Positions 1 through 64,000 of a stretch of 64,000 bases of DNA are shown piece by piece. The position numbers and the translations under genes are program-made. Location of the stretch: contig OZ244561.1 of NCBI GenBank assembly GCA_965217585.1, forward strand, positions 1,600,001 through 1,664,000, written 5' to 3'. Under the pieces are notes generated by a model that searched no databases, had not been told where the DNA came from, and was given only the letters and a program-made list of their open reading frames with translations. Numbering within the stretch: the stretch's first letter is position 1; each line of letters opens with the position of its first letter. This stretch comes from Candidatus Latescibacterota bacterium. Its GTDB lineage: Bacteria; Latescibacterota; UBA2968; UBA8231.

Positions 1-1226
1 TCTCCTGCTTTCTCGGCAATTAGCTCCAGCAGCAGCGCGGTCGCTGCGGCTGCAAACGCTGGATCGTTGATGTTGTGATCGACTTCGCGGACGAGGATGC
101 CCTCGTCCAAGTTGGCTTTGAGGGCGTCGCCAAAGGCGCGGTCGGCTTCGCGGTCGCAAAACAGCTCGCCATCGCCATCGAGGATCGACACGCCTCTAAG
201 CGGAATGAGCAAGGCGACCGGACCTGTGGCAGCGTTGAGCTTTTCAGCAAATATCCGGCCCATCTGCGCATTCTCCTCGGCATTGGTGCGCATCAAGGTC
301 ACCTCTGGATTCCACTCGTAAAAGAGCCGCGTGCCGTCCTTGTATTTTGGCGGCACAGTATCCATGCCGCCAAAATTGGCCATGTCCACGCAGCCGGGGA
401 CCACTAGCTGGGGCAAACCCGCCCGGCCCGCTGCGTTCAAGCGGTCTGGACCCGCGCTAAAGACGCCGCCGCACACTTCGTCGGCCCACTCGGTAGTAGT
501 GATGTCCAGCACCGCATCCACCAAGCCCTCGTCAATGAGCGACTCCATGGTGCGGCCGCCAGTGCCAGTGGCGTGAAAGACCAAGACTTCGTACCCGCTT
601 GCCGATAGGGCCTCGCAGCACGCGTTGACGCATTCGGTGGTATTGCCAAACATCGACGCGACGACGATTGGCTTGTCATCGCCAGCCGGTGCCGGCTCGG
701 CCTCGACCATGCCGCAGATCGCGCCAGCGGCCCGCGTAAAAATCACCCGCGAAATCCGATTGACCCCGGCCACATCCACAATCGACGGAATGAGCACGAC
801 GTCCTTGCTGCCCACGTACGCGGCGGTGTCGCCAGCCGCCACGGTCGAAACGCACACCTTGGGCACGCCCACCGGCAGGGCGCGCATGGCCGCGGTCACC
901 ACGCTGCTGCCACCGGACCCACCCATGCCGACGATACCGTCAAACCGGCCCTCGGCGTACCCTTGCTCCGCCACCTTGGCCGCGCCCTCACCCATAGCTT
1001 TCATGGCGGCACCGCGATCGCCAGCCGCGCGCAGCGACTCCAGCGATGCGCCACCGGCCGCCGCCACTTCGCTGGCATCCACGTCCACGGTAAAGGCTTC
1101 GCACTCACCCATAACGCCCGTATTCACCGCCAGCACTTCGTGGCCGCGAGCTAAAATCTGCTCGTGCAAGAAGGCGTATTCCACGCCCTTGGTGTCAAAC
1201 GCCCCAACCATCATAATCGTAGCCAT
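1..1226 (-). CDS. Tm-1-like ATP-binding domain protein (UPF0261), runs off the left edge
   Basis: Translated by hand; absent from the ORF track because there is no stop in the window. Starts MATIMMVGAFDTKGVEYAFL and contains GIVGMGGSGGSS, ALPVGVPKVCVST, SIVDVAGVNRIS and HNINDPAFA, typical of UPF0261. SD GAGGAG upstream of the ATG at 1226. Confidence 0.88.
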   Translation of the reverse strand, partial: MATIMMVGAFDTKGVEYAFLHEQILARGHEVLAVNTGVMGECEAFTVDVDASEVAAAGGASLESLRAAGDRGAAMKAMGEGAAKVAEQGYAEGRFDGIVGMGGSGGSSVVTAAMRALPVGVPKVCVSTVAAGDTAAYVGSKDVVLIPSIVDVAGVNRISRVIFTRAAGAICGMVEAEPAPAGDDKPIVVASMFGNTTECVNACCEALSASGYEVLVFHATGTGGRTMESLIDEGLVDAVLDITTTEWADEVCGGVFSAGPDRLNAAGRAGLPQLVVPGCVDMANFGGMDTVPPKYKDGTRLFYEWNPEVTLMRTNAEENAQMGRIFAEKLNAATGPVALLIPLRGVSILDGDGELFCDREADRAFGDALKANLDEGILVREVDHNINDPAFAAAATALLLELIAEKAG

Positions 1227-1267
1227 AACGCTCTCCTCAAGCTGGCGTCGTTAGGTGCTTTTCTTCT

Positions 1268-1295
1268 TGTCATGCTGAGCGCAGCGAAGCATCTC
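1268..1295. repeat. Half of a REP/MITE-like palindromic element (TGTCATGCTGAGCGCAGCGAAGCATCTC)
   Basis: Intergenic 28-mer resembling a short repeat I recall from many FCB/Chloroflexi genomes, where it usually pairs with its inverse. No inverse copy seen nearby. Confidence 0.4.
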
Positions 1296-1342
1296 ATACC
1301 CAAAGTGCCCCATGCGCAACATCAGCCTGTAATATGGCGGCT

Positions 1343-3571
1343 TCAGCCAAAGCGCCGCAACCGGAGCGCGTTCATCACCACCGACACCGACGAAAAGGCC
1401 ATCGCGAGGCTCGCCAGCATCGGATTGAGCAGCGGACCGCCGAACAGGTAGAGCGCGCCCGCGGCCACCGGAATGCCCGCGGCGTTGTAAAAAAACGCCC
1501 AGAACAAATTCTGCTTTATGGTCCGCACAATCGCTCGGCTCAGCTCAATGGCCCGCGCCACATCCGCCAACCGGCTGTGCATGAGCACCACCGGAGCAGA
1601 CGCGGCCGCCACATCCGTGCCGGTGGCAAAGGCCATGCCCACATCGGCGGCGGCCAGCGCTGGCGCGTCGTTGATCCCATCGCCGACCATGGCCACGCAG
1701 CGGCCCTCAGCCTGCAAGGCCTGCACGGTCGCGGCCTTGTCTGCGGGCAAAACACCAGCGCGCACGGTTTCAATCCCCACCTGACGGGCCACAGCCTCAG
1801 CAGCCGGACGGCTGTCGCCCGTGAGCATCACCACCTCCAAGCCGTATTGACGCAGCCGAGCCACGTCGTCCTTGCTCTGCGGGCGAGGGCGGTCCGCCAA
1901 AGACATGCGCCCGGCCAATGTGCCCGCCGCCGCGACCCACACGGTGGTGGTACCAGCCGTCGGATCGCTGTCCTCGTCTATGTGAACTCCCACCGCCGCC
2001 ATCATGGCGCGATTGCCCACCACCACGTCCTCGCCTTCCACCACGGCCTGCGCGCCTTTGCCCGGCGTCGCCACGACTCCGCTGGCCTCCGGCACGGCAA
2101 GGTCCCGCTCTGCAGCGGCGGTCACAATCGCCGCGGCCAGCGGATGCTCCGAACCGCTCTCCACGGCCGCGGCCAACCTCAGCACTTCGTCGGCGCAGCG
2201 TCCGTTTAACGGCTCTACTGCCACAACCTGCGGCCGCCCCTCGGTGATCGTGCCGGTTTTGTCCAGCACCACGGCATCCACTTTGTGCGCCGTTTCCAGC
2301 ACTTCTGGGCTTTTGAACAAGATGCCTAAATGCGCTCCCCGACCCGTGCCGACCATGATGGCGGCCGGCGTGGCCAAGCCCAGGCTGCACGGGCAGGCGA
2401 TGATCAACACGGCCACGAAAACCTGCAACGCAAAGCTCAGGCCCTCCCCGGCCCACAACCAACCCACCGCAGCCACCACGCCTAGGACCAGCACGACCGG
2501 CACGAAATACCCGGCGACGACATCGGCTAAGCGGGCAATCGGCGCTTTGCCCGCCTGCGCGGCTTCGACTAAGCGCACCATTTGCATCAGCAGCGCATCC
2601 CCGGCCACGCGCGTTGCCCGCACCATGAGCGCGCCCGCGCCGTTGAGACTGCCGCCGGTCACAGCATCACCTAGTCCCTTGACCACGGGCAGCGATTCGC
2701 CGGTCAGCAGCGACTCATCCACTGTAGAATTTCCTTCGACGATTTCGCCGTCGGCTGGGAGGCGCTCGCCCGGACGCACGCGCAAGCAGTCGCCCACCTC
2801 GATGGCGTCGGCCGCAATTTCCCGCTCTCCATCGCCGGTCACCAGCGCGGCCTTGTCGGGCCTGAGCTGCAGCAGGGCACCTATGGCCTCCTCGGCCCGC
2901 AACCGCGAGCGCGCTTCGAGATAGCGGCCCATCAGCATCAAAGTGACAATCGTCGCAACCGTCGGGAAATAGGAGTCAAACGCCGCGGCCGCACCCACGG
3001 CGACGGACCCCAAGCCCCAAGCGCTGTAGAGCCAAGCCGCAGCCGTGCCAATGGCGATGAGCGAAAACATGTTGGGTCGGCCCCGCCACAGAGCCTGCCC
3101 GCCCTCGGCGTAGATCTGGCGGCCAACCCACAGCACCGGCAGCGCAAACAGCAGGTGCAAAACGCCCACCCGTAGCGGATGCTGGGCCAACGACAGCGCC
3201 TGGACAACGGGCGCACCCATCTGCTCGGCCATCTCCACCGCGAAGAGCGGTAGCCAAAACACAACAGCCCAGCGAAACGCACCCGCCTGCGCAGCCAGTT
3301 CGACCCGCTTGCGCTCCTGTCGCCTAGCTGCGCCTTCGGCTTCTGGGGCTTGCAGCCGCGCCTGGAACCCCGCTTTTACCACGGCCGCTGCAATGCTTTC
3401 CTCATCTACAGCCGCCGGATCAAAGCGCACGGCCATCTGCTCGGTCGCCAAGTTGACGTCAGCTACCTCGACGCCGGCCAAGCCGGACACTTGCTGCTCG
3501 ACCTGCCGCACGCAGCCAGCGCAGTGCATGCCCTCAATGGCAAAATGCTGCTCTCTACTGTTTTCTGTCAT
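1343..3571 (-). CDS. copA: Cu(I)-translocating P1B-type ATPase
   Basis: N-terminal HMA GMHCAGC, TGES, CPC in TM, DKTGTIT phosphorylation site, [16 protein letters not shown], and the Cu(I) ligand motifs YN and MAFSS. Confidence 0.95.
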
Positions 3572-3608
3572 GCTGCAACCTCACAACTCAACCGACGAAC
3601 CCGCTCAA

Positions 3609-3651
3609 CGCGGTGGTTTTCAACGCCGGCACGACGTTGAAAACCACCGCG
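3609..3651. repeat. Perfect 17-bp inverted repeat (hairpin) between the temptin-like gene and copA
   Basis: CGCGGTGGTTTTCAACG (3609-3625), 9-nt loop, CGTTGAAAACCACCGCG (3635-3651). No clean poly-U tail on either strand. Confidence 0.8.
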
Positions 3652-3670
3652 ACAAGCCATCTGATCCGCC

Positions 3671-4126
3671 TCAGTCGAGCGCGCCTATCAGTTGCTTGAT
3701 CCGCGCCCAAGTCGTCTCCGCAACAGCCGTATCTTGCGGTGCGGGCGGCGGAGTGCTCGCTGGGTCGGCGGGATGAAATGTCTCACCTTCTGGATTGGCA
3801 TCGCCGGCCACCCAAGTGCCGTCTGGATCGCCCAACTCCACGCCATTGGCTATTCCATCGCCATCGGAGTCTAAGGCCGCTAGCTCTGGGCCCCAAACTA
3901 CGTCGCCGGCTGCACCAGCCGCGGTGAGGAAGTTGGTTTCGATCTCTAGGCCAAACGAGTTGCGCGGCGTGCCGCCGCCGGCCGTGTGGCAGGCGTTGCA
4001 GCTAAACGCGGCACCATTGGGAATCTGGCTTACGCGCTTACCGCGTGCAGCGGCCTCCTCGGCGACCAAGCCACCGCAGAGTATAGCTGCCGTCATCAAC
4101 GCGCCCATCTTTTTCCACGTCGTCAT
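3671..4126 (-). CDS. Secreted temptin-like protein with a CxxCH motif
   Basis: Signal peptide; IPNG...CNACH..GGG.PRNSFG...W...L..LDSDGDG..NGVELGDP..TW...HP; strong SD AAGGAG. Confidence 0.75.
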   Translation of the reverse strand: MTTWKKMGALMTAAILCGGLVAEEAAARGKRVSQIPNGAAFSCNACHTAGGGTPRNSFGLEIETNFLTAAGAAGDVVWGPELAALDSDGDGIANGVELGDPDGTWVAGDANPEGETFHPADPASTPPPAPQDTAVAETTWARIKQLIGALD

Positions 4127-4282
4127 AAGAGGTCTCCTTCCTTTTGTTTATAGATGTGTATTAAACTTGGCTCTCTCTGACTTGCCGGACAAGTCCCTAG
4201 CCGGTCGGCCCGTAGTGCCCCACGTCAGGGTTGCGTATATTGAAGCTCAATCTCGATCTACTCACGCGAGGAGGCAATGCTC

Positions 4283-6103
4283 ATGTCCACCGCTCAACGT
4301 CTCGACCTAAGCGAAATGCGGCCGCAGATCGATGTCGATCCAGCAACCTGCGTCTATCACCGGCTCGCACCGGCTAGCGAATTTGCCACAGGCGAGGGCC
4401 GGCCCTTTACCATTGATGGCATTCACCTCGCGGTCTTTCTCTACGAGGGGTCCTTTCACGCTGTTGACAATCGCTGTCCGCACATGGGCTACCCCATGTC
4501 CAAAGGCAGCATCCGCGACGGGGTGCTGATCTGCCACTGGCACCACTGGGAATTCGATCTAAAGACCGGCGGCTGCCTGCTAACTTCGGGCGACGACCTG
4601 AAAGCCTTCCCCGTGGAAGTGCGCGACGACGGCTGCGCGTGGGTGGGCATCCCGCCCGGCGAAAGAGAAGAGGCCCGCCTGCGGCTGGTGGCCCGCGGCA
4701 AGCGCGCACTCGAACAGGGGCTTAAGGACCGCAGTTCCTTCCTCATCGCCAAGGCGGTCGCCGCGCTCCGTCAGACGGGTGCCACCCCGCAGGAAATCAT
4801 CCAGCAGGGCCTCTACTACGGCGCGCACAAAACCAGCGAAGGCTGGTCGTCGGGCGTCGCCATCCTGACCCTCGCGGCGAACATGTGGGACGACATCGCC
4901 GAGGCCGATCAAAATCTCTTTCTCGTCCACGGCTTGACTCAGATTTCGCAGCGCACCTCCGGCTCGTCGCGCCGCCAGCGCTTCCCCTTTCCCCGCGCCA
5001 ATGCCGACCAAGACTTGGCCACCCTCAAGCGCTGGTTTCGCACCTTTGTCGATCAGCGGCACCACGGCGCGGCCGAGCGCATCTTGCTCACTCTGCACGA
5101 CCGCGACTGCGGCAAGGAAACCCTCGCGGATTTCGTCTTCACCGCGGCCACGGATTTCTACTTCACCGGCGACGGGCACGCCCTCGACTTTGCCAACAAA
5201 ATGTTCGAGGCCCTCGACTATGTGGAATGGGCCGGCGCGCACGAGATCCTCCGCCCGATCGTCGTTGATTTGGTGAGCCGCACCCGCCACGAAGAGACCT
5301 CGCGCTGGGCCGACAGCCTGCCGGTCTTAGAAAACATCTTCGCGCGCCTAGACGAGATCTGGGAGGACAATCAGCGCAACGAAGCTACCATCGACGTCGC
5401 CGAATTCACTCAAGTCATGCTCGGCGACGACTTTGAACCCATCCTCGTCCGCGTCGAAGCGGCCCTGCGCGCTGGCGTCCCGCCGACCCAACTCTGCCGC
5501 GCCATGACCTACGCCAGCGCGCAGCGCACCCTGCGCTTCCACCTCAAAAACGAGGGCGACTGGCACGACGTGGCCAACATTTACTCCTACGCCCACGCCC
5601 TGTATGAGACCTTCCACTACGCCGCCAGCAAGGAGCTGCTGCGCGCCATTTTCCACGGCGCGGTCTTCCTCACCTACCTGCGCTGGCTCAACATGCCGGC
5701 TGCCCGCGTCCCACGGCACGGGCAGAAGCTCGACGAGCACTTCGCCTCCAGCGAGGCCATGCTCAAGCACCTCGGCGAATTAGCCGATTTCCAAAAGGTC
5801 TTTGAGGCCGAAGTCCTCGTCAGCCAGTACCTCGAAGAAGGACGCGACATCGCCAAGCTCCGCCACGCCTTGAGCCACATCATGCTCCGCGAAGACGCCG
5901 AGCTGCACATGTTCCAAGTGCTCGAAGCTGCGTTCCGGCACTACGACCTGAGCAGCGACCCGGAGGAAAAGCGCGTCCACCTCTTGGCGGCGACCCGCTA
6001 CATCACCGCGCAAAAGGTGATGAAAAACATCCTCTGGGCCACGGAAAACGCCGAGCGGCTCCAGCGCGGCGAACTCCTCAGCGAGCGCGAAGACGACGAT
6101 TGA
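4283..6103 (+). CDS. Rieske [2Fe-2S] domain fused to a ~470-aa helical His-containing region
   Basis: CPHMG...CHWH Rieske ligands. SD GAGGAGG lies 8 nt before ATG 4283 (alternative start 4277). Confidence 0.85.
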   Translation: MSTAQRLDLSEMRPQIDVDPATCVYHRLAPASEFATGEGRPFTIDGIHLAVFLYEGSFHAVDNRCPHMGYPMSKGSIRDGVLICHWHHWEFDLKTGGCLLTSGDDLKAFPVEVRDDGCAWVGIPPGEREEARLRLVARGKRALEQGLKDRSSFLIAKAVAALRQTGATPQEIIQQGLYYGAHKTSEGWSSGVAILTLAANMWDDIAEADQNLFLVHGLTQISQRTSGSSRRQRFPFPRANADQDLATLKRWFRTFVDQRHHGAAERILLTLHDRDCGKETLADFVFTAATDFYFTGDGHALDFANKMFEALDYVEWAGAHEILRPIVVDLVSRTRHEETSRWADSLPVLENIFARLDEIWEDNQRNEATIDVAEFTQVMLGDDFEPILVRVEAALRAGVPPTQLCRAMTYASAQRTLRFHLKNEGDWHDVANIYSYAHALYETFHYAASKELLRAIFHGAVFLTYLRWLNMPAARVPRHGQKLDEHFASSEAMLKHLGELADFQKVFEAEVLVSQYLEEGRDIAKLRHALSHIMLREDAELHMFQVLEAAFRHYDLSSDPEEKRVHLLAATRYITAQKVMKNILWATENAERLQRGELLSEREDDD

Positions 6104-6109
6104 GGGGCG

Positions 6110-9100
6110 TTACTCCGCAGACCGCCAAGCCGCAAGCCGCAGCTTCCACTCCTCGACCGCGCAGTAGAGCACCGGCACAATCGGCGCGGTCAGCACCACC
6201 GCCATCATGCCGCCGAAGGTAGGGATGGCCATCGGCAGCATGAGGTCTGCGCCGCGTCCGGTCGCCGTCAGCACGGGGATCAGCGCCAAGATCGTGGTAG
6301 CCGCCGTCATCAGACAGGGGCGAATGCGCCGCACTCCAGCGGCGAGCGCCGCGCGGCGCATCGCCTCGACGGTCGCTGGCTTTTGCTCGCGGAAGAGTTG
6401 GCGCAGATAGGTCGCCACGATCACGCCGTTGTCCGAAGCAATGCCAAACAGCGCGAGAAAACCCACCCACACCGCCACGCTCAAGTTCACAGGACGGATG
6501 TGGAAGAGCGAGCGCATCTCCGTGCCGAAGACGGAAAAGTCCAAAAACCATTCCTGCCCGTAGAGCCAGAGCATGGCAAAACCGCCGGCCCAAGCCACGG
6601 CAACCCCGGAAAAGACCATCAGGGCCGTGGCGGCGTTGCCAAACTGGAAATAGAGGATGAGGAAGATCGTCGCCAGCGCGAGCGGCAGCAGCACGTTGAG
6701 CTTCTTTTGCGCCCGCAGTTGGTTTTCGTAACTACCGGCGAAGGCGTAGCTGACGCCGGTCTCCAATACGAGATCGCCGCTGGCCCTTTTACTGGCCAAA
6801 TAATATCGACACGCTTCCACCACATCGACTTCCGCGTACCCCGGCTTCTTGTCGAAGAGCACGTAGCCTAGCAAAAACGTATCCTCGCTTTTGATGACCT
6901 GGGGGCCGCGCACGTAGCGAATCTCGGCCAGCTCGCCCAAGGGGATCTGCGCCCCGTCCGGTGCTGGCACCAAAATTCGCACCACTTCCTCGATGCTGTC
7001 GCGCAATTCGCGCATGTAGCGCACCCGCACGGGATAGCGCTCGCGGCCTTCCACCGTGGTCGTGACCAGCTTGCCGCCGATGGCGATCTCAATGACGTCC
7101 TGCACCTCTTGCAAGGCGATGCCGTGGCGGGCAATGGCCTCGCGGTCGATGTGGATCTCCAAGTAGGGCTTGCCGACGATGCGGTCGGCGTTGACGGTCG
7201 CCGACTCGACCATGGGCACTTTCTTGAGCAAGCGCTCTAGCTGCAAACCGGCGCGCTCGATGGCCTCCAAGCTCGGGCCTTTGATCTCAATGCCCATGGG
7301 GGCGCGCATCCCACTCTGCAACATGACGAGCCGCGCGGCAATCGGCTGTAACTTCGGTGCCGAAGTAGAGCCGGGGATTTGGCCGGCCTGGGTGATCTCC
7401 GCCCATATATCGTCGGCCCCCTGTATCCCCGGCCAAGCGGCGCGTCCCAGATTAAGCGCGGGATCCAAGGGCGGACGCCACAAGCGGAAAGGCCGCCCAG
7501 CGGCGTCGGGCACGAGGCGGCCGGCTGCGTCGCGGAGATAGCGGCCTGGCACCTTGTAGGGCGCACCATCGGGAGCGGACGCAGGCGTGCCATCGGGAGC
7601 GCGGAACAGGTCCGTGGCGCGCTCGTCAAAAGCGAATAGCAGGCGACGGCCAACCTCGTCGGTGAGGTATTCCGCGCGATAATTAACCACGGTCTCAATC
7701 ATGGAAATCGGCGCGGGGTCCAGCGGGGTCTCCGCCCGTCCCAGCTTCCCCACCACGGACTCCACTTCTGGTATCTGCGCAATGGCCGCGTCTTGCTTCT
7801 GCAGGACGTCGAGTACCTCGCCGATGGAGGCGTGGGGCATGGTCGTCGGCATCCACAGGAAGGAACCTTCGTCGAGGGGCGGCATAAACTCCTTGCCCAA
7901 TCCGGGCAGGGCCTCGTCGAGGGCGGCAAAGGGCGCTGAATTGCGCAGGACAGGCGGCACAAAGCCGAAGACGCGGGCAAAACCTAGCCACGCGGACGCG
8001 CCGGCCAGCAGCAGTAGCACGGGAAACAGCAGCGCCAACCCCTTGTGGTCCAGGCACCACCGGAGTACGCGGGGGAATACATGTTGCAAGACGCGAAAAA
8101 GTGCCAACAGGCCGCCGATCAATCCAGCGACGAAAAGAAAATTGCGCCATCCGCCCTTTTCCGGGCCAAGGGGCAACCAGTGTTCCGCTAGTACAACAAC
8201 GACCCCGATAGCCGCAGCGGCCACCACACCCCGCGCCACCCATAAGCGCACCCACTCCGGCACGCGGGCGGCGAGTAGGTGATACGCCCCAATAGCTATC
8301 AGCAGCAGACCGATCCACCACGACAGCGCGAGGGCCACTCCGAGGCCACAGACCGCCCAAAGGCCAGGTGCCCAACGCCCCGGTCGCGTGCCAAACGCGC
8401 AGTGCGCCAAGGCCGGCAAGGCCGTCAGCGACAGCCACACCGCGGCCAACAGCGCAAAGGTCTTGGTAAAGGCCAGCGGCGTAAAGAGCTTGCCCTCGGC
8501 TCCTTCCATGGCGAAGACGGGCAAAAAGCCCACCACCGTGGTCAGCACGGCGGTCAGCACGGCACTGCCGACCTCGCGCGTGGCGCGGAAGATCACTTCT
8601 AGGCGGTCGTCCTCTGCCTCTGCATCCTCTAGGTGCTTGAGAATGTTCTCGCTGATGACGATGCCCATATCGACCATAGTGCCGATGGCAATGGCAATGC
8701 CGGAGAGGGCGACTATATTGGCGTCAATGCCAAAGGCCTTCATGGCGGCGAAGCAGGCGAGCACGGCCAGCGGCAACAGCCCAGAGACCAACACGGCACC
8801 GCGCAGATTCATCACCAGCGCCAGCACCACGATCACCGTTACCAGCACCTCCTCGCTCAGGGCGCGCTCCAGCGTGCCCAGCGTCTCCTCGATCAATCCG
8901 GAGCGATCGTAAAAAGGGATCACCTGCACTTGGCTGACCCGCCCGTCGGGCAGGGTTTTCTTAGGCAGGCTCGGGGCGATTTCCGCGATCTTGGCCTTGA
9001 CGCTTTCAATGGCGGCTAGGGGATTGGCACCGAAGCGCGCCACAACCACGCCGCCGACCACCTCCGCACCTTCCTTGTCCAACGCGCCGCGCCGCAGCGC

Positions 9101-9976
9101 TGGCCCCAGCGCGACCCGCGCGACGTTTTTGACGTAAATCGGCACGTTGTCCCGCGCCTTAATGACGGCGTTTTCAAGGTCGGCCAATCCTTTGACAAAG
9201 CCGATGCCGCGGATGACGTATTCGGCTCGATTCAGCTCTACAGTGCGCGCACCCACGTCCCGGTTGGACATGCGCACCGCGTGGAACACCTCGTCGAGCC
9301 GCACCCCATAGGCGCGCATCGCGTCCGGGTTGACGTCGATTTGGTATTCCTGCACGAAGCCGCCCACGGAGGCCACCTCGCTGACGCCGTCGGCAGCCAA
9401 CAAGGCATAGCGCACCTGCCAGTCCTGAATGCGGCGCAACTCGTGCAGATCCCAGCCGCCGGTGGGCGCGCCCTGTTCGTCGCGGCCTTCCAACGTGTAC
9501 CAGAATACCTGCCCCAAGGCCGTTGCGTCCGGCCCCAAGGCCGGCTGGACGCCCTCGGGCAGCAGGCCTGCCGGCAGGCTACTGAGCTTCTCGAGGATGC
9601 GGGAGCGCGACCAATAGAAATCGACTTCTTCGGCAAAAATCACATAGATGCTCGAAAAGCCGAACATCGAGAAGCTGCGGATCGTCTCGACGCCCGGCAC
9701 GCCCAAAAGCGCCGTAGTCAGCGGATAGGTCACCTGATCTTCCACGTCTTGCGGCGAGCGACCCGGCCACTCGCTGAAGACGATCTGTTGATTCTCGCCG
9801 AGGTCTGGGATCGCATCTACGGGCACCGGGTCGCGCGGCAGCCACGCTATATCCCAAGCAAAGGGAGCGACCGCAAGGCCCCAACCCACGAGGCCGGCCA
9901 ACATGAGCGCGGCGACCAGCTTGCGCGTGAGAAAGAAGCGCACCAAGCGGGCGAGCAGCGAGTTTTGCCCTTCCAT
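6110..9976 (-). CDS. cusA: CusA/CzcA-family heavy-metal RND efflux permease (long variant)
   Basis: PVDAIPDLGENQQIV, GPDATALGQ, GIAIAIGTMVD, GKEFMPPLDEGS, RIRPCLMT. Confidence 0.93.
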   Translation of the reverse strand: MEGQNSLLARLVRFFLTRKLVAALMLAGLVGWGLAVAPFAWDIAWLPRDPVPVDAIPDLGENQQIVFSEWPGRSPQDVEDQVTYPLTTALLGVPGVETIRSFSMFGFSSIYVIFAEEVDFYWSRSRILEKLSSLPAGLLPEGVQPALGPDATALGQVFWYTLEGRDEQGAPTGGWDLHELRRIQDWQVRYALLAADGVSEVASVGGFVQEYQIDVNPDAMRAYGVRLDEVFHAVRMSNRDVGARTVELNRAEYVIRGIGFVKGLADLENAVIKARDNVPIYVKNVARVALGPALRRGALDKEGAEVVGGVVVARFGANPLAAIESVKAKIAEIAPSLPKKTLPDGRVSQVQVIPFYDRSGLIEETLGTLERALSEEVLVTVIVVLALVMNLRGAVLVSGLLPLAVLACFAAMKAFGIDANIVALSGIAIAIGTMVDMGIVISENILKHLEDAEAEDDRLEVIFRATREVGSAVLTAVLTTVVGFLPVFAMEGAEGKLFTPLAFTKTFALLAAVWLSLTALPALAHCAFGTRPGRWAPGLWAVCGLGVALALSWWIGLLLIAIGAYHLLAARVPEWVRLWVARGVVAAAAIGVVVVLAEHWLPLGPEKGGWRNFLFVAGLIGGLLALFRVLQHVFPRVLRWCLDHKGLALLFPVLLLLAGASAWLGFARVFGFVPPVLRNSAPFAALDEALPGLGKEFMPPLDEGSFLWMPTTMPHASIGEVLDVLQKQDAAIAQIPEVESVVGKLGRAETPLDPAPISMIETVVNYRAEYLTDEVGRRLLFAFDERATDLFRAPDGTPASAPDGAPYKVPGRYLRDAAGRLVPDAAGRPFRLWRPPLDPALNLGRAAWPGIQGADDIWAEITQAGQIPGSTSAPKLQPIAARLVMLQSGMRAPMGIEIKGPSLEAIERAGLQLERLLKKVPMVESATVNADRIVGKPYLEIHIDREAIARHGIALQEVQDVIEIAIGGKLVTTTVEGRERYPVRVRYMRELRDSIEEVVRILVPAPDGAQIPLGELAEIRYVRGPQVIKSEDTFLLGYVLFDKKPGYAEVDVVEACRYYLASKRASGDLVLETGVSYAFAGSYENQLRAQKKLNVLLPLALATIFLILYFQFGNAATALMVFSGVAVAWAGGFAMLWLYGQEWFLDFSVFGTEMRSLFHIRPVNLSVAVWVGFLALFGIASDNGVIVATYLRQLFREQKPATVEAMRRAALAAGVRRIRPCLMTAATTILALIPVLTATGRGADLMLPMAIPTFGGMMAVVLTAPIVPVLYCAVEEWKLRLAAWRSAE

Positions 9977-11496
9977 CAGTGCCCTCCGTGACTGTGCTCA
10001 GGCGCGGATGTGTCGCCGGATGCCGTGGAGGATGCGGACGCGCTACCTCCACCGTGGTCGTGCCCGTGCGCTGGCGCGCCGCCGGCTGGATACATCGCAC
10101 TGGGCTGGGCGCGTATCTGGAGGGCACTGTCGATTTTGAACGCGCCATTGACCACCACTTCCTCTCCCTCGCGCAGCCCCTTGCGGACCAAGTAGTAATC
10201 CCCAGCCCGCGGCCCCAGCACCACCTCGCGGCCCTCGTACAGGCCCTCGCCGAGCGCGACGTACACCACGGCTCGTTTGCCCGTCAGCAGCGGTGCCGAA
10301 GCCGGCACCACTAGCGGCGCGGCACGCCCTGCCTCGTCGCCCGCGCCATAGCCCAGCTCTTCGGCACGCACTAGGGCCATGCCGCAAATGTCGCAGGTGC
10401 CGGGCGCGTCGCGGACGATCTCTGGATGCATCGGGCTGATCCATTTGCCCAGCAGCGCGGGAGACATGGCGCGCCCATTGGCCCCCACTTCGGCCTGGGC
10501 CACGGCCCACACCAGCATCCCCGGTTTCAGCCGACCTTGCTCGTTGGCCACGTTGACCCGCACGCGCACGGTACGCGTGCGCTCGTCCAGCACTGGATCG
10601 ACGAAGGATATTTGGCCGCTGAACACCTCGCCCGGATAGGCCTCGGCCGAAAATTCGACGGTCTGACCGTAGTGGATCCAAGACAAGTCCGACTCGTAGG
10701 CGCGGAGTTCTAACCACAGCCGCGACAAATCCGCGATGGTGTAAATCGGCGTTCCGGTCTGCACGTACGCTCCTTCACTGAGGTGCTTTTTTATCACCAC
10801 GCCGCCTGTTGGCGCGTAGATCGTCAGGTGGTCGAAGGCTTGGCGCTCGCGCTCGACGCGCTCGATTTGTTCCTCTTTCAGCCCGAGCAGGCGCAGCTTT
10901 TCGCGCGCGGCCGCAACCGTTGCCTGCGCCGTCTGCCCGACCGACGTGCCGCTGTCAACCAATCGCTCGTGAGCGCGCAGGGCTTGGATCAGCTCCTCTT
11001 GGGCGGTCAACAGTTCGGGGCTGTAGAGATAGGCTATGTGGTCGCCCTCTTCGACTCGCACGCCTGTGTAGTCCACGTACAGCCGATCAAGCCGGCCCGC
11101 TACCCAAGCGGTAATGGAGCGGACCTGCGTCTCATCTACCGCGATCTTGCCGACCATCCGCGTCTCGACCGGCGCGAAGCGGCGCTTGACTGGCGCGGTC
11201 TGGATGCTGGCGAGCTGCTGCGCGGCGGGCGATAGACGCAACTGGCGTGGCCCCAAGGAGTCGCCGACAGCGGGTGCGGCCACCGGGATTAGGTCCATCG
11301 CGCAGATTGGACACTGACCTGGGCCAGGCTGGCGGATCTGCGGGTGCATTGAGCAGGTCCACGTTTCGCCCTGCTCGGCGACCGCGGCGGGTGCGTGACC
11401 GCTAGGTGTATCCGAGCCGCCCAAACCCCAGCCCACGGCCAAGCCGACGATCCCCGCCACGATGCCGGTAGCTATCACTTGCTTTGTCGCTTTCAT
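9976..11496 (-). CDS. cusB: CusB-like membrane fusion protein with heavy-metal-binding domains
   Basis: WTCSMHPQI...CPICAMDL, YSPELLTAQEE, LKPGM, a second SPMHP...CDICGM domain and a His-rich tail. Confidence 0.9.
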   Translation of the reverse strand: MKATKQVIATGIVAGIVGLAVGWGLGGSDTPSGHAPAAVAEQGETWTCSMHPQIRQPGPGQCPICAMDLIPVAAPAVGDSLGPRQLRLSPAAQQLASIQTAPVKRRFAPVETRMVGKIAVDETQVRSITAWVAGRLDRLYVDYTGVRVEEGDHIAYLYSPELLTAQEELIQALRAHERLVDSGTSVGQTAQATVAAAREKLRLLGLKEEQIERVERERQAFDHLTIYAPTGGVVIKKHLSEGAYVQTGTPIYTIADLSRLWLELRAYESDLSWIHYGQTVEFSAEAYPGEVFSGQISFVDPVLDERTRTVRVRVNVANEQGRLKPGMLVWAVAQAEVGANGRAMSPALLGKWISPMHPEIVRDAPGTCDICGMALVRAEELGYGAGDEAGRAAPLVVPASAPLLTGKRAVVYVALGEGLYEGREVVLGPRAGDYYLVRKGLREGEEVVVNGAFKIDSALQIRAQPSAMYPAGGAPAHGHDHGGGSASASSTASGDTSAPEHSHGGH

Positions 11497-12761
11497 CGTT
11501 GAATTTCCTCTGTGGTTGAGGGTTCGCCGACCAGCTTTTCAATCTCGGCCCCATGCAGAGCTTGGTCGGTGCGCGCTCGTTCGTACGCTAGCTGGAACTC
11601 CAGCAGGGTGCGTTGGGCGTCGATGACCGCGAGAAAATCGCTGCGATCGGCGGCAAAGGAGCGTTGGGTTACGTTGAGCGCCTGTTCGGCCTTGGGCAGC
11701 AGGCTGTCTCGGTAGAGGGTGCTGCGACCTTGGGCGTCGCGCCGTTTGTACAAGGCCAACTCCAGCTCGGCTACGAGCCTATTTTTTTCGTCCGCAACGC
11801 CCTGCAAGGCGGCCTGATAGCTCAGCTTGGCCGCGCGTTCTCCGGCCTCATAAGACGAACGCCACAAGGGCAAGTTGAGCGTAGCCATCGCCATCAGCGG
11901 ATTCTCCCCGCGGTCCCCACCGATGTGGATGTAATCGAGGCTCACGGTCAGGTCCGGGTAGAACTGTTTGCCGGCCAACTCGACGCCTAGGGACTGCGCC
12001 CGCGCCTGCACTTGTCGCATTTGCAGCGTTGGGTTCGCGGCCTGCAAGCGCGCTTTTAGCACCTCCTCGTCGAGATCCGACGCGGGCATGGGCAACGAGT
12101 CGGGCACGGCTACCGGCGCAGTCGCCGAGCGGCCAAGTGCGGCATTCAACCGGGCCGTGGCCGGCCGCCGCTGCTGACGCAGACTGCGTAGCTGGTCCTC
12201 TAGGCGGCCCAATTCCACCTGCGCCTTGAGCACGGGAGCGTGCTCTCCAGTGCCGCTGCGATAGCGGGCGCGGCCTACTTCTTCCAGGTGAGCCAACAGC
12301 CGCAAGTTTTCCTCGGTGACGGCGATGGCCCGCTGCAAAAAGTAGTAGTCGTAGTACGCGGCCTTGACCTCGAAAATAAGCGACCGCCGCACGGTCTCAT
12401 AGCGCTGGCCTTCGACTGCGGCCTCTTGCTGAGCGATCCTCCCCTTGAGATCCAATTTGCCCTTCCAAGGGAAGGTTTGCGCCGCACTAAAGCGCATTTC
12501 CTGCGGACCGGTGCGCGTCTCCACCGGACGCGCGAAATAGCCGTAGGTCAGGCGGGGATCGACCCAAGCGCACGCCGGGTCCACCTTTGCTAGGGCGGCT
12601 TTATAGCGCGACAAAGCCTGCTTGAGCTTGGGGCTGTGCGATTCGGCGTAGCGCGCGTACTCCGCGAGCTCGGCGCGGGGATCGAGCGCGACTTCTTCCT
12701 GCGACCAGACCGGGCCTGCGACCAGACCGGCCAATAGCAGGGCCGTTCTATTTTTGTACAT
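11493..12761 (-). CDS. TolC/CusC-family outer membrane efflux protein
   Basis: Signal peptide, QTFPWKGKL and LNLPLWR repeats; 4-nt overlap with cusB. Confidence 0.9.
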   Translation of the reverse strand: MYKNRTALLLAGLVAGPVWSQEEVALDPRAELAEYARYAESHSPKLKQALSRYKAALAKVDPACAWVDPRLTYGYFARPVETRTGPQEMRFSAAQTFPWKGKLDLKGRIAQQEAAVEGQRYETVRRSLIFEVKAAYYDYYFLQRAIAVTEENLRLLAHLEEVGRARYRSGTGEHAPVLKAQVELGRLEDQLRSLRQQRRPATARLNAALGRSATAPVAVPDSLPMPASDLDEEVLKARLQAANPTLQMRQVQARAQSLGVELAGKQFYPDLTVSLDYIHIGGDRGENPLMAMATLNLPLWRSSYEAGERAAKLSYQAALQGVADEKNRLVAELELALYKRRDAQGRSTLYRDSLLPKAEQALNVTQRSFAADRSDFLAVIDAQRTLLEFQLAYERARTDQALHGAEIEKLVGEPSTTEEIQR

Positions 12762-12834
12762 GCAAATACTCCTCGCCGCGACGGCCTAGGATTCGCGCAC
12801 AGGCCCCCGCAAATTGAGTGGAGTGTGAGACTTA

Positions 12835-12896
12835 TAAGCCGTCTGGAAATTCCGGGTGTCCCCTAAGCGCAACTGCTAGGGGTTTCGGACAGCTTA
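12835..12896. repeat. MITE-like element with imperfect terminal inverted repeats; partial second copy at 20598-20634
   Basis: TAAGCCGTCTGGAAATTCC ... GGGGTTTCGGACAGCTTA forms imperfect inverted ends. The left part recurs near 20.6 kb. Confidence 0.55.
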
Positions 12897-12922
12897 TTAG
12901 AACGAACTCAGTGCGGCGAGGA

Positions 12923-13279
12923 TTAGATCAGGAAGGAACAGTAGAGCTGGAAGAGCGGGGGGTGCGATTGGGGGATGCGGTTGGGCCGCGACGGCAGCGC
13001 AGACGAGCGAGGCGGCGGAGAGGCGGCCGCCGCCATTCCGACCACGGGCGTTGAGACGGACGGCTGCTCGGCTGGGGGGACGAACTGGGGGGATGCGCTG
13101 TTTGCTGCGCGCAGACAGCAACAACCCGCTTGCAGGCCCTCGTCGCCGCAGGCATTGGCGACGTGGCAGGGCATGGGGGCAGGCTCTGCGGCACATGGGG
13201 CGCAGAGAACCTGCAAGCCGCTACAAGCGAGGGCCAGCAGCAGGGTTAGAGACGTGGTTAAAGGGCGCAGGTTTTTCAT
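12923..13279 (-). CDS. Small Cys/Pro-rich putative metal-responsive leader protein
   Basis: Hydrophobic N-terminus, CAPC, PCH, CCC and C-terminal HPPLFQLYCSFLI; lies directly upstream of the TolC gene. Confidence 0.65.
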   Translation of the reverse strand: MKNLRPLTTSLTLLLALACSGLQVLCAPCAAEPAPMPCHVANACGDEGLQAGCCCLRAANSASPQFVPPAEQPSVSTPVVGMAAAASPPPRSSALPSRPNRIPQSHPPLFQLYCSFLI

Positions 13280-13354
13280 TGTTAATGAGTCGCTCGGCTA
13301 CGGGCCATACGTAGATTGACGACCGACAACACAAAAAAGTTCCAACGGAGTCCG

Positions 13355-14071
13355 CTACTTGGGCACCATCTTGCGCACGCCGCGCTCGTACACCACTTCG
13401 TATTCGCCCTCCGGCACCTCCATGGCTCGCACCGCCAACTCGCCCATCGTCACCATCGGCTCAGACTTCAAGAGCAGCTCGTCGAACGACTCCTCGGGCG
13501 TCTTGCCGGTAGTGTCTAAGACGATTGTGCGGTTTTGGTGGGTAAACAGCGACGCGGCGATCTCTTCCTCAAAGCGCGCTTTGACCTCGGCAATATGTTC
13601 TTGGCGCACGACCGGATATTCGTGCGGGCTGTCCTGCATCCGCCGCGCGATCTCCTCGTCGGAGGCCGTTACGTGGAATAGCACCACGTCGGGCAGATGG
13701 GCCTCGAGCACCAACGATTCGTAGAGCCGCTGGAAGCCGTAGTGGAAGTTCGGGTAATAAAAACTGTTCGGATCGTCGCCGTAAAAGCGAGTGTACACGG
13801 CCTCCTCTAGGTGCCAGCCGACGATCAGCGGACAGGCGTACTTTTTGATGATGTCCACGTGGTAGTGGATCTGCATCCGCTGCCCGCGCTCCTTTATGTC
13901 GTTGGGCAGGCCGACCAAGATCTTGCGCGACTCCGGGCTGAGCGAAGCGTCGGGGAGAGTGAAGTGATCGTCGCCGTGGATGGGAACCCGGCGGTGCCGA
14001 TAGTACTCCCCGAGCATGGTGGCCAACGTGCTTTTCCCCGCGTATTCAATACCTGCGAAAATGCTGCGCAT
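13355..14071 (-). CDS. P-loop NTPase with nucleoside-monophosphate-kinase-like fold, function unknown
   Basis: N-terminal IFAGIEYAGKST Walker A, VLFHVTASDEEIARR, IVLDTTGKTPEE; SD AAGGAG. Confidence 0.7.
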   Translation of the reverse strand: MRSIFAGIEYAGKSTLATMLGEYYRHRRVPIHGDDHFTLPDASLSPESRKILVGLPNDIKERGQRMQIHYHVDIIKKYACPLIVGWHLEEAVYTRFYGDDPNSFYYPNFHYGFQRLYESLVLEAHLPDVVLFHVTASDEEIARRMQDSPHEYPVVRQEHIAEVKARFEEEIAASLFTHQNRTIVLDTTGKTPEESFDELLLKSEPMVTMGELAVRAMEVPEGEYEVVYERGVRKMVPK

Positions 14072-14160
14072 ATCTACTCTCCTTTGGGCTTTTCAAGACG
14101 GCGTTCTCGGATATATTGTCAAAAGTAAGTCGCCTCACACCCTTCAGCAAACGACCGCTT

Positions 14161-15177
14161 ATGCCTGCTAGCTCATCCAGAATTGGCGTCCTCGTCGCCC
14201 AGCTCGGTACACCCCAAGCACCCACCGCCCGCGCGTTGCGTCCCTATCTGCGCCAATTTCTCTCCGATCCGCGCGTCATCGACCTCCATCCGCTCAGGTG
14301 GTATCCCATTCTCTATCTGTTTGTCCTCACCCGCCGACCCGCGCGCTCAGCCGCCCTGTATGCCAATATCTGGACCGACGAAGGCTCGCCTCTCATGGTC
14401 CATTCCCAAGCGCAAACCCGCGGCTTACAAGAGCGGTTGGGCGCGGCGTATCGGGTCGTGCTCGGCATGCGCTACGGCGAGCCGAGCATCGCGCGCGCCG
14501 TCCAGTCCCTAGAGCAGGAAGGCGTCGAGCGCATCCTCGTCTTTCCCATGTACCCGCAGTTTTCTTGCGCCACTACCGGCTCGATCTACGACGCGGTCAA
14601 CCGCGCTGCCTTGGGCCGGCGCTGCCCTTGGTTTTTCGACCGCAAACGCCAGATGCCGGCGCTGCGCTTCGTCCCGCCCTATGCCGACCATCCCGCGTAC
14701 ATCAACGCGCTCAAACAGTCGGTCGCCGCAGCAGTCGCCCGCCTCAGTTGGACCCCCGACCGCTACCTAATCACCTTCCACGGCATTCCCCGACGCTACG
14801 TCGATGAAGGCGACCCCTACCGCCGCCACTGCGAGGAAACCGCGCGTCAACTAGCCGCGGCGCTGGGCCTCGCAGACGACGAGTGGGTCAGCGGCTTCCA
14901 ATCGCGCTTCGGCAAAGAGCCTTGGCTAGAGCCTTATACCGAGGAGGTGCTGGCGTGCCTCGGGGGACTGGGCGTGCGCCGCTTAGTGGCCATCTGCCCC
15001 GGCTTCACCGCCGACTGCCTTGAGACACTCGACGAAATTGGCCGCGAAGGGGCCGAGCAGTTTTCCCACGGGGGCGGCCAACAGTTTCACTTAGTGCCCT
15101 GCCTCAACGACCACCCGACCTGGCTCGACGCCATGGCAGCCATTGCCCGCCAAGAACTGGCCGGCTGGAACGCCTGA
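14161..15177 (+). CDS. hemH: Ferrochelatase
   Basis: QLGTP, YLRQFLSDPRV, GMRYGEPS, PMYPQFS, FHGIP, FQSRFG..PWLEPYT, PGFTADCLETLDEI. Confidence 0.96.
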   Translation: MPASSSRIGVLVAQLGTPQAPTARALRPYLRQFLSDPRVIDLHPLRWYPILYLFVLTRRPARSAALYANIWTDEGSPLMVHSQAQTRGLQERLGAAYRVVLGMRYGEPSIARAVQSLEQEGVERILVFPMYPQFSCATTGSIYDAVNRAALGRRCPWFFDRKRQMPALRFVPPYADHPAYINALKQSVAAAVARLSWTPDRYLITFHGIPRRYVDEGDPYRRHCEETARQLAAALGLADDEWVSGFQSRFGKEPWLEPYTEEVLACLGGLGVRRLVAICPGFTADCLETLDEIGREGAEQFSHGGGQQFHLVPCLNDHPTWLDAMAAIARQELAGWNA

Positions 15178-15195
15178 CGGCAGCGTGTCATTTGC

Positions 15196-15225
15196 TTGAC
15201 AATTCTGTGTCTTTTTTGCCATACT
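15196..15225 (+). promoter_or_regulatory. sigma70-like promoter
   Basis: TTGACA-18nt-CATACT with a TGn extension, 13 nt upstream of ATG 15239. Confidence 0.45.
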
Positions 15226-15238
15226 TAGCGCGACTGCT

Positions 15239-16348
15239 ATGGACAAACTACCCCTCGCGCTCGAACGCAAACTCATCCGGCTCGGCACTCGTCTCATCGA
15301 CCAAAAGCGCGGCCGACGCCTCGTCGAGCCAACCAAGGACCGCGACGGCTTCTGGTTTGGCGGCGGCAACTCGGTCCGCGATCCCAGCGATGGCAGCCTC
15401 TGGCTCATCGGCCGCTACCGCGACGCTGGCGACAGCCGCACGGGGCTAACCGCCGGCCCCCGAGGCCGCGCCCTAGCCATCTTTCGCTCGACCGACAATG
15501 GACGGAGCTTTGCCGAGGTTCGCACTTGGGATAAATCCGACCTCTACTGCGGCTCGGCCGTGCTCAGCATCGAAGGCAGCGCTCTGCGCCTCAACAAGCG
15601 CCGCGTTCAAGTGCTGGTCTCCACCGAAAAAGTTCGCTTCTACCCACGGCCCGTCGCCGCGTTTCAGAAGCCGGGCACTGGCGTCTGGAGCATCGACGCC
15701 TTCGCCGCCACCTCCATCAACCGGCTCGACCCACAGGAGTCGATTGCCCCGCTGCTGACCAGCGACGATCCGGCCTATCTGCACCTCAAAGACCCCAACC
15801 TCTCGGCCGGAATGGGCCGGCAGCCCCTGCTGCTTTACTGCACCCATCCGTACACTTGGTCTGCAAGCACTTCGGGTCGCGCCGTGCTCGCGGCTCATTC
15901 GTGCGAGAGCCACGGCCACGACTTCTTTTCCCGCGGCCCGACCTGGGATGTGGCTGCCTTGCGCATCACCTGCCGCTTGCCTGTGCCCAAGGTGGGCGCG
16001 TTCGCTTATTTGCCCTCGCTCTCGCTCTATTTCTACGATGGGGCCGAGTCCATGCACCCGCTCAAAGCGCACGCAAAGGGGGTCGTCCGGCCGCGCGGCT
16101 ACTCCTGCGAGGAATTGGGCGGCTTGGCGTACGGCTTCGATCGCCAATTCCCGCGCCTCCACCGCCTCAGCTACCTCCAGCCGCTCTTCGTCTCGCCGGA
16201 AGGCACGGGCTGCTCGCGCTACGCGTCCGTGCTGACAGAAGCAGACGGGGGGGTTTTCGCCACTTGGCAGCGCTCGACCCAAACCCGCTCGCAGCCGCTT
16301 TTCGGCCACCGGCTCACGCCAGCGCGAGTCAAGTCCCTGCTCTCCTGA
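15239..16348 (+). CDS. Sialidase-like/beta-propeller hypothetical protein
   Basis: Asp-box SxDxGxxF (STDNGRSF), GFWFGGGN, GRYR.AGDSRTG, SIEGS, KDP; no signal peptide. Confidence 0.6.
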   Translation: MDKLPLALERKLIRLGTRLIDQKRGRRLVEPTKDRDGFWFGGGNSVRDPSDGSLWLIGRYRDAGDSRTGLTAGPRGRALAIFRSTDNGRSFAEVRTWDKSDLYCGSAVLSIEGSALRLNKRRVQVLVSTEKVRFYPRPVAAFQKPGTGVWSIDAFAATSINRLDPQESIAPLLTSDDPAYLHLKDPNLSAGMGRQPLLLYCTHPYTWSASTSGRAVLAAHSCESHGHDFFSRGPTWDVAALRITCRLPVPKVGAFAYLPSLSLYFYDGAESMHPLKAHAKGVVRPRGYSCEELGGLAYGFDRQFPRLHRLSYLQPLFVSPEGTGCSRYASVLTEADGGVFATWQRSTQTRSQPLFGHRLTPARVKSLLS

Positions 16349-16355
16349 AATTTCT

Positions 16356-17006
16356 CTAGAGGGTGTCCAACTGCGCCCGCAGCCAAGCGTCCAAGTCCTC
16401 TAAGCACGGCTGGGCAATCGCGTGGGGCATATCGTATTCTTTGTACAGCAAGTCCAACCCGAGGGGAGCGAGCAGGTCTCTGGAGGCGCGGGCTTGGGCA
16501 ATGGGGATGACTGGATCAAAGCGCCCGTGCGACATAAAAATCTTCAGGCCACGCACCGACGCCGTATCTTCCGGCACCATATCCGGACTGCACACCCCGC
16601 TCAATGCAATGGCCCCGGCAAAGTCCCGAGGCCGCTTTAGCGCGGCCGCCAAGGCCATGCTCGCCCCTTGGCTGAACCCCGCGATGAAGATGCGCGCGGG
16701 ACGGTGCACTCGCCGCAGCGCGTCCACCAAGGACAATATCTGCGCTAGAGGTTCTGCGGCCTCAGCAAAATCAAAGCGCACTCCCTCCGCGCCGATCTCG
16801 ATATTAAACCATGCGAAACCGCCGAAATCGAGCGCATAAGGCGCGCGGGCACTGACGCAAACAAGCCGCGCATCCAAGTGCGGCGCCAAGCCCAGCAGAT
16901 CCTCCTCATTGGCACCATAGCCGTGCAAAAGTAGGAGCAGTGGCGCACCCTCGGAGGGTATGTCGGGCGACTTGTGGGCAACGTGGTAGAGGGACGCTGT
17001 GGCCAT
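16356..17006 (-). CDS. Phospholipase/carboxylesterase (alpha/beta hydrolase)
   Basis: LLHGYG, GFSQG nucleophile elbow, HGRFDPVIP, catalytic His in MPHAI. Confidence 0.92.
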   Translation of the reverse strand: MATASLYHVAHKSPDIPSEGAPLLLLLHGYGANEEDLLGLAPHLDARLVCVSARAPYALDFGGFAWFNIEIGAEGVRFDFAEAAEPLAQILSLVDALRRVHRPARIFIAGFSQGASMALAAALKRPRDFAGAIALSGVCSPDMVPEDTASVRGLKIFMSHGRFDPVIPIAQARASRDLLAPLGLDLLYKEYDMPHAIAQPCLEDLDAWLRAQLDTL

Positions 17007-17013
17007 GTCGCCG

Positions 17014-19122
17014 CTACTTTACCGAGACCTCGTACTGCCCAGCCCGCCGCAACACCATCACCATCCGCTCCTCTTGGCTGATCAGCTCATGCACGTGGAA
17101 GTTGGGGTGGGCCTTCTCGTTGCGCCACACCGTCTCGCCGTTGATTTCGATTTGGGGGAAGCGCTTGTCGCAACGGGGTACGGAAAAGTGCGTTGCGCCG
17201 TCGTGCGGCACGGTAAGGCGTGCGGAAAAGCCGCCGCCATACGCCCCCCAAGCGACCTCGACATCGCCGTGCGGCGTGGGCACGACGCCCTCGGCGCGTT
17301 CGAGCCCGGACAACTGCGGCCGAACCTCCAAGATCCCCTCGGCCGTAGGCACAATCCCTAGCACGTGGGCCGCCAGCAAGCTCTCCGGCCCGGGTTGCGC
17401 GGCCGACGACCCGGCCTTCTCACCCCACGTCCGGCCCGGGCGCGCCAGCAAGCGGCCCCATTTTTTTTGTACGTAAGCCAAAGCCGACTCGCCTGCGCCC
17501 GCCCGCCACAGCGCCCCAGCGACAAAAAACGCCTGCCAAAAATCGTCTTCTGACGCCAAGCCGCCGGCTAGGTGCTGCGCCACGCGCATCTGCTGTCTGG
17601 GATTGGCCAAAGCAAAATAGAGCACCAAGGCATTCGTCCAGCGGCTGCAATCACCGGCCCCGGCAGCATCGGCAAAAAGCCCTTGCTCTTCGCTCCAAGC
17701 GGCTTGCAATCCCTTGCGCGCCCGGTGATGGGCGCGCTCGCATTGGATGGCTTGCTGACGGTCACCGATGCGCCGACACAAGGCCGCGACCGCTTGCCAA
17801 GCTCCGGCCCGCAGGGCGACAGTAGCGGTCGCTGGCGCGGATTCGTCTTCGGCCGTTTGCAATCCGTTCACTAGGCTCGCTAGCCGCTCGGCAGTCAATC
17901 GGTCGCCGCTGTGGCGCTGCGTCAGCTCGACAAACAGCGCGTGGAAACAGGCCTGTTCTCCGCCAATCGGTGCCTCGCTGCCGGCTAGCACAGCGCGCGC
18001 CGTATCCACGCTGCCGGTCGCGTACAAATCGTTCATGGCCCAAACGTAGAGCTGGTCCCAGTTGAGCCGTTCCTCGCCGAGGGCGTACCCCTCTTGGCGG
18101 CTAGCGGCTAAGGTTTGCTCTCCGGTGCGCCACAGTTGCGCCCAGTCTTCGTCCACGGTTGTAAAGCGTCCGCGCGCCGCGACGGCCACGCGACGCTCCA
18201 CCAGCGAGACACTGTCTATTTCCACTTGCTCTGGGCACGATCCGATCCGCACCACTAGGTAGCGGCACGTCGCCAATTGCGGCGACGTCCACTCTTGCAA
18301 CCCGTCGCGGCACACGTAGCGCAAGCGCGATTCCACCGCGCCCGCCGCCCGCGCAAAACCTAGGTCAATCACCGCGCCGGCCCGACCCCGCAGCCGCAGA
18401 TGAGGGAATCCGCGCAGCAACCGCCCGAAGTCCAAAACTATATACGCGGCCCGGGCTGCATCTTTTGCCTGCACCAAGGACTGGGTTTTACCGGCTGTCA
18501 GGAGCGCTTCCCGCCGCACGCATTTGGCGGTCTGCATGGCCTCGGGGTGGGCGACCCATTCGAGCACGCCCTCGCTAGCTACCTCGCCAAAAGCCATCAC
18601 CTCCCGCGCCCACACCATGCTTTCCTCAACGGGCAACGGCGACCAATCCCTCGGCGCGGCTCCGGCCACCACGGCGGCTTCCCGCCATCCCGCAAACCGC
18701 CCTTTGGCCCACTCAGCCGGTGCCAGCACGGCTGCGTAGCCGGCTGCGCCTTGCCAAGCATCGGCCGGCCGCACCTGCCAAGGCGTGCCGGTGTACAGCA
18801 CCTGCTCGGCCCCATCGCTACGCTCAATTTTTCCCTCGGCGCGGAACCAGTCTTCTGCACCGCGGCCCACGGCAAAGACCAACAACACATTTTCGCCATC
18901 CCGCAGCGCAGCATCTAAAGCGAACTGCTCCCACACGGCCACTTCTGCCGCCGCTGGCCCCAATCCCCTGCCCACTCGCTTGCCATTCAAGAACACCTCG
19001 TACGGCCCACTCGCAGCACAGCGCAATACGCCGTTGGCTGCTGCGCCGGTCAGGTGGAATTCGAGGCGGATATATACGGCCAACGCGGCCGGATGCCATA
19101 TAGCTTGCGAGCGCATACTCAA
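17014..19122 (-). CDS. Alpha-L-rhamnosidase-like (GH78 architecture), divergent
   Basis: YEVFLNGKRVG, LDFGR..G, helical barrel, C-terminal VRPQL.GL..AEG.VPTPHG.V.V.W. Confidence 0.7.
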   Translation of the reverse strand: MSMRSQAIWHPAALAVYIRLEFHLTGAAANGVLRCAASGPYEVFLNGKRVGRGLGPAAAEVAVWEQFALDAALRDGENVLLVFAVGRGAEDWFRAEGKIERSDGAEQVLYTGTPWQVRPADAWQGAAGYAAVLAPAEWAKGRFAGWREAAVVAGAAPRDWSPLPVEESMVWAREVMAFGEVASEGVLEWVAHPEAMQTAKCVRREALLTAGKTQSLVQAKDAARAAYIVLDFGRLLRGFPHLRLRGRAGAVIDLGFARAAGAVESRLRYVCRDGLQEWTSPQLATCRYLVVRIGSCPEQVEIDSVSLVERRVAVAARGRFTTVDEDWAQLWRTGEQTLAASRQEGYALGEERLNWDQLYVWAMNDLYATGSVDTARAVLAGSEAPIGGEQACFHALFVELTQRHSGDRLTAERLASLVNGLQTAEDESAPATATVALRAGAWQAVAALCRRIGDRQQAIQCERAHHRARKGLQAAWSEEQGLFADAAGAGDCSRWTNALVLYFALANPRQQMRVAQHLAGGLASEDDFWQAFFVAGALWRAGAGESALAYVQKKWGRLLARPGRTWGEKAGSSAAQPGPESLLAAHVLGIVPTAEGILEVRPQLSGLERAEGVVPTPHGDVEVAWGAYGGGFSARLTVPHDGATHFSVPRCDKRFPQIEINGETVWRNEKAHPNFHVHELISQEERMVMVLRRAGQYEVSVK

Positions 19123-20501
19123 TTTACGGGCATCCGCATCCCTACCAGCCGCGTCCCTCGCTCTCCCAGCACCCGCATCCTAAACGCGGCCCCTAGCTCA
19201 ATTTCTGCCAATGCATCCTCATAGTCTTCCACGGTTTCCACCTGTTCGTCGTTGATCTCCTGAATGAGCATCCCTCGGCGCAAATTCCGCTTCGCCGCCT
19301 CACTGCCTCTGGCCACCCGCACGATCACCACCCCAGATTCGTCTTCGTACCCCAAGCGTTCCGCCCACTCGTCCTTTAGGTTCTCCACCCTTAAACCCAG
19401 CGGCCCCCGCGCCTCGTTGGAATCTCGGGTACCGGCTGTCGAGGCGAGTACCTCTTCGGTCAGGGCTTCCAACTCGACCTTGATGCGCTTCCTCTCGCCA
19501 TCGCGCAACACCAGCAACTCGACCTCCACGCCGGGGGCCGTACGCCCGATTAGACTTCTCAGGTCGACCGCATTAGGCACGGGTTGCCCATCGACTTCCA
19601 GCACTATGTCGTCTCTTTTGACACCGGCCTTATCTGCCGCTCGCCCGGAACTCACGCCGGTGATCAACACGCCTTGGGTATTGTCCAGCCCCATGGCTTC
19701 GGCCAACAGCGGCTTCAAGTTGTCGATATTCACGCCGAGCAAACCGCGCCGCACCTCGCCGTGTTCAATAAGCTGCTCGGCCACGTCCTTGACTAAGTTG
19801 ATCGGAATGGCAAAGCCAATGCCTATATTGCCGCCGTCGTTGCTGGAGATGGCGGTGTTGATGCCCACGAGTTCCCCGCGCAAGTTGACCAGCGCACCGC
19901 CGCTATTGCCCATATTAAGAGCGGCGTCGGTCTGGATGAAAGAGCCGTACTCGGCCCCGAAACGCTTCCGCCCCAGCGCACTGACCGTGCCCATAGTCAC
20001 GGAGTGGGCAAAGGTCAAGGGATTGCCTATGGCCATTACCCACTCGCCCTCGCGTAGCTGGTCTGAGTCGCCCAATGTAACGGTGGGCAGGTCCTCGACA
20101 TCGATCCGCAGCACGGCGACATCGCTCAACGAATCGCGGCCAACCACCTCGGCCTCAAAGAAACGCGAATCCGTCACTTCTACGCGGATGTCGTCGGCGC
20201 GGCGAATCACGTGGTTGTTGGTGATGATGTACTGCTGGCCGTCAAATTCAGCGATCACGCCCGAGCCTTGGCCACGGCGAGGCTGGTTGGGGGCGCGGAA
20301 GGGCCTTCTCCACGGAAGGTCAAACACGCGGCCTTCCTCGGTGCCCTCCGTGGTGATTTTTACGACGCCGGGCTTGACCTGCGCGGCGAGTTCGGCGAAG
20401 CCGTCGCTCATCTGGCGCAGGAGCTGCAAGTTCTCGCTGGCTCGGGCATTGCCAGCCACGGCGAGGCTTAAAATGAACAGGGAAAAGCAAAACTTCCGCA
20501 T
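19119..20501 (-). CDS. DegP/DegQ (HtrA) serine protease with two PDZ domains
   Basis: Signal peptide from MRKFCF; triad motifs TNNHV, SDVAVL, GNSGGAL; two PDZ domains. Confidence 0.95.
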   Translation of the reverse strand: MRKFCFSLFILSLAVAGNARASENLQLLRQMSDGFAELAAQVKPGVVKITTEGTEEGRVFDLPWRRPFRAPNQPRRGQGSGVIAEFDGQQYIITNNHVIRRADDIRVEVTDSRFFEAEVVGRDSLSDVAVLRIDVEDLPTVTLGDSDQLREGEWVMAIGNPLTFAHSVTMGTVSALGRKRFGAEYGSFIQTDAALNMGNSGGALVNLRGELVGINTAISSNDGGNIGIGFAIPINLVKDVAEQLIEHGEVRRGLLGVNIDNLKPLLAEAMGLDNTQGVLITGVSSGRAADKAGVKRDDIVLEVDGQPVPNAVDLRSLIGRTAPGVEVELLVLRDGERKRIKVELEALTEEVLASTAGTRDSNEARGPLGLRVENLKDEWAERLGYEDESGVVIVRVARGSEAAKRNLRRGMLIQEINDEQVETVEDYEDALAEIELGAAFRMRVLGERGTRLVGMRMPVN

Positions 20502-20597
20502 GGGTATTTCCTCTCTGAAAAAGGGTGTGAAAATACGGATAATTTTCAATGTCCACAAAAAGAGACGACAAGCACTAAACTGCGGTTCCCGCTTTAG

Positions 20598-20634
20598 AAG
20601 CTATCTGGAAATTCCGGGTATGACCCGAGCGCGA
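20598..20634. repeat. Partial copy of the 12.8-kb MITE-like repeat
   Basis: 29/37 identity by manual alignment to 12836-12872, including exact TCTGGAAATTCCGGGT. Confidence 0.55.
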
Positions 20635-20841
20635 GCACTTATACGCCGACTTTAGGCGGTGCAATCTCGGTTCCCGCTCAGGCCGGCGGCTGGTGCCGCA
20701 CGGCCAACTGGCCTTCGTCGAGCACCACCTCAACCCGCGACCTCTCCGGCATGTCGCCGGCCACTTGACACATCTAACCCATAGAATGGGACATTGTGGC
20801 ACTTAAGACGTTGGAATGGGCAGAAAAGGCCGAGGGGGCCG

Positions 20842-22284
20842 TCAGACGAGACTCAAGCGAAAAAACATCACGGAAATGGCGGTGCCTTTCGCTAAGCCTG
20901 GGAAGAGGCCGCCGCGCATGGCGAGGCTGGTCTCCAAGAAGTGGATCTGCATAGACGACAGCACAAACGGGCCGAAGGCAAAGCCGATCGCCGAACTGCT
21001 GCTCCGCCCGCCCAGCGACAGGCCAATGCGGGCCGGCAACCAGTCCGCCAGCCAGTACTCGACCCCACTGGCCAGCCGCGGTCGAGTCCGCATCCCAAAC
21101 TTAGAGCTGAACGCCTGGTCCCAATTGCCGACCACCGTTAGCTGGGGCGTGGCCTGATAGGCCACCCCGAGCCGCAGCATGGCCGGCAGCGAGCGCGAGA
21201 AAGGCTTTTGGCCGATCTGCTTGGTGAAGTCTGGATCGCCGTCGCCGTCGAAATCCGGGTTGTCGAATACTTCCTCAATGGACCGCGAGTCCGCGTCCAA
21301 GAAGCGGGAGATGCGCAATTCGTTGGCCGCGAGAAAAATGGAATCTTGGCGCGCTCCCCTGCTCCAAGAGAAGGTGTCGAGCAGATTGAGCACACTGAAG
21401 CTGAAGGTCGTCTTGCGGTTTTTGCTCCGGCCAGCGATGCCAACGTCGAGGCCAACGCCGAGGCCCATTTTGGCGTGCTGGGCAATTAGCCAAGCGTCCG
21501 CCTCGGCACCGCCGACGCGACCCACGAGCCCGGTGCCGCCGGATTCGATAATTTCTCCGTAGCTGCCCATCGAGAGCTTGAGCGTACTGCCAACTGTGAA
21601 CTCGCTTAGATAGGGTGCGAGACGAGCAGGCAGGGCGGGCTTCGCCGCGGCGACATTGAGCGTGCCCACGGCCCATCCCGATCCATTCCAGTCGCTGATG
21701 TCGTACCCTTCGCTCTTGCCGGCGGCCAAGCGGTCCTCTGCAAACTCGTTGCCAAAAAAGAAAAGCTCTAACACGTCCTTGGGAATTTCGCTCTCGACCC
21801 CGCTGGTGAACCCCACGGCAATGGCCGAGCGCACTTGTCCGATGGCAAAGGCCACGCCCCCGTTGAGCGGGAGGCCCGCGACGACCGTCGGCTCGATATC
21901 CCCATTCATGCGCAGGCCCGCGTCTGGGATGTCGGCCAACAGCTTCTTTTTTCTTACTGGGCTGATGTAGTACGGGCTACCGTTGGGGGATACGCTATCG
22001 TTGGCGTCCGTGAAGTGGGCGTTGTACGCGGCAACCGACAAACTGTTGTTTTCGGCAATCAAGCAAAGGCCCGCGCCGAGCAAGTCCCAAGAGAACTTGC
22101 GGCTGTCCGCAAGCGCTAAGTTCGCCGGATTCCAGAAGACGGCTTCTGGCCCGCGGGCCAGTGCGGTATAGGCTTGGCCCAGCGCCATGGCCCGGGGGCT
22201 GGCGTCACCGGGAACGGCGGCCACCGGCCCGTAAGCCCCGGCGATGAGTAGAGCCGCTATAACGATCAATCCCTTGCCTTGCAC
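20842..22284 (-). CDS. Putative outer-membrane beta-barrel (FadL/PorV/DUF5723-like)
   Basis: Signal peptide, RAMALGQAYTALARG.EA.FWNPANL, SLPAMLRLGVAY, GVEY..W.P.R.G. Confidence 0.7.
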   Translation of the reverse strand: MQGKGLIVIAALLIAGAYGPVAAVPGDASPRAMALGQAYTALARGPEAVFWNPANLALADSRKFSWDLLGAGLCLIAENNSLSVAAYNAHFTDANDSVSPNGSPYYISPVRKKKLLADIPDAGLRMNGDIEPTVVAGLPLNGGVAFAIGQVRSAIAVGFTSGVESEIPKDVLELFFFGNEFAEDRLAAGKSEGYDISDWNGSGWAVGTLNVAAAKPALPARLAPYLSEFTVGSTLKLSMGSYGEIIESGGTGLVGRVGGAEADAWLIAQHAKMGLGVGLDVGIAGRSKNRKTTFSFSVLNLLDTFSWSRGARQDSIFLAANELRISRFLDADSRSIEEVFDNPDFDGDGDPDFTKQIGQKPFSRSLPAMLRLGVAYQATPQLTVVGNWDQAFSSKFGMRTRPRLASGVEYWLADWLPARIGLSLGGRSSSSAIGFAFGPFVLSSMQIHFLETSLAMRGGLFPGLAKGTAISVMFFRLSLV

Positions 22285-22291
22285 CTGTACC

Positions 22292-23863
22292 CTATTCGAC
22301 CAAGTCCTCGTTGAATTCCATGAAAATCACCGCTCCAGCCTCCACGGCGATGAAGTCGCTCCCCCGCATCACTACCTCGCGCGACGTCTTTTCCAACTCG
22401 ACCAGCATACCCGTATAGACGCCGTCCTCCCGCAGAAAGACCTGCACGTCTTCGTCCGAGAGCGCGATCCGTTGGTGGCTGAATGCACTCGCCACAACCT
22501 GCCCCTCGGAGCCGACATCGCCGGCACCCACCACAAAGGAACCCTGCTTGGGAATCCGCAGATAGCCGTTGGCCTCGTTGTCGGTGAATAGGTCTTCACT
22601 GCCGTACACATCTTCAACCTTCGGCGCGACCCACAGGCTGACGCGGATCGCGGTGGGCAGGTGATTTTCAATCGCGGTGATTACGGCGGCACTGTCGAGG
22701 CTGGCGTGGATACGGCGGCGGGCATCGTCGTCCTGTAGGCGGCGGAAGATCGGGTCGATCTCAATGCGGGTGTCTTCCGCTAGCTGAAAATGGCCCTGCG
22801 TTGCAAAGCGCACGTGGTCGATCTGCACCCAATGACTAGCGTCGATGACCTCCACCGCCTCGCCGTCGCCGATGCGCACGGTCGGCGCGACTGCGACTTC
22901 GGTCGGCAGCAGGTTGAGAAACTCGGTCAGCTCTGCGGAGGCTAGCGATAAGGTGAGTGACACCGGGTGGTCTGGGTCGCCGCGCTGGAACGCTGCGGAA
23001 ATCATCAGGGAACTCCGCTCGCCTTGGCCGTTGGTGCCCTCGATCTGGAGGTCAATGCGGCTGCGGAAACCAACGCCCGACGTCAAGCCGACTTCTAGGG
23101 CAACCGAGTTGAAGGCGATCTGGTCTAAGCCCGCGGGAAAATTGATCATGCGGGCGACTGGTGCGACCGGCAGGAGGATCTCGTCGAGCACCCCCTCGAC
23201 GCGGCTGAAGAGCAAACTCTCGGTCTCAGCCTCTAGCAGTAGCTCGTCGGTGGTGACAGCCTCGGCCAACTCGCCCTGCACTCGGTATGAAAACCGCAAT
23301 TCGAGGGGGTTCTGCGGAGCAAATTCGCTGCCGGCCAAGTCAAAGGACACGGTCTTGCTCTCGTTGGGGGCAAGCGCGTCGATGAGGAAGGCATGGGGCG
23401 TGCCGTCCGGCCTTGTGACATCGTCCAAGACCAGCTCGACCTGCAAAGGGATCGCGGTCTGGTTGGTCGCCTTGATAGTCAGATCTCCCTCGGCGATGAC
23501 TGCGTGCGCAATTTGGATGCGGTCGTCGGCAAAGGCGAGGACCTCGGTCTTGGCAATGGCATCGTCAGCCGGCCCAATCGGCACTGCCAAGGCCGTGGAG
23601 ACGAGCGCGACGCGAAGGCGGTCGCCGACTTCCTCGCGGTGGTTGAAGTCCGCGGTAAAATCTACCGCGAGCAGGCCCTCGTCGTCGATCTTCAGGAAGT
23701 CGGCGCGCTCGGCGGCCAAGTCCTGCACCGTCGTCCGATCGGCGGCGACCGGGATGCTGAGCTGGAAATTGGTGCTGGGAATTTGGGGGGAGTTTACCGC
23801 ACAGCCCGTCAACGCTCCGGCTCCTAGGAGCGCACTCAACCATCGGCACAGTACGGCAATCAT
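22292..23863 (-). CDS. Hypothetical acidic beta-rich lipoprotein
   Basis: Lipobox LTGC; 523-aa ORF between metK and the OM barrel gene. Confidence 0.7.
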   Translation of the reverse strand: MIAVLCRWLSALLGAGALTGCAVNSPQIPSTNFQLSIPVAADRTTVQDLAAERADFLKIDDEGLLAVDFTADFNHREEVGDRLRVALVSTALAVPIGPADDAIAKTEVLAFADDRIQIAHAVIAEGDLTIKATNQTAIPLQVELVLDDVTRPDGTPHAFLIDALAPNESKTVSFDLAGSEFAPQNPLELRFSYRVQGELAEAVTTDELLLEAETESLLFSRVEGVLDEILLPVAPVARMINFPAGLDQIAFNSVALEVGLTSGVGFRSRIDLQIEGTNGQGERSSLMISAAFQRGDPDHPVSLTLSLASAELTEFLNLLPTEVAVAPTVRIGDGEAVEVIDASHWVQIDHVRFATQGHFQLAEDTRIEIDPIFRRLQDDDARRRIHASLDSAAVITAIENHLPTAIRVSLWVAPKVEDVYGSEDLFTDNEANGYLRIPKQGSFVVGAGDVGSEGQVVASAFSHQRIALSDEDVQVFLREDGVYTGMLVELEKTSREVVMRGSDFIAVEAGAVIFMEFNEDLVE

Positions 23864-23882
23864 CTGCTAGCCGCTCAAGGCT

Positions 23883-25049
23883 CTATTTGATCCCCACGGC
23901 CTGGCGCAGCGGCTCAACCTTGTCGGTCCGTTCCCAGACGAACTCCGGCTCTTCGCGTCCAAAGTGACCGTAGTTGGTGGTTTTCCGGTAGATGGGTCGC
24001 CTCAGTTGTAGGACCTCAATGATGCCTTTGGGAGTTAGCTCGAAGACCTTTTCCACGGCCGCGGCGATCTCCTCGTCGGGCGCGACGCCCGTGCCAAAGG
24101 TATCGACCCGCACGGATACGGGTGCGGCCACGCCAATGGCATAGGCCAGTTGCACTTGGCAGCGAGCGGCCAAGCGGGCGGCCACCACGTTCTTGGCCAC
24201 GTAGCGCGCCATGTAGTGGGCACTGCGGTCCACCTTGCTGGGGTCCTTGCCGGAAAAGGCACCCCCGCCGTGAGGGCACGCGCCCCCGTAGGTGTCGACG
24301 ATAATCTTGCGGCCGGTCAATCCGCAGTCGCCGTGCGGCCCGCCGATGACAAAGCGACCCGTGGGGTTGACGTGGTATTGGGTGTCTGCGTCGAGCAGGT
24401 GGGTGGGGATTACTTCTTTTATGACCTGTTCAATCATGTCTTTTTCGATCTGCGCGTGACTGGCCTCGGGGGCGTGTTGGGTCGAGAGGACCACGGCCCC
24501 TACCCGCACGGGCTGGCCGTCGTCGTACTCGACAGTGACCTGAGACTTAGCGTCCGGGCGTAGATAGGAAATTTTCTCGTCCTTGCGCAGCCGCGTCAGA
24601 TGCTGCATCAGCGCGTGCGCGAGGGTAATGGGGAGCGGCATGAGTTGGGGGGTTTCGCGACAGGCATAGCCAAACATCATGCCTTGGTCGCCAGCGCCCT
24701 CTTCCTTGTGCAGCCCCTCGCCCTCGTTGACGCCCTGGGCTATGTCGGGCGATTGCTGGCCCAAGGCCACGAGAATATCGCACGAGCGAAAGTCAAAGCC
24801 TTGCTCGGGATCGCAGTAGCCAATATCGGCGATGACCTGCCTGACGAGGGCCTCGATGTCTAGGCGAGCTTCGCTTTTAACCTCGCCAGCGACGACGACT
24901 TGGCCGGTGGTAACTAGCGTCTCGCAGGCGACTCGTGCGTTGGAGTCCTCGGCGAGCATGGCGTCGAGCACGGCGTCGGAAATCTGGTCGGCAACCTTGT
25001 CGGGGTGCCCTTCGGACACGGATTCGGAAGTAAATATGTATTTGGACAT
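23883..25049 (-). CDS. metK: S-adenosylmethionine synthetase
   Basis: [39 protein letters not shown]. Confidence 0.98.
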
Positions 25050-25068
25050 AGTGTATTCCCAAGCTCCT

Positions 25069-26835
25069 TCAGTTATACTTCTGACGCCAGAAGGGTACGT
25101 ACTCGCCGACGGCATCCTCCAAATGCCGCCGCACCTCAGCACCAGTGTCCATGGCCAAGCATTCGCTGGCGATCTGCTGTGCCTTTTCAGCGTGGATGGC
25201 GCGAATGACCTCCTTGACTTCCGGGATGAGCCCGGGGCTTAGGCTCAGACAATCCAGCCCGAGCCCGATCAAGAGCGTCGTGGCCAGGGGGTCGCCAGCC
25301 ATCTCGCCGCAGATGCTCACGGGCGTGTTGGTGCGCTGGCCGCTGTCGGCGACCATCTTGATCAAGCGCAGGACCGCCGGGTGAAACGGGTCGTAGAGCC
25401 AAGCTACTTTGCTCATGCCGCGATCCACGGCCAACGCGTACTGGGTCAGGTCGTTGGTGCCGAGGCTGAAAAAATCTACTTCGCCGGCAAAGTGATCGGC
25501 CATCAAGGCCACGGACGGCACTTCGACCATAATGCCCAGCTTGCAATGCTCGGCAAAGGGTCGCCCCGCCGCCCGCAGCTCGTCTTTGGTTTCCTCCAGT
25601 AACACCCGGATGCGCCGCAACTCGTTCAGGCTAGATATCATCGGCAATAAAATCTGAGCCTCGCCGTGTGCCCCGGCCCTGAGCAGGGCGCGTAGCTGCG
25701 TCTTGAATAGGTCTGGGGTATCGAGACAAATGCGGATGCCGCGCCACCCCAAGAAGGGATTGGCCTCGGGCGGCACCTCCAAGACGTGAGACAGCTTGTC
25801 GCCGCCCAAGTCCATGGTGCGGATCACCACGGGATGCGGAGCCAGCGATTCGACGAGGGCGGAATAGACCTTGAACTGCTCCTCCTCAGAGGGCAAGCGG
25901 TAGTTGAGATACAGGAACTCGGTGCGGTACATGCCCACGCCGCGGGCGCCGTGGTCGAGCGCCATCTGCACTTCGGTATTCACATCGACATTGGCCATCA
26001 ATACGATTTCCTGCCCGTCTCGGGTAACGGCGGGCAAGTTTCGACGCCGCTCTAGGTTGCGCTCGCGCCGAAGCTGACGCCGCCGCCGCGCCCGATAGCG
26101 CCGCTCGCCGAGGGCATCGGGCCGCAGGTGGACCTGGCCTTCGTTGCCATCGACGACCACCAAGTCGCCGTCCGCCACTTGCCGCGAACAGTCGCCGGTG
26201 CCGACGACCGTAGGTAGCTGCAACGAGCGAGCGATGATAGCCGTATGCGAAGCCGCGCCGCCAGCATCGAGCACCACGCCTTTGATCCGACGGCGCTCTA
26301 GGCGCACCATCTCCGAGGGCAGCAAGTCGTGGGCTAGGACAATCGTGTTGGCGCGGAGCGAATCGAGCGCTTTGACCTCGCCTCCCGCCAACCGCATCAA
26401 TACCTGGTTTTCGATATCCGCTACGTCGCTTATCCGCGCCCGCAGGTATTCGTTTTCAATGTTGCCGAAGGCCTCCTTGACTCTCTCCAACTCTTGGGCG
26501 TACGCCCGCTCGGCTGAATAGTTCTTGCCGAGGATCAACGCCTCGGTGCGCTCTTTTATAGATGGGTCCTCTAGCATGGCTAGCTGGGCGTCGAATATCT
26601 GCGCCAGTTCCTCTCCCTGCTCGCTGGCCACCCAGCGGCGAATGCGCCGAATCTCGTCCCCAGCTTGATGGAGTATGTTGCGAAAGCGCTCGACCTCCGC
26701 CCCAACCAGATGCTGCGCCACGCGTCGGCGGGTTATGACCGGGGCTCGCTTGTGGTATGCGAAAGCTCGGCCAATGCCAATGCCGGGGGAAACGCATATG
26801 CCATCGAAAACCCTATGTGTGCTGGTCGTGGTCAA
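25069..26835 (-). CDS. ptsI: PTS enzyme I (PEP-protein phosphotransferase)
   Basis: GGAASHTAI phospho-His, [35 protein letters not shown]. Confidence 0.96.
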
Positions 26836-27104
26836 GTTTGCCCCTCGAATGTGCTCTCCAGCAGGGAGACCATGGCCTCGACGGCCGCATCCTCGTCCTC
26901 GCCCTCGGCCCGGACGGCGACTTGGGCACCTTGCTCGGCGGCCAGCATCATCACGCCCATGATGCTTTTGCCGTTGACCCCATCGACGTCGCCTTTGGAA
27001 AGGTAAATGTCGGCCTTAAACTGTGCCGCCCTCTGCACCAAGAGCGCGGCCGGACGAGCGTGAATACCCAGCGGATTGTTGATCGTGACCGTCTTTTCAA
27101 CCAT
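26832..27104 (-). CDS. ptsH: Phosphocarrier HPr
   Basis: GIHARPA (His15) and NGKSIMGVM (Ser46). Confidence 0.96.
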   Translation of the reverse strand: MVEKTVTINNPLGIHARPAALLVQRAAQFKADIYLSKGDVDGVNGKSIMGVMMLAAEQGAQVAVRAEGEDEDAAVEAMVSLLESTFEGQT

Positions 27105-27113
27105 GGCCCATTG

Positions 27114-27869
27114 CTACTCCTGTCCTTCTTTTGCGTGTACTGCCCGGCTCAGGGCGCACAAGCGCTGCTGATCGTCTTCGACGACGCTGCCCGTGACGAC
27201 GAAGCCCGCACCGGCCTCCACCTTGGCCCGCGCTACCCCCGGGTCGCGGATGCCGCCGCCGACGACGACCGGCACCGAGACGCAATCGGCTACCGCGCTC
27301 ACCATCTCGTCGGGCACAGACGCGCATGCGCCGCTGCCCGTCTCTAGGTAAATAAGCCGCATGCCCAAGTACTCGGCCGCCAAGGCGTGGGCCATGGCAA
27401 TGTCGATCTTGTCGCGCGGAATGGGCCGGGTATCGCTCATAAATTCCACGGATGTCAGGGTCCCGGACTCGACCAGCATATACCCGGTGGGAATGGCCTC
27501 AATGTCGTACTCGCGGATCAAGGGGGCGGCCTTGACGTGCTCGCCGATCAAGAGCTCGGGGTTGCGCCCGCTGATCAGCGACAGGAAGAGGATCGCATCG
27601 GCCGTAGGCACCACCTGGCCCGAGCTCCCGGGAAAGCTGATCACCGGCACATCGACCTTGGCCCGTACGCGCTCGAAACAGACCGCGTTGCGAGACGAGA
27701 ACATCAGGCTCGTGCCGATGAGGATGGCGTCGGCCCCGGCCGCAACGCAGCGCTGGGCGCGAGCCTCCAATTCGTCTGGAGCCAACCGATCTGGATCCAG
27801 CAAGGGCAGATAGCCAGCGCCACGGCGGTGGCGGATGTCCAGTAGGTGTTGCAGTACACTGCTAGTCAC
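27114..27869 (-). CDS. Geranylgeranylglyceryl/heptaprenylglyceryl phosphate synthase (group II-like)
   Basis: LLDPD, FPGS..QV...ADAILFLSLISGRNP..LIG.HV, PTGY.LV, YLETGSGA, VGGGIR. Confidence 0.92.
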   Translation of the reverse strand: MTSSVLQHLLDIRHRRGAGYLPLLDPDRLAPDELEARAQRCVAAGADAILIGTSLMFSSRNAVCFERVRAKVDVPVISFPGSSGQVVPTADAILFLSLISGRNPELLIGEHVKAAPLIREYDIEAIPTGYMLVESGTLTSVEFMSDTRPIPRDKIDIAMAHALAAEYLGMRLIYLETGSGACASVPDEMVSAVADCVSVPVVVGGGIRDPGVARAKVEAGAGFVVTGSVVEDDQQRLCALSRAVHAKEGQE

Positions 27870-27881
27870 GAATCAGCTCGT

Positions 27882-30506
27882 CTATTTTAGCTGCTGCTCG
27901 ACGATACATGCCACTTGCTCTAGCACCTCGTCTAGTTTGCCTGGGTCGCGTCCGCCAGCCTGGGCCAAGTGCGCCTTGCCGCCACCCGAGCCGCCGGCTA
28001 GCTGCGCTACGCCGCGCACAATGTCGCCGGCCTTGAGACCGCGGCCCTTGATTAGATCGTCGGTAACAACGGCGATAAAGGAAACCTTGCCGCCGATATC
28101 CGCTCCCAAGACGCCGACCCCCGAGCCCAAGCTCTCGCGCAGTCCGTCGGCCATGGCTCGCAGGCTAGGCACGTCCTCTGCCTCGGTGCGCCGCGCCACA
28201 ACCGTGACCCCTTCCACTTCACGCGCTCCATTCGACAGATCGCTCGTCTCTAGCGCCGCAACCCGACGCCGCAACTCGTCGAGGGACCGCTCCAACTGGC
28301 GGTTGCGCCCTAAAAGTGCCTCAAGTTTGTCCGCTAACTCTTCGGGTGCAGCATTGAGCCGGGTGCCCAAATCCGCCAACACCTGCCGCCGCAGGCGGAC
28401 GGCGCGCTCGGCTCCCGCGCCGGTCAACGCCTCGCTGCGGCGAACACCAGCGGCAATGCCGCTTTCGGAGAGCAAATCGAATGCGCCGATCTCGCCGGTC
28501 GAGCGCACGTGGGTGCCGCCGCACAGTTCGAGACTAAAGTCACCGATCCGCACAACCCGGACTTGGTCGTCGTATTTTTCGCCGAAGAGCGCCTGTGCCC
28601 CCATCGCCTTGGCCTTTTCCAACTCTTCTTGGAAGGTGCTCACTGCTAGATCGGCGCGGATCTGCTCGTTGACTCGCTCCTCGATTTCGCGCAACTGCTC
28701 GGGATCAACCGAGGCAAAATGCGAAAAGTCAAAGCGCAAGCGGTCCGGTGCGACCAGCGAACCCATCTGACCTACGTGGTCGCCGAGGGTCTGCCGCAGC
28801 GACTCATGCAACAGGTGAGTCGCCGTGTGGTTGCGCGCGGCGTCCATGCGGGCCTGACGATTGACGCGGGCGACTACTGCACCGGTCAACGCCCCGGTCT
28901 CGCCTTCCGTCAACCGACCGATGTGGAAGATACCGCCGTGCTCCTTCTCCGTGTTCTCGACTTCGACGACAAAACCTTCTCCCTCGATTCGCCCTCGGTC
29001 GCCAACCTGCCCCCCCGCCTCGGCGTAGAAAGGGGTCCGGTCCAGCACAAGCCGCACCCGGTCGTCTTCACCTTCGCCGATACGATCCGCCTGCACAACC
29101 TGAGCCTCTGCTTCCAATTCGTCGTAGCCGACGAAGACCTCCTCCGCGGCGGCTTGTACGCTGACGGTCGGTTTCCCCGCCGTGAAAACAACCGAGACAT
29201 CGCGGGCTTGGCGCGACCGCTGCCGTTGGGCTTCAAGCGCGTGGTCGAATTCCTCCCGCTCGACTAGTGAAATCCCCTGCTCGCGGGCCATCAGCTCCGT
29301 CAAGTCCAACGGGAAGCCGAAGGTATCGTAGAGTTGGAAGGCATCGCCGCCGGTGATCTGTCCCTTGGCGGCGAACCGCGCGAAGATATCCAAGCCGCGG
29401 TCGAGGGTCTTGCCGAAACTCTCCTCCTCGGAACGGATCACCAAGTCGATGTGGTCCTTCTTCGCGGCAACCTCCGGGAAGACGTGGCCCATAGTTTCGC
29501 CCAACGTGCCAACTAGCTGATGAATGAAGGGATCGTGCTGATCGAGCTGGCGGGCGTAGCGCGCGGCGCGACGCAGGATGCGGCGCAGGACGTAGCCACG
29601 GCCCTCGTTGGAGGGCATTACTCCATCGGCCATGGCGAAGCTGAGTGTGCGCACATGGTCGGCGATAACCTGCATGGAGACGCGGTGCTCGCCGCCGTAT
29701 TCTTTGCCCGTCAGCTCGGCGATGCGGCCGATGAGCGGCTGGAAGACATCGGTCTCGTAGTTGCTCTCGGCCCCCTGTAAGAGGCTGCACATCCGCTCAA
29801 AGCCCATGCCGGTATCCACGTGCTTCTCAGGCAGTGATTGCAGCGCCCCGGTCTCGTCGCGGTTATACTGGATAAAAACCAAGTTCCATATTTCAACCAA
29901 ATCGCCGGTGTCGTCGATGAGCATACGGCGGTCCTGCGCGGCCAGATCGTCGCCCAAGTAGTAATGAATTTCAGAGCAGGGGCCGCAGGGGCCGGTCGCG
30001 CCCATTTCCCAGAAGTTTTCCTTGGCCGGTAGGCGTACGACGCGGCCCGGCAGCAGGTCGGTGCATTCGTACCAGAACGTCTCGGCCTCCACGTCGGGTT
30101 CTACCGCGTCGTCGCCCACAAAGACGGTGGCCCAGAGCCGCTCCTTGTCCAAGCCAAAGTGCTCGGTAATTAACTCCCAACCCCATTCAATAGCTTCTTT
30201 TTTGAAATAGTCGCCAAAGGACCAGTTGCCCAGCATCTCAAAGAAGGTGTGGTGCCAAGGGCTGTAGCCGACTTCGTCGAGGTCGTTGTGCTTGCCCGAG
30301 ACCCGAATAACCTTCTGCGTATCAACCGCTCGGGTGTAGTCGCGCCGGCCCAAGCCCAAGAAGACATCCTTGAACTGATTCATACCGGCGTTGGTGAAAT
30401 AGAGCGTGGGATCATCCTGCGGCACGACCGGTGCGCTCGGTACGCGCACGTGGTCCTTACCTTCGAAAAAACGGAGAAACGTCTCCCTAATCTCCTTCGA
30501 CTTCAT
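27882..30506 (-). CDS. alaS: Alanine--tRNA ligase
   Basis: FTNAGMNQFK, HTFFEMLGNWSFGDYFK, NHTATHLLH, ELCGGTHV. Confidence 0.98.
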   Translation of the reverse strand: MKSKEIRETFLRFFEGKDHVRVPSAPVVPQDDPTLYFTNAGMNQFKDVFLGLGRRDYTRAVDTQKVIRVSGKHNDLDEVGYSPWHHTFFEMLGNWSFGDYFKKEAIEWGWELITEHFGLDKERLWATVFVGDDAVEPDVEAETFWYECTDLLPGRVVRLPAKENFWEMGATGPCGPCSEIHYYLGDDLAAQDRRMLIDDTGDLVEIWNLVFIQYNRDETGALQSLPEKHVDTGMGFERMCSLLQGAESNYETDVFQPLIGRIAELTGKEYGGEHRVSMQVIADHVRTLSFAMADGVMPSNEGRGYVLRRILRRAARYARQLDQHDPFIHQLVGTLGETMGHVFPEVAAKKDHIDLVIRSEEESFGKTLDRGLDIFARFAAKGQITGGDAFQLYDTFGFPLDLTELMAREQGISLVEREEFDHALEAQRQRSRQARDVSVVFTAGKPTVSVQAAAEEVFVGYDELEAEAQVVQADRIGEGEDDRVRLVLDRTPFYAEAGGQVGDRGRIEGEGFVVEVENTEKEHGGIFHIGRLTEGETGALTGAVVARVNRQARMDAARNHTATHLLHESLRQTLGDHVGQMGSLVAPDRLRFDFSHFASVDPEQLREIEERVNEQIRADLAVSTFQEELEKAKAMGAQALFGEKYDDQVRVVRIGDFSLELCGGTHVRSTGEIGAFDLLSESGIAAGVRRSEALTGAGAERAVRLRRQVLADLGTRLNAAPEELADKLEALLGRNRQLERSLDELRRRVAALETSDLSNGAREVEGVTVVARRTEAEDVPSLRAMADGLRESLGSGVGVLGADIGGKVSFIAVVTDDLIKGRGLKAGDIVRGVAQLAGGSGGGKAHLAQAGGRDPGKLDEVLEQVACIVEQQLK

Positions 30507-30975
30507 TGGCTAACTCCTGCCATACCTGTTCGACCGCTGCTCTGGCCATTTCCTGATCGCAACCACGCCGGGCCAAAAAGCCCAGCATCCGACGCTTGGC
30601 CTTGTCGGGTGCCAATCCCCGGTAGCGCCAAGCCTGCTTGCTCAGCAGTTCGACCGCCCGTTCGCCCGAATCGAGCGCGGTGGCGTACTCGGCGATGACC
30701 TCGTCAACTACGCCTGCGGCCACGCCTTTGTGCCTGAGATCCTGGGCTAGTTTACGCGCGCCATGGGCCCGCTGCAACCGCGCCTCAACCCAGCGCCGGG
30801 CAAACTCGCGGTCGTCGAGGAGCTTCTGACGCTGTAAGTCGGCAACGACCTCGGCGACGACCTCAACGGCAAAGTCCTTCTCCCGTAGCTTGTCGCGCAC
30901 CTCCGCTACGGACCGCGCCCTATAGCTGAGATAGCGATAGGCGGCGTCCTTGGCCTTTTGCAGCTGGTCGTCCAC
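30487..30975 (-). CDS. recX: Regulatory protein RecX
   Basis: YLSYRARS..E...KL, LDD..FA, L..KGV, FLARRG; directly after recA. Confidence 0.92.
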   Translation of the reverse strand: MDDQLQKAKDAAYRYLSYRARSVAEVRDKLREKDFAVEVVAEVVADLQRQKLLDDREFARRWVEARLQRAHGARKLAQDLRHKGVAAGVVDEVIAEYATALDSGERAVELLSKQAWRYRGLAPDKAKRRMLGFLARRGCDQEMARAAVEQVWQELANEVEGD

Positions 30976-32040
30976 TTATTCGTCCGCCTCGCCAACCTCG
31001 TTCTGTCCTACCGCAACTTCGAGTCCCAACTCGACGCGCAACTTGTGCTCTATCTCCGAGGCTACTGTTGGATTCTCGCGCAGAAAGGTCCGGGCGTTGT
31101 CTCGGCCCTGCCCCAATCGTTCGCCATTGTAGGAAAACCACGCCCCGCTCTTGTCAACAAACCCTTTGGCGACGCCGATATCAATCAAATCGCCCTCCCA
31201 GGAAATGCCGATCTGGTCGCCGTGGAAAATCAGGTCGAATTCGGCTTCGCGAAAGGGGGGTGCCACTTTGTTTTTGACGACCTTGACCCGAGTGCGATTA
31301 CCAATATCGAGATCTCCGTCTTTGATGCGGGCGATGCGGCGGATGTCGATGCGCACCGAGGCGTAGAAGGGCAGAGCGCGCCCGCCAGTGGTGGTCTCCG
31401 GGTTGCCGAACATTACGCCGATCTTCATGCGCAACTGGTTGAGGAAAATCAGACACGTGTTCGAGCGGTTGATCGAGCCAGCGAGCTTGCGCAGGGCCTG
31501 GGACATCAGCCGCGCGTGCAACCCCATGTGCGAATCGCCCATATCGCCTTCCAACTCGGCCTGGGGCACTAGCGCGGCCACCGAGTCCACCACGATGACA
31601 TCGAAGGCACCGCTGCGCACCAAGGTATCGACGATTTCGAGAGCCTGCTCGCCCGAATCCGGCTGTGATATGATTAGATTTTCTACATCGACGCCGATGC
31701 GCCGGGCAAAGCTGACGTCAAGGGCGTGTTCGGCGTCGATAAAGGCCGCTGTGCCGTTCTGCTTCTGCGACTCGCGGATGGCGTGCAGCGCGAGCATGGT
31801 CTTGCCCGCCCCCTCTGGACCGGATATTTCGACGATCCTCCCCTTGGGCAAGCCACCGATGCCCAGTGCTGCATCTACAGCCAGCGATCCGGTCGAGATC
31901 GCCTCCACCTCTTGCACCCCACCCTCGTCGCCGAGGCGCATAATCGACCCCTTGCCGTACTGCTTCTCAATCTGCGACATAGCCAGTTCCAACGCTCTGG
32001 CTTTGTTGCCGTTTGCGCTGTGTCCGTTCGCTTTCGCCAT
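30976..32040 (-). CDS. recA: Recombinase RecA
   Basis: [44 protein letters not shown]. Confidence 0.99.
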
Positions 32041-32073
32041 GAAAATCCCCTCAATTAAAGTGTGGTATCGGTC

Positions 32074-32553
32074 CTAGCCCGCCCACTCGACCAAGTAGGA
32101 CGACGAGCGAATGACCACGTTGCTGTACAGGCCGGCGACCACATCGTCGGCCACAATGCCCCACCCCCCGGGCAGGGCTTCTAGCTGCCGCGCCGGGGGC
32201 GGCTTGACAATATCGAGGACGCGGAAGACGAAGAAGCCCGCGATGGCCGTCCCAGCACTCGGGGGCAAAAATGCCACTGCAAAGAGAAAGCCCACCCCCT
32301 CGTCAACGACGACCTGCCCGGGGTCCTTGCCCCATTCCGGGGCCGCCCGGCCCGCGCTGTATACCCCAATGGCCGAGGCGAGCAAAAGCACACCGAACCA
32401 CTCCAGCATCCCCAAAGAGGGAAAAAACAGCCAGTACAACAGGGCGACGAACGCGGTCCCAGCCGTACCGGGTGCCCATGGGGCATAGCCGACAAAAAAA
32501 AGCGTGGCGATCAGTCGGTTCAGAAAAAACGTGTGTCCTCTCGCCGCGCTCAG
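32074..32553 (-). CDS. pgpA: Phosphatidylglycerophosphatase A (probable non-canonical start)
   Basis: KDPG.VVVDE, FRVLDIVKPPP, GIVADDVVAG. The conserved N-terminal VGYAPWAPGTAG lies upstream of the first canonical start (32439). An in-frame CTG at 32553 overlaps the pgsA stop. Confidence 0.88.
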   Translation of the reverse strand: MSAARGHTFFLNRLIATLFFVGYAPWAPGTAGTAFVALLYWLFFPSLGMLEWFGVLLLASAIGVYSAGRAAPEWGKDPGQVVVDEGVGFLFAVAFLPPSAGTAIAGFFVFRVLDIVKPPPARQLEALPGGWGIVADDVVAGLYSNVVIRSSSYLVEWAG

Positions 32554-33152
32554 GGTTCCTTGTAGGAAGAGGTCGCGCGGAACAGGTAGTGAAAACCCGA
32601 CAGCAGCGTCAGCAACAGCACCCCCGCCAACAGTGCATTGGCCAAAAGCTGGATTAGCTGGTCGTCGAGAAAGAATAGATGACCTGCGGCAAAGCGCCCT
32701 ATCGCCTCCTCAAGGCCAATGACGAAAAGTATGAAGATAACCGTGAAAAGCTGGACCGCGGTTTTCCACTTGGCCAAGCGCGAAGTGACCATGGGGCGGC
32801 CCCGGTACAGCCCGTAGAGGCGCATGCCCGTGATCAGGATGTCGCGCCCGACGATGGGCAAGACCAGCCAAAAATTGACCATTTCGTCTAACGCTAGGGC
32901 AACAAGTGCCGACGTTACCAAGATCTTGTCGGCCAACGGATCCAAAAAGCGCCCTAGCGGCGTTACTTGGTTGCCTGCGCGCGCTAGTTTGCCATCGTAG
33001 AAATCGGTTAGCGAGGCCGCGCTAAAGACGACGAAGGCAAGACTTTTCAAATACCAAGTATCGGCGAAGAGCAGCAGCAAAAACAGCGGCGTCAAACCGA
33101 TCCTGAGCGCGGTCAGTCCATTGGGCAAGTTAAAGATATCGCGTCGGTCCAT
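32550..33152 (-). CDS. pgsA: CDP-diacylglycerol--glycerol-3-phosphate 3-phosphatidyltransferase
   Basis: NLPNGLTALRI, D..DG..AR....T..G..LDP.ADK, KWKTAVQ. Confidence 0.93.
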   Translation of the reverse strand: MDRRDIFNLPNGLTALRIGLTPLFLLLLFADTWYLKSLAFVVFSAASLTDFYDGKLARAGNQVTPLGRFLDPLADKILVTSALVALALDEMVNFWLVLPIVGRDILITGMRLYGLYRGRPMVTSRLAKWKTAVQLFTVIFILFVIGLEEAIGRFAAGHLFFLDDQLIQLLANALLAGVLLLTLLSGFHYLFRATSSYKEP

Positions 33153-33159
33153 GACTACC

Positions 33160-33756
33160 TTACAGCGGAGACCGGCCGGCAAAGGCAAGCGAGAGCGTGA
33201 CGCTGTCGGCCAAGTCCAAATCCGCGCCAACCGGCAGGCCGCGCGCCAACCTCGACACCTTGGTCAGCGGCATGAGTTGCTGAGCGATGAAGTGAGCGGT
33301 GGCATCGCCCTCGGCGTTGGCATTGAGCGCTAGCATCACCTCGTGTACGCCCTGCTGGCGCGCGCGCTCGACTAAGGAGTCGATGTGCAAATCCTCGGGC
33401 AGCACTCCGTCTTGGGGGGAAAGCACCCCGCCGAGCACGTGATACGCCCCGGAGTAAAACTGGCTCATCTCAAAGGCCAGCACATCGCTGGCTTCGGCCA
33501 CCACGCAGATAAACTGCTGGTCGCGCCGAGTGTCTCGGCAGACTTCGCATAGAGCCTCGCCCTTTTGGGTGAAATTGTAGCAGGTAGCACAGTGTTCGAT
33601 CTGGTCTTTGGCGGCAATGAGCGCCTTGGCGAGCAACTCGGCTTCCTCGCGCGGCTTCTTGACCACATAGAGCGCCAAGCGCTGCGCTGTCTTGCGGCCG
33701 ATACCGGGCAGCTTGGCAAATGCGACGATCAAATCTTCGAGGGCCAGAGGTTCCAT
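33160..33756 (-). CDS. recR: Recombination mediator RecR
   Basis: LPGIGRKTAQR, C4 zinc finger, YHVLGG.LSP, EGDATA, GLPVG. Confidence 0.97.
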   Translation of the reverse strand: MEPLALEDLIVAFAKLPGIGRKTAQRLALYVVKKPREEAELLAKALIAAKDQIEHCATCYNFTQKGEALCEVCRDTRRDQQFICVVAEASDVLAFEMSQFYSGAYHVLGGVLSPQDGVLPEDLHIDSLVERARQQGVHEVMLALNANAEGDATAHFIAQQLMPLTKVSRLARGLPVGADLDLADSVTLSLAFAGRSPL

Positions 33757-33764
33757 GATATCTC

Positions 33765-35435
33765 TCAGACTAACTCGCCGTCAAAAGTGTCGAGCACCGA
33801 GCGCAGGGTGGGGTCGGACTCGGGCTGGCTCGCCGCCTGTGGAGCCGGCTGATCGTCCTTCTTTTCTACGGCATCCAAGCGCAGCCGCCACCCGTATTTT
33901 GCCTCGGCTATCGCCTCTACGCTTTCTCGGTTATTTTTCACTTGGGTCATGGCAAAGCGGTCGGCGGCCCCAAAGCTCAGCTTGAGTACGTGGCCCTCCA
34001 AGCTGTCTAATATCGCCCCTTTAAGAAAATGGCCCAGTGGCGGCTTGGCGGCGCGCACGGCATTGACTAGCTCGGCCCAAGTAGTGCGCACCTGATCAAA
34101 GGTCGGCGCGGCAGCACCAGCGGCATTGCTTGACTCAGCCGGGGCGGCGACTTGCTGCTGGGCAGGAGGTGGGGGCACAGCCTGTTCGCTGCGACCGCTT
34201 GGGGGCGGGGGCGCGGCCTGTTCGCTGCGACCACTTGGGGGCGGGGGCGCGGCCTGTTCGCTGCGATTGCTTGGAGACGGGGGCATGGCCGGGCGCGGCG
34301 CGGCACTTTCGAGCGACTGCAAGCGGCGCAGCAGCTCGCCCACATCGACAGACCGGCCCATCAGCGCCAGATGCACCAAGGCGATTTCCACGCGAAAGCG
34401 CGGCTGTACCGAGCGCTTTATATCCGCTTCTAAATCCAAGAGCGACTGCATCATGCGGAGCAGGTCTTCGACCGCCATAGCGGCCGCGAGCTCACCACAG
34501 CGACGGCGGGCGTCTTCGGCCATATCCAGCTCGTCGGTCCCGCCCTGTATTTTGGCGAAGAGCAAGTGGCGCAAAAGTTCGACTAGGCCATAGACGAACT
34601 CCTCAATATCGACCCCTTCGTCAACGGCTTGGGCGACGATATCCAGCACCCGTGCGGGTGCCGCTTCGCGCATGGCGTCGAGCAATTCAAAGTAGAGGCC
34701 GCGATCGACGAGACCCAACACCCGTACCACGGCTTGCTGCGACACCTCCGCGCCCAACGAGACCACTTGATCGAGTAGGCTCTCGGCGTCGCGCAGGGCA
34801 CCGTCCGCACGGCTAGCCAACAGGTGGAGCGCCCCTTCCTCGACCGCGATGCCCTCGGCTTGGGCAATGATGCCGAGATGGGCGGCGATCTGCCCGCTTG
34901 AGATGCGGCGAAAATTAAAGCGCTGACAGCGCGAGAGAATGGTGTCGGGTACCGACTGCACCTCCGTGGTGGCGAAGATGAAAACCACGTGCTCCGGAGG
35001 CTCCTCCAGCGTCTTCAACAGCGCATTGAACGCCGCGGTCGAGAGCATGTGAACTTCGTCGATGATGTAGATCTTATAGACGCCTTCGGTCGCGGCGTAA
35101 CGCACGACTTCGCGCAACTCGCGGATGTCATCGACGCTGTTGTTGGAGGCCCCGTCGATCTCCAGCACGTTCATGCTGGTGGCGGTGGCGATGCTTTTGC
35201 AGGAATCGCATGCCTCACAGGGATTGCCGTCGCGGCGGTCAGCGCAGTTGAGGACCTTGGCGAGAATCCGCGCGGTCGTAGTCTTGCCCACGCCGCGCGG
35301 GCCGCAAAACAGGTAGCACTGCGCGATGCGCCCGGAGTGGACGGCATTCTTTAAGGTGGCAGTGATATGCTCCTGCCCGACGACTTCGTCGAATTGGCGA
35401 GGACGCCACTTGCGCGCTGTTACCTGATAGGCCAT
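33765..35435 (-). CDS. dnaX: DNA polymerase III gamma/tau
   Basis: ARKWRP..F..VVGQ, GPRGVGKTT, IDEVHML, SRCQRF. Confidence 0.97.
   Translation of the reverse strand: MAYQVTARKWRPRQFDEVVGQEHITATLKNAVHSGRIAQCYLFCGPRGVGKTTTARILAKVLNCADRRDGNPCEACDSCKSIATATSMNVLEIDGASNNSVDDIRELREVVRYAATEGVYKIYIIDEVHMLSTAAFNALLKTLEEPPEHVVFIFATTEVQSVPDTILSRCQRFNFRRISSGQIAAHLGIIAQAEGIAVEEGALHLLASRADGALRDAESLLDQVVSLGAEVSQQAVVRVLGLVDRGLYFELLDAMREAAPARVLDIVAQAVDEGVDIEEFVYGLVELLRHLLFAKIQGGTDELDMAEDARRRCGELAAAMAVEDLLRMMQSLLDLEADIKRSVQPRFRVEIALVHLALMGRSVDVGELLRRLQSLESAAPRPAMPPSPSNRSEQAAPPPPSGRSEQAAPPPPSGRSEQAVPPPPAQQQVAAPAESSNAAGAAAPTFDQVRTTWAELVNAVRAAKPPLGHFLKGAILDSLEGHVLKLSFGAADRFAMTQVKNNRESVEAIAEAKYGWRLRLDAVEKKDDQPAPQAASQPESDPTLRSVLDTFDGELV
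34171..34278. repeat. 36-bp tandem repeat x3 in the dnaX linker
   Basis: Unit GGGGGCGCGGCCTGTTCGCTGCGACCACTTGGGGGC at 34171, 34207 and 34243; encodes PPPSGRSEQAAP. Confidence 0.9.
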
Positions 35436-35485
35436 TTGCGTTGCTCGACACAACCAAGCTGAAGGGAATAAAGAAAAAATTTAAA

Positions 35486-35757
35486 GGCCGTGCACCCATC
35501 TTCGACCCCGCCCTCAGGTCTGCCCAGAGCCAGTTGGCTCCAACCGGACCGCTCTGCGGCACACCAAGAGACATTCTTTACCGCTGCTACCTTCCGGTCC
35601 TGACGGGGTTCAGAAGCTCTTGATTGCGCAGAATCCGGTTTTCAGCGCCACTTTGCTCCGGTCGAACAAGAGGTGCGAAAACCTCTGGATGGGAATTCAA
35701 TCCCGCTATAGCGGATTGCGGGTACAGGGCACCGCTATCTCCCCATCTAGCACGACC
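35486..35757 (-). ncRNA. ffs: Signal recognition particle RNA, large (Alu-domain) type
   Basis: 5' GGTCGTGCTAGATGGGGAGATAGCGGTGCCCTGTACCCGCAATCCGC, S-domain TCAGGACCGGAAGGTAGCAGC, 3' GTGCACGGCC pairing with the 5' end; lies upstream of dnaX. Confidence 0.93.
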
Positions 35758-35795
35758 TAAAATATTGCATTTCACCAGCGAGTATCCGGAAAATA

Positions 35796-35871
35796 TGGTG
35801 GAGCAGATGGGGATCGAACCCACGACCTCCAGATTGCGAACCTGGCGCTCTCCCAGCTGAGCTACTGCCCC
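35796..35871 (-). tRNA. tRNA-Ala(CGC)
   Basis: GGGGCAGTAGCTCAGCTGGGAGAGCG CCAGG TT-CGC-AA TCTGG ...GGTTCGATCCC...CTCCACCA; G3:U70 pair present. Confidence 0.96.
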
Positions 35872-35885
35872 ATCCGGATCAATTA

Positions 35886-35976
35886 TGGCGGAGAGAGTGG
35901 GATTCGAACCCACGGTAGGGGGTTACCCTACACACGATTTCCAGTCGTGCACCTTCGACCACTCGGCCATCTCTCC
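35886..35976 (-). tRNA. tRNA-Ser(GGA)
   Basis: GGAGAGATGGCCGAGTGG...CACGA CT-GGA-AA TCGTG, long variable arm, CCA end. Confidence 0.96.
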
Positions 35977-35998
35977 ACAAAAAACACGTTGCCTTAGA

Positions 35999-36088
<90 letters not shown>

Positions 36089-36093
36089 CCAAT

Positions 36094-36579
36094 CTATTTG
36101 GCCGCTCGCAGGGCGGCAAAAAACCCCTTGAGCAACTCGGCACATTCTCGCTCTAGCACCCCGCCGCGGACCTGACAGCGATGATTGAGCCGAGGATCCT
36201 CCGCGACATTGCGCAACGAGCCGCAAGCACCGGATTTAGGATCGGCGGCCCCGAAGACCAGCCGCGGCACCCGGGCCAAAACCGCAGCTCCAGCGCACAT
36301 GGCGCAAGGTTCCAAAGTGACGTAAAGCGTCGTCGCCAACAAGCGCCGCGTACCTAATGCTGCTGCTGCTTGGCGCAAGGCCAGCATCTCCGCGTGAGCC
36401 GTGGGATCCTGCACCGATTCAATGGCGTTGCCGGCCCGGCCCAAAACCCGCCCGGCCCCAACGACGACAGCACCGACGGGCACCTCGCCGCGACGGCCGG
36501 CTCGCTCGGCCTCGTGCAGGGCTTCGCGCATCCAATGACCGTCTTCAGCGAATGAGCTAAGTTCTTCCGTAGAATTCAT
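36094..36579 (-). CDS. tadA: tRNA adenosine(34) deaminase
   Basis: GEVPVGAV, DPTAHAE, LYVTLEPCAMC, LNH. Confidence 0.95.
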   Translation of the reverse strand: MNSTEELSSFAEDGHWMREALHEAERAGRRGEVPVGAVVVGAGRVLGRAGNAIESVQDPTAHAEMLALRQAAAALGTRRLLATTLYVTLEPCAMCAGAAVLARVPRLVFGAADPKSGACGSLRNVAEDPRLNHRCQVRGGVLERECAELLKGFFAALRAAK

Positions 36580-36657
36580 TTGAGGCCGTTTTAAGGGGCC
36601 TCCCAAGCGGTGTAAATATAACGGCTGCCCAAAACAAGAGCAAGGCTTAGTGGCGCT

Positions 36658-37083
36658 TCAAAAGCGCTTGCGATAATGATCGCGGGGAAACAGAGAACAG
36701 GCCCGGCGCTGCCAGTAACTTTCCTCGTCGGGAGCGATTTTGCGGTCGAGCGGATCGCGCCCCAAAAGGCGCATGCCAAGCCCGATCAGCGTAAAAAGCG
36801 TGTAGAAAACCAGCCCCAAGAGCAGGTGGATATTGACAAAGGCCACGATCCTCGCCAGCCACATATAGGGAAAGTAGATCGGCTTCAGCGCAACGGGCAG
36901 CGCCAATCCGGCCCCGAGAAACACCAGCGAGGCCGCGAATACCAATTGCTTCGCGCCGATGGCGTCTCGGTACCACAGATAGCCACCTAGCAATGCCAGC
37001 AACGCCGCCAGCACGAGTCCGAATCGGCGCAAATCGCCGCGTGTGGGAACCGCAACCCCCCAGTAGCTCTTGACCTCAGTCAA
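36658..37083 (-). CDS. SxtJ-like membrane protein
   Basis: LRRFG, WM/WL..A..V..VN, GL.MRLLGRDPL, SYW, terminal F. TTG start at 37083 with GAGGAG 7 nt upstream, overlapping the carbamoyltransferase end. Confidence 0.8.
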   Translation of the reverse strand: MTEVKSYWGVAVPTRGDLRRFGLVLAALLALLGGYLWYRDAIGAKQLVFAASLVFLGAGLALPVALKPIYFPYMWLARIVAFVNIHLLLGLVFYTLFTLIGLGMRLLGRDPLDRKIAPDEESYWQRRACSLFPRDHYRKRF

Positions 37084-38899
37084 GTTCGAACTCCTCTTGC
37101 CAATCCCGCTCTTCCTGCCACTGCGGCTGGTCTTTCTTGTCCAAGACATAAGAGCCTAGGACCAAAAAATCCATCTCGGTCCGCATGAAACAGCGATAGG
37201 CATCTTCTGGGCTTTGGACGATGGGTTCGCCGCGCACGTTGAAGGACGTGTTGACCACCACTGGATATCCGGTCAGGCTCTGAAAGGCGCGAATCACGTC
37301 GTAGTAGCGCGGGTGATCTTGCCGACGCAGCGTCTGCACTCGCGCCGAGTAATCCACGTGGGTGACGGCCGGCATATCCGAGCGCGGCACATTTAGCTTG
37401 TCGATGCCGAACAGCCGCTGCTGGGCCTCGCTCATGGGAATCTGCCGTTCCGCTTTAATTGGGGCCACTTGCAGCATGTAGGGCGAGTCGGCATCTAGCT
37501 CAAAGAACTCGTGTACGCATTCGCGCAGCACCGTCGGGGCAAAGGGGCGGAAACTCTCGCGGAACTTGATCTTGAGGTTCATCACCGACTGCATCTGAGT
37601 TGAGCGCGGGTCGCCGAGAATCGACCGGGCGCCGAGCGCGCGCGGCCCAAATTCCATCCGCCCCTGAAAAAAGCCGACGACCTTGCCCGCGGCCAACAGC
37701 TCGGCCACGCGCACCGGCAACTCGTCCTCAGCGAGCTTTTGCGCCACCCCCGCCTGCTGCTCAATGCACTGATAGATTTCTTCGTCCCCGTACTCAGGCC
37801 CTAACAGCGCCCCTCGCATCGCGTCGTTTGCGCCGTCTGCCACCCGCTTGTGGCCCAAGTGGTTATGCCACAGCGCCAGCGCGACGCCCAAGGCCCCGCC
37901 GGCATCGCCTGCGGCCGGCTGGATCCAGATGTTTTCAAAGGGGCCCTCGCGCAAGATGCGGCCGTTGCCGACGCAATTGAGTGCCACGCCACCGGCCATG
38001 CACAAATTTTTGAGCTTGGTTTCTCTGTGCACCGTGCGGGCAATGCGCAACATGACTTCCTCGGTGACGACCTGACAGGAGCGCGCAATATCCATCTCGC
38101 GCTGCGTCAGCGGCGTCTCGGGCCGCCGCGGCGCTCCCCCGAAGAGCTTGTCCATGGCCCGGCTGGTCATCGTCAGGCCGGATAGGTAGTTGAAATAACG
38201 AGTGTTGAGCTTGAAGGAGCCGTCGTCCTTCAGGTCAATGATCTCGTTGAGCATCAGATCGACGTACTTTGGCTCGCCATAAGGGGCCAGCCCCATCAGC
38301 TTGTACTCGCCGGAGTTGACCTTGAAGCCCGCAAAATAGGTAAAAGCCGAATAGAACAAACCCAGCGAGTGGGGAAACTTGATGTCGGCCAGCGTGTGAA
38401 TTTCGGCATCCCGGCCGTAGCCATAGCTGGTAGTGGTCCATTCGCCGACCCCGTCCAAGGTCGCGATCGCCGCTTCTCGATACGGAGACGGATAGAAGGC
38501 CGACGCGGCGTGCGACTCGTGGTGGTCGCTGAACATTACCGGTACATCGCAGCCTAGCTCTTCTTGGATTAACTGCGGAATCCACAGTTTTTTTTCCAGC
38601 CAGACCTTCATGCTCTTCCAGTAGAGGCGGAGTCCCAACGGCGCAGTGCCGAGATGCGTTTCTAGCAGGCGTTCAAAGGTCAGCAGGGGTTTGTCGTAAA
38701 ACCCCACGCAGTACAGGTCTGTGGCCTCAATACCGCCTTCCCGCAGACAGTAGCTGACGGCGTGAGCAGGAAAATCTGGATCGTGTTTAACGCGCGTGAA
38801 TCGCTCCTCCTGAGCAGCAGCGACGATCTCTCCGTCGCGCACCAAACAGGCCGCGCTATCGTGGTAGAACGCGGAAATGCCGAGGATATAGGTGGCCAT
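37076..38899 (-). CDS. O-carbamoyltransferase (NodU/CmcH/SxtI family)
   Basis: YHDSAA, EERFTR.KH, HHESHAASA, GEYKLMGLAPYG, GGVALNC, EFGPRALG.RS, FRPFAP, NTSFN. Confidence 0.95.
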   Translation of the reverse strand: MATYILGISAFYHDSAACLVRDGEIVAAAQEERFTRVKHDPDFPAHAVSYCLREGGIEATDLYCVGFYDKPLLTFERLLETHLGTAPLGLRLYWKSMKVWLEKKLWIPQLIQEELGCDVPVMFSDHHESHAASAFYPSPYREAAIATLDGVGEWTTTSYGYGRDAEIHTLADIKFPHSLGLFYSAFTYFAGFKVNSGEYKLMGLAPYGEPKYVDLMLNEIIDLKDDGSFKLNTRYFNYLSGLTMTSRAMDKLFGGAPRRPETPLTQREMDIARSCQVVTEEVMLRIARTVHRETKLKNLCMAGGVALNCVGNGRILREGPFENIWIQPAAGDAGGALGVALALWHNHLGHKRVADGANDAMRGALLGPEYGDEEIYQCIEQQAGVAQKLAEDELPVRVAELLAAGKVVGFFQGRMEFGPRALGARSILGDPRSTQMQSVMNLKIKFRESFRPFAPTVLRECVHEFFELDADSPYMLQVAPIKAERQIPMSEAQQRLFGIDKLNVPRSDMPAVTHVDYSARVQTLRRQDHPRYYDVIRAFQSLTGYPVVVNTSFNVRGEPIVQSPEDAYRCFMRTEMDFLVLGSYVLDKKDQPQWQEERDWQEEFELD

Positions 38900-38906
38900 A
38901 AGGAGC

Positions 38907-38935
38907 TTGACAAAATGGGGTGTAGCAGCGATACT
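38907..38935 (+). promoter_or_regulatory. sigma70-like promoter of lysA
   Basis: TTGACA-17nt-GATACT in an AT-rich divergent intergenic region. Confidence 0.5.
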
Positions 38936-38992
38936 GAAAAGTTGTTCATAACCTACGGATTCTATTGAAAAATATCAAGTTAGGGTCATTTA

Positions 38993-40258
38993 ATGGAACG
39001 GCTTTCACTTCTCTCTGCAGACCAAGTTCGCGCCGTCCAGCGCCAGTTTGGCACGCCCACCTTTGTCTATGATCAAAAGGCGTTGGAATCCCAAGCCCAA
39101 AAGGCACTGGCCTTCCCCAATGCCCACGGCCTGACGGTTCGCTACGCGGTGAAAGCCTGTCCGGCAGCCGGCGTGATCCGCATTCTCAACCGCGCCGGCT
39201 TGCACATCGACGCGAGCAGTGGCTATGAAGCGCTGCGGGCCATGCGCGCTGGCGTCCCCCCGGCCCAGATTCAGATCACGGCTCAACAACTACCCGACAA
39301 TCTAGAAGACCTAGTGCGCCAAGGCGTAATCTTTAACGCTTGTTCCGTGCACCAGCTCGAAGCCTATGGCCGACTGGGCCGTGAAGTCTCCGTGCGCGTC
39401 AACCCAGGCCTAGGCTCGGGGCACAGCAACCGCACCAATACGGGCGGGCCTTCGTCGAGCTTCGGCATCTGGCACGGACACCTCGACCAAGTGCTCGCAA
39501 CGGCCGCCGGCCACGACCTGCACATCACCGGCTTGCACAGCCATATCGGCTCGGGCAACGACCCAGAAGTCTGGCAGCACTGTGCCCGGCTGACGCTGGG
39601 TGTGGCCGCCAAGCTACCCGAGGTCCGGCGCGTGAGTATGGGCGGCGGTTTCAAGATTGGGCGCATGGCCGACGAAGTATCGACCGACTTGCGCGAAGCC
39701 GGCCAACCTGTCGCCGACGAATTCAACCGCTTCGCCCGAGAGCACGGCCGCAAACTGCATCTGGAAATCGAACCTGGGACCTTCTTGGTGGGCAACGCCG
39801 GTGCCATCGTCTGCAGCGTCGTCGACGTAGTCGATACCGGCCAGCAGGGCTATTGCTTTATCAAGGTCGATAGCGGCATGACCGAAGTGCTGCGTCCCAG
39901 CTTGTACGGAGCGCAACACCCCATCGCGGTGGTCCCGGCCACATCAGAGGAACGCGGCCAAGGCGAGTACCTAATCGCCGGCCATTGCTGTGAAAGCGGG
40001 GATATTCTCACGCCAGCACCCGGCAACCCCGAGGAGCTGGCACCTCGTTTACTCACCGAGCCGCGCATCGGCGACGCGGTTTTTATCGGCGGCAGCGGAG
40101 CCTATTGCGCTGGCATGGCAGCCAAAAACTACAATTCCTTCCCGGAAGCATGCGAAGTGTTGCTCGGCACAGACGGCGAGCTTCATCTGCTGCGCCAGCG
40201 CCAGACCCTCGACCAGATCGTAGCCAACGAGTCCCTACCCGCTTTCCTCAGCGCCTGA
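38993..40258 (+). CDS. lysA: Diaminopimelate decarboxylase
   Basis: YAVKA (PLP Lys), HSHIGSG, GGGF, IEPG, RPSLYGA.H, CESGD, GAY. Confidence 0.92.
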   Translation: MERLSLLSADQVRAVQRQFGTPTFVYDQKALESQAQKALAFPNAHGLTVRYAVKACPAAGVIRILNRAGLHIDASSGYEALRAMRAGVPPAQIQITAQQLPDNLEDLVRQGVIFNACSVHQLEAYGRLGREVSVRVNPGLGSGHSNRTNTGGPSSSFGIWHGHLDQVLATAAGHDLHITGLHSHIGSGNDPEVWQHCARLTLGVAAKLPEVRRVSMGGGFKIGRMADEVSTDLREAGQPVADEFNRFAREHGRKLHLEIEPGTFLVGNAGAIVCSVVDVVDTGQQGYCFIKVDSGMTEVLRPSLYGAQHPIAVVPATSEERGQGEYLIAGHCCESGDILTPAPGNPEELAPRLLTEPRIGDAVFIGGSGAYCAGMAAKNYNSFPEACEVLLGTDGELHLLRQRQTLDQIVANESLPAFLSA

Positions 40259-41278
40259 ACTGCGTAGCTTCGGGTCCAGCGCGTCGCGCAGCCCGTCGCC
40301 CAGCAGGTTGTACAGGGTCACGGTCGCAAAAATGGCCAAGCCCGGCACGACCACCAGCCACCAAGCCGCTGCATTGCTGCGCGCCCCAGCCAGCAGGGCA
40401 CCCCAAGTGATCACTTCTGCCGGTATCCCCACCCCCAAAAAGCTCAGTCCCGACTCGGCGAGAATGGCACCGGCTACCCCGAAGGCCGCCGGGATCAGGA
40501 TCGGGCCGATGGCATTGGGCAGGATGTGGCGGAACATGATCCGCCCGTTTGAGTACCCGAGGCTGCGGGCGGCGGCCACGTAATCGTAGCTACGCACCTG
40601 CAAAAACTGCGAGCGCGTCAAGCGGGCGATACCGACCCAACTCGTAAGGCCAATAATGATCATGACGAAGAACAGGCTCGGCGGAAAAAACGCCGCGGCC
40701 GTCAGGATTAGGAAGAAGCTGGGGATCGCGGCCCACAGCTCGAAAAGGCGCGAGAGTGCCAAGTCGATCCAGCCTCCGAAGTAGCCGGCCAACGCCCCTA
40801 AGACCAAGCCAATGGCCAGCGATATGCCCACGGCCACTAGGCCGATGGTCAAGGCGTAGCGCGTACCGTGAATCAACCCCGAGAGCACGTCGCGCCCCAA
40901 GCGGTCCGTGCCCAGCCAGTGCTCGGCTCCCGGGGGCTGGTACTTCTCCCGCAAGCGAATTTCGCCCGGGGCATACGGCACCGGCGGGAAGATGGCCTCC
41001 TCTAGCTTGAGCTTTTTGAAGTTGCGGCGGCGCTTCAATTCCGCCGGCCAGTCCATTGCCCCCAAATAGACTCCGTATTGGCGGAAAGCCGGAAAGTAGA
41101 TCTCGCCTTTGTACTTCATGTAGTAAGGCTTGTCGCCAGCCAGTAAGTCGGCGCTTAAGGCCAAAATTCCCAGCAAGACGACGCCCAAGAGACTGAGCAG
41201 AGCGGGTTTGTTTTTTTTGAACTGCCTCCAGACGACCTGCCCGTAGGACTGCCCTTGTGCAACGGCTTTCGCGTTCAT
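40235..41278 (-). CDS. Peptide ABC transporter permease (OppC/DppC-like)
   Basis: HWLGTDRLGRDV, AARSLG...RI.FRHILPN, NLLGDGLRDALDP. Confidence 0.93.
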   Translation of the reverse strand: MNAKAVAQGQSYGQVVWRQFKKNKPALLSLLGVVLLGILALSADLLAGDKPYYMKYKGEIYFPAFRQYGVYLGAMDWPAELKRRRNFKKLKLEEAIFPPVPYAPGEIRLREKYQPPGAEHWLGTDRLGRDVLSGLIHGTRYALTIGLVAVGISLAIGLVLGALAGYFGGWIDLALSRLFELWAAIPSFFLILTAAAFFPPSLFFVMIIIGLTSWVGIARLTRSQFLQVRSYDYVAAARSLGYSNGRIMFRHILPNAIGPILIPAAFGVAGAILAESGLSFLGVGIPAEVITWGALLAGARSNAAAWWLVVVPGLAIFATVTLYNLLGDGLRDALDPKLRSSGAEESG

Positions 41279-42574
41279 CTACACACTCGCAAAGTCGATG
41301 CGCGGGTCCACGGCTTTGAGCAAAATATCCGCCACCAAGATCCCCGCCAGCGACAGGGCCGCGCCAATGGTGAAGAGTGCCATGGCCACGGGGTAATCGC
41401 GCACGATGACCGACTGGAAAGCCAAAAAGCCCATGCCTGGAATGGTGAAGATCGTCTCGATAAACACCGAACCCGCGATCATTCCCGGCAAAAGCCCCGC
41501 CAGCAGCGTCACAATGGGAATCAGAGAGTTGCGCAGCACGTGGCGCAGCACCACAACTCGGTAGCGCAACCCCTTGGCTTGGGCTGTGCGCACGTAGTCC
41601 AGCCGCAAATTCTCCAGCATGCTGGTGCGCATATAGCGCGAGATACCGGCGAAGCTGGCGTAGGTCGAAGCCAGTACCGGTAAGACCATGTGGTGGGCGT
41701 GGTCGGTCAACAGCCGCCAGAATCCCCAGTCTTCCCCAGCGTCCAAGGATTGGATACCGGAGGCTGGAAACCAGTGGAAGAATTCCTTGTTGCAGAAAAA
41801 CAGGATCAACAGCATGCCTACCCAGAACGAAGGCATCGACCAGAGCATGAAGGTCCCGGTGGTAGCCAAGCGGTCGGTAGCGGTATTTTGCTTGACCGCG
41901 ATCACTATGCCCAGCGGCACGCCGACTAGATAGGCAAAGACTAGACTGATGAGGTTGATTTCCAGCGTGATAGGCAGCCGGTCGAGGATGTGGTCAATGA
42001 CCGGTTCCTGGTCTTTGAAGGAGCGCCCTAGATTCAGCGTCACCAAACGCCAGCTATCCGTCTGCACCAGTTCCAAGCCAGACCCGGCATACGCGTAGTT
42101 TTTAGCTGGCGAGAAAAGGCGGCTCTGCCAGAAAGGCGACTCGACTAGCTCGTTGACGCGCTCGGGGCGCAGGCGGCGAAAATGCGCCAAGAAACGCGCC
42201 TTGCGCTCTTCGCCCTCAAGCGCGGCCAACTCGGCCCGCGCCGCGTCTGGCAACTCGTCGAGCACGGCGTCGGCCAACAAGGCTCCTCGGTCGAATGCGC
42301 CTAGGTCCTCCACGCGCAGGACCAGGTTGGAAAGCCAGTGCAAATACTGGAGGTATAGAGGTTGATCCAACCCGAGCTGGCGACGCAAATCTCGGCGCGT
42401 CTTCTCCATGTCCGCCTGATGGTCGGTGGAGAGCCCTTCGCCGCCAGCGGCCCCGCCCAAGAACAGATCGACCGGGTCGCCGGGCGCCAAGCGCATAATC
42501 AGGAAGGTCAGTAGGGTGATGCCGAGGAGGGTTGGGATGGCCAGCAGAATGCGCTGGATGGTGTACTGCAGCAT
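41279..42574 (-). CDS. Peptide ABC transporter permease (OppB/DppB-like) with periplasmic insertion
   Basis: APGDP, LGLDQP...QY, DYVRTA.AKGL, HVLRNSLIP, DPRI. Confidence 0.93.
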   Translation of the reverse strand: MLQYTIQRILLAIPTLLGITLLTFLIMRLAPGDPVDLFLGGAAGGEGLSTDHQADMEKTRRDLRRQLGLDQPLYLQYLHWLSNLVLRVEDLGAFDRGALLADAVLDELPDAARAELAALEGEERKARFLAHFRRLRPERVNELVESPFWQSRLFSPAKNYAYAGSGLELVQTDSWRLVTLNLGRSFKDQEPVIDHILDRLPITLEINLISLVFAYLVGVPLGIVIAVKQNTATDRLATTGTFMLWSMPSFWVGMLLILFFCNKEFFHWFPASGIQSLDAGEDWGFWRLLTDHAHHMVLPVLASTYASFAGISRYMRTSMLENLRLDYVRTAQAKGLRYRVVVLRHVLRNSLIPIVTLLAGLLPGMIAGSVFIETIFTIPGMGFLAFQSVIVRDYPVAMALFTIGAALSLAGILVADILLKAVDPRIDFASV

Positions 42575-42599
42575 GGTGGATTACAGCGCGGGACGCTTT

Positions 42600-43706
42600 T
42601 TACTCCTCTAGTTCCTCGGCCCGCGCATACGCCGCCTTGCTCTCCTCAACCAAGTCCTTGTGGGCGTAAACCGTCCCTAAGCGCTTCCACACCAAGGCAT
42701 TGTCTGGCATTTGTTCGGCGAGCTGCTCCAAGAGCGGCAGCGCACCATCGTAGTCCTTTGTGGCCAAGTGGACCATGGCGAGATTGTAGAGCGTGTCCCC
42801 ATAGTACTCTTTGAACTCGGCAACCTGCGCGTTAACATCCTGCGCCGCAGCGAGTGCGTCTTGTGAGTTGGCTCCCCGCGCCGCAGCGAGTGCGTCCTCG
42901 TAGTCCTTTTTTATGAGCTCGACTGCCTGCTCATAGGCCCGCTTCGCCGCAGTGTACTTTTCTTGTTGCCAGTAGAGGTTGCCCAAGTTGAAGTGGGGCC
43001 TGAAATCATCGGGGTTCAGTTCGATAATCTTAAGAGAATTGGCCTCGGCATTCTCGTAGTCCTCGGCTTGGGTTTGAGCGATGGTAAGATAGGTCAGGGC
43101 ATTGAGGTTCTCGGGATTGATTTTGGCCACCTGTGACAAGGCACGGATGGCCTCATCGAGGCGATCATTTTTTAAGTAGAGCGCCCCTAAGACAAGAAAG
43201 GTGTTCTCGTCTTCTGGATCCGCCGACACGACTTTCTGGCAGGTAGCAATGGCCGCATCTATGCTGTCGATTTGGGAATAGACTTGGGCGAGCCCCCGCC
43301 AAGCATCGAGCGCACTTTCGTCGATGATGGTAGCGTTGTGAAACGAGTGCCGCGCCATGACGTAATTCGGGGCCTCGCCTTGAGCATGAACGACGCCGGC
43401 ATTGTACTCGCGCGCCCAAAATTGGCGGCGCGTTTGTTCAACCTCGCTTTGAAATTTGGAATCGCTCTCGGCGTGCGCTAGGTGCTCGGCCATTTCGCCA
43501 TAGCGGCCCTCTTCCCCTAAGAGCTTGCCCATGAGCAAGTGAGCCTCGTAATTTTCCGGCTCGGTCTGCAAGACTAGGGCGAGTTGTTTTTTGGCCTCTT
43601 GCGGCTGCTCCTGCTTGATATAGAGCTTGGCCGCCGTCATGGTCGAACTCTGACATCCCAATCCGGCGACGGCGACGAGCACCGCCAGCCAGCACACGCA
43701 CTTCAT
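42600..43706 (-). CDS. TPR-repeat lipoprotein
   Basis: Lipobox GLGC; multiple TPR units (HFNLGNLY, LYNLAMVH, WKRLGTVY). Confidence 0.85.
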   Translation of the reverse strand: MKCVCWLAVLVAVAGLGCQSSTMTAAKLYIKQEQPQEAKKQLALVLQTEPENYEAHLLMGKLLGEEGRYGEMAEHLAHAESDSKFQSEVEQTRRQFWAREYNAGVVHAQGEAPNYVMARHSFHNATIIDESALDAWRGLAQVYSQIDSIDAAIATCQKVVSADPEDENTFLVLGALYLKNDRLDEAIRALSQVAKINPENLNALTYLTIAQTQAEDYENAEANSLKIIELNPDDFRPHFNLGNLYWQQEKYTAAKRAYEQAVELIKKDYEDALAAARGANSQDALAAAQDVNAQVAEFKEYYGDTLYNLAMVHLATKDYDGALPLLEQLAEQMPDNALVWKRLGTVYAHKDLVEESKAAYARAEELEE

Positions 43707-43723
43707 TGTCAATCCCCCGCGAG

Positions 43724-43758
43724 AAAAACTGCGCGGCGCACGTCTTGTGCGCCGCGCA
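43724..43758 (-). terminator. Rho-independent terminator after the PorV-like gene
   Basis: Perfect 12-bp stem TGCGCGGCGCAC/GTGCGCCGCGCA followed by GTTTTT on the minus strand. Confidence 0.75.
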
Positions 43759-43768
43759 ACGGTCGAAC

Positions 43769-44791
43769 TCAGAACCCAAACTGAAAGGTAAAGGTATTGA
43801 GGGCGTCGAAATACTCGACCGTAGTATAGGCGTAATCGACGCGTAAATCTTTAAGCGTCCCGGCCTCCAGATTCAGACCAAAGCCGAAGCTGGTGCCATA
43901 GATGTAGTCGTCGGTCGAGTTGGGTGCATAATCGAAGCCAGCGCGCAGGGCGAAGAAATCGGCCAACATATACTCGGCACCCAACCGGTACTGGTCGTAG
44001 GCGAAATTGTTGTGCCGGAAGACCGAGGACAAGTTGACCGCGTCCATATAGCGATAGCTCAGACCGAGCTCGAACGTCGAGGGCAGGTCAGCCGAGCTAG
44101 CCTGTATATTGTAGTCAGAGGGTCCGCGGCGCGCTTCGTTAATCTGGCCGCGACGCAACAGACCGGAACCGCCAAACTGCATCCGCGTGCCGATGTGCTT
44201 GAGCGCCACGCCCAAGTCTAGGCCGGCAATCCCGCCCAGATTGGCGTATTGCAAACCGGCGCTAAACGAAGTCGCGGTGGCCTCGACGCGCTGGATGCGG
44301 TTGATGATATAATGGCTGGTAATCCCGACGGCGATGCGATCAGTCAGTTCCTTCGCAAAGGTCAGGCCCAAGGTGAAGAAGGTCGGCGAATAGGTCGCAC
44401 CGGTGCCGTCGGGGTTGGCCTCGGTCGTCACTGGGATTGCGCCGAAATTTAGTGCCTTGATGTTGAGGGCCAGCGAGCCGACGCTCTTGAAGTTGGCACC
44501 GGTAGCCAGATAGTTGATGCGGGTATCCGCCAGATAGGACATCGTCGAAAACAGGATGCCCGCGTTGGATTCGGACTTGGGCAGACCTGCTGGGTTCCAG
44601 TGCAGGGCCTCCAGACCAGCAGTGGTGGCGATCGAGGCACCGCCCAAGGCCATGTCGCGTGCGCCGACCGGAATCAGCAGTTCCGGCGCGGCGGCCGTAC
44701 CGGCGCGGTCTTGGCCATCGGCAAAGGCCGTAGCCGAGGCCAAAACCAGCGCCAGCAGGATCGTCGAGATGCGAAAGCTGTGTCGAAGCAT
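43769..44791 (-). CDS. PorV/PorQ-like (UPF0164) outer-membrane beta-barrel
   Basis: Signal peptide, GT.AA..L.IPVGAR.MALGG, WNPAG, LP..F.LG, VDYAY, C-terminal F. Confidence 0.85.
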   Translation of the reverse strand: MLRHSFRISTILLALVLASATAFADGQDRAGTAAAPELLIPVGARDMALGGASIATTAGLEALHWNPAGLPKSESNAGILFSTMSYLADTRINYLATGANFKSVGSLALNIKALNFGAIPVTTEANPDGTGATYSPTFFTLGLTFAKELTDRIAVGITSHYIINRIQRVEATATSFSAGLQYANLGGIAGLDLGVALKHIGTRMQFGGSGLLRRGQINEARRGPSDYNIQASSADLPSTFELGLSYRYMDAVNLSSVFRHNNFAYDQYRLGAEYMLADFFALRAGFDYAPNSTDDYIYGTSFGFGLNLEAGTLKDLRVDYAYTTVEYFDALNTFTFQFGF

Positions 44792-44831
44792 GGAATAGTC
44801 TCCTGTTTCTCCCTTTGAGATCCTGTGCACC

Positions 44832-47800
44832 TTAGAAGCTCTCCAAGAATTGCTGCTCTTGGATGACGGCCAGCTTGAGGATTCGACTCATGCCGGTCCC
44901 TGGCAGCTCGATATGGGCGATATACATGCCGCTGGCCACCGGCAACTGGTTTTGGTTTTGCAGATCCCAGCGCGTGAACTGCGACGGGTCATCCTTCTCA
45001 ATCGTGCGCACTAGCGTGCCGCTCATGTCGAAGATGCGAATATTCGCCTTGGGCGGCAGGTGGTTGAAGGTCACGAAGTGGCTGTAACGGCTGGTCTCCG
45101 CCGAGTTGACGCCGAGGTAGGGATTGGGGAAGACGTTGATCTTCCCGATGTTTTCCTTGGCCAACGCTTCGGAGTACGCCTCGGCCGTCACGCTAAACTC
45201 AAACTCGTCCTCACCGGCCACCACGGTATTGCCGATGGTGATCTTTATTACGTCGCCCGTCGACCAGACCGAGGCACCTCCCTGGTAGAAGAAGTAAACC
45301 CACGTGGTATTCTCGTCCGTCAGTTCGTGGATCTTGGTCGGATCGTAGTCGGTGTGGACGATGGTGATATAGTCGCGACCCGGCATATTGTAGGTCTGGT
45401 GGTAGACAACGCTATCCTCGTCTCTCGACCCGTCGGCACCGCGGTCATAAAACACGGCGTTCAACTGGCGCGGATTGTCCGGATCTTCCACGTCCCAGAT
45501 CTCAAAGGGCACGCGCTGGAGGAAGGCACCGGTTGAATCCGACACCTCGGCGGGTTTGAAGGGATGCGCCGCGATATCGCGCTCGCCGCTGCCACCGCTG
45601 ACACCACCGAGGGTTGCCATCGAGCCACCCTCGACGATTGCGGTGCTATCGGCGTCCCACACGCCGGTGAAGCGGAACTCGATATCGCGCACCAGCCGAT
45701 TGTCACCAGCACCGCCGCCATCCCAGAAGGTCGAACCATAGCCGTCGGGAAAACCGAAGAGCGTACCGTCACTCCAGAGGTGAAGGTCGCCATCCTCCGG
45801 ATTGGCGTCGTTGGTCACTTCGGCACTGATATAGGTCGTCGGATTGGTGAAGACCAGATTACCTACCTTGACCTGGAGGCCTTCGACGATGGGATAGCTC
45901 TCGTCGAGGGAAATATTGCTCTCCCGGTCAACTAGGATCTCTCCGCCTCGCGACAGGCTCCAAGTCGCGTCGTCGTTGAAGGTGACCTTGTAGGCCGCCT
46001 GCTGCAGGGCCGTGGGGTCGATCACCTGTGCCCATACACTGGCGTCGCCGATGCCCTTGGTGTGTTCGACGGGCAGCAGCTCACCGGGGTCCTCATGGGT
46101 ACGCGTGATGCCCGGAGGCGCAACTTGTGGAACGCAGATGATGCTCTGCGGGCTGCTTTCTAGGGTGGTGGTCGTCGCCGCCTCGGCCGAAGTGGCGCGG
46201 CTATAGGCAGTCACCGCGAAGTAGTACTGCTGGCCATTGACCAGCGGACCGCCGCGTATCGCGTCGCTGGTCATGGTGATATATCGCTGGAGACCACTGT
46301 CGTTACCGATCTGCAAAGGCACATCCAGAACCACGCCAGACTGCTCGTCGAGAGCGATACCCAATATGGTCGTCACGCCGTTGACTAGATCAAAAGTGGC
46401 GATCTTGGTAGCCTGGCCCAGCGTCGCCTCGGCCGAAGGCAATTGGTAAACATTATAACCTTCAAAGTCAAAACCGGGCGAACCCACACTTTCGGTCTTG
46501 GCCACCGACTCTGGGTCCCAACCCCAGTTAAGTACGATGGTCTGGTCGAGCTCGACCAAGCGGACATTGGGCTGGGTCGGCGGCTTGGGCACCTGAAAGA
46601 AGCTGTTGTAGGCGTCCTGTACGAACTGGTCGGTGAATTTCAGCTTGGAGACGCTGCGCAGGCGGTCGCTGCTGATCGCGCCCAGCAGCGCGACCACCAC
46701 TTCTTGGGTGTCGCCCAATGCCATCTCGAAAGGCCCGGTGGCCAGCACTATGCGCCGGTCGCCGGCCGGCAGCGGCACGCCGTCGTTCCAGCCGGTGGCT
46801 CTGGTCGGATCGCCGTCGAGCGTGAACTTGGTGTCGGCATTGGTCAGCGGATTGGTGTAGGGCACGGGGTTTTCAACATCGTCCTGCGGCTGGAAGCCGC
46901 GCAGCAGATTGTACCACTGCTGAGTGCCTATGTATTCGCCCAGTTCTGGATCGGATATCGCACTGCCGGCGGCAAAGTACACGAAGGCCGTCATCGGCAA
47001 GTTCTTGTAGCCGGGACGCAGCCCGTCGTTGAAGATGGCCACCGAACTCTCGTCGAGCAGTTGATTGCCCTCTTCGTCAACGGCGATGTTGCCGTCGTCG
47101 TCTAGCTGATAAACCGGTACGATCGGGCCTTGCAAAAAGTCGTAGCCGGCGGCCGGTGGGGCCAAGCCGAAGGTGACGTAGTGCGAGTCGTCGTCGATCG
47201 AGTTGTACACATAACCCAAGCTCAGGCCGACGTCAGCACCGGCAAAGTCGTCGCCGAAATCGCCCAGATCTGGATCGGACCACTGGGCGAAATACATGTC
47301 TTCGATCACGGCATCGTCCGTGGCCTCGGCGGTGCCCTTGTAGATGATCTTGTACTTCTTGAAGATCACGTCGCCCAAGGCGTCGCTGCGCGCATAGCCC
47401 CAGAGCGTGACCTGGGTCTCCAAGCCGATGGGCAAAGAGCCGTAGAGATTGGTTGTGGCACCCTGGTCCAGATCGTTTATGGCAAACCAGATTACCTGGT
47501 CCGCATTGGCCAAACCTGGCTCGTCAACCGAGGGGTCGTACTGCCCGTTTCCGTCGTTGTCGTAATAGGGCGCACCCAACTCGGCCGGCCACTCCGTCCA
47601 ATCGCGCTCGTACTGGGCGCGCACCGCCTCCTCGTGGGCGGCGGTGACCTGGCTCAAACCGATGTTGAGGACCTCGGAGGCGTCTAGCCGCAAATCCGCG
47701 GTCGCCCAATCGCGGCGGATCCGATAGAGCCGAGCCGTTTCGCGGTCCTGGGCCACGCCCTTGGACTCAATGACGCCTGGCACCGTGCCGATCTCGTACG

Positions 47801-48122
47801 TCTGACCGCCTACGCGCAGGTCTTGGTCATTGCCGTCCTGGACCCGCCCACCCCAGATGATGCCGTCCTGGAAGATGACTTGGTCGGTCGAGCGCGGGTA
47901 GGTCACGCCCGAATTGCTGTTGAGCGGGTTGCGGGCCGACCAGCCATCGCTTTGGATCCACATGGCCATATTATTGATGTTGAGCAGGGTCCGTTGAGTG
48001 GACACCTCGATCTCATCTTGGGCCAGTTTGGCGGCCGGTGCGCCCCGCCCTTCGCGGGCCTGGACAGTGCCGACTAGGAGCAAGAGCGTCGCCGCCGCAA
48101 ATAGGTAAACAAACTTTCTCAT
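44832..48122 (-). CDS. Large acidic secreted/surface protein with a T9SS-CTD-like C-terminus
   Basis: Signal peptide, DxDxxG loops, Fn3-like YYFAVTAY, C-terminal INVFPNPY...IRIFDMSG.LVR...WDL......VASG.Y...K..VI. Confidence 0.85.
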   Translation of the reverse strand: MRKFVYLFAAATLLLLVGTVQAREGRGAPAAKLAQDEIEVSTQRTLLNINNMAMWIQSDGWSARNPLNSNSGVTYPRSTDQVIFQDGIIWGGRVQDGNDQDLRVGGQTYEIGTVPGVIESKGVAQDRETARLYRIRRDWATADLRLDASEVLNIGLSQVTAAHEEAVRAQYERDWTEWPAELGAPYYDNDGNGQYDPSVDEPGLANADQVIWFAINDLDQGATTNLYGSLPIGLETQVTLWGYARSDALGDVIFKKYKIIYKGTAEATDDAVIEDMYFAQWSDPDLGDFGDDFAGADVGLSLGYVYNSIDDDSHYVTFGLAPPAAGYDFLQGPIVPVYQLDDDGNIAVDEEGNQLLDESSVAIFNDGLRPGYKNLPMTAFVYFAAGSAISDPELGEYIGTQQWYNLLRGFQPQDDVENPVPYTNPLTNADTKFTLDGDPTRATGWNDGVPLPAGDRRIVLATGPFEMALGDTQEVVVALLGAISSDRLRSVSKLKFTDQFVQDAYNSFFQVPKPPTQPNVRLVELDQTIVLNWGWDPESVAKTESVGSPGFDFEGYNVYQLPSAEATLGQATKIATFDLVNGVTTILGIALDEQSGVVLDVPLQIGNDSGLQRYITMTSDAIRGGPLVNGQQYYFAVTAYSRATSAEAATTTTLESSPQSIICVPQVAPPGITRTHEDPGELLPVEHTKGIGDASVWAQVIDPTALQQAAYKVTFNDDATWSLSRGGEILVDRESNISLDESYPIVEGLQVKVGNLVFTNPTTYISAEVTNDANPEDGDLHLWSDGTLFGFPDGYGSTFWDGGGAGDNRLVRDIEFRFTGVWDADSTAIVEGGSMATLGGVSGGSGERDIAAHPFKPAEVSDSTGAFLQRVPFEIWDVEDPDNPRQLNAVFYDRGADGSRDEDSVVYHQTYNMPGRDYITIVHTDYDPTKIHELTDENTTWVYFFYQGGASVWSTGDVIKITIGNTVVAGEDEFEFSVTAEAYSEALAKENIGKINVFPNPYLGVNSAETSRYSHFVTFNHLPPKANIRIFDMSGTLVRTIEKDDPSQFTRWDLQNQNQLPVASGMYIAHIELPGTGMSRILKLAVIQEQQFLESF

Positions 48123-48137
48123 AGCTTCCTCTCTTTC

Positions 48138-51100
48138 CTAGAAATCGAACTGCAGACCGAAGCGAATCTGGCGCGGCGCGTCGTAGATATCGCCGCCCTC
48201 GTTGGACCAGTAGGCTTGGCGGTTGGCCAAGTTGATCGCCTCGTAGAGTTGCACGTACTGTTGCCCGCCGCTGGCCTCGACGATCTGCTGACTCAGCTCC
48301 GGGTTGGTCAGGAAGCCATCGTCCTTGTCGGTGCCGGTGCGGTTGTACACGTTGAGCACGTTCTTGCGGTTGAAGAGGTTGATAACATAGCTATAGACCT
48401 TGGCGTTGAGACCAAACAGCGAGAAGCCCTTGTCGAGGCGCAGGTTGGTCTTGAAGGTCCACGGCGTCGTCGAGCGGTTGATCGACTCGAGCGGCTTGCG
48501 CGAGCGCGGGTCGAAGCTGTCGAGTACACCGGCGTTTTCTGGACCGCGCTGACCGATCGAACCGGTGACCAAGGTAAAATTGTGTCCGCTCGTGAAGCTC
48601 AGCAGCAGGTTGGCCCCCAGACTCCGCAGAAGTGGGTTGGGCTCGTTGTCGGGGTAGCGGTAGTCTAGGTAGATCGAGCCGCGGTGCGTCTCGTTAAAGT
48701 CGAGCGGCGAGATGATCGTCGGCAGGTTGGTCTCGTTCTCAACCCCGGAAATGGCCGAACCAGTATATGAACCCGTGCCGCGTGCATCGGACAGGGTGTA
48801 GTTCAGTTCGGTCCGTAGGTTATTGACGCGCCTGAGCTTGAACTGGAACTCGATGCCCTTGGTCGTGGCGAAGTCGCCGTTTTGCAGATAGGCGTACGCG
48901 CCAGCGTCAACCGCGCTAGCCGAGAGCTGCTGCTTGCGCAACTGCATCTGCCCTTTGACGTCGCGGTAGAAGCCCGTGATGTCGAAGGAGGCGGATTCGG
49001 CGAACTGACGTTCGAAGCCAATTTCGTACTGGGTAGTCCGCATCGGCTCGATGTCGTAGGCGGTCGGATAGCGAATGTAGTTCTGGCCGCCCAACTCTAG
49101 GGCGAGGCGTGCGCCGCCGGCAAACATGGCGCGCATCGCCGGCATTTGCGAGAAACGCCCGTATTGCACGTGAAAAACCGTCAAATCCGACACCGGGAAC
49201 GACATCCCCAAACGCGGGCTAATATCGGTGTACGTGGCGGTCTTTTCCATCGACGCGAGGTCAATGGTGTAGTTTTCCGGATCGCGCACCGGTGCGGCCG
49301 GGTCCTTGAAGCGCCAGCTATCCGCGTCGAAGTAGTCGATGCGTAGACCGGCGTTGATGATCAGGTCATTATACTCGACTTTGTCCTGGATAAAGACGGC
49401 GGCTACCGTCGGGTGGCGCGGTGCCTCTAGCCCCTCGCCGTCGGCCTCGCGGCCGAACTCGTCGAAGCCGAAGAAATCGCTGGCGCTAGTCGAGCGCAGC
49501 AATCTGATCAGATCCTGCTTGCTACCCTTGCCATCGTCAAGACCCTCGGCTGTCTCGATCAACTCGTCGAGGATCTGGTCTTCGCTGATCTCATCGTTGT
49601 AGTAGCGGTCGTACACCGCGTCCAACTCGGGATAGGTATTGGCTATCCCCGAGCGGATCGAACGCAACGAGATCCCATAGCGCCGCGAGGTCCAATTCTG
49701 GTAGTCGAAACCGGCCCTGATCTGATGCACGTCGGTCTGCTTGGTCCAGCTACCGGCCAGCCCCCAATAGCCATCCGACGTGGTGCCGTAGGAGGTCGTA
49801 CGCGAACCCGGGCGGTTGAAGGGAAAGCCGGCCAGATCGTAGGGCCTAGGCCCCGAACCCTGCTGGGTATAGGGCGTGTACTCGCCCGTGCCCTCGAGGG
49901 CACGCTGTACGGCAACGCTGTCGTTGTACACCCACCACCGATCCTCGAAAAGCGGGTCGTAGGACGTGGCATCCTGCTTGTAGAGGCTCACGTTGAGTTC
50001 GTAGAACATGCTCTTGTCGAGCAGGTGGGTGAGCTTGGCGTTAATCAGGTTGGAGGACGCTTCCGACTCGACCAAACGCCGGGTGTTAAAAGCATTGCGG
50101 ATGGGCGCTCCGTTGCTTTCAAAACTCCCGTCCGAGTACAGATTCGTGAGGCGGAGCTGGACGGGGTAGTAGTCGAGCAGCAAGGTCCCGTTGAAAATGT
50201 TCCCTACACTACTCGTGTGCGGAATATTGCCGGGCTTGATTTCGAGCTGCTCGATCCGGTCGGGAACGGGATTACCCTCCTCGTCCTCGCCCCAGTGCCG
50301 GCGGCCACCGCGGAGGCCGGTGTCTTCGAGATCCTCGAAGGTAAAACCCGACCAGTAGGTCGGCCAAGAACCGAGGTTGAAGCGCTGACCGGCCAAGAAG
50401 GCGCGAATCTTCTGGCTACCCGCAACCGGACCACCGGCGGTGATCACCTGATTGGAATAGCCGTAGGAATAGGTGCCGAAGCGCTGCTCATAGTCGGAGG
50501 TAAAATTGTCCGACTCAGAGACGATCTCGAAGTCCCAGTCGCTGCCGCCGGTGCGCAACTCTTGCAGGATAATGCCGGCGTTGGCACCGCCGTACTCGGC
50601 GTTGAAGCCGCCGGCCTGGAGCTGGATTTCCTCCAGTGCCTCGACGATCAGTCCCACCGCGCTGGCACCAGTGACCACATTGCGGACGCTGGCCCCCTCG
50701 ACGTAGTAGCCGATCTCGTCGCCGCGCGAGCCACGGATATGCAACGTCCCCTCGTCATCAACCACGCCGGTCTGCAGGGCCAAGACTTGGCCGACGCCTC
50801 GGAGCGGCAGAATCTCGAGATCCTCGGCATCGACGATGCGCACCGCATTGGTGGCGTTTTTGTCGATGATCGGCCGCTCGGCTCGGATTACCACTTCCTC
50901 GACCTGGATATCCGAAGAAGTCAATTCAACGGCGATATTCGTAGTCAGGTCGGCGGAGACCCGCACATCCTCGACGGTATAATCCGCGTAGCCGATATAC
51001 GTGGCCTTGAGGGTGTAGGTACCCGCTGGCACATTGAGAATAAAAAAGCGGCCCTGCTCATCTGCCGTGGCCCCTAGCTTGGTATCTACCACCACGACAT

Positions 51101-51248
51101 TGGCATGGGGCAACCCGTCCCCGGTGGTGGCATCCTTGACGGCACCAGCTATTTTGCCGCCTGTACTGGCCTCGGCCGGAGCCAAGCTCAGCGCAAGCAG
51201 GACGCCCAGTGCGGTCAGGACGCGAAAAACGCCTTCAAACTTGGTCAT
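48138..51248 (-). CDS. TonB-dependent receptor
   Basis: N-terminal GKIAG.V.D..TG..LP.ANV extension, plug HIRGSR..E..YYVEG, GGFNAEYG, ISPRLG.SFP, C-terminal PRQIRFGLQFDF. Confidence 0.93.
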   Translation of the reverse strand: MTKFEGVFRVLTALGVLLALSLAPAEASTGGKIAGAVKDATTGDGLPHANVVVVDTKLGATADEQGRFFILNVPAGTYTLKATYIGYADYTVEDVRVSADLTTNIAVELTSSDIQVEEVVIRAERPIIDKNATNAVRIVDAEDLEILPLRGVGQVLALQTGVVDDEGTLHIRGSRGDEIGYYVEGASVRNVVTGASAVGLIVEALEEIQLQAGGFNAEYGGANAGIILQELRTGGSDWDFEIVSESDNFTSDYEQRFGTYSYGYSNQVITAGGPVAGSQKIRAFLAGQRFNLGSWPTYWSGFTFEDLEDTGLRGGRRHWGEDEEGNPVPDRIEQLEIKPGNIPHTSSVGNIFNGTLLLDYYPVQLRLTNLYSDGSFESNGAPIRNAFNTRRLVESEASSNLINAKLTHLLDKSMFYELNVSLYKQDATSYDPLFEDRWWVYNDSVAVQRALEGTGEYTPYTQQGSGPRPYDLAGFPFNRPGSRTTSYGTTSDGYWGLAGSWTKQTDVHQIRAGFDYQNWTSRRYGISLRSIRSGIANTYPELDAVYDRYYNDEISEDQILDELIETAEGLDDGKGSKQDLIRLLRSTSASDFFGFDEFGREADGEGLEAPRHPTVAAVFIQDKVEYNDLIINAGLRIDYFDADSWRFKDPAAPVRDPENYTIDLASMEKTATYTDISPRLGMSFPVSDLTVFHVQYGRFSQMPAMRAMFAGGARLALELGGQNYIRYPTAYDIEPMRTTQYEIGFERQFAESASFDITGFYRDVKGQMQLRKQQLSASAVDAGAYAYLQNGDFATTKGIEFQFKLRRVNNLRTELNYTLSDARGTGSYTGSAISGVENETNLPTIISPLDFNETHRGSIYLDYRYPDNEPNPLLRSLGANLLLSFTSGHNFTLVTGSIGQRGPENAGVLDSFDPRSRKPLESINRSTTPWTFKTNLRLDKGFSLFGLNAKVYSYVINLFNRKNVLNVYNRTGTDKDDGFLTNPELSQQIVEASGGQQYVQLYEAINLANRQAYWSNEGGDIYDAPRQIRFGLQFDF

Positions 51249-51284
51249 GTGTTCCTCCTTTGTAGGGTAGTTCTCAATACCCCT

Positions 51285-52010
51285 TCACATCAGATGCAAC
51301 CAGTCTCCTAAGAGAAAGGTCACACGCCCGATCAACAGCGAAACCCTCGCCATAATGGTGTAACCAAACGAGGCCCCAAACGAGACCATCAAAAACCATA
51401 TCCCCACCTTGGAGATATGACCCGCCGCGCCGGTGTGCTCGACGGAAAAGAAGAAATAAACCAACACCCCTACTACCCCCACTAAGACGATCAGCAAATT
51501 GAGCCCCTCCAAGCTCCAAGTTAGTGGTTGTAATGTAGGTTCAACTTGGGCCAAGATAAAGGAAGAAATATATCGGGGAATCGTCAGGCCGGCCCCGAGC
51601 CCCACAAAGAATGCAAAGGCATAGCGGCTGAGCCAACCAAAGCGCAGCGAAAAGCGCGTCAACATCAACAGCCCGAGCACCGTGGGAGCCAAAAGCCACC
51701 AATTGGGCGTCTCCCCTTCCCCCGGATCGGTCCATTCGGCGATGAGCTCGCCGTAGATCGTCGGGTACCAAGTCTGGCCGAATATATACGCCGCCGCCAC
51801 GCCGACAAAAACGTGCTCGGCGAACTTGAACAGCGGGTTGTCCTTGTAGAGGAAGCTATAGAGCGCCAAGGTCATGCCCGCCGCGACAATGATGCCCAAA
51901 CCCGTCCAGTCCGCCGCCAAAATCCCACTGGCCACCAAGCCGATATTGACCGCGGCAAACAGCAGGATCACGCCCAAAAAGACATTCGTATCGCGCATGG
52001 CGGCGATCAA
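51285..52010 (-). CDS. Uncharacterised multi-pass membrane protein
   Basis: About 6-7 hydrophobic segments; YSFLYKDNPLFKFAEH.FVG and FGA.FG.T.M.R motifs; overlaps the upstream gene. Confidence 0.8.
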   Translation of the reverse strand: MIAAMRDTNVFLGVILLFAAVNIGLVASGILAADWTGLGIIVAAGMTLALYSFLYKDNPLFKFAEHVFVGVAAAYIFGQTWYPTIYGELIAEWTDPGEGETPNWWLLAPTVLGLLMLTRFSLRFGWLSRYAFAFFVGLGAGLTIPRYISSFILAQVEPTLQPLTWSLEGLNLLIVLVGVVGVLVYFFFSVEHTGAAGHISKVGIWFLMVSFGASFGYTIMARVSLLIGRVTFLLGDWLHLM

Positions 52011-52837
52011 CTCCTCTGCTCGGATGAAGTTCGCCGAGCGGCGAAGTGCGCGATATTGCCGAGAATCACGAAGATCGCGATGACCAAATGAGCCATTGAC
52101 TGGGCGCTCATGCCTTTGCTGGCACTGCCAGGACGTTCAATCAGGGTCTCGTATTCGGCTGCGCCGGCTAGACCACCGAGCAGGCCGCCGAGCTGTCCCG
52201 AGTCGAGGAAGGGATAGAGATCGGGAGCCATCACCGCGGTGCAGCCAGCGACAAAGGGAAAGCCGTACTTCTCCTGCCCGTAGGGGATCCACCAGAACTC
52301 AATCGAATCCCCGGCAGCTAAGTCTAAGACGAGGGCGAAATCGCGCAGCGAGCGCAAACCGCGCGTCAAATCCAAGTCGCCAGTATCCGCGCCCCATTGG
52401 TCCTGCGGGAAGGCACTGCGGAAGTCCTGCCCCATATTGAGAATGACGCTAAAACCGCCCGGCTTGTAGCCCATAAAGGCATAATCCACCCCGTACTCCA
52501 AATCGAATTCAGCCGCTATCTCCTCCAGTACCTGTTGGGCCAGCCCCGGTGCCTCGGGCCACAGGCAAATGGCCACCACCTTGAGGTCGCGGCGGAAGGC
52601 GTGGCGCAAAATGGCATGCGACATCGGCAGCATTTCAGGTGCCGTGCTGGCACCGTAAGCAAAGGAAACCAGCACAATGTCCCCTGCGTCGAGTTTCTCG
52701 AACTGGTCGTACGCGGCTTTTACTTCGTCCGTCGGCGTGATCGGCAGGGACATCCCGGCCAGCAACGGCCCAGCCACGCTGATAAACACTAGGGCGAAAA
52801 TGATGCGACGGTCGATAGCGAGCAGTCTGTGCATCAC
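52007..52837 (-). CDS. Uncharacterised membrane-anchored protein (probable remote DUF6754 paralog)
   Basis: N- and C-terminal TM helices flanking an alpha/beta domain; YG.DY...GY.PG and GL.GAAEYE motifs. Confidence 0.8.
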   Translation of the reverse strand: MMHRLLAIDRRIIFALVFISVAGPLLAGMSLPITPTDEVKAAYDQFEKLDAGDIVLVSFAYGASTAPEMLPMSHAILRHAFRRDLKVVAICLWPEAPGLAQQVLEEIAAEFDLEYGVDYAFMGYKPGGFSVILNMGQDFRSAFPQDQWGADTGDLDLTRGLRSLRDFALVLDLAAGDSIEFWWIPYGQEKYGFPFVAGCTAVMAPDLYPFLDSGQLGGLLGGLAGAAEYETLIERPGSASKGMSAQSMAHLVIAIFVILGNIAHFAARRTSSEQRS

Positions 52838-53490
52838 TCAGCTCCTCCGCCCAAATACGAGCGCTCAATCCCAAAAATGATCCGCAGTGAGGTAGCAATA
52901 GCACCCAGCGACACGCCGAGCAGGATGCCGCGCTTGGCCGCCAAGTTGGGCACGGTCAACAGCCAATCGGACACCAGCGGAAAATACTCGGATATCTCCC
53001 GGCCAATGGGCACGCGACCCAGCATGACGATGACCGCCGCGACCAGTAGCAGCGCGGCCTCGGGCGTGCGGGCGCGGAAAGTTCGGTATGCCGCCGAGGC
53101 AATAAAGAAGGCCAGAAGCGAAAACATGGTCCCAGCACAGGGAAGGTGGACGTAGTCGAAGAGCCACTTATAGCCCCCGGCCTCAGCTTGCGCGACGAAG
53201 GGGCCCAAGCCGTCGTTGTACACGACGAAGCCCATCATCACCGCGAAGCTTAAAATGGCGATCAAGCTATAGGCCCAGCCGGCGACGCGCTGGCGAATCC
53301 GCTGCCAGTGCAAGTTGAGCAGGCTATAGAGGCCGAGCAAAAAGGAAAACGCGAAGACGATGCGCACCCATAGCGCCATCTCTCGCTCCAAACTCTGCGC
53401 GTGGCCGTGGGGTATGTAGTAGATGACAATGCCGAGCATACCGAAGGCGAAGGCGACGACCAGCGGCAAAGTTCGACTAAGAAAAATCAT
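52834..53490 (-). CDS. Uncharacterised multi-pass membrane protein
   Basis: About 6 TM segments; TMFSLLAFFIASAAYR.FR.R and LR...G.ER motifs. Confidence 0.8.
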   Translation of the reverse strand: MIFLSRTLPLVVAFAFGMLGIVIYYIPHGHAQSLEREMALWVRIVFAFSFLLGLYSLLNLHWQRIRQRVAGWAYSLIAILSFAVMMGFVVYNDGLGPFVAQAEAGGYKWLFDYVHLPCAGTMFSLLAFFIASAAYRTFRARTPEAALLLVAAVIVMLGRVPIGREISEYFPLVSDWLLTVPNLAAKRGILLGVSLGAIATSLRIIFGIERSYLGGGAE

Positions 53491-53499
53491 CGCGCCCTC

Positions 53500-54744
53500 C
53501 TAGGGGCTAAAAAAGTGCGTCAACTGCGGCCACCACTCCAAGGTCGCCAGCAGCGTACCCAGCACTAAGACAGCCAGCAGAATGGCCTTACCGGCATCTT
53601 GGCCCTTGAGACTGCCCAGCATCCGCGGTTCGCCCGACAGATAAGCACTGGCTGCGTAGAGCTCTTCGCCGAGCAGGGTATAGTCGCAGGTAGTAATAAA
53701 GAACGGCAACTGGGTGAAAGCATCGGTGCCGGCGATCTGGATCGCCCCGGTCGTCGCCCCGGTCTCGGCTAACAGCAGCGACTCGGCGTAGAAATATCCC
53801 ATCATAATGTGAGCCGCCGGACGGTCGCGGACCATAATGCCCTCGACTGCCGCCGCATAGCTGAACTGCTCGGTGCTAGCGACAAAGACGTGGTCGGGAT
53901 TGAAAGCGTCGGGCCGTCCCGCCTCCACATACGAGGCTTTCACCGTCTCTTGGCTGACAGACATAACTACTGGGTCTGGAGCCACCACCCGCAGCGCGGT
54001 GTCGTATTCGGCCGTGCGCCGCGCGACCCGCCCCAAGATATTGACCGCGGCAATGGTCGGTATCTGGCTCATGTCGCGCAGGCCGTGAATGAAAAGCACC
54101 GGCTTGCCCATCTCGGTCGCCCGCCCCAGTGCCTCGTCGAGTGCCTCTAACCCGGCGATGCGGCGGATCTTGAGTTCGCGCCGCCGCGCAATGCCAATGT
54201 AGCCCATGATAAGCCCTGAGAACACAAGGCATAGTACCAGATTATTGGTCTTGGCGCGATTGAAAAGATTGCCTGTGGACTCGGCGTTGACGATCACCTT
54301 GCCGCGGATCGCGCCCCCGGCCGATCGCACATCGACGTGAAAGTAATAGGTCTTGCCGTCTTCTAGCGGCGTCTTGCCGCCCGCGCCGGCGAAATCCTCG
54401 ACGTTGACATAGTGGTGATTCCCCAGATCGGCCCCACGCCCAAAAAGCGCCGGTGCCTCGGACATCAAATTCTTCGTGGCCGCAACCTCGGCCACGACGC
54501 GAAAAGGTCCGCTGGGCGAGTCGGCGATGGCGACCTGATACATCGCATTTTCGCTGATCTGCTGATCTCGCGGCCAAGTCAGCGTAATGCTGCCGCCGCC
54601 GTCGTTGGGCGTGTCGAAGGCTTGGACCTCGATCGGCGGCCTAGGGTGTGCCAGCAACGCGCCGAGCCCTTGTTCCGCATTTTCCGCCGCGCTCGCCAAC
54701 GGCCAAGCCAAGACTAATGAAGCCAGCCAGTTTTTTGCTCTCAT
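53500..54744 (-). CDS. DUF6754-like protein with an N-terminal Fn3-like domain
   Basis: Signal peptide, Fn3-like (PP..V.A.D.PND.G..I.L.W...YYF), TM, IRRIAGL.A.DEA.GRATEMG.P, LLGEELYAASAYL, terminal TM. Confidence 0.78.
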   Translation of the reverse strand: MRAKNWLASLVLAWPLASAAENAEQGLGALLAHPRPPIEVQAFDTPNDGGGSITLTWPRDQQISENAMYQVAIADSPSGPFRVVAEVAATKNLMSEAPALFGRGADLGNHHYVNVEDFAGAGGKTPLEDGKTYYFHVDVRSAGGAIRGKVIVNAESTGNLFNRAKTNNLVLCLVFSGLIMGYIGIARRRELKIRRIAGLEALDEALGRATEMGKPVLFIHGLRDMSQIPTIAAVNILGRVARRTAEYDTALRVVAPDPVVMSVSQETVKASYVEAGRPDAFNPDHVFVASTEQFSYAAAVEGIMVRDRPAAHIMMGYFYAESLLLAETGATTGAIQIAGTDAFTQLPFFITTCDYTLLGEELYAASAYLSGEPRMLGSLKGQDAGKAILLAVLVLGTLLATLEWWPQLTHFFSP

Positions 54745-54748
54745 ACCT

Positions 54749-55864
54749 TTATTCCTCAATCAACTCCACATTTGCCCGTGGCACTACCGCCTGTTTCCCG
54801 TCTTCAAACTCCACGGCCAATACCCGCACTCGCGCCCCAGACTCCACCGCGCACAACTCGGTCGGCAAGTCACTGACGCGCCCAATCCGCCCAAAATAGG
54901 GCATCCGAATCACCCGCAACAAATCACCCACCTGCAACCCTTCCGCGCCCGCCCGCACCTCTTCTTCCTCTTTGTCAGCAGCTGTGGGGACGATAATCTC
55001 CGGCCGCAACACACCGGCGCGGATCTGGGTCGCTCCAGCCATGGACGCATCCATGCCAGCGCACGCTTGCAAAATATCAAAAGTCTTGCGGGCCATGGCG
55101 ACGCGGCCGAAGCCCTCGGTCGCTACCACCGTCAGGCCGATTTGCTCGGTGCCGGTGATGGCCACGCCCAAATCGCGGCCGAGCAGGTCGCGCAAGTCGC
55201 GGTCGCGCAGGCCGCCGCCGATCAACCCCACAGCACCTGCCTGCCGGGCCTGTTCCACGGTCTCCGTGCTAATCAGACTGCCAACCACTACAATCTTGCC
55301 CGCCACTTCCGGTCCCAGCGGCCCGGCGATGGCGTCTGGGGCCTCAACCGCCAAGTGCAGCGCGCCCCAGCACTCGCCCCCTACGCCGAAAATGCCCTGG
55401 ATATAAGCACCTCGCGCTACGACGCGCACGCCCTCCTCGGCAAAAACTTCCTCGACGACCCCATCCACGTACGCTAGTACTTCGACCGGCTTAGGCGCTT
55501 GGCGCAGTATCACCTGCCCAGTCACTGGCGAAATGCTCTCAACGGTGCCGCTGACCGGCGATTCAACTGTGGCCTTGAACCACCGAATAAATGGCCTAGT
55601 CTCGGCGAGTGGCTCGCCGGCTTCGACTCGGTCGCCCTCTTGTTTGAGCATATAGCCAGCTAGCTCTTGCGGCGGGATGCCCAAGCGGTTGACCAAGTTG
55701 AGGGTCGCCACATCGCCCGGCAGTTCGGTGCGGGCCACAACTTGGTCGCGGCGCACTGCTTGGCCGCGCTCGACGACAACTTCGCCTTTGAGGGGCAAAC
55801 GCCGCTCTTTGTGGACGACTGCATATTGCGTCACGCGCAGTCCAGGAGTATAAGCATGGGCCAT
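54749..55864 (-). CDS. Soluble protein with barrel-sandwich-hybrid repeats and a C-terminal KOW-like domain
   Basis: GEVVVERGQAV...QVVA, K.EGDRVEAGEPLA...ESPVSGTVESI, LQVGD..RVIR.PYFG..G.V. Confidence 0.78.
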   Translation of the reverse strand: MAHAYTPGLRVTQYAVVHKERRLPLKGEVVVERGQAVRRDQVVARTELPGDVATLNLVNRLGIPPQELAGYMLKQEGDRVEAGEPLAETRPFIRWFKATVESPVSGTVESISPVTGQVILRQAPKPVEVLAYVDGVVEEVFAEEGVRVVARGAYIQGIFGVGGECWGALHLAVEAPDAIAGPLGPEVAGKIVVVGSLISTETVEQARQAGAVGLIGGGLRDRDLRDLLGRDLGVAITGTEQIGLTVVATEGFGRVAMARKTFDILQACAGMDASMAGATQIRAGVLRPEIIVPTAADKEEEEVRAGAEGLQVGDLLRVIRMPYFGRIGRVSDLPTELCAVESGARVRVLAVEFEDGKQAVVPRANVELIEE

Positions 55865-55867
55865 GAG

Positions 55868-57649
55868 CTACTCGTATAGGTTTAACGCCTGCTGCCAGCC
55901 GCTTATCTGACGCCGGCGGTCGCGGTCTGTCACCATCTGGATGGGTCGCCCGCGGCCATCCAGCACTAGCCCTACGACCCCGCCGCGCACCCGCGCATTT
56001 AGGGCCTGCCCCGGGCCAGCACCCACATCCCAACGCCGCGCCGGCTGGAGTGAGACTTCGACCTCCTCGCCGTCGGCCAAGGGCATCCACTGTAGCTGGC
56101 CGACCTGCAATTGGCCGATTTGACTCCCGCTGGGCAGGTCTATTTCGTATTGGAGGCAAACCTCGCCGTCCTTACCCTCGCCGACGGGAGCCACACAAGT
56201 GCCCAAGTAGATCAGGCAATCGCGCTCAAAAACCTCGGTGGCGGCTCGCTCGTCAACAGTCGAGAGCACCCCCAAGTGAGGCATCATAAAGATGCTATCG
56301 ACCGCCAAGCGGGTGACACCTGCGGGCTGGAAGGCATCTATGAGCATGGCGCAACTTTGCTCGCGGCGAGGCGCGTGCGAGAGCACGCCACCGCTGCCGA
56401 CTAACATGTCTAGCGCCATCATCTCGACTAAGCTCTCGCCGGTGGCCTCCTGTTCAAAGACATCGGCCAGCGTGCGCTTGCTCTGCACCCCCTTCAACCC
56501 CACTGCCAACGCCCGGTGCTGGTCAAAGGCCAAGCGCAGAGCCTCGCGGGCAATGGCTTGCTCGACTTGCAATTCCTGCATGAGCTGCGGGATGGTCGTC
56601 GGGCGGATCATCTTGTTTTTGATCCGGTCGCGGAGGTCGGCCTCCTCAATGTCAAAGGGAACCCAGCGCATGATGTGGTCGAGGCCGGCCTCGGCCAGCA
56701 CGTTGGAGACGCTATAGGACATGCCGAGATTGGCACTGACCGTGCGGTTGAACACGCCGTCGAAGACGCTGAACACGTCGGTCGTCGCCCCGCCGATATC
56801 CACACCGACGACGTTGATCCCCTGCTGGCGGGCAATGGTCTGCATGATTTGGCCCACCGCCCCGGGCGTCGGCATAATCGGTGCGCCGGTCCAGCCCATC
56901 AGCTTGCGGTAGCCAGGCGCTTGCGCCATGACGTGTTCGAGGAAAAGGTCGTGAATGACGTGCCGCGCCGGGTCCAGATTTTCCTCTTCGAGCACGGGGC
57001 GGATATTCTCGGTAACGGTCAGGGCCATCTTCCCCCCCAGCGCCTTTTCGACCTCCTCGCGCGCGTCCTCATTGCCCGCAAAAATAACCGGCAACTTAAA
57101 GCCCGCGCCAAAGCGGGGCTTGGGATCGGCCGCGCTGATGAATTCGGCCAACTCGACCACATGGCTGACGGTGCCGCCATCCGTGCCGCCCGACAGCAAT
57201 ACCATATCGGGGCGCAATTGGCGGATGCGCTCTATCTTTTCGTGCGGTAAGCGCCCATCATTGGCGGCGAGCGCGTCCATGACGATCGCCCCGGCACCCA
57301 AGGCGCAACGCTGCGCGCTCTCGCCGGTCATCGCCAGCACCACGCCGGCCACCACCATCTGTAACCCGCCGCCGGCACTGCTCGTCGAGATGTAGATATC
57401 AACCCCGACATCGCCGTCTGCCGGAGTGATGATCCGCTCGCCATCGAGGATCTGCCGCCCAGAAAGCTCCTCGACCTCTTGAATGGAGTTAAGCATCCCC
57501 CGGGTGACATCCTCAAAGGGGGCCTCGACCGTGGTTGGGGCCTCGCCGCGAAAGGTCTGGCGATACCCTTCGTCCTTCTTTTCGATCAGGATCGCCTTGG
57601 TCGTCGTACTGCCGCAGTCGGTGGCGATAACTACGTTGAGGTCATCCAT
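55868..57649 (-). CDS. GlmL/MutL-like (glutamate mutase L family) ASKHA ATPase
   Basis: TDCGSTTTK, SSAGGGL, LLSGGTDGG, PTPGAV, VDIGGATTDV.S, GSGGVLSH. Confidence 0.88.
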   Translation of the reverse strand: MDDLNVVIATDCGSTTTKAILIEKKDEGYRQTFRGEAPTTVEAPFEDVTRGMLNSIQEVEELSGRQILDGERIITPADGDVGVDIYISTSSAGGGLQMVVAGVVLAMTGESAQRCALGAGAIVMDALAANDGRLPHEKIERIRQLRPDMVLLSGGTDGGTVSHVVELAEFISAADPKPRFGAGFKLPVIFAGNEDAREEVEKALGGKMALTVTENIRPVLEEENLDPARHVIHDLFLEHVMAQAPGYRKLMGWTGAPIMPTPGAVGQIMQTIARQQGINVVGVDIGGATTDVFSVFDGVFNRTVSANLGMSYSVSNVLAEAGLDHIMRWVPFDIEEADLRDRIKNKMIRPTTIPQLMQELQVEQAIAREALRLAFDQHRALAVGLKGVQSKRTLADVFEQEATGESLVEMMALDMLVGSGGVLSHAPRREQSCAMLIDAFQPAGVTRLAVDSIFMMPHLGVLSTVDERAATEVFERDCLIYLGTCVAPVGEGKDGEVCLQYEIDLPSGSQIGQLQVGQLQWMPLADGEEVEVSLQPARRWDVGAGPGQALNARVRGGVVGLVLDGRGRPIQMVTDRDRRRQISGWQQALNLYE

Positions 57650-57977
57650 GCTTTTGGCTTTCGCGCTGGGCAATGGCCTCCGCGAGCAAGTCTATGCTCT
57701 GGCGTCGCTCCAACATGTGCGTAAAGCGCTGGTACTCGTCGCGCGAAAAAACCAGCGTGGCAAACGGGGCTAAAAAGGTCAGGGCTTGGCTGCCCAAAAA
57801 GTTGAGGGGACGGCAAGCCTCCAACGCCATGGACGCTGCCGCTCCCATGCGGCGACGTACTATAAACTCGGCCAGCCGCTCGGCGAGCGCGCGCTCGTCC
57901 TCAGACCAACCCGTCTCCGGGTCTTCGAGGGCAAAAGCGTGCCGCCACTGCGTTTTTAAGCTATTGACTTGGAACAT
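57642..57977 (-). CDS. Small hypothetical protein
   Basis: Fills the operon gap with overlaps on both sides; LE..RPLNF.GSQ...FL.PF motif. Confidence 0.7.
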   Translation of the reverse strand: MFQVNSLKTQWRHAFALEDPETGWSEDERALAERLAEFIVRRRMGAAASMALEACRPLNFLGSQALTFLAPFATLVFSRDEYQRFTHMLERRQSIDLLAEAIAQRESQKHG

Positions 57978-58377
57978 GGCACCGGACGAAGCGCGCAACT
58001 TCTTCGCGGTTTTGATCGCACCGCAAAAAGACGCCGCGAAAAGAGTCCAGCCGACCCGGGCGGGCGGAAGGACGCAAAAAAATACCGTCCCGATGCTCGT
58101 CTGCTCGACGGAATTCCGCCCAAGAACGACGCTGTTTAAGGCCGAGATGTTCGCTGCTTATCCCTTCGCCGTCGAGCGCGTAGCGCGTAGCAAAGAAATA
58201 GCGCGACAGCGAGACGGTCAAGGCTCCCAGTGAAAACACCCCATAAAACCAATGCTCAAAACCAAACGCCGCCGCCGCTGAGGAAGCGACGATGAGCGCG
58301 ACTAGCAGTATCGACTTGGCCGGCCTCTCCCGGCGCAGGGGGTGGCTCTCCCAGCGAAGGACGTCTGTGGAGGACAC
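57961..58377 (-). CDS. Small membrane protein (2 TM plus bacterial PH-like beta domain)
   Basis: W..HP, two TM helices, YF..TRY.L...GI, R.W..F. Confidence 0.7.
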   Translation of the reverse strand: MSSTDVLRWESHPLRRERPAKSILLVALIVASSAAAAFGFEHWFYGVFSLGALTVSLSRYFFATRYALDGEGISSEHLGLKQRRSWAEFRRADEHRDGIFLRPSARPGRLDSFRGVFLRCDQNREEVARFVRCHVPSQ

Positions 58378-58392
58378 GGAGGACGCGTCCTA

Positions 58393-60234
58393 TTAGTACA
58401 TCTGCTCTTCCTGCGCGACCCACCAGTCTTGCAAGCGGACACCGGGGGGATACCAAGTGACGCCGCTGAAGCGCCGACTATAGGCTTGGGACGAGCGCGA
58501 CTTCCACATGAAGGTGTACGGCTGTTCTTCGCGTAGGATCTCCTGAAAGCGGCGATAGAGCTCGATGCGCTTATCCACGTCAAACTCGCGGCGGTAGGAC
58601 TCCAAGATGTTATCAACTTCGTCGTTGATAAAGCTCACGTGGTTGGAGCCGTTTTTTACCGCTTGGGAGGAATGCCAGATCTGGTAGCCGTCGGGAGCAA
58701 AGCGCAGGCTGCCGGTCCAGCCCAACACTATTGCGTCAAAATCCTTGCTCTTGACCTTTTGCAGGAAGATCGACCAGTCTAGCTCGCGCACTTGACAGTC
58801 AATGCCGATATCTTGCAACTCGTATTGGACCGTCAGGGCGATGTCTTTGCGAATCTGGTTGCCCGAGTTGACCAAGATCTCAAAGCTAAATGGCACCAAC
58901 TCCCCATCGATGGTCTTGTCGAGAATGCCGTCCTCGTCGGCGTCCGCCCAGCCAGCCTCTGCGAGCAGGTCGAGGGCGTGGTCGGGATCATACGTGTACG
59001 GCGCGAGGGCGTGGTTGTATTCGGGGCGGAACTTGTTGATCGGCCCCTCCACCGTCTCGGCCAAGCCGAACATGATGTTCTCCACCATGCCTTCTCGGTC
59101 GGTCAAATAGGTCATGGCTTGGCGCACCTGCTTATCGCCGAAAATCGGATGGTTGTTGTTCCACCCTATGTACATATAACCCTCGGAGTAGCTGACGCCT
59201 TTGAGGAAGCGGCGGTTGAAGTCGTCCGACCAACTCTTTTCCTTGAACTCCAGAGGACGCAGGCTGTGGTAGTCGAGGTGGCCGTTGGTCAGCTCGATGA
59301 ACGCCGCGTCGGTATTGTTGATGATGTTAAAGACGATCTTATCGACAAAGCCGGGCGGCAGCAGCCCTTCCACATCCCGACCCCAGTAGTTTTCATTCCG
59401 CGTCAGCACGACCTTCTGCTGAGTGACCAAATCGCGCTCTGGATCTTCAATCATGTACTGCCCCGACCCGAGAGCCTTGCGATTGAAATTTTGGTTGAAC
59501 TGTTCAGCAAAGCGCTGGACTCGTTCCTTGTGCGGCCCCTCCTCCCAAGAGCCATCCACCAAGCTCTTAAAATCGACCGAATCCATCAGCCCCTCTGGGT
59601 CGTAGAAATGCTTAGGCAGGATGGAGAAGCCGCCCAAGATCAGGTCATTGCGGAAATAAGGCTCGCGGCAAAGGAAGCGAATCTTGTTGGTGCCCACGAT
59701 CTGCACGTCCCGGACGGTAGCATAGTAGTTGCGCAGATGCGGCGCTAGCACTTGGGGGTTGTGGATGACCTTCATGCTGAAGACTACATCCGCAGCCGTC
59801 AGCGGCTTGCCGTCTGAGAAGTACACTCCGTCGCGCAACTCAAACGTGTACGTCAGTTTGTCCTCAGCAATCTCTGGATAGCCGACGGCCACCCAGCCCC
59901 GCAGGTTGTACGGGGGATCATGGTCAGCGTCGAGCAGGGTCTCAAAAATATGCCCCAGTACCTGGCTAGCACTGGCATCGCTGGAGGTGTACGGGTTGAG
60001 CTTTTCGGGGTCGGACAGCATGTGACGCACCATCCAGTCGCCGTGGGTCGGCTCTTCACCTCCCTCGTAGCGCAGCGGCACCTTTTCGGTGCCGTCGAGT
60101 ACGACGATATCTTTGGTACTCATGAGAATTTCCTGCACTACTTCCCATGCTGAAGAGGGGTCATGGGAAGTAGTGCAGGAAATGACGCAGACGCCCAACC
60201 AAGCGGCCACAACGAACATTTTAACTTTCGGCAT
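58393..60234 (-). CDS. Peptide ABC transporter substrate-binding lipoprotein (family 5)
   Basis: Lipobox VISC, DP..LNP, YTF.LRDGV.FSDG.PLTA.DV.FS, F.D..VRQA. Confidence 0.93.
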   Translation of the reverse strand: MPKVKMFVVAAWLGVCVISCTTSHDPSSAWEVVQEILMSTKDIVVLDGTEKVPLRYEGGEEPTHGDWMVRHMLSDPEKLNPYTSSDASASQVLGHIFETLLDADHDPPYNLRGWVAVGYPEIAEDKLTYTFELRDGVYFSDGKPLTAADVVFSMKVIHNPQVLAPHLRNYYATVRDVQIVGTNKIRFLCREPYFRNDLILGGFSILPKHFYDPEGLMDSVDFKSLVDGSWEEGPHKERVQRFAEQFNQNFNRKALGSGQYMIEDPERDLVTQQKVVLTRNENYWGRDVEGLLPPGFVDKIVFNIINNTDAAFIELTNGHLDYHSLRPLEFKEKSWSDDFNRRFLKGVSYSEGYMYIGWNNNHPIFGDKQVRQAMTYLTDREGMVENIMFGLAETVEGPINKFRPEYNHALAPYTYDPDHALDLLAEAGWADADEDGILDKTIDGELVPFSFEILVNSGNQIRKDIALTVQYELQDIGIDCQVRELDWSIFLQKVKSKDFDAIVLGWTGSLRFAPDGYQIWHSSQAVKNGSNHVSFINDEVDNILESYRREFDVDKRIELYRRFQEILREEQPYTFMWKSRSSQAYSRRFSGVTWYPPGVRLQDWWVAQEEQMY

Positions 60235-60267
60235 ATTCTTCCCTTTGTACTAGCTATACCAAATCCA

Positions 60268-61188
60268 TCACACGAAGGTCAACCATCCGTGCCGATCCTC
60301 GACTTCGACGCGAACCACTGCGAAAAAGGCGTCTTGTATCTGCGCCGTGATCGGCCCGCACTTCCCACAGCCGATCGGCACTTGGTCGACGGCACGGATC
60401 GGCGTGATTTCGGCGGCCGTGCCGGTGAAGAACACCTCGTCGGCGATGTAGAGGAACTCGCGCGGAATACCGCGTTGCTCTACTCGCATTCCCAGATCGC
60501 GTATCAGGGTAATGGCGGTGTGGCGGGTGATGCCCGGCAGGATGGCAAAACACGATTCGGGCGTGTAGATCGAGCCGTTCTTGATGACAAAGATGTTCTC
60601 GCCGCTGCCCTCGCTCACCAACCCATCCGTTCCCAAGACAATGCCCTCGTCATAGCCGTTCGCATTGGCTTCGATCCGCACGAGCTGCGAGTTGAGGTAG
60701 TTGCCGCCCGCCTTAGCCAAGGCGGGAAACGTATTCGGGGCCATGCGATTCCACGACGAGGTGCAGACCGAAACGCCGTTTTTGAGCGCCGCCTCTCCGA
60801 GGTACTCTCCCCACTCCCAAACGGCGATCACTACATCAACCGGGCATCCCATCGGATCAACTCCCAAGTTCTCATAGCCGCGGAAGACGATCGGGCGGAT
60901 ATAGCAGGCCGCGAGTTGGTTGACGCGGATCGTCTCGAGGATGGCCTCTCTGATTTCCTCGCGCGTATAGGGAATTTCCATGCGGTAGATTTTGGCGGAA
61001 TCAAATAGCCTATTGACGTGCTCGTCGAGGCGGAATACGGCCGAGCCTTTCGCGGTCTTGTAACAGCGAATGCCTTCAAAAACGCTCGAGCCGTAGTGTA
61101 TTACATGGGAGAGCACGTGGATCTTGGCGTCGTCCCAATCGACCAATTGGCCATTGAACCAGATTTTATCGCATTTGGGCAGGGGCAT
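60268..61188 (-). CDS. ilvE: Branched-chain amino acid aminotransferase
   Basis: [42 protein letters not shown]; SD AAGGAG before ATG 61188. Confidence 0.96.
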
Positions 61189-61263
61189 GTAGAGAATCTC
61201 CTTGGGCAAGCATGCGATTAATTAAGGTAACACCGCTGCGAAACCGTTACCAGTGTTAAGCAA

Positions 61264-63234
61264 TTACAGCGATCGCGAATAGGCCACATTCAAGCTGTTA
61301 AACGTACCGCTGCGCTGGTGACTCCGACTGCCCCGCAAGGTGAGCTTATTGTCGCTGCCGACTGGGTTGTAGTTGAAGTTCGCCGCTAGGTTCCGGTGTT
61401 TATTGTGGCGGTTGAGAGAGCGCGACTGTGCGAGCGTGGAGTAGTTGTAATCCCACTGGCGGGCGAGCTTGTAGGCGTAGCTTACGCCGGCCGAGTAGTC
61501 GGCGCTGGGCGAGTAGGTCATGCCAAATTGGATGGAGTGTGTGGCGTTTTCCTCTTCGACAATCTGGGCACCATTTTCCAAGATCAAAGTGCCGTCATCG
61601 TTGGCCGAGTAGTTGTAGCGCGCGTTGAGCGCAAGGTCGTCGAGGACCTTGCGCCGGAGCGAGTGCCCCATGCTCCAGCCGCGGCGGATATTGCTTTTGC
61701 GCGACGACTCGCGGCGATTGACTTCGCGGTCGAAGTCGTAAATGGTGCGCCTCGCAGAGACGCTGAATCTGTGCGAAAAGGACGCGCTCATGCGCTCGTA
61801 ATTGGTGCCGATACTGAGCGAGAGGTTGCGGTTGCGCGAGTTATCCCCGGCGCGGGTGGCGTGCATGTTCACGCGGTGTAAAAAGCTATTTTTGAGATCG
61901 ACATTGAGCTTGGTGCCCGAGCGCAGGGTTGCGTCGTAGCTAAGGGTAACACTGTTGTTGAAGGTGTCGCGGTCCTGCTTGGGATCCCCTGGATTTTCCG
62001 AGCGTTTGATCTCGCCAAAGGTCGCCAGCCGCAGCGAGTGCGCATCGGATAGGGGCCAGTTGAGAGAGCCGTTGAGAAAGAGGTTGCGGTCGCTCAGGTC
62101 GGAGCTTGGATCGCGGCACGTTCCATCCGCCGAGCGCGTGAAGTGGCTATCACAAAGGCTGGTATCGGGTACCCTCACCGCCAGCCTTCGCATGTCGCTG
62201 CCCTTGAAGCGGACGCTAGAGTTGAAGACCAGCTTCTCGATCAGCTTGCCCGAAAGTGACGCGTCCCAGCTAAAGTTCTCGCCGAGGCGATCGGTGCCGA
62301 AGAAGCGGTTGTCTAAGTCCTGGACCGCGTTGGCGCTGTTGGTGCGCTCGTTTTGACTGTACGAGGCGCGGTTTTGTATTTTGAAGCCCCCTAGATCGAA
62401 CTTCACACTGGAGGAGAAGCTAGTGCGGCGCGTTTCCGATAGCTCGGCGTTGACCATCGTGTCGCGCAGCACGGTCTCGCCGACCACGCCCTCGCTGATG
62501 GCGCGGCGCGTGAAACCTTGCTGAGAGCGGTTCTCAGACATACTCAGACCGACGCGCACCTCGCCGGGGAAGGTATAGCTCACATTGCCGCTCAGCCGCT
62601 CGCTGCGATTCTTGTTGTGTTCGAGCGTATCGTCCGTTTTGCTCAGCGAAATCGAGTTGTTCAGCTTCTGGCTCGCAATCTCGATGTCAGGCGAGACCCT
62701 CAGCGAAGCATTATAGCGGATCCCGGTCTCCTTGATGGTGCTGTCGAGGCTAGCGCGGCTAGCGCGGGTGGCCGTGATTAGGCTCGGGGTCAGGCTGGCA
62801 CTCAGACTCTTGAATGGGCCGCTGCTCAACGGCTTGGACCTAAATCCAAAGTTAAAGGACTGGCTGCGCGTCTTCTGCTTCTGTAGCGTTAAGTTGCGCG
62901 TGCTCATGCTGGCACCGAGGCTGATGGTGGCCTTCGGGCCGAGAATCGGATAGTTGATCGAAGATCGGCCCGAGGCATTGTCCTGCCAACTTTTGCCGCC
63001 GCTGCGATCATCGAGGGAAAACCCCATACTCGCCAATGCGTTAATCGTCAGCTTGGACGTCGAATCGCCCACCGCCGAGAACCGCACGGGCGTCGAGTAG
63101 CTCCAGCTAGGAAACGAGTGGTTCCAAGAGGTGCGGGAACTGGAGCGGCTGAAGTTGAGCTTGTAATGCTGCGCATCGGCCGCCGCCCATGCGGCCAAGA
63201 CGAGCCACGCCACGTGCCACAGGACCGGCTTCAC
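61264..63234 (-). CDS. Hypothetical secreted protein, probable large outer-membrane beta-barrel
   Basis: GTG start overlapping the rsmA stop, AxA signal peptide, alternating hydrophobic/Ser-Arg-Asn strands throughout. Confidence 0.65.
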   Translation of the reverse strand: MKPVLWHVAWLVLAAWAAADAQHYKLNFSRSSSRTSWNHSFPSWSYSTPVRFSAVGDSTSKLTINALASMGFSLDDRSGGKSWQDNASGRSSINYPILGPKATISLGASMSTRNLTLQKQKTRSQSFNFGFRSKPLSSGPFKSLSASLTPSLITATRASRASLDSTIKETGIRYNASLRVSPDIEIASQKLNNSISLSKTDDTLEHNKNRSERLSGNVSYTFPGEVRVGLSMSENRSQQGFTRRAISEGVVGETVLRDTMVNAELSETRRTSFSSSVKFDLGGFKIQNRASYSQNERTNSANAVQDLDNRFFGTDRLGENFSWDASLSGKLIEKLVFNSSVRFKGSDMRRLAVRVPDTSLCDSHFTRSADGTCRDPSSDLSDRNLFLNGSLNWPLSDAHSLRLATFGEIKRSENPGDPKQDRDTFNNSVTLSYDATLRSGTKLNVDLKNSFLHRVNMHATRAGDNSRNRNLSLSIGTNYERMSASFSHRFSVSARRTIYDFDREVNRRESSRKSNIRRGWSMGHSLRRKVLDDLALNARYNYSANDDGTLILENGAQIVEEENATHSIQFGMTYSPSADYSAGVSYAYKLARQWDYNYSTLAQSRSLNRHNKHRNLAANFNYNPVGSDNKLTLRGSRSHQRSGTFNSLNVAYSRSL

Positions 63235-64000
63235 AGCCCCTCCTTGCCTAAGCGCGAGTAGGCGTCGCCCAGCCGGATGAATTCCTCTAGCGACAATTCC
63301 TCCGGGCGGCGCGTTAATTCGATACCCGCCTGCTGGCCTAGCTCTTGCAGCCAAGGCCGGCCCCCCTCGGGATTGAGGCCGAGGAGCGAATTGCGCAGCA
63401 TCTTGCGCCGCTGGCCAAAGGCTCGGCGCACCAAGCGGTCAAAACAGCCCACGTCCTTTACTGCATAGCGGGGCTTGGGGGCAAAGCGCAGTTCGACTAC
63501 GGCCGAATCCACCGCCGGCACAGGCCGGAAGCAATCGCGCCCCACCTGCAAGTGCATCTCCACTTCGGCTCGCATAGCCACCAGCACCGACAGCAAGCTG
63601 TAATCCTTTGAACCGGGGCTAGCGACCAAGCGCTGAGCCACTTCGCGTTGGACCATGACGATGGCACGGCTGATACAACCGGCGTGTGCGATGAGGTGAA
63701 AGATCAGCGGAGCGGTGATATTGTAGGGAAGGTTGCCGACAATCAGCAGCCGATGACCGCCCGCGTCCCGCAGAACCTCCCCGAGATCGACTTGCAGAAT
63801 ATCTCCTTCGATCAAGCGCAACCTACACGCGTCTTGGCGTGCGCACAGCAAGGCCACCAAGTCGCGGTCGATTTCCACGGCCACTAGGCGATCCACAGAA
63901 GCGAGCAGCACCTCGGTCAACGCGCCCCGGCCCGGGCCAATCTCGACGACCACCTCGCCAGCGGCCGGGCGCACCAGCCCAGCAATGGCCTCTATGACAC
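63231..64000 (-). CDS. rsmA: 16S rRNA m6,2A dimethyltransferase (5'-truncated by window)
   Basis: EIGPGRGALT, VEIDRDL, GNLPYNIT, MVQREVA, F.QRRK.LRN. Confidence 0.96.
   Translation of the reverse strand, partial: VIEAIAGLVRPAAGEVVVEIGPGRGALTEVLLASVDRLVAVEIDRDLVALLCARQDACRLRLIEGDILQVDLGEVLRDAGGHRLLIVGNLPYNITAPLIFHLIAHAGCISRAIVMVQREVAQRLVASPGSKDYSLLSVLVAMRAEVEMHLQVGRDCFRPVPAVDSAVVELRFAPKPRYAVKDVGCFDRLVRRAFGQRRKMLRNSLLGLNPEGGRPWLQELGQQAGIELTRRPEELSLEEFIRLGDAYSRLGKEGL

Follow-up and report, generated by a model that had tools for sequence, protein, structure and literature searches.

The window, a 64-kb stretch of DNA from a member of the Latescibacterota, carries six co-directional and tightly packed open reading frames on its minus strand between positions 51285 and 57673, here designated A to F in their order of reading. 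A (55868–57673) encodes 601 amino acids from a TTG start, or 593 from an ATG at 57649, and is followed after a gap of 3 nt by B (54749–55864; 371 amino acids). B and C (53500–54759; 419 amino acids) overlap by 11 nt (TTG start), a gap of 9 nt separates C from D (52834–53490; 218 amino acids), and overlaps of 4 nt join D to E (52007–52837; 276 amino acids) and E to F (51285–52010; 241 amino acids). The preliminary description had reported exactly these six frames as a cluster: the frames stand as given, whereas the extent of the unit has to be enlarged. Two additional upstream genes, co-directional and overlapping, belong to it: U1 (57642–57998, minus strand; 118 amino acids, no Pfam family) and U2 (57961–58377, minus strand; 138 amino acids), with which the unit begins in this lineage. 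The unit thus comprises eight genes and reaches position 58377.

By a simple hydropathy scan, A and B are free of membrane segments, whereas C has two, D six and F several; E has a single one at either end. No Pfam family is found for D, E or F, even at E-values up to 1 over 36, 35 and 28 orthologues, respectively, and none of the three matches a transporter family in Pfam. Among the upstream products, the 21 orthologues aligned for U1 all share an HAF motif, and their RPLNFLGSQ..FL.PF segment is conserved; U2, a small membrane protein, has one hydrophobic segment (residues 22–40) and a sub-threshold Pfam match to TgpA_N (17 bits, cut-off 30). A gene for a SusC-like TonB-dependent receptor lies 36 nt after F, an arrangement also present in 11 related loci.

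Spread and conservation of the module

All 80 loci fetched, which come from at least six phyla, have C, D and E side by side; F is present in 77, and the three misses fall at contig ends. The six-gene synteny put forward earlier is conserved across phyla: Latescibacterota, Gemmatimonadota, Planctomycetota (anammox), Nitrospirota, Methylomirabilota, WOR-3 and UBP7. A lies upstream of C in 57 of the 80 loci, mostly as A-B directly upstream of C, and most related loci have U1 ahead of A. In 40 fetched loci, most of them from Latescibacterota and Gemmatimonadota and some from Planctomycetota, the gene next upstream of U1 is a U2 orthologue. A neighbourhood comparison of the module loci shows none of the flanking genes to be conserved from one phylum to another. 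Many carriers, such as Nitrospira, anammox bacteria and Methylomirabilis, are autotrophs.

In some genomes A-B is apart from C-F. All five such genomes checked harbour exactly one long MutL elsewhere: U1 precedes it in four, so that U1 accompanies A in this split arrangement too, and B follows it in three, while no B was found within 1.1 kb behind A in two. One locus (L102) accommodates tandem C-D-E-F cassettes; together with the variable exported extensions of C, these argue for modularity. Literature searches retrieved no paper on this system, which is widespread and undescribed; A is very conserved, and the four membrane proteins are unstudied.

The ATPase and its separation from GlmL

By family, A is an ATPase of the ASKHA (actin/Hsp70) fold in a long GlmL/MutL-related clade (Pfam MutL, PF13941, E = 1.4e-126) with a C-terminal extension of approximately 110 amino acids. 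The phosphate-1 (DCGSTTTK), phosphate-2 (DIGGATTD) and adenosine (GSGG) motifs, described beforehand as intact, are present in the translation and, like a GGTDGG motif, do not vary among 24 orthologues that span several phyla. Orthologues of A are 65–87% identical across phyla.

The Pfam MutL match, and the name 'glutamate mutase L' that NCBI gives to relatives of A, would suit an ordinary GlmL serving a B12-dependent mutase encoded elsewhere, its neighbours being coincidental. This reading is hardly credible. A falls short of all three NCBIfam GlmL cut-offs (231 against 475, 211 against 600 and 162 against 204), and glmE (PF06368) is absent from its own genome, a single contig of 7.3 Mb that is 94.6% complete and whose sole B12-binding domain above cut-off lies ∼3.5 Mb from the module. 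A tracks DUF6754, the family of C, and not glmE: among 41 relatives, DUF6754 occurs in 40 and glmE in one. In 151 Planctomycetota genomes, a strong MutL match (E below 1e-100) accompanies DUF6754 in 38 of 40 positive genomes, against 0 of 111 negative ones; of the two positive genomes devoid of MutL, one (G131) has both its DUF6754 matches on a single short contig. The only relative with glmE, G040, contains two separate MutL paralogues: one of 470 amino acids inside glmS-glmL-glmE, the other long and near DUF6754. Whether the clade follows glutamate mutase was a test set in advance, and the missing glmE, the tracking of DUF6754 and the G040 paralogues speak for its independence; identification of A as an ordinary GlmL is contradicted by these results and by the missed cut-offs. 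A belongs to a separate clade that evolves very slowly and is sister to GlmL, the helper of B12 mutases; it has no connection with glutamate mutase here, and the label of a vitamin-B12 enzyme helper that databases give it is wrong.

Fusions are frequent in the family. The best 150 representatives include 44 A-B fusions and one protein (P0146) in which A bears a U1-like N-terminal extension, and in a Bacillota protein an M1 peptidase domain is fused to A.

Membrane subunits and the predicted A–C interface

C matches DUF6754 (PF20539, E = 5.3e-113) over residues 163–409. A signal peptide is followed by an exported domain, a membrane helix (173–191, with six K/R after it), a highly conserved cytoplasmic domain and a last membrane helix (389–407). 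The exported domain is Fn3 by fold (Z 10–11, ∼90–100 residues aligned, model residues 38–163), and the earlier assignment of C as a DUF6754-like protein with an exported Fn3-like domain is borne out. This part is variable: some Planctomycetota have exported extensions of 600 to 1000 residues and other variants have none. By contrast, residues 199–391 display many invariant columns and long invariant runs in 32 sequences.

The cytoplasmic domain of C opens with a beta-alpha-beta pattern and an invariant His225-Gly226 after the first strand. In the manner of B12 reactivases on their enzymes, A-B could open this Rossmann-like domain so that a cofactor, possibly a corrinoid, is loaded or exchanged, with C-F acting as a membrane enzyme. 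DdrA and EutA, known relatives of A, act on cofactor-binding subunits. A is a true GlmL homologue (231 bits), 30% identical to the true GlmL of a same-class relative, and GGTDGG is common to A and the G040 GlmL. C, however, has no DxHxxG motif and no B12-binding domain in Pfam, and a profile comparison with the G040 GlmS, a weak test, yielded no match (probability 0.15). We regard a cofactor chaperone as very improbable.

D is a polytopic protein of about six helices with an invariant FxxLxF..SAAxRxFRAR segment, and F is likewise polytopic. E accommodates a domain of ∼215 amino acids between its terminal membrane helices, predicted to face the periplasm from the distribution of K/R charges; its neighbours in the ESM Atlas are unnamed clusters from Latescibacterota, Fidelibacterota and Chloroflexota.

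Complex prediction for A with residues 192–419 of C gave a score of 0.63, against 0.00 for the best of three controls. Among solved complexes 58 of 80 attain this mark, as do 2 of 110 mismatched pairs, counts that are rough owing to the use of own alignments. Runs agree in at least 87% of contacts, with a partner pLDDT of at least 72. In the predicted complex the invariant GGTDGG loop of A docks on an invariant cytoplasmic helix of C, and the interface, which on C comprises residues 208–219, 251–253, 335–341, 356 and 359 and on A includes residues 154–160, consists of columns invariant in both families. Residues 196–219 and 297–379 of C are left unfolded by AF2 alone, yet these are the parts that touch A. 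No solved structure for relatives of A is found by sequence, which makes it unlikely that the predictor merely reproduced a known structure. By the model's own confidence, an interface of the kind asked for earlier is predicted between A and the cytoplasmic domain of C, and it is probable that A binds C.

The importer connection and the proposed complex

A gene for an OppA-like family-5 solute-binding lipoprotein (58393–60234, minus strand; PF00496, E = 2.1e-74) is located directly upstream of U2. The permease genes oppB (41279–42574) and oppC (40235–41278), each with BPD_transp_1 and either BPD_transp_1_N or OppC_N, lie 9 kb downstream of the module on the same strand; no OppD/F gene is present within the 64 kb of the window. 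These three genes are lineage-specific associates of the module, outside its core.

In the 40 loci from Latescibacterota and Gemmatimonadota, Opp genes are found beside or inside the module in 31, and OppA orthologues (780–1297 bits) in 20. OppB/OppC orthologues (560–690 bits) sit between A and B in six loci (L035, L038, L043, L049, L051 and L054) and after the module in L025. The last five of the six share the order A-OppA-OppB-OppC-B-C-D-E-F-OppD-OppF, which in some relatives begins with U2-U1 ahead of A; L035 displays it from OppA onward, its A falling beyond the contig end. In L049 and L051 the Opp and module genes are interleaved at a spacing of 4 nt. OppD/F genes stand directly behind F in 15 loci, and across three different arrangements the module keeps the same OppABC orthologues. 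In the 40 loci from other phyla, 38 have no Opp gene near the module and two, of Anammoxibacter, have OppD/F-like genes. The peptide-uptake setting proposed for the locus is upheld, and the interleaving goes beyond it: the genes of the module and those of one oligopeptide ABC importer operon are interleaved in Latescibacterota and Gemmatimonadota, an observation that is new here.

One reading of this wiring is that the module physically assists OppBCDF in this lineage, in peptide hand-over, processing or gating, and is no independent machine. The 4-nt interleaving, the OppD/F genes behind F and the retention of OppABC speak for it. The 38 loci from other phyla that are devoid of Opp genes mean that such assistance cannot be the core function, OppB/C are 9 kb away and OppD/F missing in the window, and a shared operon may mean co-regulation only; a mere Opp accessory is improbable. 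The interleaving does hint at peptide or nutrient uptake, and as the module is wired into the Opp operon in this lineage, its local role is probably peptide or nutrient acquisition. A peptide-related substrate here is a tentative suggestion, rather doubtful on present evidence, and autotrophic carriers fit poorly with peptide nutrition as a core role.

The genes very probably constitute one system, unrelated to B12 mutases, in which U1, A and B would form a soluble module that works together with a module of four subunits in the inner membrane (C, D, E, F). A would hold ATP via its three intact motifs, with its GGTDGG loop region seated on the invariant cytoplasmic helix of C (LDEALGRATEMGK). 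Its nucleotide state would alter how C is folded in space, and C would pass this change on to the polytopic D and F; with C's Fn3 domain and E's large domain the complex would extend into the periplasm. As output, ATP-dependent translocation of a substrate across the inner membrane, as uptake, would be likeliest. Inferred elements of this scheme are the hydrolysis of ATP and the coupling to D, E and F, which cargo moves and in which direction, and what B and U1 contribute. On balance, the whole is best explained as a new kind of membrane translocation machine that is switched by ATP; the narrower claim that it performs translocation or uptake is possible, with the chances somewhat against it. 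The amide-hydrolase option raised earlier finds no support of its own.

A machine acting on the cell envelope is also conceivable, though unlikely: the complex would export or insert a lipid, glycan or protein component, or link mechanically to the periplasm, with A-B as an ATP-dependent switch and no nutrient import. The exported Fn3 domain of C, or the very long extensions in some Planctomycetota, and the large, predicted periplasmic domain of E would suit such a role, as would the SusC-like receptor behind F. In Mcinerneyibacteriota, HTH-A-B fusions stand directly upstream of kdsA-, kdsD- and kdsC-like genes, with an EPSP-synthase-family (MurA-like) gene nearby. The kds neighbourhood is nevertheless confined to one lineage, in a branch without C-F nearby, the receptor is a lineage-specific neighbour, and the existence of a Bacillota member makes an outer-membrane-tied role unlikely as core function.

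These A-B relatives with HTH DNA-binding domains, near kdsA-kdsD-kdsC-like genes and with no C-F within 8 kb, speak more for a part in regulation or in making the envelope than for transport. They raise the prospect that A-B is a nucleotide or ligand switch that reports on or gates C-F, binding ATP for signalling and not for work, and that some branches are now transcription factors. ASKHA-fold repressors held at a membrane transporter are exemplified by Mlc with PtsG, and an N-terminal HTH_3 (P0200, P0240) or GntR (P0167) domain is fused to A or A-B. Such add-ons occur in just three of the best 150 representatives, all distant (40–43% identity), and the two HTH_3 forms have no C-terminal extension of A; invariant catalytic ATP motifs in the main clade are more usual for working ATPases. 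A sensor or regulator is accordingly a distinctly unlikely account.

The earlier description of the partner B as a soluble barrel-sandwich protein agrees with the hydropathy scan and with weak Pfam matches to RnfC_N (27.9 bits, cut-off 25.6) and Biotin_lipoyl (27.4, cut-off 22.1), NQRA_N remaining under its cut-off (20.2 against 25). The AF2 model (pLDDT 85.5) and fold comparison resolve three domains: an N-terminal barrel-sandwich hybrid, a swivelling beta/beta/alpha domain and a C-terminal KOW/SH3-like barrel. With VIA-align, residues 152–293 resemble the His-domain of PTS enzyme I (Z 9.9, rmsd 2.6, 105 aligned). This likeness of the swivelling domain to regulatory or phosphocarrier domains of PEP-utilising enzymes would suit a sensor, but B has no conserved histidine in that domain. 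The outer domains resemble NqrA (residues 51–123, Z 7.3–7.5) and RnfC (47–124, Z 7.4) at one end and KOW, NdhS, PsaE and PetP (307–371, Z 7.5–8.9) at the other. Because A-B fusion is frequent in other lineages and barrel-sandwich and SH3-like domains are those of peripheral subunits of membrane complexes, B probably helps to clamp A to the membrane part.

Gene unit and identity of the ATPase

The unit comprises eight genes, all on the minus strand. Gene A (55868-57673) codes for an ASKHA ATPase of the GlmL/MutL family, which measures 601 aa from a TTG start and 593 aa from the ATG at 57649. It is followed by the genes for a soluble partner, B (54749-55864, 371 aa), for a DUF6754 protein with an exported Fn3 domain, C (53500-54759, 419 aa), and for three membrane proteins, D (52834-53490, 218 aa), E (52007-52837, 276 aa) and F (51285-52010, 241 aa). 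The ORF list contains these six frames exactly where the preliminary description had placed them: A and B are separated by 3 nt, B overlaps C by 11 nt, 9 nt separate C from D, and the D/E and E/F junctions each overlap by 4 nt. Two small overlapping ORFs complete the unit: U1 (57642-57998, 118 aa), directly upstream of A, and U2 (57961-58377, 138 aa), directly upstream of U1. A promoter and terminator scan of positions 50900-60500 performed no better than on shuffled sequences (3 vs 2.6 and 13 vs 9.9, respectively).

Two members of the unit are assigned to Pfam families above the gathering score: A matches MutL (PF13941) over profile positions 1-450 of 450 (E 1.4e-126, 423.4 bits) and residues 163-409 of C match DUF6754 (PF20539; E 5.3e-113, 376.8 bits). 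B is matched weakly, slightly above the cut-offs, by RnfC_N (27.9 bits, cut-off 25.6) and Biotin_lipoyl (27.4 bits), and its NQRA_N and PA matches stay under theirs. D, E, F and U1 have no Pfam match, and the orthologues of D, E and F (36, 35 and 28, respectively) yield no consistent Pfam family at E up to 1. In a hydropathy scan A and B lack membrane segments; C has two, D six and F several, and E has one at either end. The motifs DCGSTTTK, DIGGATTD and GSGG, which we take to be the phosphate-1, phosphate-2 and adenosine motifs of the ASKHA fold, are present in the translation of A, as the preliminary description had noticed, and are invariant in an alignment of 24 orthologues.

Relatives of A are named 'glutamate mutase L' by NCBI, and an ordinary GlmL, assisting methylaspartate mutase, is the rival explanation that this name suggests. 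A scores under every curated cut-off of that group: 231.1 bits against the GlmL equivalog NF040745 (cut-off 475), 211.5 bits against Or-4 (cut-off 600) and 162.3 bits against the glmL_fam subfamily (cut-off 204.05). The source assembly of the window, a single contig of 7.3 Mb that is 94.6% complete, contains no match to glmE (PF06368) and a single MutL, which is A; its sole B12-binding domain above cut-off lies ∼3.5 Mb away from the unit. The neighbours of A are B and U1, not glmS and glmE. Across the class, DUF6754 is found in 40 of 41 genomes, the window's own included, the one exception being an 87%-complete assembly in 400 contigs, whereas glmE occurs in one. The expectation that this clade follows DUF6754 rather than glutamate mutase is borne out by these counts.

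The single class genome with glmE among the 41 (G040) carries a complete glmS-glmL-glmE operon (L115, 6895-10239), whose glmS is related to the solved glutamate mutase sigma subunit at E 3e-51 and whose glmL codes for 470 aa. A second, long MutL (594-aa open frame) resides on another contig, ∼6 kb from the DUF6754 gene of the same genome. This genome is a within-genome control: the true GlmL and the long MutL are separate. A is 30% identical to the true GlmL of G040 and 65–87% identical to its own orthologues across phyla. Given scores under every curated cut-off, a genome devoid of glmE and a distribution that follows DUF6754, A as methylaspartate mutase GlmL is rejected. The membrane-coupled amide hydrolase entertained in the preliminary description was likewise set aside: no HyuB-type partner was found, and the only support is a Hydantoinase_A match confined to a short stretch at the phosphate-2 motif.

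A passage in PMC5597319 counts glutamate mutase with the non-polymerising members of the actin superfamily. Literature searches, whose reach left subscription journals largely outside, returned no description of DUF6754, PF20539 or PF13941 and nothing relevant on GlmL/MutL in connection with membranes, on the Kuenenia complexome or on glutamate mutase in Nitrospira.

Two modules and their variants

A scan with one genome per species returned at least 596 relatives of C, and the best 80 loci of these were compared for synteny. Their records are titled Latescibacterota, Gemmatimonadota, Planctomycetota (among them Brocadia, Kuenenia and Anammoxibacter), Nitrospirota, Methylomirabilota, WOR-3, UBP7 and a few others. 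The conserved synteny that had been claimed holds: C, D and E are adjacent in 80/80 loci and F accompanies them in 77, the three misses being contig ends. No flanking gene outside the unit is common across phyla in these 80 loci. Upstream of C, A is present at 57 loci and missing from 23; a contig end truncates seven of the latter, and in the other 16 the upstream DNA extends beyond 7 kb with neither A nor B in it. Five of these 16 genomes were checked, and each carries a single long MutL at another site (604–640-aa open frames), preceded by U1 in four cases and followed by B in three; in the other two, no B is present within the 1.1 kb available behind A. Since these split genomes keep a long MutL, often with U1 and B, away from C-F, the system is made up of two separable modules, C-D-E-F and U1-A-B, the latter joined by U2 in some lineages.

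The two modules are tied to each other by co-occurrence. Of 151 sampled Planctomycetota genomes, 40 contain DUF6754, and a strong MutL (E below 1e-100) is found in 38 of these 40 vs 0 of the 111 DUF6754-negative genomes, counts that are given without a statistical test because related genomes are not independent. The 111 negative genomes contain one weak MutL-like match of 102 bits and three sub-threshold ones. The DUF6754-positive genomes without MutL are G106 and G131, the latter with two DUF6754 matches on a single short contig. Taken as a whole, these genome comparisons establish, at the level of sequence, one conserved system distinct from GlmL, composed of a putative soluble ATP-binding module and a predicted membrane module.

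The carriers include organisms of the nitrogen cycle (Nitrospira, anammox bacteria and Methylomirabilis) and many uncultured phyla. In the class of the window's genome the system is near-universal and single-copy, with subunits as well conserved as those of core machinery usually are. Nevertheless, the ATPase bears the name of an enzyme absent from these genomes, one membrane subunit is classed as a DUF and the other three belong to no family.

The membrane module is characterized by considerable variation. Two DUF6754 matches are found in 11 of the 40 positive Planctomycetota genomes. At one locus (L102, 4603-11115) the whole C-D-E-F cassette is tandemly duplicated and one C is devoid of the Fn3 domain. 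In other Planctomycetota C reaches 913–1355 residues (L099, 2728-6792 and 9926-13768; L100, 7397-11245; L101, 3887-6625), and the exported parts of these proteins, 600–1000 residues long, contain no Pfam domain. Such interchangeable outer parts, together with cassettes present more than once, would suit a machine of modular build that handles different substrates. An envelope machine, in which the unit would act on the cell envelope, is a rival explanation to be weighed beside these long exported parts. Insertions are also encountered: in the Nitrospirota loci L080 (1864-3527) and L091 (2845-4393) two Tll0287-like (PF11845) genes lie between B and C, and in L044 a DUF445 gene lies between A and B.

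The A family was surveyed among 1.84 billion cluster representatives, which yielded 3096 proteins at an E-value limit of 1e-3 and 804 at the stricter limit of 1e-30. As many as 44 of the best 150 representatives are fusions of A to a B-like part, one (P0146) bears a U1-like N-terminus and 11 have N-terminal extensions of at least 60 residues. Add-on domains, read by Pfam on 16 of the best representatives, are HTH_3 (P0200 and P0240), GntR (P0167), a zinc ribbon (P0210 and, weakly and under cut-off, P0203), an M1 peptidase domain (P0128) and a 690-residue region of unknown kind (P0125). P0240, from a member of Mcinerneyibacteriota, is a 1015-aa HTH_3-ATPase-partner fusion. In eight metagenome loci of this HTH-A-B form, none of C, D, E and F occurs within 8 kb. 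A sensor or regulator, another rival explanation, would draw on these HTH and GntR forms. At one locus (L110, 7971-13426) the HTH-A-B fusion is preceded by a gene of the EPSP-synthase family (MurA-like) and followed by kdsA-, kdsD- and kdsC-like genes, and the ORFs behind the fusion have the same sizes in L103 and L104.

Predicted folds and docking

The AF2 model of B (pLDDT 85.5) has three domains. Residues ∼10-150 are modelled as a barrel-sandwich hybrid, of which the span 47-124 matches NqrA and RnfC chains, whose N-termini align over 64–68 residues at Z 7.3–7.5. Residues 152-294 adopt a swivelling beta/beta/alpha fold, with the His-domain of PTS enzyme I as a match (Z 9.9, rmsd 2.6, 105 residues aligned), alongside rifampin phosphotransferase (Z 9.2), the C-terminal domain of pyruvate kinase (Z 9.0) and the small subunit of aconitase X (Z 8.4). 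The last domain, residues 307-371, is a KOW/SH3-like barrel that resembles the KOW domains of NusG and Spt5 as well as NdhS, PsaE and PetP (Z 7.5–8.9). These Z values are middling and indicate folds, not function. No histidine occupies an invariant or nearly invariant alignment column across residues 145-293 and B has no match to PF00391, the PEP-utilising mobile domain; with no conserved histidine in its swivelling domain, B does not qualify as an enzyme I-type phosphocarrier.

C on its own is modelled poorly (pLDDT 66.5). Its Fn3 domain is well matched (Z 10–11) and Fn3 matches fill the fold search. In the remainder of this poor model a beta-alpha-beta pattern appears at residues 220-295, and the most conserved stretches, 196-219 and 297-379, have pLDDT values under 50. 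A likeness between E and C in such beta-alpha-beta elements was judged by eye alone. Comparison by hhalign, which bears on a conceivable duplication linking E with C or D with F, detected no relation within either pair, nor between C and the GlmS of G040. In the ESM Atlas, residues 165-419 of C have no usable match once DUF6754 is excluded, and the matches of E are unnamed clusters only. Among PDB sequences, the profiles of B, C and E found no match under E 0.02, and that of A found none at E up to 0.01.

Docking was carried out with the 593-aa form of A (24-row alignment) and residues 192-419 of C (32-row alignment). The complex attains a score of 0.63 (runs 0.63, 0.64 and 0.61) vs 0.00 for the best of three controls. 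Of solved complexes, 58 of 80 reach that mark, as do 2 of 110 mismatched pairs, counts that apply only approximately here because the alignments were our own. The runs share at least 87% of contacts and the partner pLDDT is at least 72. On the side of A the predicted interface is composed of residues 103-108, 129-130, 154-163, 217, 220 and 386-392, and on the side of C of residues 208-219, 251-253, 335-341, 356 and 359. It brings together the invariant GGTDGG of A (154-159) and the invariant LDEALGRATEMGK of C (208-219). As no relative of A with a solved structure is found by sequence, recall of a known complex is unlikely. For this pair, the membrane complex proposed in the preliminary description gains a confident predicted interface. 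The model supports an arrangement in which A would sit on C, and the predicted interface pinpoints residues for mutation.

On this basis we infer that the nucleotide state of A, aided by B and U1, would change the conformation of C-D-E-F and that this conformational change would move something across the membrane. A more specific reading, which we consider possible but doubtful, is that an actin/Hsp70-fold motor (A, B and U1) drives the four-subunit complex by clamping and releasing the invariant helix of C, that one ATPase module may serve exchangeable C-D-E-F cassettes and that the machine has been built into oligopeptide uptake in Latescibacterota and Gemmatimonadota. The motor in that reading would differ from ABC, P-type, rotary and AAA+ motors. 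If an ATP-driven membrane machine with an actin-fold motor were true, it would introduce a novel mode of membrane energy coupling, and the annotation 'glutamate mutase L' of the relatives of A would be corrected.

A possible role in peptide uptake and comparison with known systems

In the window the unit is embedded in ∼21 kb of co-directional minus-strand genes (40235-61209), a block that resembles a peptide-acquisition locus. Ahead of the unit lie a class IV aminotransferase gene (60268-61209) and the gene for a lipoprotein like OppA of the oligopeptide ABC importer (58393-60234). Behind it are found, in order, a SusC-like TonB-dependent receptor (48138-51248), a 1096-aa protein that has a signal peptide but matches no Pfam family (44832-48122), a PorV-like protein, a TPR protein and the importer genes OppB (41279-42574) and OppC (40235-41278). 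The 1096-aa product is kept behind the receptor in 10 related loci and may belong to the peptide locus as a secreted or surface component. The 64-kb window contains no OppD/F-like gene, and four OppD/F pairs are present elsewhere in the same genome. Two further observations concern the surroundings of the block. A 696-aa protein rich in Ser, Asn and Arg (61264-63354, minus strand) has no Pfam family and a composition like that of an outer-membrane beta-barrel, and at 36658-38899 (minus strand) a small SxtJ-like protein (PF19588, E 7.5e-7) adjoins a carbamoyltransferase (PF02543 and PF16861).

Contigs from four metatranscriptome runs (three studies) were compared with the stretch of the unit. 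In two runs of one study (X16 and X17; study P8, sponge metagenomes) most of F to U2 is matched at 95–100% identity, and X16 contigs bridge the F/E, E/D, D/C and A/U1 junctions; in a further run (X20) one 9.1-kb contig spans F to the start of B. Such contigs come from RNA libraries and therefore prove neither that the unit is transcribed nor that it forms one transcript. Most of the OppA stretch has no contig cover in these runs, which is no evidence of absence. The sponge-RNA contigs at 95–100% identity on 51285-58161 indicate that close relatives live in sponge-associated communities.

The association with the importer recurs in related genomes, where OppA orthologues score 780–1297 bits and OppB and OppC 560–690, with paralogues at 90–190. 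In six loci (L035, L038, L043, L049, L051 and L054) OppA-OppB-OppC stand before B and OppD-OppF after F. The full order in five of them is U2-U1-A-OppA-OppB-OppC-B-C-D-E-F-OppD-OppF, with 4-nt spacing between interleaved genes in L051; the contig of L035 ends upstream of OppA, with A beyond view. Nine further loci have OppD-OppF alone behind F, two have a convergent OppD-OppF and fourteen have OppA ahead of U2, as in the window. In total, an Opp gene lies beside or inside the module in 31 of 40 Latescibacterota or Gemmatimonadota loci vs 2 of 40 in other phyla, both from Anammoxibacter with OppD/F-type genes near F, and the link is therefore real but lineage-specific. The placement of the unit in a peptide or amino-acid uptake locus, noticed in the preliminary description, is confirmed for these two phyla.

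The rival explanation of an accessory to the Opp importer would account for this interleaving; the 38 loci of other phyla in which the module has no such neighbour speak against it as the core function. Interleaving may reflect a shared function or shared regulation alone. Should the unit be a machine that moves something across the membrane, that movement would in this lineage probably be tied to peptide uptake. A second, independent pointer to peptides is hinted at by P0128, a 1332-aa protein of a Bacillota MAG in which an M1 peptidase domain (residues 390-542) is fused ahead of a full long-MutL ATPase. Opp interleaving represents the first testable handle on function, and it is new here together with the within-genome GlmL control, the 151-genome co-occurrence count, the A-C docking on invariant motifs and the fusion census of the A family.

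Among known systems, GlmL, the accessory protein of coenzyme-B12-dependent glutamate (methylaspartate) mutase, and Or-4 of ornithine degradation (PF13941, NF040745, NF040744) are related to A in sequence: A can be aligned to the GlmL of G040 over ∼470 residues at 30% identity, and the two share the DxGST, GGTDGG, DxGGATTD and GxGG motifs. Unlike GlmL, whose own function is only presumed, A has an extra C-terminal domain of ∼110 aa, is never beside glmS/glmE in the loci seen and accompanies DUF6754. The reactivases of diol/glycerol dehydratase and ethanolamine ammonia-lyase (DdrAB, GdrAB/PduGH and EutA) combine an ASKHA ATPase with a swivelling beta/beta/alpha domain in a nucleotide switch that acts on a Rossmann-like partner subunit; the DdrAB type also has a small Rossmann-like beta subunit that changes places with that of the enzyme. 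Here the swivelling domain resides on a separate protein, B, together with barrel-sandwich and KOW domains, and C, through its cytoplasmic domain, is the predicted target; whereas reactivases serve a soluble B12 enzyme, the target in this case would be a membrane complex. DdrA and DdrB chains are not among the structure matches listed for B. A cofactor chaperone, another of the rival explanations, would keep the unit close to these reactivases in its manner of working; none of the tests made here points to a cofactor.

Peripheral subunits of several membrane energy complexes share single folds with B: its barrel-sandwich domain resembles the N-terminus of NqrA and RnfC, and its C-terminal SH3-like barrel resembles NdhS, PsaE and PetP (Z 7.5–8.0), both being likenesses of single domains at middling Z. 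Membrane subunits of Nqr, Rnf or Ndh are absent here and B is without cofactor motifs; Pfam detects neither the remaining NqrA/RnfC domains nor the NqrB-F or RnfADEG families in B, D, E and F. In PilM on PilN, FtsA and GspL/EpsL an actin-fold protein is docked, on the cytoplasmic side, to a membrane protein extending into the periplasm, which is the arrangement predicted for A on C, but A belongs to a different ASKHA family. Unlike those machines, the unit has no pilus, secretion or division genes around it, and its D, E and F have no family. The Opp/Dpp ABC importers differ in that A has an actin/Hsp70 fold, not an ABC domain, and in that D and F match neither BPD_transp_1 nor another permease family; OppB, OppC, OppD and OppF are separate neighbouring genes, distinct from the unit. 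What the unit would share with Opp/Dpp importers and with ECF transporters, which have several S components, is the idea of an ATPase module that possibly serves several membrane cassettes.
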